From NCBI GenBank assembly GCA_016789645.1, contig JAEUQP010000341.1, positions 1-35,501 of the forward strand: a stretch of 35,501 bases of DNA, given 5' to 3'. The notes below the pieces were generated by a model. That model searched no databases. It was not told where the DNA came from and was given only the letters and a program-made list of their open reading frames with translations. A program made the translations under genes and the position numbers. This stretch comes from Acidobacteriota bacterium. Lineage in GTDB: Bacteria; Acidobacteriota; Blastocatellia; RBC074. Of the stretch, positions 1 through 35,501 are shown in pieces. Each line of letters begins with the position of its first letter. Positions within the stretch are counted from its first letter, which is position 1.

Positions 1-1
1 C

Positions 2-157
2 AGCAAAAAGTTTGGCAAAGGGCGCTGGCGAAAAATGAAAGGCATTGCTAAAGTGAAATTGCTTGATGGCACGATACATACTACCGAGATTCATTGGTAT
101 GAAGCTCACGGAATTGGTAAGCGTGACTTCAAAATCAAACCACCCTTGTTAGATTGA
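2..157 (+). CDS. 3' end of an ORF cut by the window edge; hypothetical protein
   Basis: Open frame from position 2 to TGA at 155-157 (...KVKLLDGTIHTTEIHWYEAHGIGKRDFKIKPPLLD*). The next gene starts 6 nt downstream. No family recognised with certainty. Confidence 0.35.
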   Translation, partial: SKKFGKGRWRKMKGIAKVKLLDGTIHTTEIHWYEAHGIGKRDFKIKPPLLD

Positions 158-163
158 AGGCTT

Positions 164-406
164 ATGAACGAACAAGACCTCGCAACAAAATTTGCTGTTT
201 GCATAGATAATTCTGGCAACGAACTCAGTTTGGAAATCGGCAAGCTTTACGAAATTGTCAACGACCAGGAAGCTGTCCGGCACGGATATGTACGGGTCAT
301 TGACGAAAGCGGGGAAGATTATTGGCATGCCGCCTCAATGTTTTATTTGATGGACGTACCAAACGAATTGGCGACAACATTGCACAAAGTTTATGCCTCT
401 GCTTAA
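164..406 (+). CDS. small hypothetical protein (80 aa), second gene of a tight two-gene unit
   Basis: ATG at 164 preceded by GAAGG. The motif RVIDESGEDYWH...F resembles a recurrent small uncharacterised protein family that I recall from memory only. Confidence 0.55.
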   Translation: MNEQDLATKFAVCIDNSGNELSLEIGKLYEIVNDQEAVRHGYVRVIDESGEDYWHAASMFYLMDVPNELATTLHKVYASA

Positions 407-424
407 TTTTTCTGCGCCTGAATA

Positions 425-1018
425 ATGTTTTCTCTGACTAAGCCATCTCCCGAACGCATCCAGCAATTTCTTGATACTCAGCGTGAGCTTCTTTTGTCGT
501 ATGCGCATGTTGGAGCGACGAACGGCACGCTTCCCGCCGGGTATAACATTGATCACAATCGAATTCAGCTTGGTTATGGTGAGCAGACTTTTCGTCGAGC
601 GATTCACGCTGTGCGGAACTGGAAAATGCACGACTTGGGCTGGCTGGAATTGTGCTGGCCGAATGCGCTGATTGAGGTCGGCTCTACGGTCGCAGTGTTG
701 TGCAGTCATTTTGGATTTTGGTCGTGTCATCCGGCAAAGATTGTCTATGTGGTTGACGAAGCGGACGAACATTCGCGTCGCTTCGGGTTTGGGTACGGAA
801 CGTTGCCTGCTCACGATGAAATCGGCGAAGAGCGGTTTTTGATCGAATGGCAACTCAAAGACGATAGCGTCTGGTATGACATTCTGGCGTTTTCGCGGCC
901 TGCTTCGATGATGGCCAGGTTGGGGTATCCGTTGGTACGAATGCTGCAAAAACGGTTTGGAAAAGAATCGAAAGACGCGATGTTGCGTGCGGTTGCCGAG
1001 CCATTGGCGACTAAGTAA
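425..1018 (+). CDS. DUF1990 domain protein
   Basis: 197-aa ORF with DUF1990-type features: LPAGY...LG.G...F..A...W, FGFGYGTLPAHDEIGEERF and AFSRPAS...LGYPLVR. Confidence 0.7.
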   Translation: MFSLTKPSPERIQQFLDTQRELLLSYAHVGATNGTLPAGYNIDHNRIQLGYGEQTFRRAIHAVRNWKMHDLGWLELCWPNALIEVGSTVAVLCSHFGFWSCHPAKIVYVVDEADEHSRRFGFGYGTLPAHDEIGEERFLIEWQLKDDSVWYDILAFSRPASMMARLGYPLVRMLQKRFGKESKDAMLRAVAEPLATK

Positions 1019-1055
1019 GATGCCGCAACTTTATTCTCATATTCAGGAGACACAC

Positions 1056-2465
1056 ATGACTTTTGTTCGCAGGGCTGCGTTGTGCAGCCTGTTGGTGGCA
1101 ATTACTGTTTTGGCGTCAAGCTCAACGCAGGCTCAATCGTCAATCAACTGGGATTCGCTTCAAAAAGAAGCCGTTGAGTTGTTTGTTCAGTATCTGAAGA
1201 TTGACACGACCAATCCGCCAGGAAATGAAACGCGCGCAGCCAATTTCTTTGCCGAACTTTGCAAGCGCGAAGGCATCGAGCATCAGGTTTTCGAACCGTT
1301 CCCAGGGCGCGGAACCTTGTGGGCGCGGTTGAAAGGCGATAGCAGTCAGCGGCCCATCATTTTGTTGAATCACACCGATGTCGTTCCGCATAGCCCGGAG
1401 TTTTGGTCAGTTCCGGCATTTAGCGGGCAAATCAAAGATGGGTTCATTTATGGGCGTGGCGCGCAGGACATGAAGTCTGTCGGGTTGGCGCAGTTTATGG
1501 TCATGGTCGCGCTGAAGCGAGCAAAAGTCCCTCTCAAGCGAGACATCATCTTTTTGGCAACTGCGGATGAGGAAGCGGGGGGATTGCTTGGGGCAGGTTG
1601 GTTTGCCAAGCATCATCCGGAATTGTTGGGCAAAGCTGAATTTTTGTTCAACGAAGGCGGAAGCAATATGGTGGACCAGAACGGCAAGGTTCTGGCCGTC
1701 GGCGTTGGCCCTTCGGAAAAAACTCCCGCCTGGTTACGACTGACGGCGACGGGCGAGCCAGGACACGGTTCGATTCCGCGTCCGAATTCCGCTGTGAACC
1801 GATTGCTGCGGGCATTGAACCGGTTATTGGATTATTCGCCTGCGGTTCAGTTGACGCCTGTGGTTGAGCAATCATTCAAAGCTTTAGCTCCGTTGTTGCC
1901 GCCAGATTTGGCCGCGAAATACTCCAACCTGCGCGAAGCGATCAAAGACCCGGCCTTTGCGCGAACGCTGGAATCTGATCCCGGAGCAAAGGCTCTGACC
2001 CGCAACACAATTTCCGTCACCATGCTCAATGGCGGCAACAAGGTCAATGTCATCCCACCCGTGGCGACGGCTGAAATTGACACGCGGCTGGTTCCCGGCG
2101 AAAAACTGGATCGCTGGATTGCCGAATTGCGCGACGTCATCAAAGACGATTCGGTCAAAATCGAAACCGTGTTGGCGTTTGAGGCCAATGCTTCGCCAAT
2201 TGACAGCGATCTGGTTAAAGCCGTTGCCGATGTTGTTCAGCGGCGTTATCCGGGCGCAATCATTTCGCACCCTGTGCTGGCTGGCTTTACCGACAGTCAT
2301 TATTTTCGCGTGTTGGGAGTTCACAGTTATGGATTTTCTCCGTTCGTCGCTCCAGGCAGGGAACTGGGGGGAGGTTTTCATGGCAACGATGAACGCATTG
2401 GGCAAAAAGCCTTTGCAGACGGGGTGAAATTCTTTTACGACGTGATCGAGCGTTTAGCGAAATGA
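1056..2465 (+). CDS. secreted M20-family metallopeptidase (ArgE/DapE/CPG2-like)
   Basis: ATG at 1056 preceded by AGGAGA (1045-1050). Signal peptide MTFVRRAALCSLLVAITVLASSSTQAQ. M20 motifs LLNHTDVVP, GRGAQDMK and ATADEEAG. The ORF-track start at 957 would overlap the upstream gene. Confidence 0.85.
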   Translation: MTFVRRAALCSLLVAITVLASSSTQAQSSINWDSLQKEAVELFVQYLKIDTTNPPGNETRAANFFAELCKREGIEHQVFEPFPGRGTLWARLKGDSSQRPIILLNHTDVVPHSPEFWSVPAFSGQIKDGFIYGRGAQDMKSVGLAQFMVMVALKRAKVPLKRDIIFLATADEEAGGLLGAGWFAKHHPELLGKAEFLFNEGGSNMVDQNGKVLAVGVGPSEKTPAWLRLTATGEPGHGSIPRPNSAVNRLLRALNRLLDYSPAVQLTPVVEQSFKALAPLLPPDLAAKYSNLREAIKDPAFARTLESDPGAKALTRNTISVTMLNGGNKVNVIPPVATAEIDTRLVPGEKLDRWIAELRDVIKDDSVKIETVLAFEANASPIDSDLVKAVADVVQRRYPGAIISHPVLAGFTDSHYFRVLGVHSYGFSPFVAPGRELGGGFHGNDERIGQKAFADGVKFFYDVIERLAK

Positions 2466-2474
2466 GGTAATAGG

Positions 2475-2876
2475 ATGGCTTCTATCGAACTGAAACGGCG
2501 AATTCGCTGGGCTGATGCCGACGCAGCCGGGCGACTGCATTACCCTCGCATCTTTGAGTATTTCGAAGAAGGCGAAATCGAATTGCTCCGTTCAGTGGGA
2601 ATTGAATTTCTGAGCGGCAGCCAGGAAGTTCGTGAATATGACTTTCCGCGGAAACACGTGGACGCTGTCTTTCATCGAATGTTGCCTCTGGATGCTCCAT
2701 TTGTGATGCGCGTGACTGTGGGCAAACTTGGCAACAGTTCAATCCGTTACGATTACCAGATTTTCAGCGACGACGAATGCACGCAATTGGCTTTGGAAGG
2801 ATCAATGACCGTGGTTTGCGTTAAAAACGGCAGGCCCGCAACACTTCCTGAAACGTTGCGGGAAGCGTTGTCATGA
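2475..2876 (+). CDS. acyl-CoA thioesterase, hotdog fold (4HBT/YbgC-like)
   Basis: 133 aa. The N-terminal IRWADADAAGRLHYPRIFEYFEEGEIELLRSVGI is typical of the 4HBT thioesterase family. GAGG lies 7 nt upstream of the ATG. Confidence 0.8.
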   Translation: MASIELKRRIRWADADAAGRLHYPRIFEYFEEGEIELLRSVGIEFLSGSQEVREYDFPRKHVDAVFHRMLPLDAPFVMRVTVGKLGNSSIRYDYQIFSDDECTQLALEGSMTVVCVKNGRPATLPETLREALS

Positions 2877-3203
2877 TGTGAAGGAAGCCAAACTTCTTTC
2901 TGCCGAACAGCCTGATACATCGCCAATCAGATTCTTCATTTCCGTTTCGTCGCCCATCCACTCTGAACCGATAGTATTTAGTGGTGCGTAGAGTTGGTCA
3001 AAAATTGGCTGCGCGGTAATAACGAAACCATCCAAAAGCAACAACAGTTCGAAATCGCTCTGGCGCCATTTGCCGCCTTACTGCAGTTTAGTCTGGGTTC
3101 AGCATTTAGAAAGCAGAGCGGAATTTTCTTTTCAAAGCGAATGGTGTTGACGCCCCCCAAATTCCGAACTGCTGTTGGCTTCAGCTTGGTGCGAGGAGGT
3201 TAG

Positions 3204-6200
3204 GTGTCTATTGTTCTCAAAGTTCGCCGTTTCGTTTTCGTGATCCTTGCCGGACTAGCGCTTATACCCTTTGCAGTCCCAGTGCTGTATGCGGAACGGT
3301 TACCGGTCAAGCTTTACACCACTGCCGACGGCTTGCCGAGCACGCAGATCAAACGCATTGTGCGCGATTCGCATGGCTTCCTCTGGTTTTGCACGCGCAA
3401 TGGCCTGAGCCGTTTCGACGGCGCCGAATTCGTCAATTACAACATCATAGACGGCTTGCCAGATCCGACGATTAACGATCTGCTCGAAAGCCGTAGCGGC
3501 GTTTATTGGGTGGCGACCAATGGAGGCGGCGTGAGCCGCTTTGACCCTCGTGTTTCGACCGCTACGCAGTCCGCTTTACGCTTCAAGCATTACGCAGTCG
3601 GCATTCATATAGCCAGCAACCGCGTCAATCGTCTCTGCGAAGATTTGCTAGGACGCATCTGGGCGGCAACGGATCGCGGTATTTTCCGGCTCGAAGCAAA
3701 GCACGATGCGTCGTTTCAGCAGGTGGATTTGCCGGTCACCCCGCGTGCTCCCGGGGAAGAATCTGCCAATGCGATCATGGCTGACCGCAGTGGCACAGTC
3801 TGGGTAGGGTTTTCCTCCGCCGGACTTTTTCGTGTATGGCCTGACGGGCGGATTGAGCAGTTCGCGCAACGGGCAAAATTGCCGATTACACCCATTAACT
3901 CATTACTTGAAGATCGCACTGGCCGCATTTGGGTTGGAACTTGGGGGCACGGCCTGTTTCGCATAGAGGACGGAACAGGTTCGAATCAACCGCTGGCTGC
4001 ACAGCAATTCACGACAAAGGATGCCTTGCCAGCAGACAGCGTTCACTCAATGTACCAGTTTCCCGACGGGCGTTTGTGGGCGTTTACAGAAATGGGAATC
4101 GCTGAGTTTGATGGGAACGCTTTCAAACCACTTGATCAAATCAATCGTCTGATCGGGGGAGTCGTGGAAATGGCCATGGAAGATCGAGACGGCAATCTTT
4201 GGCTAAGCAGCCTACACCTAGGTGTCACGAAACTGATCCGTCAGGGATTCACGACCTGGGATCAAAATGATGCGCCCGGACTTAGGTTTCCTTATCCTTT
4301 ATACACGGACGCCAATGGTGAAATCATTGCCAATGGCATGAAGAATTGGACGATCAATCAATTTGACGGACAACGTTTCACGACCGTTCGTCCGCTCTTG
4401 CCGCCCGATCCTGGAAACCTGTGGCTGAATACCGGCGCGTACCGTGACCGCTTCGGCGAATGGTGGGTAACGAGTCGAACGGGGCTGTACCGTTTTCCTC
4501 AAGTCCGCCGGCTGGCTGATCTGGCGCATACGTCGCCGAAAGCCGTCTATCGCCTTGGCTCTGGTCTGTCCCACGATATTGTCTACCGTGTTTACGAAGA
4601 TGTGCGCGGTGATCTCTGGGTCGGCGGACTTAACGAAAACGCAAACAACCTGACTCGTTGGGAGCGCGCCAGTGAAACGTTTCATCCTGTCAAAATTCCG
4701 CCGGAGATTTCGGATCCGCAAGTGCCCAGTGTTTTTCTGGAAGACCGCGCCGGAAACCTCTGGATCGCCTTTCAAGACGGCGGCTTGGTGCGTTACCGCG
4801 ATGGCCGTTTCATCGTAATGCAACAGGCAGATGGTTGGCCTCACTCACAAATAATGTCCGGCTACCTAGATCAGTCAGGCCGCCTGTGGCTTGTTGGCGG
4901 GGCGGCAGGCTTGATGCGGATTGACGACCCAGCGGCGGAATCCCCCCGCCCGACACGCATTTACACGATGGCCGATGGGCTGAGCAGTGGCAACGTGCGT
5001 GCTGTGACGGGAGATCAATGGGGACGCATTTACATTGGCACGGCAGCCGGAATTGACCGGCTGGATTTGGCCTATAACAGTGTGCGCCATTACACCGCCG
5101 CCGATGGACTATCCAATGAGTTTGTCGTTTCCGCCCAACGCGACCGGAACGGGCATTTATGGTTCGGCACGATTGAGGGTTTGTCGCGGCTGGTTCCGGA
5201 ACCCGATGTCCCTTCCGTTCCGCCGCCGGTGAAAATCGGTGCATTGCACGTCGCCGGCGTACCTTACGGTGTTTCTGAAATTGGAGAGGAGGCGGTTGGC
5301 ACTCTGAAACTCGATGCCGCCCAAAACAACGTCCAGATTGACTATTTTGGCGTTTCTTTCGCGTTTGGCGAGCGTCTGCGTTTTCAATACAAATTGGAAA
5401 ACGCAGACCGCGAATGGAGCGCGCCGACAGAACAGCGCAGCGTTAACTACGCCAATCTGGCTCCGGGGTCATATCGCTTTCTGGTGCGCGCCATCAACGC
5501 GGACGGGGTCGTCAGCGCGCAGCCAGCAACAGTCGCTTTTATGATCTTGCCTCCCCTGTGGCGGCGGTGGTGGTTCATGGTGTTGATAGTTTTAAGCGTC
5601 GGGGCGGCGATTTATGCGCTGTATCGTTATCGCGTCTCGCATCTATTGGCACTTGAACGTGTGCGGATGCGCATAGCCCACGACTTGCACGACGACATCG
5701 GCTCGAACCTCTCGCGCATCGCCATGCTCAGCGAAGTCGCGCGCCAACACCTGGGCGGAGACGATTCCGAAGTAACCGACCGCCTCACGCGCGTAGCCGC
5801 TATCTCGCGCGAATCGGTTGATGCCTTGGGCGACATAGTCTGGGCGATCAACCCCGCACGCGACCGCCTGAGCGATCTGACGCAGCGCATGCGGCGCGTG
5901 GCAGATGATTTTTGCTCCGCGCGCGACATCGCATTCGATATCCATACCGCCATTGCCGACCACAACGCGCGGCTCGACAGCGACACCCGCCGCGAAGTGC
6001 TGCTCATTTTCAAAGAATGCCTGAACAACATAGCGCGTCATTCCGGCTGCACAGCGGTCAACGCCGAATTCCGCCAGCAGGACGGCTGGCTAGTTTTGCA
6101 AATCGGCGACAACGGTAAAGGCATTGAGCCGTCTCGACAGAACAATGGCCACGGCCTCAACAGTATGCAGCAGCGCGCCGTGCGGCTGGGCGGAGAGTTG

Positions 6201-6278
6201 GCCATTACTTCGGACAACAGCATCGGCACAACCCTGCGGCTGACGGTTCCGCTCAGCCGCCGAAAACGCAGGTTTTGA
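3204..6278 (+). CDS. sensor histidine kinase with extracytoplasmic beta-propeller and Y_Y_Y region, HisKA_3 type
   Basis: GTG start preceded by AGGAGG (3193-3198). N-terminal hydrophobic segment. Many propeller-blade repeats (G.LW(V/I)(G/A)T..G(L/V).R(F/L)). Y_Y_Y-like segment (RFQYKLE...REWS...NYANLAPGSYRFLVRA). TM helix WWFMVLIVLSVGAAIYALY. H-box RIAHDLHDDIGSNLS. HATPase N and G boxes (ECLNNIARHS, DNGKGI, GHGLNSM). Confidence 0.9.
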   Translation: MSIVLKVRRFVFVILAGLALIPFAVPVLYAERLPVKLYTTADGLPSTQIKRIVRDSHGFLWFCTRNGLSRFDGAEFVNYNIIDGLPDPTINDLLESRSGVYWVATNGGGVSRFDPRVSTATQSALRFKHYAVGIHIASNRVNRLCEDLLGRIWAATDRGIFRLEAKHDASFQQVDLPVTPRAPGEESANAIMADRSGTVWVGFSSAGLFRVWPDGRIEQFAQRAKLPITPINSLLEDRTGRIWVGTWGHGLFRIEDGTGSNQPLAAQQFTTKDALPADSVHSMYQFPDGRLWAFTEMGIAEFDGNAFKPLDQINRLIGGVVEMAMEDRDGNLWLSSLHLGVTKLIRQGFTTWDQNDAPGLRFPYPLYTDANGEIIANGMKNWTINQFDGQRFTTVRPLLPPDPGNLWLNTGAYRDRFGEWWVTSRTGLYRFPQVRRLADLAHTSPKAVYRLGSGLSHDIVYRVYEDVRGDLWVGGLNENANNLTRWERASETFHPVKIPPEISDPQVPSVFLEDRAGNLWIAFQDGGLVRYRDGRFIVMQQADGWPHSQIMSGYLDQSGRLWLVGGAAGLMRIDDPAAESPRPTRIYTMADGLSSGNVRAVTGDQWGRIYIGTAAGIDRLDLAYNSVRHYTAADGLSNEFVVSAQRDRNGHLWFGTIEGLSRLVPEPDVPSVPPPVKIGALHVAGVPYGVSEIGEEAVGTLKLDAAQNNVQIDYFGVSFAFGERLRFQYKLENADREWSAPTEQRSVNYANLAPGSYRFLVRAINADGVVSAQPATVAFMILPPLWRRWWFMVLIVLSVGAAIYALYRYRVSHLLALERVRMRIAHDLHDDIGSNLSRIAMLSEVARQHLGGDDSEVTDRLTRVAAISRESVDALGDIVWAINPARDRLSDLTQRMRRVADDFCSARDIAFDIHTAIADHNARLDSDTRREVLLIFKECLNNIARHSGCTAVNAEFRQQDGWLVLQIGDNGKGIEPSRQNNGHGLNSMQQRAVRLGGELAITSDNSIGTTLRLTVPLSRRKRRF

Positions 6279-6428
6279 CCCTGGCCTTTACTTTGTTTGG
6301 AAACGAAACCTACACACCCACGTAGTGTCTGGTGTTCGCGTTCGCGGTAATCTGTGGTCAAGTTCCCTGCGGAAACCGCCCACGATTAGTTGCAAATACG
6401 ATTCGCACCCATAAACGGCGAAGGAAAT

Positions 6429-7106
6429 ATGTCCGGTAACACTGCTCCAGCAAGCCCCCCACCATCTACCCCAATCAAGGTCGTAGTGGTCGAAGACATC
6501 CTAGATATCCGCGAGAGCCTGCGCATTATGATCAACGGCACAGAAGGTTTCCGCTGCATGGGCGCTTACTACTCCGCCGAAGAAGCGATGGAAAAGATCG
6601 GCAAGGAAGTCCCTGACGTAGTGCTGATGGACATCGGCCTGCCGAAGATGTCGGGCATCGAAGCCACGCGCCAGTTGAAAGCTCATTACCCAAAGCTTTT
6701 GATCCTGATGCTGACGGTCTACGACGACGACGAGCGTATCTTCAATTCGCTCTGCGCCGGAGCCTGCGGATACTTGCTGAAGAAGACGCCTCCCGCGCGC
6801 CTTCTTGAAGGTATCCAGGAAGCAGCAAACGGCGGCTCACCAATGACGCCCGAAATCGCCCGCCGCGTCGTCGAACTGTTCCAGCAATTTCACCCGCCAG
6901 TCCAGGCCGATTACCAACTTTCAGCACACGAAGTGCGTTTATTGAAAATGCTCGCCGAGGGACACAGTTACCGCTCCGCCGCGACCGTTTTGGGCGTTAC
7001 ACCGCATGCGGTGTCTTTTCACTTGCGAAATATCTACGAGAAGCTCCACGTTCATTCCAAATCTGAAGCGGTTGCAAAAGCGTTGCGAGATCATCTCATC
7101 GAATAA
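6429..7106 (+). CDS. NarL/LuxR-family response regulator
   Basis: ATG at 6429 after GAAGGA. Receiver domain (VVVVEDI..., VVLMDIGLPKMSG, LTVYDD). C-terminal LuxR HTH (LSAHEVRLLKMLAEGHSYRSAATVLGVTPHAVSFHLRNIYEKLHV). Directly downstream of the kinase. Confidence 0.9.
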   Translation: MSGNTAPASPPPSTPIKVVVVEDILDIRESLRIMINGTEGFRCMGAYYSAEEAMEKIGKEVPDVVLMDIGLPKMSGIEATRQLKAHYPKLLILMLTVYDDDERIFNSLCAGACGYLLKKTPPARLLEGIQEAANGGSPMTPEIARRVVELFQQFHPPVQADYQLSAHEVRLLKMLAEGHSYRSAATVLGVTPHAVSFHLRNIYEKLHVHSKSEAVAKALRDHLIE

Positions 7107-7146
7107 GTCCGTCTCGCATCTTGTCCCTCAGTCAGCAAGCCTACTT

Positions 7147-7177
7147 ACCTATGCAGTGACAAAGCAAGTGCATAGGT
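7147..7177 (+). terminator. perfect 9-bp hairpin downstream of the response regulator gene; weak terminator candidate
   Basis: ACCTATGCA (7147-7155) pairs with TGCATAGGT (7169-7177) around a 13-nt loop. It is followed only by TTTAAATAA, so there is no strong U tract. Confidence 0.25.
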
Positions 7178-7358
7178 TTAAATAAGGTTCAGTGCGTAAA
7201 CAGGATAAGCGCACACGCTGGTGGTGCCGCAAGCCTTGATTTATCTACCGGTGTGCAAGCAAGCAGCATCAGCGAAGCACATTAACTTAATTGAACTGAG
7301 GCCATCTCGAAGCAGTCAGCCAACCCAAAGGTAACAGTTAAACTAAAGGAGAGTCATT

Positions 7359-9953
7359 ATGGATCGCATTTCTTATGTCAAAGGATTGCTCAATCAACGT
7401 GCGCGAGGCAAAAAAAACACCGCGGCCCAACAGATCGAGGCGCTAAAAAGTCTGCCACGGCGACCTTCTTATGGTGTGCCACCTCAATGGGATGACGGGC
7501 AAGATCATGAAGTGCAGTTGATAACGCTCCGGCCGGAACATCGACGGTTACTGGGTGTAACGGAGGAATTTAAGGAGCCGGTCGGCCAGCTACCCGTGCT
7601 TCGTGTTCCCGATCCCAACCGGCCACCGACGGGAAAATCAGGATTAAGGTTAGCGACGAATGCCTTTGGTTCGGACCTGTTGGAAGGCTTGGCTTCCATT
7701 GCTGCCCAAGTCTCTGACGCTACCGCCGTTGCACCACAACCAAAGCTGCGCATCCGCGTGCAGGCAATAGTTTGCCGTAACGACGATGGCAAATTTTCCA
7801 ATGGTGGTCTGGGGCAGAGCCAGAAGGAACTGGCTTCGGCATTGACGAAGACGTTTGCCCACGTCAACAAAATCTATGAAGGGACCGGGATCGAACTGGT
7901 TTTTTACCCCTCCGCCGATCTCGAAATTCGAAACGATACCCGGCTTAACCAGGACTTCATCGTGCCGGAGTCCGACCGCGCCAAGCTGACGAAAAATCCA
8001 CCGCTTACTGTGGAAGAGATAAATAAACTGATCGAAGAAAAATGGACGATGCATGAACATCGCACCGCAATTGCCAAACAGTATCCTGGCAAAATGGTAT
8101 TACTCTTCGCCGAGGGAACAACTGTTTTCCTGGGCGTACCACCGACGCAAGATGGCTGGCGCTGGTGTAATAAATGTCAAGGGATGTTCTTTTCGGGTGC
8201 GGGCGCCGGCAAATGCCCTGCTGGCAGCGGGCATGACGCTAACGGTAGCGGCAACTACATGCTGACGTTTATGCATGACGAAACTGCGCAACAAACTCAG
8301 GATAACTGGCGATATTGTAAAAAGTGCCAGGGGCTGTATTTTGCCGGAAATAATGCTGGAGTTTGTCCGGCTGGCGCGGCACACGACGGCACGGATAGCG
8401 GCAATTATGTGCTCGGCGTTTCCTCAACTTCCATACCAAATTCTCAGAACAACTGGCGCTGGTGTAAGAAGTGTCAAGGGCTATTCTTCGCTGATAACAA
8501 CGCCGGGAAGTGCCCGGTTAGTAACACTCATGATGCCAGCGGGAGTGGTAATTACAGGCTACTGCTAGCCCACGAACAGGCGCTGCGTTGGGTTATTAGC
8601 TCTCCATCCGGCGGAGGCTTCTCTTCGCATGACATGGAGTTTGCCAAACTCTCCGAATGGGTTCCTGATTCGGACGCGGGGGCAGCCTCATACGCGACCT
8701 TAGTTGCCCACGAAACGGGCCATTTCCTGCACTTATGGCATACGTTCTATCAAATCGGTCTCACCGACCAAGAAAACGGCGATACTAAACTAACCAATGC
8801 TGGCAAGGCTGATATTTTGAGAAAGAGAATTGCCGCAGTTCTGGAGGGGGAGCAAAAGAAGGGCGTGCCAGCCAACAAACTTGTTGACATTCTGGATGCG
8901 GACGCCCAGGTCATTTCCGACACTCCTCCTGATGATGGTGGCGAATACCTATACTATACCAACCTCGTGAATAACACTGGAGACTCATGTGGAACGATTG
9001 GTACCGTTAAATTGACTTTGACCGATGGCACATCAGTCAGCTACACGCCGGATCGTAGCCTGGTGATGAGCTATTTCAAGGGGTGTGTCAACTTCAAACA
9101 GCACTTCTCGCCCAAACAGGCTGAACGCATGCGCAATGCGCTGATCAATGGCAATCGGCGCAGGCTGGTTGGCGTGCAGCTTGGTGACACATCCTATCCC
9201 GGAGAGTACGTGTGCGCTGCGTGGAATCCGAATTCGCAACCGCAGTTCTACACCTGGAATAACACGTTCGAAGAATTCAAGAAGCAGGAAAAGCAAAAAC
9301 GTGCTGAGGGAATGCGACTGCGGTCTCAACAAGCGTATACCGTCAATGGTCAAACGAAATATGACGGCATCTGGAATCCCGGGACGCATGAGCAAACTGT
9401 TATCTGGGGCTGGGCGGTCAATGATTTCAAAGCAAGGGATGCTGAGTTGAAGGGCAAGGGGCTGCGGTTGCGGCATTTCGAGTCTTACTTGCTACCGGAC
9501 GGACAAGTGCGCATAAACGCCATCTGGAATCCCGGCATGCAGTTGCAGGAATGGGTTCAGGGGTGGGCACCCGCTGATTTCATTACTAAGGCAAATGGCA
9601 TGCACCAGAAGGGGTTTCGTCTTGTTCATCTGAACTCCTGGAATATGGCGGACGGACAGTTACGCTTTGATGCTATTTGGGAGCCAGGCACCCAAGCTCA
9701 ATGGGTGCAATTCGACCTGACTGCTGATGCATTCCAGAAGAAATATGGTGAGATGTGGGCACAGGATTTCAAACTGCTATTGCTGGATGCTTACCGCGTA
9801 GGGAATGAGATTCGATTCAACGGTGTCTGGAACCCAGATGCTGGTCCACAGTACGTGGTCTGGAACAAGACCCGTGAACAAGTAAGAGCCGATTATGACG
9901 AGATGTGGCAGCAGGGGATGAAACTCACATCAATGAGTGCAGTCCGTTTGTAA
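7359..9953 (+). CDS. M43 (pappalysin/ulilysin-like) metzincin with an inserted triple Cys/His repeat and C-terminal WNPG tandem repeats
   Basis: ATG after AAAGGAGAG. Zinc motif HETGHFLHLWHTF at aa 451-463 (nt 8709-8747) fits HExxHxxGxxH-TF of M43 except that Gly is replaced by His. ISDTP (aa 519-523) and a Met-turn-like LVMSY (aa 568-572) lie downstream. Three 49-50-aa Cys repeats occupy aa 267-402. The C-terminal 4-5 repeats are of the G(I/V)WNPG type. No N-terminal signal peptide is visible. Confidence 0.75.
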   Translation: MDRISYVKGLLNQRARGKKNTAAQQIEALKSLPRRPSYGVPPQWDDGQDHEVQLITLRPEHRRLLGVTEEFKEPVGQLPVLRVPDPNRPPTGKSGLRLATNAFGSDLLEGLASIAAQVSDATAVAPQPKLRIRVQAIVCRNDDGKFSNGGLGQSQKELASALTKTFAHVNKIYEGTGIELVFYPSADLEIRNDTRLNQDFIVPESDRAKLTKNPPLTVEEINKLIEEKWTMHEHRTAIAKQYPGKMVLLFAEGTTVFLGVPPTQDGWRWCNKCQGMFFSGAGAGKCPAGSGHDANGSGNYMLTFMHDETAQQTQDNWRYCKKCQGLYFAGNNAGVCPAGAAHDGTDSGNYVLGVSSTSIPNSQNNWRWCKKCQGLFFADNNAGKCPVSNTHDASGSGNYRLLLAHEQALRWVISSPSGGGFSSHDMEFAKLSEWVPDSDAGAASYATLVAHETGHFLHLWHTFYQIGLTDQENGDTKLTNAGKADILRKRIAAVLEGEQKKGVPANKLVDILDADAQVISDTPPDDGGEYLYYTNLVNNTGDSCGTIGTVKLTLTDGTSVSYTPDRSLVMSYFKGCVNFKQHFSPKQAERMRNALINGNRRRLVGVQLGDTSYPGEYVCAAWNPNSQPQFYTWNNTFEEFKKQEKQKRAEGMRLRSQQAYTVNGQTKYDGIWNPGTHEQTVIWGWAVNDFKARDAELKGKGLRLRHFESYLLPDGQVRINAIWNPGMQLQEWVQGWAPADFITKANGMHQKGFRLVHLNSWNMADGQLRFDAIWEPGTQAQWVQFDLTADAFQKKYGEMWAQDFKLLLLDAYRVGNEIRFNGVWNPDAGPQYVVWNKTREQVRADYDEMWQQGMKLTSMSAVRL
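8157..8564 (+). repeat. three tandem 49-50-aa Cys/His repeats (coding) inside the metzincin gene
   Basis: WRWCNKCQGMFFSGAGAGKCPAGSGHDANGSGNYML / WRYCKKCQGLYFAGNNAGVCPAGAAHDGTDSGNYVL / WRWCKKCQGLFFADNNAGKCPVSNTHDASGSGNYRL. The spacing C-x2-C-x12-C-x5-H is invariant. Confidence 0.85.
9210..9950 (+). repeat. C-terminal ~50-aa tandem repeats of the WNPG type (BTRD1 / polyglycine-hydrolase N-domain-like), coding
   Basis: Recurrent units of the form ...(K/Q)G(L/F/M)RL...Y...G(Q).(R/K)(I/F/Y)(N/D)(A/G)IWNPG...(Q).V.GW...F. Instances are AAWNPN, DGIWNPG, NAIWNPG, DAIWEPG and NGVWNPD. Confidence 0.6.
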
Positions 9954-10036
9954 TAGCAGATGGCTATCCTAGAAAAATATTATGGCTGACATCGAAACAA
10001 TGATTCCTGGGCCAGGCAATAAGGAGGAGCAGTTAC

Positions 10037-10207
10037 ATGGCAGAGACTCTAACTGTTTCGGTATTGCGACTGGATGATCTGCTCGTGCTGAAGTTTGAGT
10101 TCATCAACTTGGTGCGCAAAGAGATCGTTGACCCGCAACTGGGAAGATCAAAGAAGAAACACTATGCCGGATCAAAATCAGCTAAAAATTGGCAAGATAT
10201 TTCTTGA
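10037..10207 (+). CDS. 56-aa ORF with a strong Shine-Dalgarno, overlapping the start of the next gene; either a real small gene or the displaced N-terminus of the downstream gene
   Basis: AAGGAGG at 10021-10027, then a 9-nt spacer and ATG at 10037. Product MAETLTVSVLRLDDLLVLKFEFINLVRKEIVDPQLGRSKKKHYAGSKSAKNWQDIS*. It overlaps ATG 10164 of the repeat protein in a different frame. It falls below the ORF-track length cutoff. Confidence 0.35.
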   Translation: MAETLTVSVLRLDDLLVLKFEFINLVRKEIVDPQLGRSKKKHYAGSKSAKNWQDIS

Positions 10208-11468
10208 TGGCAAAAATGGAAGCATAACGTCAGGGGCTTTGGGTGGATCAGGTGTGCTTAAGCTCCTTGATAGTGCCGCCAGTGAATCGGTACTCATATC
10301 CGCTGAATCGCCGACGGCTATGGCTCAGCCGATAGCGGTAAAGGGGATAATTAAATTAGGGCAAGGGCAATATGAAGCGGAGGGCAGTAATAAAGGCGGA
10401 GGAAAGGTTACTCTCAAAAACTCCGCGTTAAAAAGTACCGTTAGCCTCGACGGCGAGAATGGCAGGGCACGTCTGGGCGATAGCGGCGTAGACGGCGCGG
10501 TGTCGGTGATCGGAGCTAACGGCGCTCCCGCTGTCGAATTGCTTGCCTTGCCAAAAGAATCTGTGATTGGAGCAGGCACTGCGAATCGTCCGGGGCGGTT
10601 GACGCTGTATAACGGCAACGGCCAGCAAACCGTCAACATCACAACGGCTGATGCCAAATTTTCACTTGGCGGTGGCGGTGTCGCCGGATCAATTTCGGTG
10701 TTTTGGGCTGATGGCAAGCCGTCAGTCGAGTTACTGGCTCGGATCAATGAATCAGTCATTGCCGCAGGGCAGGTCAATCGTCCGGGCCGGTTGACAATGT
10801 ATAACGGCAGCGGCCAACAAACCGTCAATCTCTCCACGACTGACGCCAAGTTCTCTCTCGGCGGTGGCGGCGTGAATGGCTCTTTGTCGGTCCTAGCGGC
10901 TGATGGCTCGCCGTTGATTGAGTTGCTTGGTAAAAAGGATGAATGCGTGATTGGACTTGGCCAATCAAATCGTCCAGGGCGAATCTCCATTTATAACGGC
11001 GGGCAAAACGAGGCCATTCGCCTAGACGGTGTTTCAGGCGATATTTTGCTGATGAATGCCGATTGCGCTGAGGAATTCGATGTCTCTGAATCTGACGTAG
11101 AGGTTGAACCCGGAACCGTGATGGTGCTCGATGAAAACGGTGCGCTCCGCCCAAGCTCGTCAGCATTCGATAGACGAGTGGCCGGCGTCGTTTCAGGGGC
11201 TGGCAAATATAAACCAGGAATTGTGCTCGACCGCCAAGTTTCAACCAAACCGCGTTTGCCGATAGCTCTGGTTGGCAAAGTCTATTGCAACGTAGACGCT
11301 TCATTCGGAGCAGTTCGAGTTGGAGATTTGCTAACAACCTCGGATACCTTAGGCCATGCAATGCGCGCCGACGACCCGCTTAAGGCTTTCGGCGCTGTCC
11401 TTGGGAAAGCTCTCCGTCCTCTGGCTTCCGGACAGGAGATGATCCCTATTCTGGTTGCACTTCAATAG
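10164..11468 (+). CDS. repeat protein (64-aa beta-rich repeats) with a conserved uncharacterised C-terminal module
   Basis: The ORF is open from 10095 (TTG). The first ATG at 10164 gives MPDQNQLKIGKIFLDG... Repeats are NRPGRLT(L/M)YNG.GQQTVN..T.DAKFSLGGGGV.GS.SV...DG.P..ELL. The C-terminal 143 aa start at GDILLMNADCAEEFDV and contain EPGTVMVLDE, VAGVVSGAG.YKPGIVLD, PIALVGKVYC.VDA, VGDLLTTS..GHAM and ends IPILVALQ. The start codon is uncertain and no signal peptide is visible. Confidence 0.75.
   Translation: MPDQNQLKIGKIFLDGKNGSITSGALGGSGVLKLLDSAASESVLISAESPTAMAQPIAVKGIIKLGQGQYEAEGSNKGGGKVTLKNSALKSTVSLDGENGRARLGDSGVDGAVSVIGANGAPAVELLALPKESVIGAGTANRPGRLTLYNGNGQQTVNITTADAKFSLGGGGVAGSISVFWADGKPSVELLARINESVIAAGQVNRPGRLTMYNGSGQQTVNLSTTDAKFSLGGGGVNGSLSVLAADGSPLIELLGKKDECVIGLGQSNRPGRISIYNGGQNEAIRLDGVSGDILLMNADCAEEFDVSESDVEVEPGTVMVLDENGALRPSSSAFDRRVAGVVSGAGKYKPGIVLDRQVSTKPRLPIALVGKVYCNVDASFGAVRVGDLLTTSDTLGHAMRADDPLKAFGAVLGKALRPLASGQEMIPILVALQ
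10392..11036 (+). repeat. about 3.3 tandem copies of a 192-nt (64-aa) coding repeat
   Basis: The anchor AATCGTCC(G/A)GG recurs at 10584, 10776 and 10968, an exact 192-nt period. An earlier, more diverged copy starts near 10392. Confidence 0.8.
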
Positions 11469-11522
11469 ATTCGGCAATTTCAAAATAACATCAACAACTG
11501 TCTAAGTAACAAGAGGAAAACC

Positions 11523-12023
11523 ATGCCAATCTCGGTGAAGAAAAATCTTCTGGCATCTGAAACAGGCTGTTGGCTTTCGCCATATTTCATTGTCAGCAAA
11601 GAGGAGCTAAAGGAAAAATCTGTATTCTACCAAGTTACTCAGGTCTCTGTTTATAATCCTAATGCTACTAAGGTTGATGTCAGAGTAACTTTTCATTATG
11701 AGCAATCGAGCAGGTTTGAATTCTCGTTAAAAATCTTTGGTGGGTTGGCGGCGACTAAAGTAGTTGGCTACCGTAATTGTATGAGCAACATGGATTTTGC
11801 GATATTTCCAGAAACGGAGCCGTGCCAGGTTGGCCGGATAGCTGTTTACAGCCCATTGCCAATATATGCGTGCGGCCAAATCAATATGTTTCAGGAGGGG
11901 CGTTCTAATACCCCACAACCTTATTTTTTCGACCATAGAAGCTATCCGCTAACCTTTCATCCCAATTTCACCGCAGACCCTAATTTTGATTTGCATCAAC
12001 TTACAATTGTACCAGGTGCCTGA
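11523..12023 (+). CDS. hypothetical protein (166 aa), low-GC orphan
   Basis: ATG after AGAGGAAAA. No signal peptide or TM helix. Hand counts of two 60-nt lines gave 33% and 40% GC, against roughly 55-60% in neighbouring genes. Possible distant resemblance to the ASRT-type beta-sandwich family, which is very tentative. Confidence 0.6.
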   Translation: MPISVKKNLLASETGCWLSPYFIVSKEELKEKSVFYQVTQVSVYNPNATKVDVRVTFHYEQSSRFEFSLKIFGGLAATKVVGYRNCMSNMDFAIFPETEPCQVGRIAVYSPLPIYACGQINMFQEGRSNTPQPYFFDHRSYPLTFHPNFTADPNFDLHQLTIVPGA

Positions 12024-12161
12024 CGACACTTATTCCATCTCAGTTTGAATATTGCAATCTGGATAATTTCAATGGCAAGCATCTTTGATTTTCCTTGCCC
12101 TCGTTGATACTGGCTGAAAAACGCTTCAGGTGCCATAAATTCTTGCCTGTAGAGGAAGGAT

Positions 12162-15080
12162 ATGAAGTCCATCACGACTTTGCTTTTAGTTTGTTGCGGT
12201 ACCCTGATCGCTTTTGGCCAGCAACTTACATTACAAGGCACGCTAACGACTGACGCACAATCGCCCGTTCCCGCCACCCGCATTAGCGTTCACGGGATTA
12301 CCAATACAACTGATCAGAAAGGGCAGTACAAGCTTGTCCTGGGCGGCAGTTTCCGCGAGGGTGAGCGAGTGATTATCGCCGTCGAAAAGATCGGCTGGGT
12401 GATCAATTCTCCGCTCGATGGTGAATGGAACCTACCGAACATTCGACTGCAGAATGTCCAAACATTGAAAATCATCCTTGTTCCTAAAGGCTCCAAATCG
12501 CTCTGGTCGCATGCTCGTATCGAGAAACATATCGCCAAGCTGTCTGATGAAATTGCGCGGTTGAAAGAAGATGACGATCAACCGCGCCCGGTTGATTTCA
12601 GCTTCTACCTGCGTGAATGGGCGGAGCAGTACGGCTTTACGCCGGAACAGGTCAAAGCAGCATTTGACGAATGGGCGAAGGCGGTCGAAAAGTCAGACGA
12701 TTATCGTGCGCTTGGGTTGCGCGCTTTCTACCAAAAGAACTTTCCACTCGCGGCGGAAAATTTCGTGAAGGCCGCGCAAAAAGATGAGGGCCAGATCAAG
12801 TCAGTCCAGGAGCAACTTGATAGAAACATTCTTGATGCATACAAGAATCGTAAAGACGCCGGCAGTTCGTTCAAGAACTCGTATCAGTATAAAGAGGCCT
12901 TAGAGCAATACGCCTTTGCCAAGCTTCATCTCGCGGGACTCACCTCGAAGGATAAATATTGGTATGAGCAGGCCCAGATAGAGTTGATGATTGGCAATGC
13001 GACGCGCGATATGGGAAAGGGCATTGACGGGGAAGAAGGAACTCGCTTACTCGCCAAGGCGATGGATTCGTACCAGCGTGCTTTTGTAGGTTTTACCCGT
13101 CAGCGATCGTTGAGAAATTGGGCGCTGACACAGAGGAACTTTGGAGATGCGTTGAAATCGTTAGGCGCGAGGATGGAGGACAACCAAAGCGCAAAGCTAT
13201 TCGCCGAAGCCATCGCTGCCTACCACAACGCTTTGCACGTATACATCCGGGAAAGATTCCCGGAAGACTGGGCGCTGACGCATGGTCGTCTGGGCGATGC
13301 ATTGCGATCGCAGAGCGCAATAATTGAGGATGCTCAAAGCGCAAAGCTGTTGGGTGAAGCTGTTGCGGCATACCAGAGTGCCTTGCTCGTCTATACTCGA
13401 GACAGATCGCAAAATGACTGGGCGTTTACGCAGAACTTATTGGGCCAAGCGTTAAAGTCTCTGAGCGAGAAAACAGAAGGATCTCCAAGCGTGAATCTGT
13501 TAGTCGAGGCTGTAACTGCCCACCGCAACGCCTTGCAGGTTTACACTCGTGAATACCTGCCGGTGGCCTGGGCGCTGACGCAGAACGATCTGGGCAATGC
13601 GTTGGAAGCACAAAGCGCCGCAGTGGAAGACGCTCAAAGCAGAAAGCTGCTGGCGGAGGCTGTCGCCGCTCACCGTCTCGCCTTGCAGGTTGAAACCCGC
13701 GAACGGTCGCCGAAAAGCTGGGCGATAATACAGAGAGGCCTGGGCAGCGCACTTTTAGCGCAAGGTCAGACGATAGCAGGTGAGGAAGGTGCGAACTTGT
13801 TGGCCGAAGCCGTGGTTGCCTATTGCAATGCCCTGCAGGTCAGAACCAGGGAGCAGTCCCCCCGACAATGGGCAGCGGCGCAGAACAGTTTGGGCAATGC
13901 ACTTTTGGCGCAAGGTCAGCGCGGGGCGTCCGCTGAAAGACTGAGGCTGCTAGCCGAAGCCGTAGCTGCCTACCACAACGCTTTGCAGGTCAGAACGCGC
14001 GAGCAATGGCCGCGACAATGGGCTGAGACGCAGGACAAGTTGTGTATTGCATTCTGGTCACAAGGTACCCGGATAGCAGGAACTGAAGGTGCGAAATTAC
14101 TGGCCGAAGCTGCGACGGCTTGTCGCAATGCCCTAGAGGTCAGAACCCGTGAGCAGTCACCGCAGAACTGGGCGGAGACGCAAAGCCATTTGGGAATCGC
14201 ATTATCCTCACAAGGAGTGCGGATAGCTGGCTCTGAAGGTGTGAGGTTACTGGTTGAAGCCGCCGCTGCCTACCGTAACGCATTGCTGGTTATAACCCGT
14301 GATAAATTGCCGCAGCGATGGGCAGAGACTCAGCACAATCTGGGCAGTGCATTGTGGAGGCAAGCTATATTTATGAAAGGTAATGATAGGGAGAGGCTGT
14401 TTGCCGAAGCCGTCATTGCTTACCGCAATGCCTTGCTGGTCCGAACTCCCGACCATTTGCCGGAGAAATGGGCGGAAACACAATACGGGCTTGGCGAAAC
14501 CTACTACTTCTCGGCTAGATGGAGTGACGCTGCGGAATGTTTTGCTAGTCTGTTGGCGCGGCGTCAGACCAATGAAATAGCTACTTTTTCTTATTCACGC
14601 CTGAGTGATATTTACCACGAGAGATTGTTTGAGTACGAATTGGCTTTCAAGCTGCATCAAAAGCGGCTGGCTGATTTCCCTGATAATCTGAATGCATTGG
14701 TTAATTTCGCGGAGACGCATTTTACCACGGGCAGATTTGCCGAATGTGAGCGACGGATCGCGGCGTTGCTTGCCAATCACCAAATCGCGGCGAGCACCTC
14801 ATTAGCCTTGCGTATGATAGACATTGCCAATTCGCTGGCGATGAACCAAGCCGATCAGGTTCCACCCAAACTTGAAGCGATAATTCGAGCCATTACTGAT
14901 CAGCCGGAAAACTTCAAATTTACCTGGACTTTCAATGGCACGCTGCATTTCATGGGGGAGAATGAAAAGTTGGCTGCCTACCGCGATTGGCTGAAGTTGT
15001 TGTTCAGTGCCGCGGAGGGTAAGAACCGCGATGCTGTCCTTAAGGTTTTGCGGGAAGCAAAGGCTGGATTCAAGTGGTAG
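12162..15080 (+). CDS. secreted protein: signal peptide, carboxypeptidase-regulatory-like beta-sandwich, helical linker, ten 50-aa TPR-like repeats, C-terminal helical domain
   Basis: ATG after GAGGAAGG. Signal peptide MKSITTLLLVCCGTLIAFG/QQ. The segment LQGTLTTDAQSPVPATRISVHGITNTTDQKGQYKL fits the CarboxypepD_reg pattern. Repeats follow LLAEAVAAYRNALQVRTREQ.P..WA.TQ.NLG.AL. No Walker or NTPase motif was seen. Confidence 0.85.
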   Translation: MKSITTLLLVCCGTLIAFGQQLTLQGTLTTDAQSPVPATRISVHGITNTTDQKGQYKLVLGGSFREGERVIIAVEKIGWVINSPLDGEWNLPNIRLQNVQTLKIILVPKGSKSLWSHARIEKHIAKLSDEIARLKEDDDQPRPVDFSFYLREWAEQYGFTPEQVKAAFDEWAKAVEKSDDYRALGLRAFYQKNFPLAAENFVKAAQKDEGQIKSVQEQLDRNILDAYKNRKDAGSSFKNSYQYKEALEQYAFAKLHLAGLTSKDKYWYEQAQIELMIGNATRDMGKGIDGEEGTRLLAKAMDSYQRAFVGFTRQRSLRNWALTQRNFGDALKSLGARMEDNQSAKLFAEAIAAYHNALHVYIRERFPEDWALTHGRLGDALRSQSAIIEDAQSAKLLGEAVAAYQSALLVYTRDRSQNDWAFTQNLLGQALKSLSEKTEGSPSVNLLVEAVTAHRNALQVYTREYLPVAWALTQNDLGNALEAQSAAVEDAQSRKLLAEAVAAHRLALQVETRERSPKSWAIIQRGLGSALLAQGQTIAGEEGANLLAEAVVAYCNALQVRTREQSPRQWAAAQNSLGNALLAQGQRGASAERLRLLAEAVAAYHNALQVRTREQWPRQWAETQDKLCIAFWSQGTRIAGTEGAKLLAEAATACRNALEVRTREQSPQNWAETQSHLGIALSSQGVRIAGSEGVRLLVEAAAAYRNALLVITRDKLPQRWAETQHNLGSALWRQAIFMKGNDRERLFAEAVIAYRNALLVRTPDHLPEKWAETQYGLGETYYFSARWSDAAECFASLLARRQTNEIATFSYSRLSDIYHERLFEYELAFKLHQKRLADFPDNLNALVNFAETHFTTGRFAECERRIAALLANHQIAASTSLALRMIDIANSLAMNQADQVPPKLEAIIRAITDQPENFKFTWTFNGTLHFMGENEKLAAYRDWLKLLFSAAEGKNRDAVLKVLREAKAGFKW
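13047..14546 (+). repeat. ten tandem 150-nt (50-aa) coding repeats, TPR-like helical hairpins
   Basis: Units begin LLAKAMDSY, LFAEAIAAY, LLGEAVAAY, LLVEAVTAH, LLAEAVAAH, LLAEAVVAY, LLAEAVAAY, LLAEAATAC, LLVEAAAAY and LFAEAVIAY, with an exact 50-aa period. The central units are also highly similar at the DNA level. Confidence 0.85.
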
Positions 15081-15098
15081 CAAGCGGAAGCTCAGGCG

Positions 15099-16031
15099 AT
15101 GCCCAAAGTTTTTATTAGCTATAACCGAGCCGATTTGAAGCACGCGCTGGCGTTGGAGCAGGCAATGCAGTCGCATGCCGTAAGCGTGTGGCGCGACCAG
15201 CATAGCCTGTATGGCGGGCAGCAGTGGCCGAAAACCATCGGCGAAGCGCTGGCTGATTGTGACGCGGTGTTGCTGCTTTGGTCGGCGAATGCCACCGCCG
15301 GACATTACGTTGAATTCGAGTGGAACACGGCGCTGGCTTTGAAGAAAAAGATCATTCCTTTGCTGCTCGACGACGCGACGCTGCCACCTGCGCTTACAGC
15401 CATCAATGCGATTCCTCACCGTGATCCGGATGAAACTGTAGCTCAAATTTTGATGGCTCTGCCGATTCAGCCGCAGATGCAAGAGACGGAACGGCGCGAA
15501 CGTGTCATCAAACAGCTTCAGTGCATTACAGCTTCTGAACCTGCCGAAGCATTGGCGCAGGCCAAGGCGCTTTTCTCACAAAGCAATATCAATGTCGGTG
15601 GTCATTTGATTCAGGGCGGCGACGTAAACGTAACGCTCGGCGAAAGTCGTCAGTTATTTCCAACGGTTGTCGCTGCATTAGTCGTCATCGTCATCGTCGT
15701 AGTGGCATCGTTTTACTTCACCTCAAGCAGCCGCCGCGCGCTGTCCCAAGCTGCGGCTTCGCCGACTGTCGAAGAGATGACTTACCTGCGCGGTCAGGTG
15801 GAAAATGCCGAAGGAAAGCCCCTAGACGGGGCAACCGTGAGGGTGGATGACATCGGCAAGCAGCCGTTGGAGACTACGACGACGAGCAGCGGTGGCTTCA
15901 TTATTGAAAATATTCCCGCCCGCATCGGCGATCGCGTTCGCGTCTACATCAGCAAGGAAGGGCATGAGACTCAAAATCAGTACGTTGCGCTGCCCGGCCC
16001 GCTGCCGACAGTCAGGTTGAAAAGAAAGTGA
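15099..16031 (+). CDS. TIR-domain protein: N-terminal TIR_2-type domain, single TM helix, C-terminal carboxypeptidase-regulatory-like beta-sandwich
   Basis: Starts 18 nt after the TPR gene. TIR motifs are KVFISYNRAD, VWRD...L.GG..W...I.EAL..CDAVLLLWS and S.NA...HYVEFEW..ALALKKKIIPLLLDD. The TM helix is LFPTVVAALVVIVIVVVASFYF (aa 186-207, about nt 15654-15719). The C-terminal YLRGQVENAEGKPLDGATVRVDD...GGFIIENIP.RIGDRVRVYISKEGH is beta-sandwich-like. The gene ends in a double stop, TGATGA. Confidence 0.85.
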   Translation: MPKVFISYNRADLKHALALEQAMQSHAVSVWRDQHSLYGGQQWPKTIGEALADCDAVLLLWSANATAGHYVEFEWNTALALKKKIIPLLLDDATLPPALTAINAIPHRDPDETVAQILMALPIQPQMQETERRERVIKQLQCITASEPAEALAQAKALFSQSNINVGGHLIQGGDVNVTLGESRQLFPTVVAALVVIVIVVVASFYFTSSSRRALSQAAASPTVEEMTYLRGQVENAEGKPLDGATVRVDDIGKQPLETTTTSSGGFIIENIPARIGDRVRVYISKEGHETQNQYVALPGPLPTVRLKRK

Positions 16032-16038
16032 TGAAAGC

Positions 16039-16414
16039 CGTTTGGCCCGTCAACCGCTGACGCCTGCGCGATTGCTCGACACCGGAGCGGTGCGTCCGGC
16101 ACCTGCTTCCTGCCGAATGCGCTGCTGACCGGCGACGTGGAATACAAGCCGCGCAAGGCGTCTGCACCATCGCCAATACGGCGCAAGCGATTGTCGGCAA
16201 TGCGACGACGGTCTGCCAGCAGCGGAACGGCTTCTTGACCTTCTGGCCGAGCAATGCTGTGACGAGGCCGCTGGCAGCGACCTCAAACTTCCAAGCAGGC
16301 AGAAACTTTAATCGCTATTACACGGCAGGATTGGGAACAGGCGGCGCTTTCAAGATGTACGCTTCACAAACCATCAATCTAGTTGTAGACGTTTCCGGGT
16401 ATTTCGCGCCGTGA
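16039..16414 (+). pseudogene. frameshifted remnant of a gene encoding an RLLDT...DVSGYFAP-type beta-rich domain
   Basis: Frame 1 reads ...QPLTPARLLDTGAVRPAPAS and stops at 16126. Frame 2 reads ...QGVCTIANTAQAIVGNATTVCQQRNGFLTFWPSNAVTRPLAATSNFQAGRNFNRYYTAGLGTGGAFKMYASQTINLVVDVSGYFAP* (stop 16412-16414) but has no start codon near its 5' end. The pieces together resemble a single about 110-aa domain. Confidence 0.5.
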
Positions 16415-16477
16415 GTAGGCTGATTTCTGACGTTAGCCGCAACCACACGGTGCTGGAGGCTCTGAAAGGGAAGCGGC

Positions 16478-17302
16478 TTATTGCTTTACAGATTCGGTAG
16501 GGACAGCATTTGGAGAAAGGGTTTCTTTGTAGATAAGTACAGGCATTCCGACAGGCGTCGTTTTATAAAACTCTTTCGCCGCAAACATGGGGATTCGCAC
16601 GCAGCCGTGGCTGGCAGGTTTGGTTGGAACAGATTTTGAGCCGTGAATTGCCGTGCCGTACATAAAATAAACCGGGTAATACATCTCGCCGAGCGCGCTT
16701 TTTTTCCAGCCAGGGATTTTCTGGCGAACCTGATATCTGCCCGGATGGGTGATGGCGTCGCGCGCCCAGCCTTCAGAAACGAATTCTTTACCGTTGCCGG
16801 TCGAAACGGGCAATACGCGGGTGACGGTTCCCGTGTCATCCACCACAAACAGCACTTGGCGAACCAGGTCAACTTCGATATGAGCCGCGCCGGTTTCAGT
16901 TGGCGTGGGACGATCAGCGGTCATCAGCGTGTCGAAGGTTGCGCGCGTCAGTTGCCCCGACGGTTTCAACCGCTCGACTTTTTGAAAGGCAATCAGCGCA
17001 TTTCTGGAAGCCTCATCCCAACTGCCGTCAATTTTTCCAGTCCAATAGCCCAAATCCCTCAAACGCTGCTCAGCTTGACGATGGTCTTTAGCGGTTAGCG
17101 GCTTCGCTTTTTGCGGCTGCTTGGGGGAGGTGGTTGAACGTGATTTTTCAGGAGCAATTCTGGGGCGAGTGGACTGAGCGTCAACCTGTGTGACGAAACT
17201 GGCAAACAGGCAAACGATCAGTGTCGGGATCAGAAAACCGCGGGGGCGAAGTCGGCGTGAAAAAGCATTCGTCAAAATCGCTTGGTACAACATAGTTTCC
17301 AA
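16478..17302 (-). CDS. L,D-transpeptidase (YkuD) with a peptidoglycan-binding domain
   Basis: N-terminal hydrophobic signal or anchor. PG_binding_1-like LRDLGYWTGKIDGSWDEASRNALIAFQK. YkuD catalytic region AIHGS...PASHGCVRIP. Confidence 0.85.
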   Translation of the reverse strand: METMLYQAILTNAFSRRLRPRGFLIPTLIVCLFASFVTQVDAQSTRPRIAPEKSRSTTSPKQPQKAKPLTAKDHRQAEQRLRDLGYWTGKIDGSWDEASRNALIAFQKVERLKPSGQLTRATFDTLMTADRPTPTETGAAHIEVDLVRQVLFVVDDTGTVTRVLPVSTGNGKEFVSEGWARDAITHPGRYQVRQKIPGWKKSALGEMYYPVYFMYGTAIHGSKSVPTKPASHGCVRIPMFAAKEFYKTTPVGMPVLIYKETLSPNAVPTESVKQ

Positions 17303-17337
17303 CTTAACACGAAAAGATTGTAAACAGGCTCCTGAAT

Positions 17338-18324
<987 letters not shown>

Positions 18325-18331
18325 ACCTTCA

Positions 18332-18467
18332 CAATTGCGGAGTGGGGATTGCGGGTCGCGGATTCGCTTTGGCGATGCTTCCGGTTTGATTGGATTGTAT
18401 TTTGCCGAGTGTCGGAAAGAAGAGCCTTGGTTCAATCCGCAATCGCCAATCCTCAACCCGCGCAATC
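18332..18467. repeat. imperfect inverted pair of GATTGCGG-type repeat arms (REP-like element) between rbfA and nrnA
   Basis: The left arm CAATTGCGGAGTGGGGATTGCGGGTCGCGGATTCG (18332-18366) faces the right arm CAATCCGCAATCGCCAATCCTCAACCCGCGCAATC (18433-18467), which is roughly its reverse complement. Confidence 0.5.
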
Positions 18468-18819
18468 ATTCTTCCGGCAACTCCTTTTTGATTTCTTCCA
18501 TCAACTGCAACATATGATCGCCGTGCGCGATCGTTTCGTCGTAAACAAAAGTCACCTCCGGCGTGTGGCGTAATCGAAACCGTTGGCCGATCAACTGACG
18601 GAAAAACGTTCTTTCGCTGTTGAGTATCTCGAGCGTGTCTTTTTGTTCTTGCGGGGAGCCGAAAACGCTGACGAAAACGCGTGCATGGCGCAAATCGGGG
18701 CTGACCTTGACTTCAGTGATGGTGACAAAGCCCAGGCGATGATGAGGCATCTCGCGCGAAATAATCGCGCTGATTTCATTCTTGAGTTCGTGCGCTAATC
18801 TGTTCGGACGATACTGCAT
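18466..18819 (-). CDS. rbfA: ribosome-binding factor A
   Basis: 117 aa. Contains RLGFVTITEVKVSPDLRHARVFVSV and RLRHTPEVTFVYDETI. Sits in the conserved position downstream of infB. Confidence 0.9.
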   Translation of the reverse strand: MQYRPNRLAHELKNEISAIISREMPHHRLGFVTITEVKVSPDLRHARVFVSVFGSPQEQKDTLEILNSERTFFRQLIGQRFRLRHTPEVTFVYDETIAHGDHMLQLMEEIKKELPEE

Positions 18820-18837
18820 AAATCAGTTTCCAGTCCT

Positions 18838-18899
18838 CAGTTTCCGGTTTCCAGTGTCATAGCAGAAGCGTTGCCTTGAAGGCTGGAAACCGGAAGCTG
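18838..18899 (-). repeat. 17-bp inverted repeat (GGAAACCGGAAAC type) forming a hairpin in the infB-rbfA spacer
   Basis: CAGTTTCCGGTTTCCAG (18838-18854) pairs with CTGGAAACCGGAAGCTG (18883-18899) at 16 of 17 positions around a 28-nt loop. A further GTTTCCAG copy lies at 18827-18834. Confidence 0.6.
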
Positions 18900-18903
18900 A
18901 AAA

Positions 18904-21843
18904 CTACAACTGCGTCGGGGCGACTTTTTCAACGATATACGCTTCGATAATGTCGCCGATTTTGTAATCGCTGAAGCGATCCACCGTGATGCCGCACTCG
19001 TAGCCTTGTTGGACTTCGCTGGCGTCGTCTTTGAAGCGACGCAAGCTGCCAATCGAAGATTCGAAGATGACGACGTTGTTGCGGATCAAACGAGCTTGCG
19101 CCGTGCGTTTGATCGAACCATTAATGACCATACAACCGGCAATGGCTCCAACTTTCGGCACTCGAATGATGTCGCGAACTTCCGCTTTGCCCAGAACGAC
19201 GTCTTTCAACGTGGCGTCCATCAAGCCGAGCATCGCGTTGCGAATTTCTTCTTCAACCTTGTAGATAATCGAGTGGAGTCGAATATCCACATCTTCCTGT
19301 TTGGCGATTTCTTCAGCGCGGGATTCAGGGCGTACGTTGAAACCGATGATGACGGTTGCCGCCCCGGTATCTGTCGCCTGAGACGCGCTGGCCAGCAGCA
19401 CGTCGTCGTAAGTAATCGCACCGACAGCGGAACGGATGATACGAACCTTCACTTTATTGGTGGAAAGTTTGGTCAACGTATCCTTCAGCACTTCGACTGA
19501 ACCTTGCACGTCAGCCTTGAGGATAACCAGCAGTTCTTTGACTTCGCCGGATTCCATCTGCGCGGCAAGTTGATCCAGTCCACGTGCTGCCGAGCGAGCC
19601 AATGCCGTCGTGCGAGCTTTTGCTTGACGGAATTGAGCGATCTGTTGCGCTTTGACAACGTCGTCCACAACCTGGAATTGGTCACCAGCAGAAGGGACGC
19701 CTTCCAAGCCGAGGACTTCCACAGGAGTGGCTGGCCCGGTTTCTTGCACTCGTTCGCCCAAATCGTTGACCAGGGCGCGAACTCTGCCGGAAAAGTTGCC
19801 GACGATGAAAGGATCGCCAATGCGCAATGTGCCGTTCTGCACCAGGACAGTCGCAACGGCGCCGCGACCGCGATCCAACTTGGCTTCCAGCACGGTTCCG
19901 GTCGCTTTGCGTTTTGGATTCGATTTAAGTTCCAGGATGTCTGCTGTCAGCAGAATCATTTCCAGCAACCCATCAATGTTTTGGCGTTTCTTGGCGGAAA
20001 CCTCGACCATTTCCACATCGCCGCCCCAATTGCTCCACAGAACATTTCGGTCGGCCAATTCCTTTTTCACGCGTTCCGGATTGGCGTCCGGCTTATCCAC
20101 TTTGTTGATGGCGACGATGATCGGGACATTGGCAGCTCTGGAATGTTCAATGGCTTCGATGGTTTGTGGCATTACACCATCGTCCGCCGCCACTACCAGC
20201 ACAACAATATCCGTGACTCTGGCTCCGCGAGCGCGCATCAACGTGAACGCTTCGTGACCTGGAGTATCCAGGAAAACGACCCGTCGGGTCACGTTTACGG
20301 CTTCGGAACTGGGAACTTCGACGGAATACGCGCCGATGTGTTGGGTAATGCCTCCAGCTTCGCCTTCTGCAACTCGCGCTGAACGAATTGCGTCGAGCAG
20401 GCTGGTTTTCCCGTGGTCAACGTGTCCCATCACCGTAATGACCGGAGCGCGCGGATCGGTGTCGTCCATGGCTTCGGGAGTGATCTCGAATTCCGATTCG
20501 ATAATCATGTCCTCGAAGTCGCCAAACGTGACTTCAAACCCGTATTCGTGCCCGAGCTCAATCGCCAGATCGTGACTCATGATCTGGTTGATTGTGGCCA
20601 TCACTCCGCGTTGCATGAGCGCGGCCACCACATCGCGTGCTTTGACATCGAGTTTTTCGGCAAACTCACGAACAGTGCTTCCTTCCACCAAACGCACCGG
20701 CTTCAAATCCGCCGGGATCATTTTTTGAGCCGTAACGGGCAGCGCCTGTTTTCGTAATCCCAGTTTCTGAGTATTACCATCCTGGAACTTGTCGCGTTCT
20801 TTGTCTTTTCCGCGATGCTGGTTGCGACCTTTCGGCTTCTGATCTTTCGGCGGAATGTAAACCGTGCGCTGTTGCGCGCCAGACGGCAACAAATGCGGGT
20901 CTTTAGGCTTCAGGTCACGTGTTTGATCCTTTTTCAGCAGCAGGGAAGGATCAAGTTTGCCCGTCGTGCCAGACTTGGTGGTCAATGCTGGCTTCTCAGA
21001 CTGGAACCTGGCCGAAGTTGTCGGCGAAGGCTTCGGCAGCGGCTTGGTGGGCATCGCCAATTTAATGACCTTGGTCCCCGTATCGCTTGGTATGCCGGCA
21101 GGTTTGGGCTGTGATTTATGAATCGTCGGTTGCGAAACCGGTTGTGCCGGTAGTTCCACCACAGAAGGTTCAGTGACTTGAGCCGGTTCTTGAGCCGCGA
21201 TTTCAGGCGCTTCAACTATCGGAGCTTCCTGTTCAACAACTGGTTCGATCAGCTCAGGTTCGGCTTCGCCTATTTCTTCAATTGAAGGTTCGACAGGCAA
21301 TTCCGTCGCGGGAACAGGTTTCACCGGTTGCGGCAACTTGACCAACCGAGACTTGGGAGATTCCACTTCTGCAGGCAAAGGCTGTGCAGGTGCGGTTGGT
21401 TGTTGCGCAGGTGCCTTGGCCTCAATTTCAGGGGCGGCCTTGGCAGGAGCTTTCGCCTGAGGCTCAGCCTTGACCGGAGGCGTCAGCGGTTTAAGGACGG
21501 TTGCTGTCGCCGACCGTTGAGCCGTAGGTTGTTCTGTGTGTGGTTTTTCGATTTTCGCTTCGACTTTTTCCGGAGTGGTTGAAGCGAGGTGTTCAGGCGA
21601 TTCGGGTTTGGTCACTGGCGCAGGAGCGGCCGCTGTTGGATGTTTTATCAATCTTGCAGTTGGCTTGGCAGCCACAACCTCTTTCTTTGGGTAATACATT
21701 TCGCGGATTTTGGCCGCAATAGGGTCTTCCAGTGTGTTCGAAGGCACACTGACATCAACGCCCAGACGACGGGCGTCTTCGAGCACTTTCTTGCTCTCCA
21801 ACTTTAATTCTTTGGCTAAATCGTAAATTCTGACCTTGCTCAT
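18904..21843 (-). CDS. infB: translation initiation factor IF-2
   Basis: 979 aa. The N-terminus [22 protein letters not shown] is followed by a long P/A/E/K-rich linker. G domain motifs [25 protein letters not shown] and NKVDK. The C-terminal domains are conserved. Confidence 0.97.
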
Positions 21844-21906
21844 TTATTCCTTTCGACTCATCGGAATGGGTAGCGCTGTGTTCAAGTTGTGTAGGCGTTG
21901 ACCAAG

Positions 21907-23406
21907 TCATTGCTTGTCACCCTGGTCTTTATCCTCCGCGCCTTGAGCAGAGTTTTCAGTCTCATCCGTGGTTTCTTCGCCTTCTTCGGACTCCTCGGCT
22001 TCTTCACTTTCTTCTTCCGAAACTTCGCTGCTTTCTTCTTCAGGTTCTTCCGCTTCCTCTTCAGATTCTTCAGTTTCGGACTCTTCGGCAGGTTCTGCGC
22101 CTTCACCAGATTGCTGGTTGGCGTGAGCGCGACGGGCTTCGGTCAGGGCGCGTGCCATGTCCAGAAGCTCTTCAGCATCGTCAACGCTGACATCCAGCCA
22201 TTCACAAATGTCATCAACAGAAGCTTCCGCCAACTGTTCGACTGTTTCAATGCCGTGTTCAGCCAAAGCATCGGAATCGCTGACGGAAATGCCTTCGATG
22301 GATGACAGTTTCACGACCGGCGCAGAAATCATCAATTCCATCTGCGACGCGATTTCGCGTTTCATTTCTTCTTCGCTGCGAATATCGATGTCCCAACCGA
22401 CCAGTTTGGCAGCCAAGCGTACGTTTTGTCCTCGTTTGCCGATGGCCAAACTTTGCTGTTCGTTTTCGACGATCACCTGCAGCTTTTTGTCTTCAAAATC
22501 CAGCACTGTGACTTTGCTGACTTTGGCAGGAGAGAGAGCGTTGGCGGCAAAAATCGCCGGGTCTTCTGACCATTCAATGATGTCAATTTTTTCGCCGCGC
22601 AGTTCGCGGATGATAGATTGCACGCGCGAACCCTTCATCCCCACGCAAGCGCCGACCGGGTCCACATCGCGTTCGTTGGACAAGACTGCGATTTTGGCGC
22701 GCTCGCCAGGTTCTCTCACTGCCGCCTTGATCTGCACCGTGCCGTCGTAAATCTCCGGCACTTCCATTTCAAAAAGTCGCTTGAGCAGTTCCGGGCTGGT
22801 GCGTGAGACTTCAATTTGCGGGCCTTTGGCTTCGCGATTGACGTCATGCAATACGACGCGAATGCGTTCGCCCTGCGTGAAGTTTTCGACTTTGGATTGT
22901 TGCGATTTGGGCATGACGGCTTCCAGGCCGTTGCCAATGTCAACAATCACTTTGCCGCCTTCAAACCGTTTGACGAATCCGTTGACCAGTTCGCCCAGAC
23001 GGCCAATGTATTCTTCGTAAACCTTGTTGCGCTCAGCTTCGCGGACTTTTTGCAGAATGATTTGCTTGGCGGTTTGCGCCGCGATGCGACCCAGTTCTTC
23101 GACCGGTCGCGGCAATTCCAGCATGTCGCCGACTTCCGCACCTTCTCCAACTTCGGCGTTGGCTTCGTCCACGGTCATTTCGCGGGAAGGGTCAGTGATT
23201 TCTTCCACTACGATTTTGATCGCGTACAACTCAACCCCGCCCGTTTCCGGATTGTAGCGAGCGTGCAAGTCTTCGCCGGATTTGAAATGCTTCCGCGACG
23301 CCGTCACTACAGCGTCTTCAATCGCGCTGATAATGACTTGCGGGTCAATCTTTTTCTCTTTACTGAGAACATCAATATTTTGAGCTATCGAGCTGAGAGT
23401 ATTCAT
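21907..23406 (-). CDS. nusA: transcription termination/antitermination factor NusA with a polyacidic C-terminal tail
   Basis: 499 aa. Contains S1 and KH regions (GERAKIAVLSNERDVDPVGACVGMKGSRVQSIIRELRGEKIDII, AIGKRGQNVRLAAKLVGWDIDI) and one HhH-like module. The tail is about 60 aa of E/S/D-rich sequence. Confidence 0.97.
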   Translation of the reverse strand: MNTLSSIAQNIDVLSKEKKIDPQVIISAIEDAVVTASRKHFKSGEDLHARYNPETGGVELYAIKIVVEEITDPSREMTVDEANAEVGEGAEVGDMLELPRPVEELGRIAAQTAKQIILQKVREAERNKVYEEYIGRLGELVNGFVKRFEGGKVIVDIGNGLEAVMPKSQQSKVENFTQGERIRVVLHDVNREAKGPQIEVSRTSPELLKRLFEMEVPEIYDGTVQIKAAVREPGERAKIAVLSNERDVDPVGACVGMKGSRVQSIIRELRGEKIDIIEWSEDPAIFAANALSPAKVSKVTVLDFEDKKLQVIVENEQQSLAIGKRGQNVRLAAKLVGWDIDIRSEEEMKREIASQMELMISAPVVKLSSIEGISVSDSDALAEHGIETVEQLAEASVDDICEWLDVSVDDAEELLDMARALTEARRAHANQQSGEGAEPAEESETEESEEEAEEPEEESSEVSEEESEEAEESEEGEETTDETENSAQGAEDKDQGDKQ

Positions 23407-23418
23407 CGTCCTCTGCTT

Positions 23419-23886
23419 TTACGGTTCGATTTCGACATTTGCCTTGATGATCTTGGCCAGCGGCAAGTGATGGCGTTTGCCATTTTCCTCTTCGAGGATT
23501 GCCGCTGTTTCGCCTTCTCGATCAAGGCCAATCAATTTGCCATGAAAATTCTTTTGCCCGTTGATGGCTTCCGACATCTTGATGTGAGAGGGAAGCCCGG
23601 CAAAACGTTCGTAATCAGACTCCTTATACAGCCCGCGATCCAACCCCGGTGACGAAACTTCCAACATGTATTCGCCTGGAATCGGGTCTTCCACGTCCAG
23701 GATCAGACTGATTCGTTCGCTGATATGCGCGCAATCGTCAACGGTTACTCCACCGGGTTTATCAATGAAAACTCGCAAGATTGGATTTCGTCCACTAGTC
23801 ATTTCGACGTGAACGAGTTCAATTCCTTCACGCGCAGTCACGCGCTCGGCAATCTCGCTGATTCGCGGATCTACCTTCAACCGCAT
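23419..23886 (-). CDS. rimP: ribosome maturation factor RimP
   Basis: 155 aa. Contains the LEVSSPGLDRGL motif. Sits immediately upstream of nusA, as in the canonical rimP-nusA-infB operon. Confidence 0.92.
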   Translation of the reverse strand: MRLKVDPRISEIAERVTAREGIELVHVEMTSGRNPILRVFIDKPGGVTVDDCAHISERISLILDVEDPIPGEYMLEVSSPGLDRGLYKESDYERFAGLPSHIKMSEAINGQKNFHGKLIGLDREGETAAILEEENGKRHHLPLAKIIKANVEIEP

Positions 23887-23941
23887 GCTCCTTCAGCTTT
23901 TGAGTATAGGCTGGAAACCAACTGTTTTTAGTGAGCCTGAT

Positions 23942-23966
23942 AAAAAAGGTGGGCGCGACGCCCACC
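23942..23966 (-). terminator. rho-independent terminator for the 24074-24619 gene
   Basis: On the - strand, GGTGGGCG-TCG-CGCCCACC (an 8-bp GC-rich stem at 23948-23966) is followed by TTTTTT (23942-23947). It lies about 110 nt downstream of the stop codon. Confidence 0.7.
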
Positions 23967-24073
23967 TCGAAAGTAAGCCGGATAATAGCCGGAAGGTTTT
24001 TTGAAATCAAGCAACTGACGGAATTTCACTGCGCGTATCTGTTTGAAGCAATTCGCCAAACCGATTTCAGAAG

Positions 24074-24619
24074 TTATTTGTCATCCTGATTTTTGACTAA
24101 AACCGAATAAATCACCCATTTGTTGTCAATTAATCCGGGGACGATTGTGTATTTGTAAGGCTTGCCATCAACCCTGTGCCGATACGACCGTAGAACTTCG
24201 TTGGGCGGAATGCTTGGCAGGGAAATCACATGGCCTGGTTGGTTATAAATTGCGTGAGCCAATTGAGCCAACTCTGTTTCCGAGGCCGTTCGGGAAATCA
24301 TCTTGGGAACGGTCGTTTGAATGATTTCGTTTTGCTGCGCTTGTGAGGCAGAATTTTTTTCCAGGATGGCATTCTTTTGCGCCAGATCGGCACTGACTTC
24401 ACTCAGCTTGTTTTCGGCGTTTGTGGCGCGCGTATTCGCCGCTTCGATTTTGCCATCGGCCACACTGTAACGTTGGTACATCAACGCGCTCAGCACCAGC
24501 GAACAGGCGAACAGAATCGTCATCACAATTAAAGTCCAGCGGAGCAGGGCGCGTTTTTCAGCTTCTATCTGCATCGTCTGGCGCCGAACCATGTCGTACT
24601 CTTGTTGGCTGTACATCAT
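24074..24619 (-). CDS. hypothetical single-pass membrane protein with a coiled-coil segment
   Basis: 181 aa. TM helix WTLIVMTILFACSLVLSALMY, then a helical Q/A/N-rich stretch and a globular C-terminus. No family recognised. Confidence 0.6.
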   Translation of the reverse strand: MMYSQQEYDMVRRQTMQIEAEKRALLRWTLIVMTILFACSLVLSALMYQRYSVADGKIEAANTRATNAENKLSEVSADLAQKNAILEKNSASQAQQNEIIQTTVPKMISRTASETELAQLAHAIYNQPGHVISLPSIPPNEVLRSYRHRVDGKPYKYTIVPGLIDNKWVIYSVLVKNQDDK

Positions 24620-24826
24620 ATCGTTAGCACTCTATCGTCAGTCCTTTTAGGAAAGTTTTGAAAAACGAATATTGGGGCAAAACTGCAAAAAAAAAATTTT
24701 AAATCAGGAGAAAAACTTCAAGGAAGGCATTCTAGCCTCTGAAAGTTCGACTGGCGAGAGCAAATCCACAAGAAATTTGTTGAATGGGATTTTTTTCCAA
24801 CCAGAATCACCATCAGTCTCGCCGTG

Positions 24827-26095
24827 TCATCGCTTATCACCTTCCATCACCCACTCTTCGTTGAAATGTGCGTGCTTGATGGATTTACGCTTTGGTTTTC
24901 CGTCAGAATCTTTTTCCAGATTGCTGCGATTCAGATGGTAACTGTAGCTGGCGTGAAGTGAACCATCTCGAGCCTGGATGATCGAAGGATAGGAAAAGGA
25001 ACCCGCTTCAGTCGGAGCGGAATCCAATTCCAGATGGCGAGTCCATTTCCAGCTTTTGCCTTCGTCGTCGGAAATGGAAACCGCCAGACTGTGCCTGCCG
25101 CGTTCCGTGTCATTGTAAATCAAGGCCCAATGGCCATTTTTGAGGCTGATCAGTTCCGCGCCGGAACCTGGGTTGGGCAGATTGCTGTCCGTAACAGGGG
25201 ACCAGGTTTCGCCACGATCCCGCGATTCGCTTTGGTGAAGTCGCTTGGGAGCAGGCCCGTTGTCGCGCATCAAGGTATACAGCGATCCATCTTTTCGTTT
25301 GACGATGCTGGGCTGGATGTTGCCGCCTCCAACCAACGGCGTGCTGGTTTTCCAGGTTTTGCCCCAATCGTCCGTGATCGCCATTAACGAAAACGAAAAA
25401 CCATCCGAATAAAGAGGGACGATTAAGCGTTGATTGTCGAGAACGATGGGATGTGCGCGCGTCATCCAACCGATGCGCCGGGAAAGTTTATCGGCAGCCA
25501 TTTTGCGCACGCGTGTCGAGTACGCTGACAAGGTTTCGCGCGGAGTTTCAGGAGAAAGAGCTTGTCGTTTTTCCCACTCGTCCAGGGTTCGATTTACGGT
25601 GTCGACAAATTCCTGTCCGGGAGTGACGTGCATAACTTCGCTGACTTCCCAGATGGGCGAGCCTTGGCCAGCGTACCGGCTGGAAATTTTGTATTTCATC
25701 AACGCAGTGTGCCATTCGTTTGCTAGAATGGTTGGCCACATCAGCCAAAGTCTTCTCTGTGGATCAATAAACATGGTGCAGTTGGTGTCAGGGTATCCGG
25801 GCGTATCGGCCATGGTAAACCGAGGGCTCCATTGTTTGGCTCCTCGTTTCAACCGAGCGCCTTCAATCTTGACATCATCCGCCTGGCGTTCGCCAGAACC
25901 GTTGAACCAGCAAATCAGCAAATCACCGTTGGGAGATTCGACGATGCACGAAGAATGGTTGTGCCAGTGTTCAAGCGGAAAAACGAATTCGGAATTGTAA
26001 AAAGGCTTTGCTGTCGAGACTGCTCGTGATTCAGGCAGTAGCAATGAACAAACGCCGACGGAAATCAGCGCCAGGAAAATCGCCAGTTTTTTCAT
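24827..26095 (-). CDS. secreted BNR/Asp-box repeat protein, exo-alpha-sialidase-like glycoside hydrolase fold
   Basis: Signal peptide MKKLAIFLALISVGVCSLL. Asp-box motifs TDDWGKTW, SRDRGETW and SDDEGKSW. Confidence 0.75.
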   Translation of the reverse strand: MKKLAIFLALISVGVCSLLLPESRAVSTAKPFYNSEFVFPLEHWHNHSSCIVESPNGDLLICWFNGSGERQADDVKIEGARLKRGAKQWSPRFTMADTPGYPDTNCTMFIDPQRRLWLMWPTILANEWHTALMKYKISSRYAGQGSPIWEVSEVMHVTPGQEFVDTVNRTLDEWEKRQALSPETPRETLSAYSTRVRKMAADKLSRRIGWMTRAHPIVLDNQRLIVPLYSDGFSFSLMAITDDWGKTWKTSTPLVGGGNIQPSIVKRKDGSLYTLMRDNGPAPKRLHQSESRDRGETWSPVTDSNLPNPGSGAELISLKNGHWALIYNDTERGRHSLAVSISDDEGKSWKWTRHLELDSAPTEAGSFSYPSIIQARDGSLHASYSYHLNRSNLEKDSDGKPKRKSIKHAHFNEEWVMEGDKR

Positions 26096-26234
26096 GTCTG
26101 TTGTTCGATCCCTTTACTTTTGGTTGTGTGGTGACAAGACAGTGGGAAATTGCGTGTGCATAATCGCATGGCTCGTGTAAAGACGGAAGGCGCAAAAGCT
26201 TGTTGCAGGGTGTGCATAAAAAACGACTGACGGT

Positions 26235-26240
26235 TATAAT
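26235..26240 (+). promoter_or_regulatory. candidate -10 box (TATAAT) for the adaptor gene
   Basis: Perfect TATAAT 69 nt upstream of ATG 26309, in the divergent intergenic region. There is no convincing -35 at 17-bp spacing. Confidence 0.2.
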
Positions 26241-26308
26241 GCCCGCTCATTGGCGAAAACTCTCTTCCGCTGATTTCAACCCAATACTTTTAAAGAAGCG
26301 TTCAAAAA

Positions 26309-27529
26309 ATGACTAAATCCTTTTTGAAGTTGTCCGCAATTTTTGTTCTATCTCTTTGTGTGGTCTTGCTCGGTGGATGCCGGCAGACAGACCCGCAGGC
26401 AGCGGCCTCCAGAGGGGGCGCTCCCGGAGCCGTCTTACCCGTACGATCTGTCAAGCTTGCCAACTCGGAAGCACGCAAATTGGCTCGCACGGTATCGTCT
26501 CCAGGGACGTTGGCTGCCGATGAACAGGCGACCCTGAGTTTCAAAGTGGCTGGCCGGTTGAGCGAATTGAAAGTTGATTTGGGAAGCCGAGTGAGCAGAG
26601 GGCAAATTGTTGGCCAGTTGGAAACCAACGATTTCAAGGTTCGATTGCAACAAGCCGACGCAGCACTTCAGCAAGCTCGTGTTCGTTTGGGACTGCCCGC
26701 TCTGGGCGACGATGATCGAGTGGAAACGGAAAATACTGCGCTGGTTCGTCAGGCGCGCGCAGTTTTGGATGAAGCGCGGCTCAATTTGGATCGAACTCGG
26801 CAATTGGTGCAGCAAGGGATTCAGGCCAAAGCTGAATTGGACCGTGTGGAATCAGCCTTCAAAGTTGCAGATAGTCGGTATCAGGACGCAGTTGAAGAAG
26901 TGCGTAATCGGCAAGCTGTTTTGTTACAACGTCGCTCCGAATTGGCTATCGCCAAGCAGCAATTGGCCGAAACCTCTCTCTATGCGCCCTTTGAAGGAGC
27001 GATACGGGAACGCCGAGCTTCGATTGGGGAGTTTTTAGCGGCTGGCGCACCAGTGCTGACGATTGTGCGGTTGCATCCACTGCGTTTGCGGGTCGAACTG
27101 CCCGAGCGCGATGCCAGAGGAATTCGGCAAGGGCAACCGGTTCGTGTCACCGTGGAAGGCGAAGAAGGAGAATATTCAGGGCGTGTCGCACGTCTTAGCC
27201 CGGCATTTCAGGAGCAGAGCAGAACTTTGATTATAGAAGCCGAAGTGGATAACCAAAATGGCCGATTGCGTCCCGGATCGTTTGTGAAGGTAGAAATTGA
27301 AACTGTCTCAACGGATGACGTCGTGATGGTTCCCTCATTGGCGATAGTCACTTTTGCCGGAATTCAAAAAGTCTTTACGGTTAAAGACGGAAAAGCTGTT
27401 GAAAAGAACGTCATCGTTGGTCGGCGGGCAAACGATTGGGTGGTTGTCGAAGGGGTAGATGCGTCCACTCCTGTCGTCATCGCACCCGGCACCTTGGCTC
27501 CTGGACAGCCGGTCAAGATTGAAGAATAA
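26309..27529 (+). CDS. efflux transporter periplasmic adaptor subunit (membrane fusion protein, HlyD/RND-MFP family), lipoprotein
   Basis: Lipobox VVLLGGC. Barrel-sandwich and coiled-coil hairpin pattern (G.IVGQLETNDFKVRLQQADAALQQA..., LYAPFEGAIRER, LRPGSFVKVEI). No pump gene is adjacent. Confidence 0.85.
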   Translation: MTKSFLKLSAIFVLSLCVVLLGGCRQTDPQAAASRGGAPGAVLPVRSVKLANSEARKLARTVSSPGTLAADEQATLSFKVAGRLSELKVDLGSRVSRGQIVGQLETNDFKVRLQQADAALQQARVRLGLPALGDDDRVETENTALVRQARAVLDEARLNLDRTRQLVQQGIQAKAELDRVESAFKVADSRYQDAVEEVRNRQAVLLQRRSELAIAKQQLAETSLYAPFEGAIRERRASIGEFLAAGAPVLTIVRLHPLRLRVELPERDARGIRQGQPVRVTVEGEEGEYSGRVARLSPAFQEQSRTLIIEAEVDNQNGRLRPGSFVKVEIETVSTDDVVMVPSLAIVTFAGIQKVFTVKDGKAVEKNVIVGRRANDWVVVEGVDASTPVVIAPGTLAPGQPVKIEE

Positions 27530-27743
27530 AGGCATTGGCCAACAATTTGGGTAATCATTGTTTAATAAATGGATGCTGCCTCGCCATGAGGTTTCCTTTT
27601 AAGGTTTTGGCTGGGAGTCGTGTAATTGATTGAGGCTAAAATAATTGTTTGAAAAATGATATGGGCTGGGGTAAGCTTCGCGCCGTTCTGACCCCCCAAC
27701 TGACAACTATTCAATTCTCCACAAAATCTTTGGAGTGTTAGCC

Positions 27744-28352
27744 ATGAAATCTCGAACATTTACCTCTCGTTCGCTAGCGGCTTTTTTACTGACGGCAGCA
27801 CTGGTTTTTTCAGGAAGCTTCACCACATCTACTTTGGCTGTCGCAGCACCTAAAACTGACAATCAGGTTGTCGGGCAGTTAAATGTCGTTGGGGCTGCCA
27901 CGATTAACGACAAGAAAGCGATTACGGGAACCACGGTGTTCAGTAATTCGCGCGTTGGAGTTGCATGTGCCGGTGGAAATCGGGCGACCGTGAATCTGGG
28001 AAAACTGGGGCGCGTGGAGTTGGCGCCTGGCTCCCAAATGGTTCTGAAGTTTACTGATGGAATGATCAGCGGGGATTTGGTGATGGGAAAGATTGTCGTC
28101 AATGCTCCAGTGGGAGTGAAGGTGGCGATCAATACTCCTGAAGGTGTTTCGGCTTCCGACGGCAAAGAAGCTTCGATGTTGGCCGTTGCCACTCAGCGCG
28201 GAGTGCGCTGTGTTCCGGTTGTCACCAGTCAATCGTCGTCAACAACGGCGCTCAGTTCAGGCGCATTGGCAGCAATCTTATTGGGAGCAGGCGGCGCGGC
28301 AGTCGCCGGAGCAGCATTCAGTTCGCAGCAAGCTTCCAGCACAAACCCATAA
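27744..28352 (+). CDS. secreted hypothetical protein, FecR-domain-like, with a hydrophobic Gly/Ala-rich C-terminus
   Basis: ATG 27744 after GGAG. Signal peptide MKSRTFTSRSLAAFLLTAALVFSG. A beta-rich middle region resembles FecR-type domains. The C-terminus reads ALSSGALAAILLGAGGAAVAGAAF. Confidence 0.5.
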   Translation: MKSRTFTSRSLAAFLLTAALVFSGSFTTSTLAVAAPKTDNQVVGQLNVVGAATINDKKAITGTTVFSNSRVGVACAGGNRATVNLGKLGRVELAPGSQMVLKFTDGMISGDLVMGKIVVNAPVGVKVAINTPEGVSASDGKEASMLAVATQRGVRCVPVVTSQSSSTTALSSGALAAILLGAGGAAVAGAAFSSQQASSTNP

Positions 28353-28516
28353 ATTTGAAATTGAGGTTGAACGGATTGTTATAGTTCATCTTCTGACCCC
28401 TCTCAGCCCCAATTGATAATTTGAGTAGTTCATCTGATTGGTAGCTAGGCAATCAGGCAGGCGTTGTTGAGAATTATTTTGCCTGCATCCCTTCCGACCA
28501 CCCCACCGCGTCTCAC

Positions 28517-29851
28517 GTGCTTGTTGTCGCAACAGGCGAGGGCACGTACGAGCAAATCAAAAAGAGCGTGACACTAACCATTAAACTGAACAATCTGGTT
28601 GTCAGAATTGCCTTGGTCTTAATGAGCTTGTTTGTGTTGGCGAATCTGGCTCGCACTTCTCTTTCTCATTTTTTAGTCAGAAATATCGCCGATTCGAGGA
28701 TTACGATGAACCAGGGTGCGCTGGCGGCGGCGGTCATTCGGCAACCGGAATCGGGCAGAATTTTGTTGCGTCTGGCGGGCACGGAAATCGAAGAATCAGC
28801 ATCTGACCCTCAACGATTGATAAATGCCCAGGCACTCGCGTTGAAAGCAGCAAGTTTGTCCCCTTGGGATTATCGAAATTGGCGGACTTTGGGATTGGCG
28901 CAAGATTCCGAAGGCAAATTGGAAGAAGCCACCTGGGCGATGAGAATTGCCAGCAAGCTGGCTCCCAACAACAGCGAAGTGAATTGGATGCTGGCCAATT
29001 TGTTGATTCGCCAAGGCAATCGCACGGAAGCTCTGCAGGCATTTCGGACAGCGACCCAATACAGCAATGATTTGCTGCCGGCGGCAATGGAAGTTGTCTG
29101 GCAGGCATTTGATAACGAGTTGAATGTGCTGAATTCCTTGGTAAGCAAAGACGCTTCTTCTCAAATGATGTTGGCTCAGTTTTTGCTCGAACAAGCTCAA
29201 ATTGATGACGCCATCAAGGTCTATCGAGGCATCACTGTTGAGGCGAAATTGAATTCCCAATCTGCGGCAGCTTTTCTGAGTCAGTTGATTAAGTTCGGTC
29301 GAGGTGGCGATGCCCGGTGGTTGTGGGGAGAACTTGTGGCGAATTATGGGCGAAGTGGGGCTCAAGAGGGGATGATCTGGAATGGCGGCTTTGAAAGCAC
29401 TGCGCCGAAAAACTTTGGGCACTTCGATTGGGCGATTCGCCCCAGCGATTATGCGCGAATCGGGTTTGATCGGAATATTTTTCGCAGTGGGCAGAGATCA
29501 CTCCGGCTGAATTTCATTGGGCGAGATACCACCAAGCTTATGGGGGACATTCAGTTGATGGTGATATTGAATGCAAATAAAAAGTACAGGCTTGAATGTT
29601 TTGCCAAGGCGACAAACCTTGTCACTCCCGAAGGACCACGAATTGCGTTGCAGAATGAAAAAGGGATTGTGGCAATTTCAGAGCCTGTCACTGGTGGCAC
29701 GACGGATTGGCAGCATCTGGTTGTCGAATTTACCGCGCCGGCAGACAGTGCCACGGCACAGGTTTCTATCATCAAAATTCCGCGTTTTGAGTATGAAGAA
29801 CCGACGAAAGGGTCGGTTTGGTTTGATGATTTCAAATTGACAGAAATGTAA
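28517..29851 (+). CDS. membrane-anchored TPR protein with a C-terminal carbohydrate-binding (CBM4_9-like) jelly-roll domain
   Basis: TM helix VVRIALVLMSLFVLANLA. TPR-like helices (NWRTLGLAQDSEGKLEEATWAMRIASKLAPNNSEVNWMLANLLIRQGNRTEALQAF). The C-terminal IWNGGFES...SLRLNF...VWFDDFKL is CBM-like. The start is uncertain: GTG at 28517 or GTG at 28565. Confidence 0.7.
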   Translation: MLVVATGEGTYEQIKKSVTLTIKLNNLVVRIALVLMSLFVLANLARTSLSHFLVRNIADSRITMNQGALAAAVIRQPESGRILLRLAGTEIEESASDPQRLINAQALALKAASLSPWDYRNWRTLGLAQDSEGKLEEATWAMRIASKLAPNNSEVNWMLANLLIRQGNRTEALQAFRTATQYSNDLLPAAMEVVWQAFDNELNVLNSLVSKDASSQMMLAQFLLEQAQIDDAIKVYRGITVEAKLNSQSAAAFLSQLIKFGRGGDARWLWGELVANYGRSGAQEGMIWNGGFESTAPKNFGHFDWAIRPSDYARIGFDRNIFRSGQRSLRLNFIGRDTTKLMGDIQLMVILNANKKYRLECFAKATNLVTPEGPRIALQNEKGIVAISEPVTGGTTDWQHLVVEFTAPADSATAQVSIIKIPRFEYEEPTKGSVWFDDFKLTEM

Positions 29852-29864
29852 CGGAGCAACTTGC

Positions 29865-31286
29865 TTGGTGCCAGCAGACAATCTCATTCGTGGGCGTTCT
29901 TCGGGAAAGCTGGATCAAACCGGCGAGAGTCGAGATGCTTTGGGCAATTTGATTGCGGTTGGTGCGCTTTTTTCATTGTTGTTTTCTGCGTTGGCTTTTG
30001 GAGCCGTTGAAGCGTGGTCTATTGCGGTCTTTGGATTTCTGGTGCTGTTGTTGGGGGCGCTTTGGATTATCAAGGCTTGGGGAGACAAACGACTGCGGCT
30101 GGTTTTACCGGCAACCTTCTGGCCTTTGGGCGCATTTTTGATTTTTGGAGCTTTGCAGACGGTTTCCCGCTCAGATGAAACCGGAAAGCGGTTCGCCATT
30201 TCGCTGGACGTGGAAGCGACCCGGCTGGTGTTGGAAGTTCTGGCGGTCTTGTTAATTGCGTTTCTGATCTTTGCCAACTTTTTTGTGAGCGGTCGGCGAC
30301 TGCTCTGGTTGAGAAGCTTTTTTATACTGTTTGGCTTGGGATTGGCCGTTTTTGGGTTGATTCAAAAATTCACCTGGAACGGTAAGTATTACTGGGTAAT
30401 TCAGCCGAGCTTACCTCCGACGGCTCCGTTTGGACCGTTCGTCAATCACAATCACTTTGCCGGGTACCTGGAAATGATTGCGCCCATTCCATTGGCGATG
30501 CTTCTGGTGCGATCCGTGCACCGCGAAATTTCGCTTTTTTATGGATTCGCGGCAGCGATGATGGGAGTTGCAGTATTCATTTCGCTATCACGCGGCGGCA
30601 TGATCAGCTTGTTATCCGGCTTTATATTCGTGATTGCGTTTGGGGCAAAGCCTGCACTGGAACGTTTTCGCGGTCAGGAAGTGGTCAATCGCACACCGGT
30701 GATTTTGGCTCAACTTCTGGCAGTTGTGTTGATTCTGGCCATTATCGCATTCGGAGTTCTGTGGACTGGAGCCGATGAGGTTGTTCAACGAGTTCAACAA
30801 GGTGAATTGAACAGTGGCGGAATGGATCGCGCTGATGGCGATACTCGGTTTCTGGATGGGCGGTTCTGGATTTGGCGCGACACGCTGAAAATGATTCGCG
30901 CGAATTGGCAAACCGGAGTAGGGCTGGGGGCTTATGAAACAGCCTTTCCGCTGTTCACAAAAAGCAATGGATCGTTGGTCGTCAGTCAGGCTCATAACGA
31001 TTACCTGCAAATTGTCGCCGATTGCGGAATCGTTGGGTTTGTTTTGGCAGTTTGGTTTTTAATTGCTCTTTTAAGAGATATCAAAGGCGCCATGCAGCAC
31101 CGAGAAGCAGTAATGTCCGGTATGGCGCTAGGTTGTGGCGGTGGAATTGTCGCCATTCTGATTCACAGCCTGTTTGATTTTAATTTACAGCTACCGTCTA
31201 ATGCGCTGCTTTTTCTGGCGCTGACGGCTGTGGTTTCTACCATTCGAATGGCTGCCACTAAGATGAGGCAATCATCAATCGAATGA
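29865..31286 (+). CDS. O-antigen ligase / polymerase family membrane protein (Wzy_C)
   Basis: TTG start after GGAG. Ten or more hydrophobic helices. Contains the SLSRGGMISLL motif and a periplasmic loop typical of Wzy_C proteins. Confidence 0.8.
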   Translation: MVPADNLIRGRSSGKLDQTGESRDALGNLIAVGALFSLLFSALAFGAVEAWSIAVFGFLVLLLGALWIIKAWGDKRLRLVLPATFWPLGAFLIFGALQTVSRSDETGKRFAISLDVEATRLVLEVLAVLLIAFLIFANFFVSGRRLLWLRSFFILFGLGLAVFGLIQKFTWNGKYYWVIQPSLPPTAPFGPFVNHNHFAGYLEMIAPIPLAMLLVRSVHREISLFYGFAAAMMGVAVFISLSRGGMISLLSGFIFVIAFGAKPALERFRGQEVVNRTPVILAQLLAVVLILAIIAFGVLWTGADEVVQRVQQGELNSGGMDRADGDTRFLDGRFWIWRDTLKMIRANWQTGVGLGAYETAFPLFTKSNGSLVVSQAHNDYLQIVADCGIVGFVLAVWFLIALLRDIKGAMQHREAVMSGMALGCGGGIVAILIHSLFDFNLQLPSNALLFLALTAVVSTIRMAATKMRQSSIE

Positions 31287-31349
31287 AAATCGGGAGCGCG
31301 GCGGTAATTCTTACCAAACCGCGCAACTCTCCCTGTTGGAGGTCTTGTT

Positions 31350-32513
31350 GTGAAAAAAGCAGTTGTTTTATTGAAACCGGTCGTTGGTCAGTTGGCCATC
31401 TGGATGTTGATCGTTTCCATAGTTGTCTCTTCTCCCGCGTTTGCTCAGCAGCCGCCAGTTCGTTCGGGAGTTCCAAGTACGTCTCGAACCGAAGGCAGCG
31501 GCAGCAGCGGTGATAGTTCAAATCAGGTCAGACCACGAGTTGGCCCGGATGTGATAGTCGCCGCGGACGAAGATTACAAATTGTCGCCGAGCGATGTGAT
31601 TGAAATTATCATTCAGGATGCGCCAGAGCTTTCCGGCAACTTTCAAATCAGCAGTTCCGGCAATATTCCGATGTATTACCTGGGTTCCCTGAAAGTCGAA
31701 GGCCGAACTCCTGACGAAGTCAGCAAAATGATTGCCGATGGGTTGAAGGGACGTTACTTGAAAGACCCCAAGGTGTTTGTTTCGGTCAAACAGTACAACA
31801 GTCGCACCTTTTTCATTCAGGGAGCGGTCAAATCTCCCGGCGTTTACATCATCCAAGGTCGCCCTTCGCTGTTTAAGCTGATTACGATCGCCGGCGGATT
31901 GCAGGAAAAACATGGCTCGACGGCTTATATCGTTCGCGAGGTGAAAGCTAAGCCGGAAAAGCTGGAAGCCAGAGGACAACAAGCAGAAACCAATGAAAAG
32001 GCTACGGCGACGCCCGTGGCGCAGGCAATTGATAACGCCAAAGGTTCGAATACTGCGATCGAAGGCGATACTGAGTTTGAATTACAGCGCGCGCAAATCG
32101 GTGGATTGTCAAAAGGCCGATTTGACCAAAATGTGCTGATTCAACCGGGCGACGTGGTGTACATTCCGCCTGCGGAAGTTTTTTATGTTTCCGGCGAAGT
32201 CCGCTCTCCGGGCCAATACCAATACCGGGAAGGAATGACGCTTCGTCAGGCGATCACTTTGTCGCAGGGGCCGTTCTTCCGGGCGAAGCTGGATAAAGGA
32301 ATTATCTTCCGCGAAGACCCCATGACCGGAAAGTTCAATGAAATCCCGGTCAACATTGGAGCCGTCATTAACAAAGGTGGCACGGAAGACATCCCCATTT
32401 ACCCCAACGACATTATTCTTGTTCCGAACAGCGCGGTGAAATCCGTGGCAGGCGCATTATTGATGGCGATGGGAACCGGATTGGCATTTCGCATCCCTGT
32501 CGGCGCGCGATAA
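31350..32513 (+). CDS. polysaccharide export outer-membrane protein (Wza-like, Poly_export + SLBB)
   Basis: GTG start after GGAGG. Signal peptide. Poly_export signature YKLSPSDVIEIIIQDAPELSGNFQISSSGNIPMYYLGSLKVEGRTPDEV. SLBB-like GDVVYIP. Confidence 0.85.
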   Translation: MKKAVVLLKPVVGQLAIWMLIVSIVVSSPAFAQQPPVRSGVPSTSRTEGSGSSGDSSNQVRPRVGPDVIVAADEDYKLSPSDVIEIIIQDAPELSGNFQISSSGNIPMYYLGSLKVEGRTPDEVSKMIADGLKGRYLKDPKVFVSVKQYNSRTFFIQGAVKSPGVYIIQGRPSLFKLITIAGGLQEKHGSTAYIVREVKAKPEKLEARGQQAETNEKATATPVAQAIDNAKGSNTAIEGDTEFELQRAQIGGLSKGRFDQNVLIQPGDVVYIPPAEVFYVSGEVRSPGQYQYREGMTLRQAITLSQGPFFRAKLDKGIIFREDPMTGKFNEIPVNIGAVINKGGTEDIPIYPNDIILVPNSAVKSVAGALLMAMGTGLAFRIPVGAR

Positions 32514-32583
32514 TCCCAGAAACAAACTCAACCGCTTCTCCCACCGAATGCGGTTTTCCTGCTGAGGTTAAGAAAAAGAGTTT

Positions 32584-35004
32584 ATGGCAGAAGAAAAAAC
32601 TGGTCTTGAAAAACCTTTGTCCCCAGAAGAAACAGCCATCATGAGACCCTTCGCAACCCCCCGCCAGGGTGGTTCTTATGGCTATGGTTACGGGAACGAG
32701 CCGCCGAACGGAATTCATTTGCGTGAAATCATGCGTATCATCCGCAAACGCAAATGGCTGGTTGCCGTGATCGTTGCGATTGCTACCATTCTCATTACCG
32801 TTGAAGTCTTTCGCACGCCGTCCGTATATCGCTCGACCAGCAGCGTAGAAGTTCAGCGCGATTCGCCGATGATCATCAAGGCCAAGGATCAGGTCGTGCA
32901 GTTCGAAGATTCCGACAGCCTCAATACGAAAAAAGTCATCTTTCTCAGCCGCCCGTTGATGGAAGATGTTGTGATCCTGCTGCATCTCGATCAAAACCCG
33001 AAATTCACCGAAAGCATGAAGAAAAAATCGGTTCTGGATGTGGCGCGCGAATTCACGGGACGGGTTTCTGACGAAGTCGGAGGCGATAGCAGGCAGCAAG
33101 AAGAAGATCGGACGATTGCCAGTCAATCCATTGTCATGGAAAGCCGCACGGCGGAAGAGAGCAAGCGTTTGGCGCCTTATGTCAATGTGCTGAGAAACAG
33201 GTTCAAGGTCGAATCTGTGGCTCAAACGAACATCATGGAAATCTCGTTCGAGCACACGGACAAGGAACTGGCTGCGGCCATCGTCAATACGGCGGTGGAT
33301 AATTTCATCAAACGCACCTGGAATCGCCGCACCGAAAAATTCACCGATACGTCTGACTGGCTGGAACGTTCGACGCGCGATCTGAAAGCCAAAGTGCAAC
33401 AAGCCGAAACGGCGTTGGCCGAATACACCAAACGCAACGAAATTTTTTCTCCAGACGGCAAACAATCGCTGACGGCGGAAAAGTTGTCCGGCTTACACGT
33501 GCAAGTCATGAAAGCGGAAACGGAGCGAATGCTGAAAGGATCGCTTTATGATGAAGTCAAGCGCGGGCGAATGAACCAGGTTCCAGAGGTGTTTTCCGAT
33601 CCGAAAACTGCCGGCTTGAAACAACGGCTCGGCGAATTGCAGGTTGAACAGTCGCAGTTGAGTGTTCGCTTCGGCCCTGAAAATCCCAAAGTTGCCGAAG
33701 TCGAGGAGAAGATCAAGGTTCTGCAAAGCCAGATAGCTGAAAATCAGCGTTCGTTTGAGGAAAAACTGAAAACCGATTACGAGCGTGCAGTTCGCGAAGA
33801 AGGAGAATTGAGACGTTCGCTGGATGTCGCCAAGAACGAAACGGTTCAGCAAAATCAGGCTTCGATTCGATTTGCCACTCTGCAAGCTGAATTGGATACG
33901 GCGCGAGGGCTTTACACGGAGTTTTTGAACAAGACTAAACAAGCAGATTTGCAACTGGTCGAGCAGCACAACAATCTGAAAGTCGTCGAAACTGCTGAAG
34001 TGCCAAACTCGCCGATTGGGCCGCAACGGCTTCGCACAATTGTGATTGGATTTTTGGTGAGTTTGATCGTGGCTGTCGGGTTGGCGTTTTTCCTGGAATA
34101 TCTGGACAACACGGTCAAAAGCGTCGAAGACATCGAGCGAGTGGCACAGTTGCCGACGCTGGCGGTCATTCCGGCGATTTCAACAGTTGCTCCTCGATTG
34201 ATGAACGAAAAGAAACGAGCCGAATCTGCTCAGGCTTTGTCGGTCAGTGCAAACGCCGGGCAGGCCTTGACGGGAAGTTTTGCTGCTGCCGGAGCGCAGG
34301 GCAAATTGACTAAACTCGTGACGCTCGATCAGCTTTCTTCAGTTGTCGAAGCTTATCGAATGCTGCGAACGTCAGTTTTGTTGTCGGCAGCAGGCAATCC
34401 ACCCAAAACCATTTTGTTCACCAGCGGCCAGCCCGGTGAAGGGAAGACGACCACCGCGATCAACACCGCGATTTCGCTGTCGCAACTTGGCTCATCGGTC
34501 TTGTTGATTGATGCTGACTTGCGCCGTCCGACGGTGCATCGAGTGTTCAAGATGGGGCAATCGCAAGGGCTTTCAACCTTCTTGTCGCGCCAGGTCGAAA
34601 TTGATCCGCTGATTAACAAACTGTGGGTTCCGAATCTGTCCGTGTTGCCGTGCGGCCCGATTCCGCCCAATCCGGCGGAGTTGATCAGCTCCGAACGGAT
34701 GCGGTTGCTGTTGAAAGAACTCGGCGAAAAATACGATCACATTCTGATTGATTCGCCGCCGCTGATTAACGTCACAGATCCGGTGATTCTTTCGACTATG
34801 GTGGATGGCGTCATTCTGGTCGTTCAAGCCGGACGCAGCACGCGTGACATTGTTCGCCGCGCCCGCCAGGAACTCGGCAGCGTGGGCGCGAAAATCTTTG
34901 GCGTGGTCCTGAACAATCTCGACATCAAACGCGAAGGATACGATTCCTATCTTTCAACCTACGGCAATTATGGGTACGGCGAAAAACAAGCCGCTCGCCG
35001 ATAA
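32584..35004 (+). CDS. polysaccharide co-polymerase / tyrosine autokinase (Wzc/GumC-like)
   Basis: Two TM helices flank a long coiled-coil periplasmic domain. Walker A SGQPGEGKTTTAINTA, Walker A' LLIDADLRRP, Walker B ILIDSPP. The C-terminal tail YDSYLSTYGNYGYG is Tyr-rich. Confidence 0.9.
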   Translation: MAEEKTGLEKPLSPEETAIMRPFATPRQGGSYGYGYGNEPPNGIHLREIMRIIRKRKWLVAVIVAIATILITVEVFRTPSVYRSTSSVEVQRDSPMIIKAKDQVVQFEDSDSLNTKKVIFLSRPLMEDVVILLHLDQNPKFTESMKKKSVLDVAREFTGRVSDEVGGDSRQQEEDRTIASQSIVMESRTAEESKRLAPYVNVLRNRFKVESVAQTNIMEISFEHTDKELAAAIVNTAVDNFIKRTWNRRTEKFTDTSDWLERSTRDLKAKVQQAETALAEYTKRNEIFSPDGKQSLTAEKLSGLHVQVMKAETERMLKGSLYDEVKRGRMNQVPEVFSDPKTAGLKQRLGELQVEQSQLSVRFGPENPKVAEVEEKIKVLQSQIAENQRSFEEKLKTDYERAVREEGELRRSLDVAKNETVQQNQASIRFATLQAELDTARGLYTEFLNKTKQADLQLVEQHNNLKVVETAEVPNSPIGPQRLRTIVIGFLVSLIVAVGLAFFLEYLDNTVKSVEDIERVAQLPTLAVIPAISTVAPRLMNEKKRAESAQALSVSANAGQALTGSFAAAGAQGKLTKLVTLDQLSSVVEAYRMLRTSVLLSAAGNPPKTILFTSGQPGEGKTTTAINTAISLSQLGSSVLLIDADLRRPTVHRVFKMGQSQGLSTFLSRQVEIDPLINKLWVPNLSVLPCGPIPPNPAELISSERMRLLLKELGEKYDHILIDSPPLINVTDPVILSTMVDGVILVVQAGRSTRDIVRRARQELGSVGAKIFGVVLNNLDIKREGYDSYLSTYGNYGYGEKQAARR

Positions 35005-35020
35005 CGCCGGATTCATTTTT

Positions 35021-35061
35021 GTCAGCGGCAAGCAGTTCTGAGAAACGAGCTTGCCGCTGAC
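35021..35061 (+). terminator. perfect 13-bp hairpin after the Wzc-like gene; probable intrinsic terminator or attenuator
   Basis: GTCAGCGGCAAGC (35021-35033) pairs perfectly with GCTTGCCGCTGAC (35049-35061) around a 15-nt loop. It is followed by T-rich GAATCTCCTCTTTTACTCCACTTTTCAATTTT. Confidence 0.5.
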
Positions 35062-35106
35062 GAATCTCCTCTTTTACTCCACTTTTCAATTTTCACACCC
35101 AAGCGC

Positions 35107-35501
35107 TTGAAGACGCCTGTTGCCCTGATCATCTTCAATCGTCCTGATTTTACGGCTCGCGTGCTGGAAGCGATTGCTTTGGCCAAGCCGGAAAAGTTGT
35201 TGGTGGTTGCCGATGGTCCGCGCGCAAACCGGCCTGACGACGTCGAAAAGTGCCAGGCCGCGCGTGATGTGATCCGACGTGTAAACTGGGATTGCGAAGT
35301 CCTCACCCACTATTCCGACATGAATCTTGGCTGCGGAAAGCGACCAGCTACAGGCATTACCTGGGTGTTCGATACTGTTGAAGAGGCGATCATTCTGGAA
35401 GACGACTGTCTGCCGCATCCTACGTTTTTTAGCTACTGCGAGGAACTACTGGAGCGCTATCGAGATGATGAGCGTGTGATGATGATTGGCGGCGTCAACT
35501 T
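35107..35501 (+). CDS. glycosyltransferase (GT2-like), 5' part, runs off the window
   Basis: The frame is open from 35005 to the window end. It reads (M/L)KTPVALIIFNRPDFTARVLEAIALAKPEKLLVVADGPR...NLGCGKRPATGITWVF...AIILEDDCLPHPTFF. There is no ATG, so the TTG at 35107 is my best guess for the start. Confidence 0.6.
   Translation, partial: MKTPVALIIFNRPDFTARVLEAIALAKPEKLLVVADGPRANRPDDVEKCQAARDVIRRVNWDCEVLTHYSDMNLGCGKRPATGITWVFDTVEEAIILEDDCLPHPTFFSYCEELLERYRDDERVMMIGGVN

What the first reader, a model, noticed from the sequence alone, without database searches (positions are those of the whole stretch)
12162..16031. Secreted TPR-array protein paired with a membrane-anchored TIR protein: candidate outside-in TIR signalling pair
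Seen in the sequence:
- Gene D (12162-15080) has a cleavable-looking signal peptide, a carboxypeptidase-regulatory-like beta-sandwich, a helical linker and ten 50-aa TPR-like repeats.
- Gene E (15099-16031) starts 18 nt downstream. It has an N-terminal TIR domain with no signal peptide, one TM helix, and a C-terminal beta-sandwich.
- The two beta-sandwich modules align. D aa 23-80 is TLQGTLTTDAQSPVPATRISVHGITNTTDQKGQYKLVLGGSFREGERVIIAVEKIGW. E aa 229-289 is YLRGQVENAEGKPLDGATVRVDDIGKQPLETTTTSSGGFIIENIPARIGDRVRVYISKEGH. They share L.G...........P....(T/R)(I/V).V..I, TT...G and R.G(E/D)RV.(I/V).(V/I).K.G.

Established knowledge: characterised bacterial TIR systems pair a cytosolic TIR NADase or signal synthase with cytosolic sensors or effectors. 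Examples are Thoeris ThsB/ThsA, TIR-STING, TIR-SAVED and TIR-STAND/Avs.

Inference: every sensor-like element here (the TPR array and both related beta-sandwiches) is predicted to lie outside the cytoplasmic membrane, and only the TIR domain lies inside. That is a Toll-like-receptor-style topology. It fits no named TIR system I know: there is no NTPase, no SIR2/SLOG/Macro domain and no cyclase.
Basis: partly seen in the sequence, partly recalled or inferred. Interest (0 to 1): 0.8.

Follow-up and report, generated by a model that had tools for sequence, protein, structure and literature searches.

The report
Membrane TIR enzyme with secreted partner
Two adjacent genes encode a membrane-anchored TIR enzyme (the NAD-cleaving domain used in immune signalling) and an exported repeat protein; the pair recurs in many bacterial phyla and is laid out like a Toll-like receptor split into two pieces, but its function has not been tested.

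Summary
D (12162-15080) has a signal peptide, a transthyretin-like (TTR) beta-sandwich, a helical region, ten exact 50-aa TPR-like repeats and a cap. E (15099-16031) has a TIR domain with the catalytic Glu (E74), a helical linker, one TM helix and a CarboxypepD_reg sandwich. The two sandwiches are homologous at profile level (hhalign 96.5%, E 9e-10).

The pair is a conserved two-gene module. All 27 genome loci with an E-type gene of about 310-335 aa and enough flank carry a D-type gene beside it, in at least eight phyla, often with a 4-nt overlap. Flanking genes differ. Gene order is inverted in the window and in its closest relative.

About 30 D orthologues keep Sec-type signal peptides.

Relatives show modularity:
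- The partner upstream of D-type genes can be TIR-TM-TTR, CHAT protease-TM-TTR or 3TM-TTR.
- One variant is a single chain, TIR-TM-TPR, with both sandwiches gone.
- Others are soluble TIR-TTR-TPR or trypsin-TTR-TPR.

Best reading: a trans-envelope sensor/effector conflict system in which the periplasmic TPR protein controls clustering of a cytoplasmic TIR NADase. Topology, NADase activity, TTR-TTR contact and a defence role are all inferred. No PADLOC, NCBIfam or literature match was found. The closest named relatives are TIR-II and DdvA.

The parts
12162..15080 (+). Gene D: exported TTR-sandwich / TPR-array protein, 972 aa
   Evidence: ORF. The family has 418 representatives at 50% identity. 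It lies next to E-type genes.
12162..12218 (+). D signal peptide, aa 1-19 (MK, hydrophobic core, A-F-G then QQ)
   Evidence: Hydropathy. The same n/h/c layout with a small-x-small site is conserved in about 30 orthologues. In the AF2 model it is a low-confidence N-terminal helix detached from the fold. Not run through SignalP.
12225..12485 (+). D transthyretin-like / CarboxypepD_reg-like beta-sandwich, aa 22-108
   Evidence: AF2 strands at 22-108. Foldseek matches the SusC NTE domain and carboxypeptidase D TTR domains. hhalign to the E C-terminal domain gives 96.5%. No Pfam hit.
12510..13031 (+). D conserved helical region, aa 117-290 (VPKGS..LW..ARIEKH.., DFSFYLREWAEQYGFTPEQVK..)
   Evidence: AF2 helices. 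It holds the family's invariant residues, including R119 I120 E121 W153 F159 K165 W171.
13032..14531 (+). Ten TPR-like repeats of exactly 50 aa each, aa 291-790 (consensus LLAEAV.AY.NAL.V.TRE..P..WA.TQ..LG.AL)
   Evidence: Anchor motifs are spaced exactly 50 aa apart, nine times in a row; mean pairwise identity is 46%. Repeated HMM domain hits. Pfam TPR_12/TPR_19 are below threshold here, but TPR_12 scores E 1e-14 in homologue P0107.
14532..15080 (+). D non-repeat C-terminal cap, aa 791-972, plus stop codon
   Evidence: 90% identical in the closest relative L060. The same cap motif (F.W.F.G...F ... R.WL..L......RD) is seen in P0091, P0133, P0145 and P0153.
15081..15098 (+). 18-nt D-E spacer
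   Evidence: Sequence. The spacing is the same in L060. In loci with E-then-D order the genes often overlap by 4 nt.
15099..16031 (+). Gene E: TIR / linker / TM / TTR-sandwich protein, 310 aa
   Evidence: ORF. 85 homologues with the same architecture. AF2 model.
15099..15458 (+). E TIR domain, aa 1-120
   Evidence: Pfam TIR_2, E 3e-21. Foldseek matches SARM1 and SPARTA TIR domains. The PDB profile search finds Cat1, 7uxr and SARM1.
15318..15320 (+). Codon of E74, the predicted catalytic glutamate (motif HYVEFEW)
   Evidence: Invariant in 33 sequences. It aligns with the catalytic Glu of SARM1 (E642) and the equivalent Glu of Cat1 and 7uxr.
15486..15572 (+). E conserved cytoplasmic linker helices, aa 130-158
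   Evidence: AF2 helices at 130-141 and 148-158. Invariant residues V136, L140 and A155.
15654..15722 (+). E transmembrane helix, aa 186-208
   Evidence: Kyte-Doolittle 19-residue window up to 2.9. AF2 helix at 187-207. Present in all family members.
15777..16019 (+). E C-terminal CarboxypepD_reg / TTR beta-sandwich, aa 227-307, predicted periplasmic
   Evidence: Pfam PF13620, E 7.6e-10. AF2 and Foldseek match teneurin and carboxypeptidase D/N TTR domains. Homologous to the D N-terminal sandwich.

Best explanation
D and E form a two-gene, trans-envelope sensor/effector module of the biological-conflict (defence) type.

Proposed layout
- E sits in the inner membrane. Its TIR domain and helical linker are in the cytoplasm. 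Its small TTR sandwich is in the periplasm.
- D is exported by Sec. It carries a paralogous TTR sandwich followed by a long TPR solenoid whose repeat number varies between orthologues.

Proposed mechanism (inferred)
- The two TTR sandwiches dock D onto E in the periplasm.
- An event at the TPR array changes the oligomeric state of D. The event could be ligand binding, or loss of D.
- That change clusters E across the membrane.
- Clustering assembles the composite TIR active site, and the enzyme consumes NAD+. The result is growth arrest or death.

Shown and inferred
- Shown: domain content, conservation of the catalytic residue, homology of the two sandwiches, conserved signal peptides, conserved adjacency in both gene orders, and effector swapping.
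- Inferred: topology, TTR-TTR contact, activation by induced proximity, NADase output and a defence role.
For: Domains and the catalytic residue
- Domains and models.
- E74 is invariant and aligns with the catalytic Glu of known TIR NADases. D33 and G40 align with D594 and G601 of the SARM1 BB loop.

Linkage of the two genes
- 27 of 27 genome loci with an E-type gene of about 310-335 aa and at least 1.2 kb of downstream sequence have a D-type gene beside it. Phyla include Acidobacteriota, Bacteroidota, Nitrospirota, Nitrospinota, KSB1, Desulfobacterota and Proteobacteria. The genes are often 4-nt overlapped.
- Gene order is inverted in the window and in its closest relative L060, yet adjacency is kept.
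- Flanking genes are unrelated between loci.

Export of D
- About 30 diverged orthologues keep signal peptides with small-x-small sites.

The two sandwiches
- They are homologous at profile level.
- In the single-chain membrane variant P0133, both sandwiches are missing and the TM joins directly to the D helical body. P0133 was seen in two samples. This is what one would expect if the sandwiches normally provide the non-covalent link.

Effector swapping, typical of conflict systems
- Upstream of D-type genes the TM-TTR partner carries the E-type TIR (10 loci), a CHAT caspase-like protease with an intact His/Cys motif (Pfam CHAT, E 2.5e-28; 9 to 11 loci), three TM helices only, or a second TIR clade.
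- A trypsin-like peptidase replaces TIR in the soluble fusion P0142.
- TIR, caspase-like and pore-type effectors are all activated by oligomerisation in known systems (established knowledge).

Sensor-like behaviour of the repeats
- Repeat number ranges from about 3 to at least 20 among orthologues.
- It differs by exactly two repeats between two otherwise identical loci.

Context
- In Aquiflexum the pair sits among two GmrSD genes, a T5orf172 gene and a MazG-like gene.
Against: - No experiment exists. NADase activity, export of D, the D-E contact and any phenotype are all untested.
- The positive-inside rule is neutral for the E TM helix.
- Soluble single-chain relatives (TIR-TTR-TPR with no TM or signal peptide) are conserved in Nitrospira-like genomes. 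The same sensor body therefore works in the cytoplasm, and those forms keep the TTR sandwich. The sandwich must do more than dock E.
- Most genomic contexts, including the window, are not defence islands.
- E has no homologue in the phage or plasmid collections.
- A distant clade of secreted D-like proteins has no such partner next to it.
- No ligand can be named.
Confidence: 0.55

Rival explanations
1. Guard or inhibitor model. The components and topology are the same, but D is a periplasmic inhibitor that keeps E monomeric. E fires when D is degraded, titrated or mislocalised, for example by envelope damage or an invader's protease. Activation is by loss of D rather than by ligand-induced clustering.
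For: - The evidence for linkage and topology is the same as for the main model.
- Tight translational coupling, often a 4-nt overlap, resembles toxin-antidote gene pairs.
- E-type proteins with longer ectodomains exist without D (L018, L041, L047). The TIR-TM unit can therefore stand alone.
Against: - Covalent single-chain forms (P0133, P0153) cannot lose their 'inhibitor'.
- Large arrays with variable repeat number are typical of ligand sensors rather than antidotes.
Confidence: 0.2
2. Physiological signalling rather than defence. The pair is an envelope or environment sensor. Its TIR domain makes an NAD-derived second messenger, or acts as a scaffold, that feeds regulators encoded elsewhere.
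For: - The window and most other contexts are housekeeping or metabolic.
- The same TIR clade is fused to a Ser/Thr kinase-TM-TPR receptor in Acidobacteriota.
- No effector that reads a TIR product is encoded next to the pair.
Against: - Interchange of TIR with CHAT protease, trypsin-like protease and TM-only modules is the signature of terminal effectors in conflict systems, not of one specific messenger pathway.
- The distribution is patchy and the flanks vary, which suggests horizontal mobility.
- The Aquiflexum locus lies in a defence-island-like region.
Confidence: 0.17
3. The topology is misread. Both proteins act on the cytoplasmic side, with the hydrophobic segments serving only as membrane anchors. 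The system would then be an ordinary cytosolic TIR-TPR (TIR-II-like) system tethered to the membrane.
For: - Soluble TIR-TTR-TPR relatives exist.
- The positive-inside rule does not orient the E helix.
- No dedicated predictor could be run.
Against: - D orthologues have short, positively charged n-regions, h-regions of 12-18 aa and small-x-small sites directly before the mature domain. That is the layout of a cleaved Sec signal peptide, not an N-out anchor.
- CarboxypepD_reg/TTR domains and the Pro/Ser/Thr-rich spacer after the TM are typical of extracytoplasmic proteins.
- E has a single TM helix of about 23 aa between its two folded domains, so both domains cannot be on the same side.
Confidence: 0.05

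Closest known systems
TIR-II antiphage system of E. coli (TIR + TPR, in one protein or two; Nat Commun 2024, PMC11350192)
   Same: A TIR effector whose catalytic Glu is required, coupled to a TPR array and no NTPase in most members. TIR and TPR can be fused or split over two genes.
   Different: TIR-II as described has no signal peptide, no TM helix between TIR and TPR, and no TTR sandwiches. Sequence relatedness to D and E was not tested, because no TIR-II sequence was available here.
TIR NADases activated by assembly: SARM1, Cat1, SPARTA TIR-APAZ, TIR-STING
   Same: The fold and the catalytic Glu are shared. These are the best sequence and structure matches. They are activated by oligomerisation (established knowledge).
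   Different: They are all cytosolic. Their triggers are intracellular ligands: NMN, cA4, guide/target nucleic acid or c-di-GMP. None has a TM helix or an extracytoplasmic domain.
Animal Toll-like receptors
   Same: A repeat solenoid outside the cell, a single TM helix and a TIR domain inside, with activation by induced dimerisation. The single-chain variant P0133 has this layout literally.
   Different: TLRs have the opposite polarity (type I, TIR at the C-terminus). Their solenoid is LRR, not TPR. Their TIR domains are scaffolds, not enzymes. Here the receptor is usually split into two proteins. This is an analogy of design, with no evidence of descent.
DdvA-DdvS of Myxococcus xanthus (PMC11506125)
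   Same: A periplasmic TPR(-CHAT) module on a single-pass membrane protein controls an antiviral response. It is a precedent for envelope-side TPR sensing in defence.
   Different: The output is release of an ECF sigma factor and transcription of CBASS/CRISPR genes. It is not an enzyme fused to the TM helix. There is no TIR, no TTR pair and no separate secreted subunit.
TPR-CHAT proteins (Csx29 of Craspase; CHAT-TPR proteins of multicellular bacteria; eLife 2020, PMC7159879)
   Same: The same kind of TPR repeat and the same effector repertoire (TIR, caspase-like, trypsin-like). Sister modules here carry CHAT in place of TIR.
   Different: Those systems are cytosolic, and many depend on NTPases or on CRISPR effectors. 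In the modules found here the CHAT or TIR domain is separated from the TPR array by the membrane.
Zorya
   Same: A defence system thought to detect an event at the envelope and pass it to the cytoplasm (abstract).
   Different: Zorya uses a MotAB-like ion-driven motor complex with soluble nuclease or helicase partners. It shares no components with D and E.

Membership tests
Pfam TIR_2 (PF13676) / catalytic TIR NADases | Significant match to the TIR_2 model | tested here: met
   E 3e-21, 76.6 bits against a cut-off of 28, aa 4-116. Structural match to the SARM1 TIR, TM about 0.7.
Pfam TIR_2 (PF13676) / catalytic TIR NADases | Conserved catalytic glutamate | tested here: met
   E74 is invariant in 33 sequences and aligns with SARM1 E642 and the equivalent Glu of Cat1 and 7uxr.
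Pfam TIR_2 (PF13676) / catalytic TIR NADases | NAD+ cleavage activity | not testable with these tools
   Needs a biochemical assay.
CarboxypepD_reg / transthyretin-like domain | HMM or structural match, in E C-terminus and D N-terminus | tested here: met
   E: PF13620, E 7.6e-10, above the cut-off, plus Foldseek TTR matches. D: no Pfam hit, but the AF2 sandwich matches the SusC NTE domain and carboxypeptidase D TTR domains, and hhalign to the E domain gives 96.5%.
Thoeris (types I-III) | ThsB-type TIR together with a ThsA-type effector (SIR2-SLOG or Macro-TM) in the operon | tested here: not met
   No SIR2, SLOG or Macro domain in D, E or their neighbours. PADLOC ThsB, E 1.5e-6, covers the generic TIR part only. 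NCBIfam ThcB4 scores 39 bits against a cut-off of 220.
CBASS / Pycsar / type III CRISPR TIR effectors (TIR-STING, TIR-SAVED, PycTIR, Cat1) | A nucleotide-sensing domain (STING, SAVED, CARF, cNMP-binding) fused to TIR, and a cyclase or CRISPR locus nearby | tested here: not met
   No such domain in E. The PADLOC SAVED_TIR hit covers only the TIR part, aa 3-82. No cyclase among the window genes scanned with Pfam.
Avs / STAND / bNACHT with TIR effector | A central STAND NTPase between effector and repeat sensor | tested here: not met
   No P-loop, NACHT or NB-ARC hit in D or E. The D model is a sandwich plus helical repeats only.
TIR-II (E. coli TIR + TPR) | TIR plus TPR, fused or as two adjacent genes, no other enzymatic domain | tested here: met
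   The architecture matches at this coarse level (paper).
TIR-II (E. coli TIR + TPR) | Sequence homology to the validated E. coli TIR-II protein; cytosolic location | not tested
The signal peptide and TM helix argue that the location differs.
Toll-like receptors | LRR ectodomain, type I single-pass topology, C-terminal scaffolding TIR domain | tested here: not met
   TPR rather than LRR, TIR at the N-terminus, catalytic Glu present. Analogy only.
New module defined here: effector-TM-TTR plus signal peptide-TTR-TPR | Adjacent genes: (i) cytoplasmic or membrane effector, one TM helix and a TTR sandwich; (ii) signal peptide, TTR sandwich, conserved helical region, 50-aa repeats and a cap | tested here: met
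   The window pair has every element. The pattern recurs in 27 of 27 E-centred loci and 32 of 40 D-centred loci.
New module defined here: effector-TM-TTR plus signal peptide-TTR-TPR | N-in/C-out topology of E and export of D | tested here: inconclusive
   The conserved signal peptides support export of D. The orientation of E is not resolved by flanking charges. No dedicated predictor or experiment was available.

The most novel reading that the evidence does not exclude
D and E belong to a widespread, modular family of bacterial trans-envelope immune receptors.
- A secreted TPR solenoid surveys the periplasm for non-self or damage. Candidates are phage tail or ejection proteins, imported toxins and envelope breach.
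- TTR-TTR docking and clustering of the TM helix would then switch on a cytoplasmic death effector (TIR NADase, CHAT protease or pore).
- This would be a prokaryotic counterpart of Toll-like receptor logic, and the first TIR system triggered from outside the cytoplasm.
Probability: 0.35. Interest if true: 0.9.

Novelty: new variant of a known kind. Interest (0 to 1): 0.75.

Why it matters
All characterised bacterial TIR systems sense events inside the cytoplasm. A system whose sensor sits in the periplasm and whose TIR, CHAT or pore effector sits on the other side of one TM helix could respond before or during genome entry, or to non-phage attacks on the envelope.

It would also show that the solenoid-TM-TIR design of animal Toll-like receptors has a bacterial counterpart.

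The family offers a natural set of controls that makes the mechanism directly testable:
- split forms;
- covalently fused membrane forms;
- soluble forms;
- three interchangeable effectors.

Two cultured hosts carry the full pair: Cyclobacterium salsum and Aquiflexum gelatinilyticum.

Tried and rejected
- Pairwise BLASTP of the two sandwiches: not significant (E 0.13). Superseded by the profile-profile comparison.
- Pfam on the D N-terminus: no CarboxypepD_reg hit. The structure model was needed.
- PADLOC and NCBIfam: only weak, generic TIR matches and no system assignment.
- Positive-inside rule on the TM flanks of 57 E-family proteins: not discriminating.
- Promoter and terminator consensus scans over 11400-16600: counts at shuffle level, uninformative.
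- tblastn of E against the phage and plasmid collections: no match.
- Possible third gene. The three upstream same-strand genes (864, 457 and 166 aa) and the downstream YkuD gene have no homologue in any of the 113 loci held at that point. They are not part of the module.
- Word-indexed search with the D N-terminus: only 19 hits. The exhaustive phmmer search showed the family is much larger, at 418 representatives.
- Literature searches for a TIR-TM-TTR plus secreted-TPR system: no description found. The library is incomplete, so this is absence of evidence only.
- Considered and rejected: D as a lipoprotein. The Cys residues lie inside the h-region without a proper lipobox and are not conserved.
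- Considered and rejected: chance adjacency. It is excluded by the recurrence counts.

Full report
1. WHAT IS IN THE WINDOW

Both ORFs are present exactly as reported. D is 12162-15080 (+), 972 aa. E is 15099-16031 (+), 310 aa. The spacer is 18 nt.

E
- Pfam TIR_2 covers aa 4-116 (E 3e-21). CarboxypepD_reg covers aa 230-298 (E 7.6e-10). Both are above Pfam's cut-offs.
- Hydropathy shows one strong TM segment at about aa 186-208 and no N-terminal hydrophobic segment.
- An AlphaFold2 model built on 33 homologues (pLDDT 79.5) shows the TIR fold at 1-120, two linker helices at 130-158, a disordered stretch, a TM helix at 187-207 and a seven-stranded sandwich at 227-307.
- Foldseek matches the TIR domain to the SARM1 and SPARTA TIR domains. 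It matches the sandwich to the transthyretin-like (TTR) domains of teneurins and carboxypeptidases D and N.
- A profile of the family finds Cat1, a bacterial TIR protein (7uxr) and SARM1 in the PDB. In those alignments E74 of the invariant motif (S/G)H(F/Y)VEFEW sits on the catalytic glutamate. D33 and G40 sit on the SARM1 BB-loop residues D594 and G601.

D
- D has one hydrophobic segment, at the extreme N-terminus: MKSITTLLLVCCGTLIAFG followed by QQ.
- Pfam sees only sub-threshold TPR matches and no CarboxypepD_reg domain.
- A confident model of aa 1-335 (pLDDT 87.9) has a detached N-terminal helix, a beta-sandwich at 22-108 and then helices. The sandwich is closest to the NTE (CarboxypepD_reg-type) domain of a SusC transporter and to carboxypeptidase D TTR domains.
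- The repeat array is strictly periodic. Ten W-A-x-T-Q anchors are spaced exactly 50 residues apart, covering aa 291-790, with 46% mean pairwise identity.
- A non-repeat cap of about 180 aa follows.

The two sandwiches
- Profile against profile it is significant (hhalign 96.5%, E 9.4e-10 over 59 columns).

2. IS THE PAIR A UNIT?

E-centred evidence
- The E architecture (TIR_2 plus CarboxypepD_reg, about 310-330 aa) recurs in 85 protein clusters. Sources include Blastocatellia and other Acidobacteriota, Calditrichia and Cyclobacteriaceae.
- A scan of one genome per species with the family profile gave 52 loci. They come from Acidobacteriota, Bacteroidota, Nitrospirota, Nitrospinota, KSB1, Calditrichia, Syntrophales, Nitrosomonas and others.
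- I built an HMM of the D N-terminal 335 aa and searched all ORFs of these loci.
- Thirty loci had a full-length E-type gene and at least 1.2 kb of downstream DNA. Twenty-six have a D-type gene within 800 nt, and one more (L011) has it 908 nt away.
- The three exceptions (L018, L041, L047) encode longer proteins (386-412 aa) with an enlarged ectodomain.
- For the 310-335-aa class the score is therefore 27 of 27.
- Start and stop codons often overlap by 4 nt.

Gene order and flanks
- In almost all loci the order is E then D. In the window and in its closest relative L060 the order is D then E with the same 18-nt spacer. In L060 E is 75% identical and the D C-terminus is 90% identical.
- Flanking genes differ from locus to locus.
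- The three genes upstream of D in the window and the YkuD gene downstream have no homologue in any of the 113 loci held at that point.
- Adjacency that survives an inversion of order and changing surroundings across phyla is strong evidence of a functional two-gene module.

D-centred evidence
- The reciprocal metagenome scan used the D profile and gave 48 loci.
- Of the 40 loci with at least 600 nt of upstream sequence, 32 have a gene ending within 120 nt of the D start whose product ends in TM plus TTR.
- Five of the eight exceptions belong to a distant D clade (31-32% identity) that is also secreted but has no such neighbour.
- One exception (L109) has a frameshifted E-type gene 144 nt upstream.

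3. TOPOLOGY

- About 30 D orthologues that differ greatly in sequence all begin with a short K/R-containing n-region and a 12-18-residue hydrophobic core. A small-x-small site follows (AFG/Q, SLA/K, VFA/Q, SVA/K, LSA/Q, AHA/E and others), directly before the first strand of the sandwich. This is the layout of cleaved Sec signal peptides. Conservation of the pattern without conservation of the sequence argues that it is functional.
- E has no signal peptide ahead of its 180-aa folded TIR-linker region. It has a single TM helix.
- After the TM there is a Pro/Ser/Thr-rich spacer and a domain type found in extracytoplasmic proteins.
- The positive-inside rule does not help. Mean K+R is 2.49 on the N-terminal side and 2.25 on the C-terminal side in 57 family members.
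- The N-in/C-out assignment is therefore an inference. It rests on four points: there is no export signal, TIR needs cytoplasmic NAD+, the C-terminal domain is of an extracytoplasmic type, and the partner is exported.
- No dedicated predictor was available.

4. WHAT THE RELATIVES ADD

An exhaustive phmmer search with D aa 20-240 found 418 representatives at 50% identity. Most have the module starting at residue 20-60, which is the signal-peptide type. The exceptions and the neighbours are informative.

(a) Single-chain membrane form
- P0133 (617 aa) is TIR of the same clade, then linker, then TM (KKWWEKWQAK followed by the helix), then directly the D helical body, repeats and cap. Both sandwiches are absent.
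- It was assembled from two independent samples and stands alone.
- This is what a deletion between the TM of E and the end of the D sandwich in an E-then-D operon would produce. It suggests that the two sandwiches normally supply the link that is covalent here.

(b) Soluble single-chain forms
- P0153 (865 aa, in a 4.0-Mb contig), P0174, P0145, L028 and L056 are TIR, linker, D-type sandwich, helical body and repeats, with no TM or signal peptide.
- The sensor body can therefore also work in the cytoplasm, and it keeps its sandwich there.

(c) Effector swapping
- Upstream of D-type genes the TM-TTR protein carries one of four N-terminal modules:
  - the E-type TIR (10 loci);
  - a CHAT caspase-like protease (Pfam CHAT, E 2.5e-28, with HYAGHG and NACQG motifs intact; 9 complete genes plus 2 partial);
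  - three TM helices and nothing else (for example L096 and L095);
  - a different TIR clade with an extra domain (L073, L079).
- P0142 is a trypsin-like peptidase fused to the D-type sandwich and repeats.
- The juxtamembrane motif LLERWQxW, then TM, then LDLPxKI is shared by the TIR-type and CHAT-type partners. The TM segment is therefore part of the conserved core.

(d) Kinase fusion
- The same TIR clade is fused to a Ser/Thr kinase in three Acidobacteriota loci (L025, L026, L032). L026 shows the full kinase, TM, periplasmic domain and TPR chain; L025 ends at the contig edge and L032 is interrupted by masked sequence.

(e) Repeat number
- Repeat number ranges from about 3 (P0091, 566 aa) to at least 20 (L027, 1457 aa).
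- Two otherwise identical loci (L001 and L003) differ by exactly 300 nt, which is two repeats. This may be real polymorphism or assembly collapse.

5. MECHANISM

TIR, caspase-like protease, trypsin-like protease and TM-only modules are the standard interchangeable effectors of prokaryotic conflict systems (PMC7159879; PMC11350192). In characterised cases all of them are switched on by induced proximity or oligomerisation (established knowledge for SARM1, TIR-STING, Cat1, SPARTA and caspases).

The best-supported model is this. E is an inner-membrane TIR NADase held inactive as a monomer. D is its periplasmic partner, docked through the paralogous TTR sandwiches. A change at the TPR array alters the oligomeric state of D. 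That change clusters the TM helices and assembles active TIR oligomers in the cytoplasm, which depletes NAD+.

- Shown: the parts, the conservation of the catalytic residue, the genetic linkage and the modularity.
- Inferred: topology, docking, clustering, NADase output and a defence role.

Rivals
- A guard model, in which loss of D activates E.
- A physiological signalling role. This is supported by mostly non-defence contexts and by the kinase fusions.
- A misread topology.

Context gives only weak support for defence.
- In Aquiflexum the pair sits among two GmrSD genes, a T5orf172 gene and a MazG-like gene.
- In Cyclobacterium it sits near ParE and HTH genes.
- In the window it lies between a two-component system with secreted-protein genes on one side and the nusA-infB-rbfA operon on the other.
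- E has no relatives in the phage or plasmid collections.

6. COMPARISON WITH KNOWN SYSTEMS

PADLOC and NCBIfam give only partial, generic TIR matches: SAVED_TIR 1e-9, ThsB 1.5e-6, and ThcB4 at 39 bits against a cut-off of 220.

- Membership in Thoeris, CBASS/Pycsar/CRISPR TIR effectors and Avs/STAND fails on defining partners or domains.
- The nearest named system is E. coli TIR-II (TIR plus TPR, fused or split, validated against phages). As described it has no signal peptide, no TM between TIR and TPR, and no TTR pair. Homology could not be tested.
- DdvA of Myxococcus shows that a periplasmic TPR(-CHAT) module on a single-pass protein can control antiviral genes, but through a sigma factor.
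- Toll-like receptors share the design (solenoid outside, one TM, TIR inside). They have the opposite polarity, LRRs and a non-catalytic TIR. This is analogy, not membership.
- Five literature searches found no description of this module. The library is incomplete.

7. VERDICT

The unit is broader than proposed: a modular family made of an effector-TM-TTR protein and a signal peptide-TTR-TPR protein.

I rate it a new variant of a known kind. TIR or CHAT effectors coupled to TPR sensors are known. Separating the two across the membrane is new. Interest is 0.75. The main uncertainties are the experimental topology, the D-E contact, the enzymatic output and the trigger.

Noticed in passing
window 7359-9953 (+): An 864-aa protein with four BTRD1 (polyglycine-hydrolase-like) repeats (Pfam E 1.4e-27) and a weak M43-like metallopeptidase stretch. 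It also has three Cys-rich repeats of about 45 aa (NWRxCxKCQGxFF..NAGxCP....HD...SGNY). It is on the same strand as D and E but is not conserved next to the pair elsewhere.
   Followed up: partly
window 10095-11468 (+) and 11523-12023 (+): Proteins of 457 aa (three internal repeats of about 52 aa) and 166 aa, directly upstream of D. Neither has a Pfam, NCBIfam or PADLOC hit. Neither has a homologue in the 113 related loci held at that point.
   Followed up: partly
L001 8337-11147 against L003 6691-9201: Two metagenome contigs carry an identical E-type gene and identical flanks. Their D-type genes differ by exactly 300 nt, which is two 50-aa repeats (936 against 836 aa). This is either repeat copy-number polymorphism in a population or assembly collapse.
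   Followed up: partly
L025, L026, L032 (Acidobacteriota MAGs): The same TIR clade and part of the linker are fused to a Ser/Thr protein kinase. L026 shows the full chain (at least 855 aa, running off the contig end): kinase, TM helix, periplasmic domain and TPR repeats. L025 ends at the contig edge and L032 is interrupted by masked sequence.
   Followed up: no
L070, L072, L074, L077, L080, L081, L084, L086, L097 (metagenome contigs): Sister modules in which the partner of the secreted TTR-TPR protein is a CHAT caspase-like protease, then TM, then TTR (about 500 aa). The His/Cys motifs are intact.
   Followed up: partly
L075, L091, L095, L096 (metagenome contigs): Sister modules in which the partner is a three-TM membrane protein ending in the TTR sandwich, with no enzymatic domain. 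It could be a pore-type effector.
   Followed up: no
L114 1-9254 (Aquiflexum gelatinilyticum JANAEZ010000001.1): The pair is preceded by two GmrSD_N genes, a 949-aa T5orf172/MUG113 protein, a MazG-like gene and a 660-aa TPR protein. This is the only clearly defence-island-like context seen.
   Followed up: no
L099-L105, L108 (metagenome contigs): A distant clade of secreted D-like proteins (31-32% identity, about 600-700 aa) has no TM-TTR partner next to it. In L100 and L101 a soluble 344-aa TIR protein is encoded divergently upstream.
   Followed up: no
window 3204-7106 (+): A 1024-aa Reg_prop/Y_Y_Y hybrid sensor histidine kinase and a LuxR-type response regulator lie upstream of the secreted-protein genes. 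No link to D and E was established.
   Followed up: no
window 16478-23886 (-): A YkuD L,D-transpeptidase with a PG_binding_1 domain lies here. It is followed by a housekeeping gene run: a DHH/DHHA1 (NrnA-like) gene, NusA and ORFs that look like rbfA, infB and rimP (these three were named from their translations, not scanned). The pair therefore lies in core chromosome, not in an obvious mobile element.
   Followed up: partly

Follow-up and report, generated by a model that had tools for sequence, protein, structure and literature searches.

A conserved gene pair encoding a transmembrane TIR protein and an exported repeat protein: a putative envelope-spanning immunity system

The gene at positions 15099–16031 of the window, as the whole stretch of 35,501 nucleotides from an Acidobacteriota contig is called here, is confirmed to encode a protein of four parts, i.e. 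a TIR_2 domain, a helical linker, a hydrophobic helix and a transthyretin-like (TTR) β-sandwich. Together with the gene at 12162–15080 it forms a two-gene module, in which the partner is obligate. With moderate confidence, the pair is interpreted here as an envelope-spanning conflict or immunity system, in which a periplasm-facing TPR sensor would be docked to a transmembrane TIR NADase. This conserved and hitherto undescribed layout resembles, by analogy, a Toll-like receptor divided between two bacterial proteins.

Architecture of the two proteins

The features of both genes, with the main evidence for each, are as follows:

12162–15080, + strand: partner gene, secreted TTR-helical-TPR protein of 972 aa, with 18 nt between its end and the TIR gene
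12162–12221, + strand: partner Sec-type signal peptide, MKSITTLLLVCCGTLIAFG followed by Q (K-containing n-region, hydrophobic core, small residue at −1 before Q)
12222–12485, + strand: partner N-terminal TTR-like β-sandwich, residues 21–108 (AF2, Foldseek, hhalign, co-evolution)
12486–12776, + strand: partner helical "mid" region, VPKGS..LW.H.RIEK ... DFSFYL.EWA..YGFT..VK..FD.WA (conserved columns)
13059–14468, + strand: partner TPR-like repeat array, about 50 aa each, LLAEAVAAYRNALQVRTREQSPRQWAETQN.LGNAL... (Pfam, tandem period)
14469–15077, + strand: partner conserved C-terminal domain, residues 770–972, TPR-like with a terminal α/β part (partner HMM)
15099–16031, + strand: TIR-linker-TM-TTR protein gene, ATG start, 310 aa (Pfam TIR_2 and CarboxypepD_reg; AF2 pLDDT 81.9)
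15099–15458, + strand: TIR domain, residues 1–120, predicted cytoplasmic (Pfam, AF2, Foldseek, PDB profile matches)
15195–15233, + strand: BB-loop region D33–K45, WRDQHSLYGGQQWPK (alignment with SARM1 D594...G601)
15318–15320, + strand: E74 codon, predicted catalytic glutamate, Y70-x-x-x-E74 at the W-x-x-x-E position (alignment with SARM1 E642; invariant in 37 of 37)
15459–15653, + strand: conserved helical linker, helices 130–141 and 148–161, with motif NINVGGHLIQGGDVNVTLG (conservation, AF2)
15654–15719, + strand: single transmembrane helix, residues 186–207 (hydrophobicity, AF2 helix 187–210)
15774–16028, + strand: CarboxypepD_reg/TTR β-sandwich, residues 226–310, predicted periplasmic (Pfam PF13620, AF2, Foldseek)

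The open reading frame of the TIR protein was found exactly as an earlier, sequence-only reading had given it, and the peptides quoted there, KVFISYNRAD, CDAVLLLWSANATAGHYVEFEWNTALALKKKIIPLLLDD and NINVGGHLIQGGDVNVTLG, all occur in the translation. TIR_2 (PF13676) was recognised at residues 4–116 with 76.6 bits, above the Pfam cut-off of 28 (E = 3e-21); the match spans profile positions 1–120 of 122, which bears out the earlier statement that the core is complete. CarboxypepD_reg (PF13620) covers residues 230–298 with 39.4 bits, above the cut-off of 32.3 (E = 7.6e-10). The architecture is far beyond chance, since 85 homologues of the same build were found by a word-indexed search and 432 representatives at 50% identity by the homologue search (E ≤ 1e-30).

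The partner begins with its signal peptide, modelled by AF2 as an N-terminal helix of residues 2–17 with low pLDDT, and an equivalent Sec-type peptide stands directly ahead of the TTR-like domain in all 27 distinct full-length partners. The mid region, whose invariant columns include G110, S111, H117, R119, E121, D145, F146, W153, Y157, D169, W171 and R182, had no match in the Pfam or PDB sequence searches. The repeats gave weak matches to TPR_12 and TPR_19 in Pfam and a 150-nt tandem period at 13987–14260; across partners the repeat region ranges from 68 to 710 aa, with the docking and C-terminal parts conserved. The C-terminal domain matches an HMM built from the partners with E = 3e-94 (1e-41 to 1e-99 at other loci), and its first 90 residues resemble consensus TPRs, the PDB matches being designed consensus TPRs only. 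This adjacent gene had been overlooked in the sequence-only reading.

TIR domain and predicted catalytic residues

The pLDDT of the AF2 model exceeds 90 throughout the TIR region apart from the BB loop, where it is lower, as expected of a loop. The model adopts the flavodoxin-like α/β fold and superposes on solved TIR domains, the top Foldseek matches being the TIR domain of SARM1 (TM 0.70–0.76, probability 1.00) and SPARTA TIR-APAZ. Profile searches of the PDB returned Cat1 (1.5e-7) and SARM1 (2e-4), and the family profile aligned residues 2–122 with SARM1 562–700 (E = 2e-4). In this alignment E74 falls on SARM1 E642, G40 on the BB-loop glycine G601 and D33 on D594, and E74 is also aligned with the glutamate of Cat1 WCWDEL and that of 7uxr WTEYEL. 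The residues typical of catalytic TIR domains, the glutamate at the W-x-x-x-E position and the equivalents of G601 and D594, are present. An intact catalytic region had already been proposed, with E72 and E74 numbered correctly (codon 74 is GAG at 15318–15320); the profile comparison with SARM1 has now assigned the glutamate as E74 and the BB-loop glycine as G40. Among 37 homologues E72, E74, W75, D33 and S62 are invariant, as are W31, W43, P44 and K45 of the BB-loop region, G40 being conserved in at least 90%.

The TIR domains of animal receptors are mainly adaptors, and the window protein has Y70 and not tryptophan four residues before E74. Both points would suit a non-catalytic TIR domain that serves as a scaffold recruiting cytoplasmic proteins, like the animal TLR/MyD88 adaptors. 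However, that position is occupied by phenylalanine in most homologues, E74, D33, S7/Y8/R10 and the BB-loop glycine are invariant or nearly so across phyla, and the loci hold no conserved cytoplasmic partner gene; a scaffold is considered very improbable. Judged from these residues and the fold, the TIR protein is probably a NAD-cleaving enzyme, and whether its reaction leads to NAD+ depletion or to a signalling nucleotide is not readable from the sequence.

One catalytic glutamate serves both chemistries, and many bacterial TIR proteins (ThsB) produce signals, with 11 Thoeris types described. A membrane TIR that makes a messenger of the cADPR type or an ADPR conjugate for an effector encoded elsewhere, with no NAD+ depletion, may be envisaged on these grounds, and the weak best family matches do include the ThsB and ThcB4 models. 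Their scores, however, fall far short of the curated thresholds (39 bits, where 220 would be needed), the nearest solved TIR domains (Cat1, SARM1 and SPARTA) are NAD+-consuming effectors throughout, and no SLOG, Macro, SIR2, SLATT or other signal-binding gene adjoins the pair in a conserved manner, the commonest neighbour family being found at 3 of 25 loci. Such a generator is therefore judged unlikely, and the NAD+-consuming reading of the pair is preferred.

Linker, transmembrane helix and topology

The linker of about 60 aa noted earlier is indeed present; it is, however, no mere spacer but a conserved module that also occurs in STAND-type TIR proteins, with V136, L140, P148, A155, Q161, G168 and Q172 as conserved positions. 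The same TIR and linker module is also N-terminal in NACHT-like, NB-ARC-like and other proteins, and P0155, P0194 and P0134 are sister proteins that carry it together with a P-loop NTPase.

As the sequence-only reading had proposed, one hydrophobic helix precedes the C-terminal domain. The segment L186–S204, of 19 residues, averages 2.91 on the Kyte-Doolittle (KD) scale, and no other segment of the protein exceeds 1.12; this segment lies in a run of 22 apolar residues and is modelled by AF2 as a helix (187–210) between two confidently predicted domains. Exactly one transmembrane helix, at the same place, was found in all TIR-TTR homologues examined at 47 genome loci; in one clade the segment is moderately hydrophobic (KD 1.5–1.75). 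The flanking charges are those reported before, one arginine ahead of the helix and RR after it, and they leave the N-in question undecided, as had been cautioned; across 37 homologues K+R averages 2.24 before the helix and 2.11 after it, and the positive-inside rule was discarded as a guide to orientation. We infer a type II (N-in/C-out) orientation for the protein, with one pass through the inner membrane, because it has no signal peptide whereas its partner has one, and because SusC NTE, carboxypeptidase D and teneurin, which share the fold of its C-terminal domain, are periplasmic or extracellular.

The uninformative charges, the low KD values of the one clade and the occurrence of cytoplasmic fusions that lack the helix would be compatible with a segment that does not span the membrane, or with a cytoplasmic C-terminal domain and wholly cytoplasmic pairing. 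The window segment itself is nevertheless strongly hydrophobic, and Sec/YidC insertion would not be expected to move a folded N-terminal domain of 185 residues across the membrane when no signal peptide precedes it. Furthermore, a cytoplasmic C-terminal domain could never meet the partner, since all 27 partners have a canonical cleavable signal peptide. This arrangement is hardly to be expected, and the predicted N-in/C-out topology is preferred.

The two TTR-like domains

The C-terminal domain of the TIR protein is modelled with a pLDDT of about 90–96 as the seven-strand β-sandwich of CarboxypepD_reg/TTR domains, and Foldseek matched it to the TTR domains of carboxypeptidase D/N and teneurin and to SusC NTE (TM 0.68–0.76; 9hfj 0.76). 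The N-terminal domain of the partner (pLDDT about 91–94) has the same top matches, i.e. the SusC NTE 9hfj and the carboxypeptidase D TTR domain, 9hfj being the best structural match for both. The two domains are also recognised as homologous by hhalign (probability 97.7%, E = 1.7e-12).

Their pairwise-identity matrices are correlated with r = 0.918, and the correlation is 0.83 (p ≤ 0.0005) in a partial Mantel test that takes the TIR, mid and C-terminal regions into account; both values come from 18 TIR/partner pairs that are phylogenetically non-independent. Within the TIR protein, the C-terminal domain does not covary with the TIR domain (partial r = 0.09). The co-evolution signal could in part reflect shared compartment-specific constraints instead of direct contact. 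From the relatedness and covariation of the two domains, the outer domain of the TIR protein appears to dock the secreted repeat protein encoded by the adjacent gene.

Gene pairing, distribution and fusions

The pair is present in every informative locus, about 30 loci in at least 8 phyla, amid unrelated flanking genes; the carriers belong to Acidobacteriota, Bacteroidota, Calditrichota, KSB1, Nitrospirota, Nitrospinota, Nitrosomonas and Syntrophales. In all 11 gene contexts retrieved by protein identity, the partner adjoins the TIR-TTR gene and is read in the same direction; it is likewise adjacent at all sufficiently flanked loci among the 47 genome loci, and a 4-nt overlap between the two genes is frequent. 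No third conserved gene occurs in more than 3 of 25 loci, as judged from 128 flanking ORFs compared with PADLOC and Pfam. A scan of 11400–16600 for sigma-70 promoters and intrinsic terminators gave counts no better than shuffled sequences and was uninformative on the limits of the operon.

Fusions of the two genes were also found. P0141 and P0172 are single chains in which the partner follows the TIR domain, linker and transmembrane helix, while in P0181, P0163 and L029 the linker leads directly into the TTR...TPR part of the partner, with neither transmembrane helix nor signal peptide. The helix-less fusions P0181 and L029 suggest that the sensor module may be able to work in the cytoplasm and that periplasmic sensing is probably not intrinsic to the repeat protein.

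The neighbourhoods bear on the biological role. Many loci, that of the window included, sit amid ordinary metabolic and housekeeping genes with no obvious defence islands, and the TIR protein was absent from the phage and plasmid collections searched. The presumed docking fold is that of the NTE of SusC/TonB-dependent transporters, in which the carrier phyla are rich, and periplasmic TPR proteins usually act in envelope biogenesis. These observations would fit an envelope-surveillance or social module unrelated to phages, which links a signal from the periplasm to NAD+ metabolism, a halt of growth or programmed death; it might respond to damage of the peptidoglycan or outer membrane, to bacteriocins or contact-dependent toxins, to kin or self, or to the status of TonB-dependent transport. 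The patchy phyletic distribution, the insertion of the pair in unrelated contexts and the variable repeat number are, however, hallmarks of conflict systems. The sister architectures with NACHT and NB-ARC point the same way, as do the restriction-modification, toxin and other conflict-type neighbours at some loci (HsdR with ParE; GmrSD, T5orf172 and MazG; BrnT with SNF2; caspase, CHAT and TPR-S). A surveillance role is regarded as rather unlikely, and an immunity or conflict function is preferred.

Proposed mode of action

In the preferred reading, the SARM1-like TIR domain and its helical linker would face the cytoplasm, the site of NAD+, and the TTR-like β-sandwich the periplasm. The partner would be exported by means of its Sec signal peptide, leaving its TTR-like domain as the mature N-terminus, and mutual binding of the two TTR-like domains would keep the "sensor" with its repeats attached to the TIR "effector" in the membrane. 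An extracytoplasmic ligand, perhaps a toxin, a product of envelope damage or a component of a phage that invades the cell, may then bind to the repeat protein, change its oligomeric state and cluster the TIR domains across the membrane. As other TIR NADases do, the TIR domains would then self-associate through their BB loops and form the active site around E74; cleavage of NAD+ would stop the growth of the attacked cell or kill it. The topology, the TTR-TTR contact, the NADase activity, the trigger and the role in immunity or conflict are what we infer from the comparisons above.

Comparison with known systems

The expectation that single-pass TIR proteins with an external folded domain had not been functionally described in bacteria was borne out, as no curated family, PADLOC model or literature description was found. 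The literature searched holds no description of a TIR domain with CarboxypepD_reg or of a transmembrane TIR protein with a secreted TPR protein; the mentions of "TIR" in the PSP paper refer to the unrelated CesT/Tir chaperone. Among the known anti-phage systems of PADLOC-DB v2 there was no full-length match, the TIR protein matching over part of its TIR core only and the partner having no meaningful match.

Thoeris systems (ThsB with a ThsA-type effector, types I–XI) likewise encode a TIR protein in a small operon, and ThsB and ThcB4 are weakly similar to the window protein. In Thoeris, however, the transmembrane helices are found on the effectors and not on the TIR protein, and a signal-binding effector gene is present, whereas the window pair has its helix on the TIR protein and a secreted partner without SLOG, Macro or SIR2. 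Membership was rejected (NCBIfam ThcB4 39 bits, cut-off 220; PADLOC ThsB E = 1.5e-6, TIR core only), as it was for CBASS TIR-SAVED, short-Argonaute TIR and retron-TIR systems, for which all PADLOC and NCBIfam matches to the TIR core were below threshold.

The best structural match of the TTR-like domains, the SusC NTE (9hfj; CarboxypepD_reg family), comes from the same phyla. In SusC-like proteins the NTE is periplasmic and is presumed to mediate contacts between proteins (PMC7782687). It is carried there by a β-barrel transporter, in contrast to the window domains, which are attached to a TIR domain through a transmembrane helix or to a TPR array, with no TonB box after them.

SARM1, Cat1, SPARTA TIR-APAZ, TIR-SAVED, TIR-STING and AbTir-like proteins share with the window protein the TIR fold, the catalytic glutamate, the BB-loop glycine and the aspartate of the WRD/FID motif. 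TIR domains of the SARM1 or effector type are activated by self-association, and the same is expected of the window TIR. Their sensors, however, are cytoplasmic, either fused to the TIR domain or bound to it in the cytosol, whereas the window TIR would be tethered to the membrane with its sole conserved partner exported; any signal must therefore pass the membrane through a single helix.

TIR-STAND/NLR-like and TPR-containing conflict systems (PMC7159879) combine, as here, an N-terminal TIR effector with a repeat sensor, and the identical TIR and linker module heads NACHT-like and NB-ARC-like proteins. The small domain on both window proteins is presumably a homotypic adaptor, analogous to the effector-associated domains of those systems (PMC7159879). 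The STAND/NLR-like TIR proteins have, however, a central P-loop NTPase, while neither window protein has a P-loop domain in Pfam, and the window adaptor pair is a TTR-like β-sandwich predicted to lie outside the cytoplasm. The pair of TIR-TM-TTR and signal peptide-TTR-TPR proteins is not in the text of Kaur, Burroughs, Iyer and Aravind 2020 (PMC7159879).

The likeness to Toll-like receptors lies in the same logic of an outer repeat solenoid, one transmembrane helix, an inner TIR domain and, probably, ligand-induced clustering, and P0141 and P0172 reproduce the layout of these receptors in one polypeptide. The solenoid of Toll-like receptors is nevertheless built of LRRs, that of the window system is TPR-like, and the orientation is reversed (N-terminal TIR, type II). 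Furthermore, a Toll-like receptor is a single chain, whereas the window encodes its sensor as a second, exported polypeptide, predicted to dock by way of the two TTR-like domains. The window TIR keeps the catalytic glutamate and is likely to be an enzyme, not an adaptor as in Toll-like receptors; homology is implied for the TIR domain only. It is proposed tentatively that the system is a bacterial functional analogue of Toll-like receptors, in which an extracytoplasmic pattern sensor built of repeats, docked or fused (P0141/P0172), would switch on a cytoplasmic TIR NADase across the inner membrane through one helix.

TIR domains serve innate immunity in animals, plants and bacteria alike, and to our knowledge all characterised bacterial TIR systems sense and act inside the cytoplasm. 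A conserved system of many phyla whose TIR domain lies inside the membrane, with its sole partner on the other side, would be the first candidate case of TIR signalling across a bacterial membrane. The questions that become testable are the switching of a TIR NADase by a single transmembrane helix, the targets of periplasmic TPR arrays and the use of SusC-type TTR/NTE domains as a dedicated docking module; genetics is feasible, since culturable carriers exist (Cyclobacterium salsum, Aquiflexum gelatinilyticum and Algoriphagus sp.). If the proposal is true, phage or other attack would be detected in the periplasm, before or without entry into the cytoplasm, and the all-cytoplasmic form of the same sensor family would mirror the split between TLRs and NLRs of animals and plants.

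Domain architecture and catalytic region of the TIR protein

The open reading frame proposed in the sequence-only reading is present, and all peptides quoted from it were found in its product. Residue numbers refer to this protein.

15099..16031, +: TIR gene, ATG start, 310 aa
Residues 4-116: TIR_2 (Pfam E=3e-21, 76.6 bits against a gathering score of 28)
Residues 230-298: CarboxypepD_reg (Pfam 39.4 bits against 32.3)
Residues 1-120: confident TIR domain in the AlphaFold2 model
Residues 130-141 and 148-161: two linker helices in the model
Residues 167-186: disordered stretch in the model
Residues 187-210: helix in the model
Residues 228-307: confident β-sandwich in the model

The model, for which 37 homologues served as input, has a mean pLDDT of 81.9. 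The segment L186-S204 (19 residues) averages 2.91 on the Kyte-Doolittle scale, every other segment remaining at or below 1.12, and is the sole strongly hydrophobic segment. The TIR_2-type core and the single transmembrane (TM) helix described earlier are both borne out, and the C-terminal domain, previously left unnamed, is identified from its CarboxypepD_reg match as a transthyretin-like (TTR) β-sandwich. The observation as such is confirmed.

Profile alignment of the family with the SARM1 TIR domain demonstrated that residues 2-122 align with SARM1 562-700 (E=2e-4), with E74 falling on E642 (WVHKE), G40 on the BB-loop G601 and D33 on D594; a pairwise version of the alignment was also made. 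Further profile matches are to the CRISPR-associated NADase Cat1 (E=1.5e-7) and to 7uxr, a bacterial TIR. The catalytic glutamate had been sought around E72/E74, a numbering that is correct (codon 74 is GAG, 15318-15320), and E74 is the residue that fits. Among the 37 homologues (35-75% identity to the window TIR protein), W31, D33, W43, P44, K45, S62, E72, E74 and W75 are invariant, and F5, S7, Y8, R10, G40 and H69 are conserved in at least 90%. In Foldseek searches, the nearest structures to the modelled TIR domain were the SARM1 TIR (TM 0.70-0.76) and SPARTA TIR-APAZ proteins. From these aligned and conserved residues and the SARM1-like fold, the domain has what is required of a catalytic TIR at the sequence level, and its activity is predicted.

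The partner protein and the two-gene module

The neighbouring gene, whose end lies 18 nt before the start of the TIR gene, encodes an exported repeat protein.

12162..15080, +: partner gene, 972 aa
Partner residues 21-108: TTR-like β-sandwich (AlphaFold2 model, pLDDT about 91-94)
Partner residues 109-205 (window 12486-12776): conserved helical region

A classical Sec signal peptide opens all 27 distinct full-length partners, with a K/R n-region, a hydrophobic core of 10-15 residues and a small -1 residue that Q usually follows; that of the window partner is MKSITTLLLVCCGTLIAFG, followed by Q. The top Foldseek matches of the partner N-domain are those of the TIR C-domain, i.e. the N-terminal extension (NTE) of SusC (9hfj), the carboxypeptidase D TTR and the teneurin TTR. 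Conservation in the partner peaks in the helical region, not in the repeat array; no relatives of it were detected in Pfam or PDB, and its invariant residues (G110, S111, H117, R119, E121, D145, W153, Y157, D169, W171 and R182) include a polar set that could mark a putative binding or even catalytic site. The array consists of TPR-like units of about 50 aa (150-nt DNA period) and differs in length between partners (68-710 aa), and the C-terminal domain of about 200 aa is conserved (HMM E down to 1e-99 between loci).

Genomic contexts were collected by two routes, ten homologues being fetched by exact protein identity and one genome per species being scanned, the latter giving 47 loci from Acidobacteriota, Bacteroidota, Calditrichota, KSB1, Nitrospirota, Nitrospinota, Nitrosomonas, Syntrophales and others. 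At all loci, six-frame ORFs were searched with HMMs for TIR plus linker, the TIR C-domain and three partner regions. A partner of the same kind adjoins, on the same strand, every TIR-TM-TTR gene having enough flank in the loci scanned, frequently with a 4-nt overlap; it usually lies downstream of the TIR gene, the window being the one case with the partner upstream. The flanking genes differ and are unrelated between loci, and a search for a third conserved gene among 128 flanking ORFs from 25 loci found no family in more than three loci. With a constant same-strand partner and unrelated flanks, the two genes are thus a self-contained module, and their architecture and pairing can be stated with high confidence.

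Several loci show individual features. At L008/L014, the only locus with an interrupted pair, a 185-aa ORF (9074-9631) with a faint Y1 (IS200-type) transposase match lies between the two genes. In several MAG loci (L017, L020, L043, L044 and L050), one of the two genes is broken up into at least two ORFs, for example with the TIR part and C-domain in different frames, which could reflect pseudogenisation or assembly frameshifts. An α/β-hydrolase gene (AXE1/Peptidase_S9/Abhydrolase_7) directly precedes the TIR gene at L005 (6916-7947), L057 (8851-9891) and L058 (3084-3887), contexts that otherwise differ; the window has no such gene. Very large ORFs lie immediately upstream of the pair in two Nitrosomonas MAGs (L030 438-5948, 1836 aa; L038 458-4879, 1473 aa). 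Caspase, CHAT and TPR-S families each occur in 2-3 of the 128 scanned neighbours.

In the window, the pair is surrounded by genes for a peptidase, a two-component system, an L,D-transpeptidase and a DHH phosphoesterase, and by the following.

3204-7106, +: sensor histidine kinase (1024 aa, Reg_prop β-propeller repeats and Y_Y_Y domain), then LuxR-type response regulator (238 aa); resembles an unremarkable two-component pair
7359-9953, +: 864-aa protein with four BTRD1 repeats (polyglycine-hydrolase-like structural repeat, E=1.4e-27), upstream of the pair
10095-11468, +: 457-aa ORF, no Pfam match
11523-12023, +: 166-aa ORF, no Pfam match
16058-16414, +: by appearance the C-terminal remnant of another gene, between the TIR and L,D-transpeptidase genes

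The BTRD1 gene and the two ORFs after it were not seen beside the pair in other loci. The remnant looks like a pseudogene that has been frameshifted or truncated, one frame ending in GFLTFWPSNAVTRPLAATSNFQAGRNFNRYYTAGLGTGGAFKMYASQTINLVVDVSGYFAP and a stop codon and an upstream piece (PARLLDTG) lying in a different frame; its intact 59-aa ORF had no Pfam match.

Co-variation of the TTR domains and membrane topology

The TIR C-domain is homologous to the partner N-domain (hhalign probability 97.7%, E=1.7e-12, 73 columns). In a mirror-tree test using all pairwise identities of five regions in 18 non-redundant pairs, a small and phylogenetically structured sample, the identity matrices of the two TTR domains correlated with r=0.918, and that of the C-domain with its own TIR plus linker with only 0.557. 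With the three remaining regions controlled for, the two TTR domains had a partial Mantel correlation of 0.83 (p<=0.0005 by permutation); that of the C-domain with its own TIR domain was 0.09, not significant. At L005 and L008, the TIR is 64% identical to the window protein, but the two TTR domains have fallen in parallel to 29-43%. Such co-variation is the signal expected of interacting domains, to which a shared compartment could contribute.

Lysine plus arginine in the 15 residues either side of the helix averages 2.24 and 2.11 across the family, so that flanking charges cannot decide the orientation, as the sequence-only reading had cautioned. An N-in/C-out orientation is favoured, because no signal peptide precedes the 185-residue folded N-terminal part and because NAD+ is cytoplasmic. 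Furthermore, the C-domain fold occurs in periplasmic and extracellular proteins, the SusC NTE being periplasmic (PMC7782687), and the co-evolving partner domain is exported in every case. The initial interpretation is supported, and can be extended to a conserved two-gene, envelope-spanning system.

Fusions and variant architectures

An exhaustive profile search (E<=1e-30) gave 432 representatives at 50% identity, of which 140 new ones were classified. TIR-TM-TTR accounted for 61, a further ten having a weaker hydrophobic segment (Kyte-Doolittle 1.5-1.7) in the same place, and in 34 the external part after TIR-linker-TM consists of other domains. Two (P0141, P0172) join TIR-linker-TM directly to the helical, TPR and C-terminal regions of the partner; in two more (P0181, P0163), and at locus L029, TIR-linker runs into the TTR, helical and TPR regions of the partner, and the chain lacks both a TM helix and a signal peptide. 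In others, the same TIR plus linker precedes NACHT-like NTPases with multi-TM tails, or NB-ARC-like NTPases. These fusions link the repeat protein and the TIR module in function, and indicate that the sensor exists in membrane-spanning and all-cytoplasmic versions. The linker of about 60 aa described earlier is there, with two modelled helices, but the fusions place it within a conserved N-terminal module.

Five representatives (P0155, P0194, P0210, P0232, P0184) carry a NACHT-like P-loop NTPase (GEPGAGKT ... LLLDGLDE) and then a long C-terminal region rich in hydrophobic helices, which would be a membrane-embedded TIR-STAND architecture. Tandem multi-TIR giants of 1400-2300 aa, with 5-7 separate TIR-profile matches, were also found (P0128, P0142, P0161, P0187, P0190, P0206, P0213, P0220, P0235).

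In Algoriphagus sp. D3-2-R+10 (L041 5977-8165), TIR-linker-TM is followed by two β-sandwiches (400 aa), and the gene overlaps by 4 nt that of a downstream 329-aa protein with a signal peptide, a β-sandwich, a helical region and no TPRs. The same docking logic appears here with a different outer protein, extending the theme beyond TPR partners.

Proposed mechanism and biological role

The secreted repeat protein would be anchored in the periplasm by pairing of its TTR-like domain with that of the TIR protein. A ligand bound by the variable array may alter the oligomeric state of the array and so cluster the cytoplasmic TIR domains, whose BB-loop-mediated assembly would form the active site around E74 and permit cleavage of NAD+. 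Such assembly forms the active site in SARM1, Cat1, SPARTA and filament-forming bacterial TIRs. This full statement, an envelope-spanning, TTR-docked sensor driving a TIR NADase, seems to us slightly likelier to be right than wrong. The outcome would be NAD+ depletion with growth arrest or death, which we favour over production of a second messenger since the pair has no conserved effector gene as a neighbour and the closest TIRs of known structure are effectors that deplete NAD+.

The patchy distribution across phyla with insertion in unrelated contexts, the varying repeat number, the STAND-type sister architectures and the occasional conflict-type neighbours (HsdR and ParE; GmrSD/T5orf172/MazG; BrnT; caspase; CHAT; TPR-S; PLD-type nucleases) point to a role in conflict or immunity. 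Envelope surveillance unrelated to phage is a serious alternative, in keeping with the ordinary genes around many loci, including the window, and with the absence of any match to the TIR protein in phage and plasmid collections.

Comparison with known systems

The TIR protein belongs to the TIR_2 and CarboxypepD_reg families. Membership of Thoeris, CBASS/TIR-SAVED, SPARTA, retron-TIR and STAND-TIR systems was rejected, because defining partner domains are missing or curated scores are not reached. No TIR together with CarboxypepD_reg, in the sense of a TIR-TTR architecture, was found in the literature searched, and a survey of TIR signalling places TM helices in effectors only (10.64898/2025.12.03.692087). 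The sharing of one small homologous domain between the two proteins recalls the way effector-associated domains are used in NTP-dependent conflict systems (PMC7159879), a text that does not describe the pair. The proposal, for DGR-diversified lectin targets, of predicted periplasmic sensors in conflict systems (PMC10907252) is a conceptual precedent only. The logic of the pair, with a solenoid outside, one helix and a TIR inside, recalls the Toll-like receptor; however, the repeats are TPR rather than LRR, the orientation is reversed, the sensor is split onto a separate protein and the TIR is probably catalytic. The pair would be a variant among TIR-based conflict systems, and its reading as a candidate bacterial transmembrane TIR receptor is credible.
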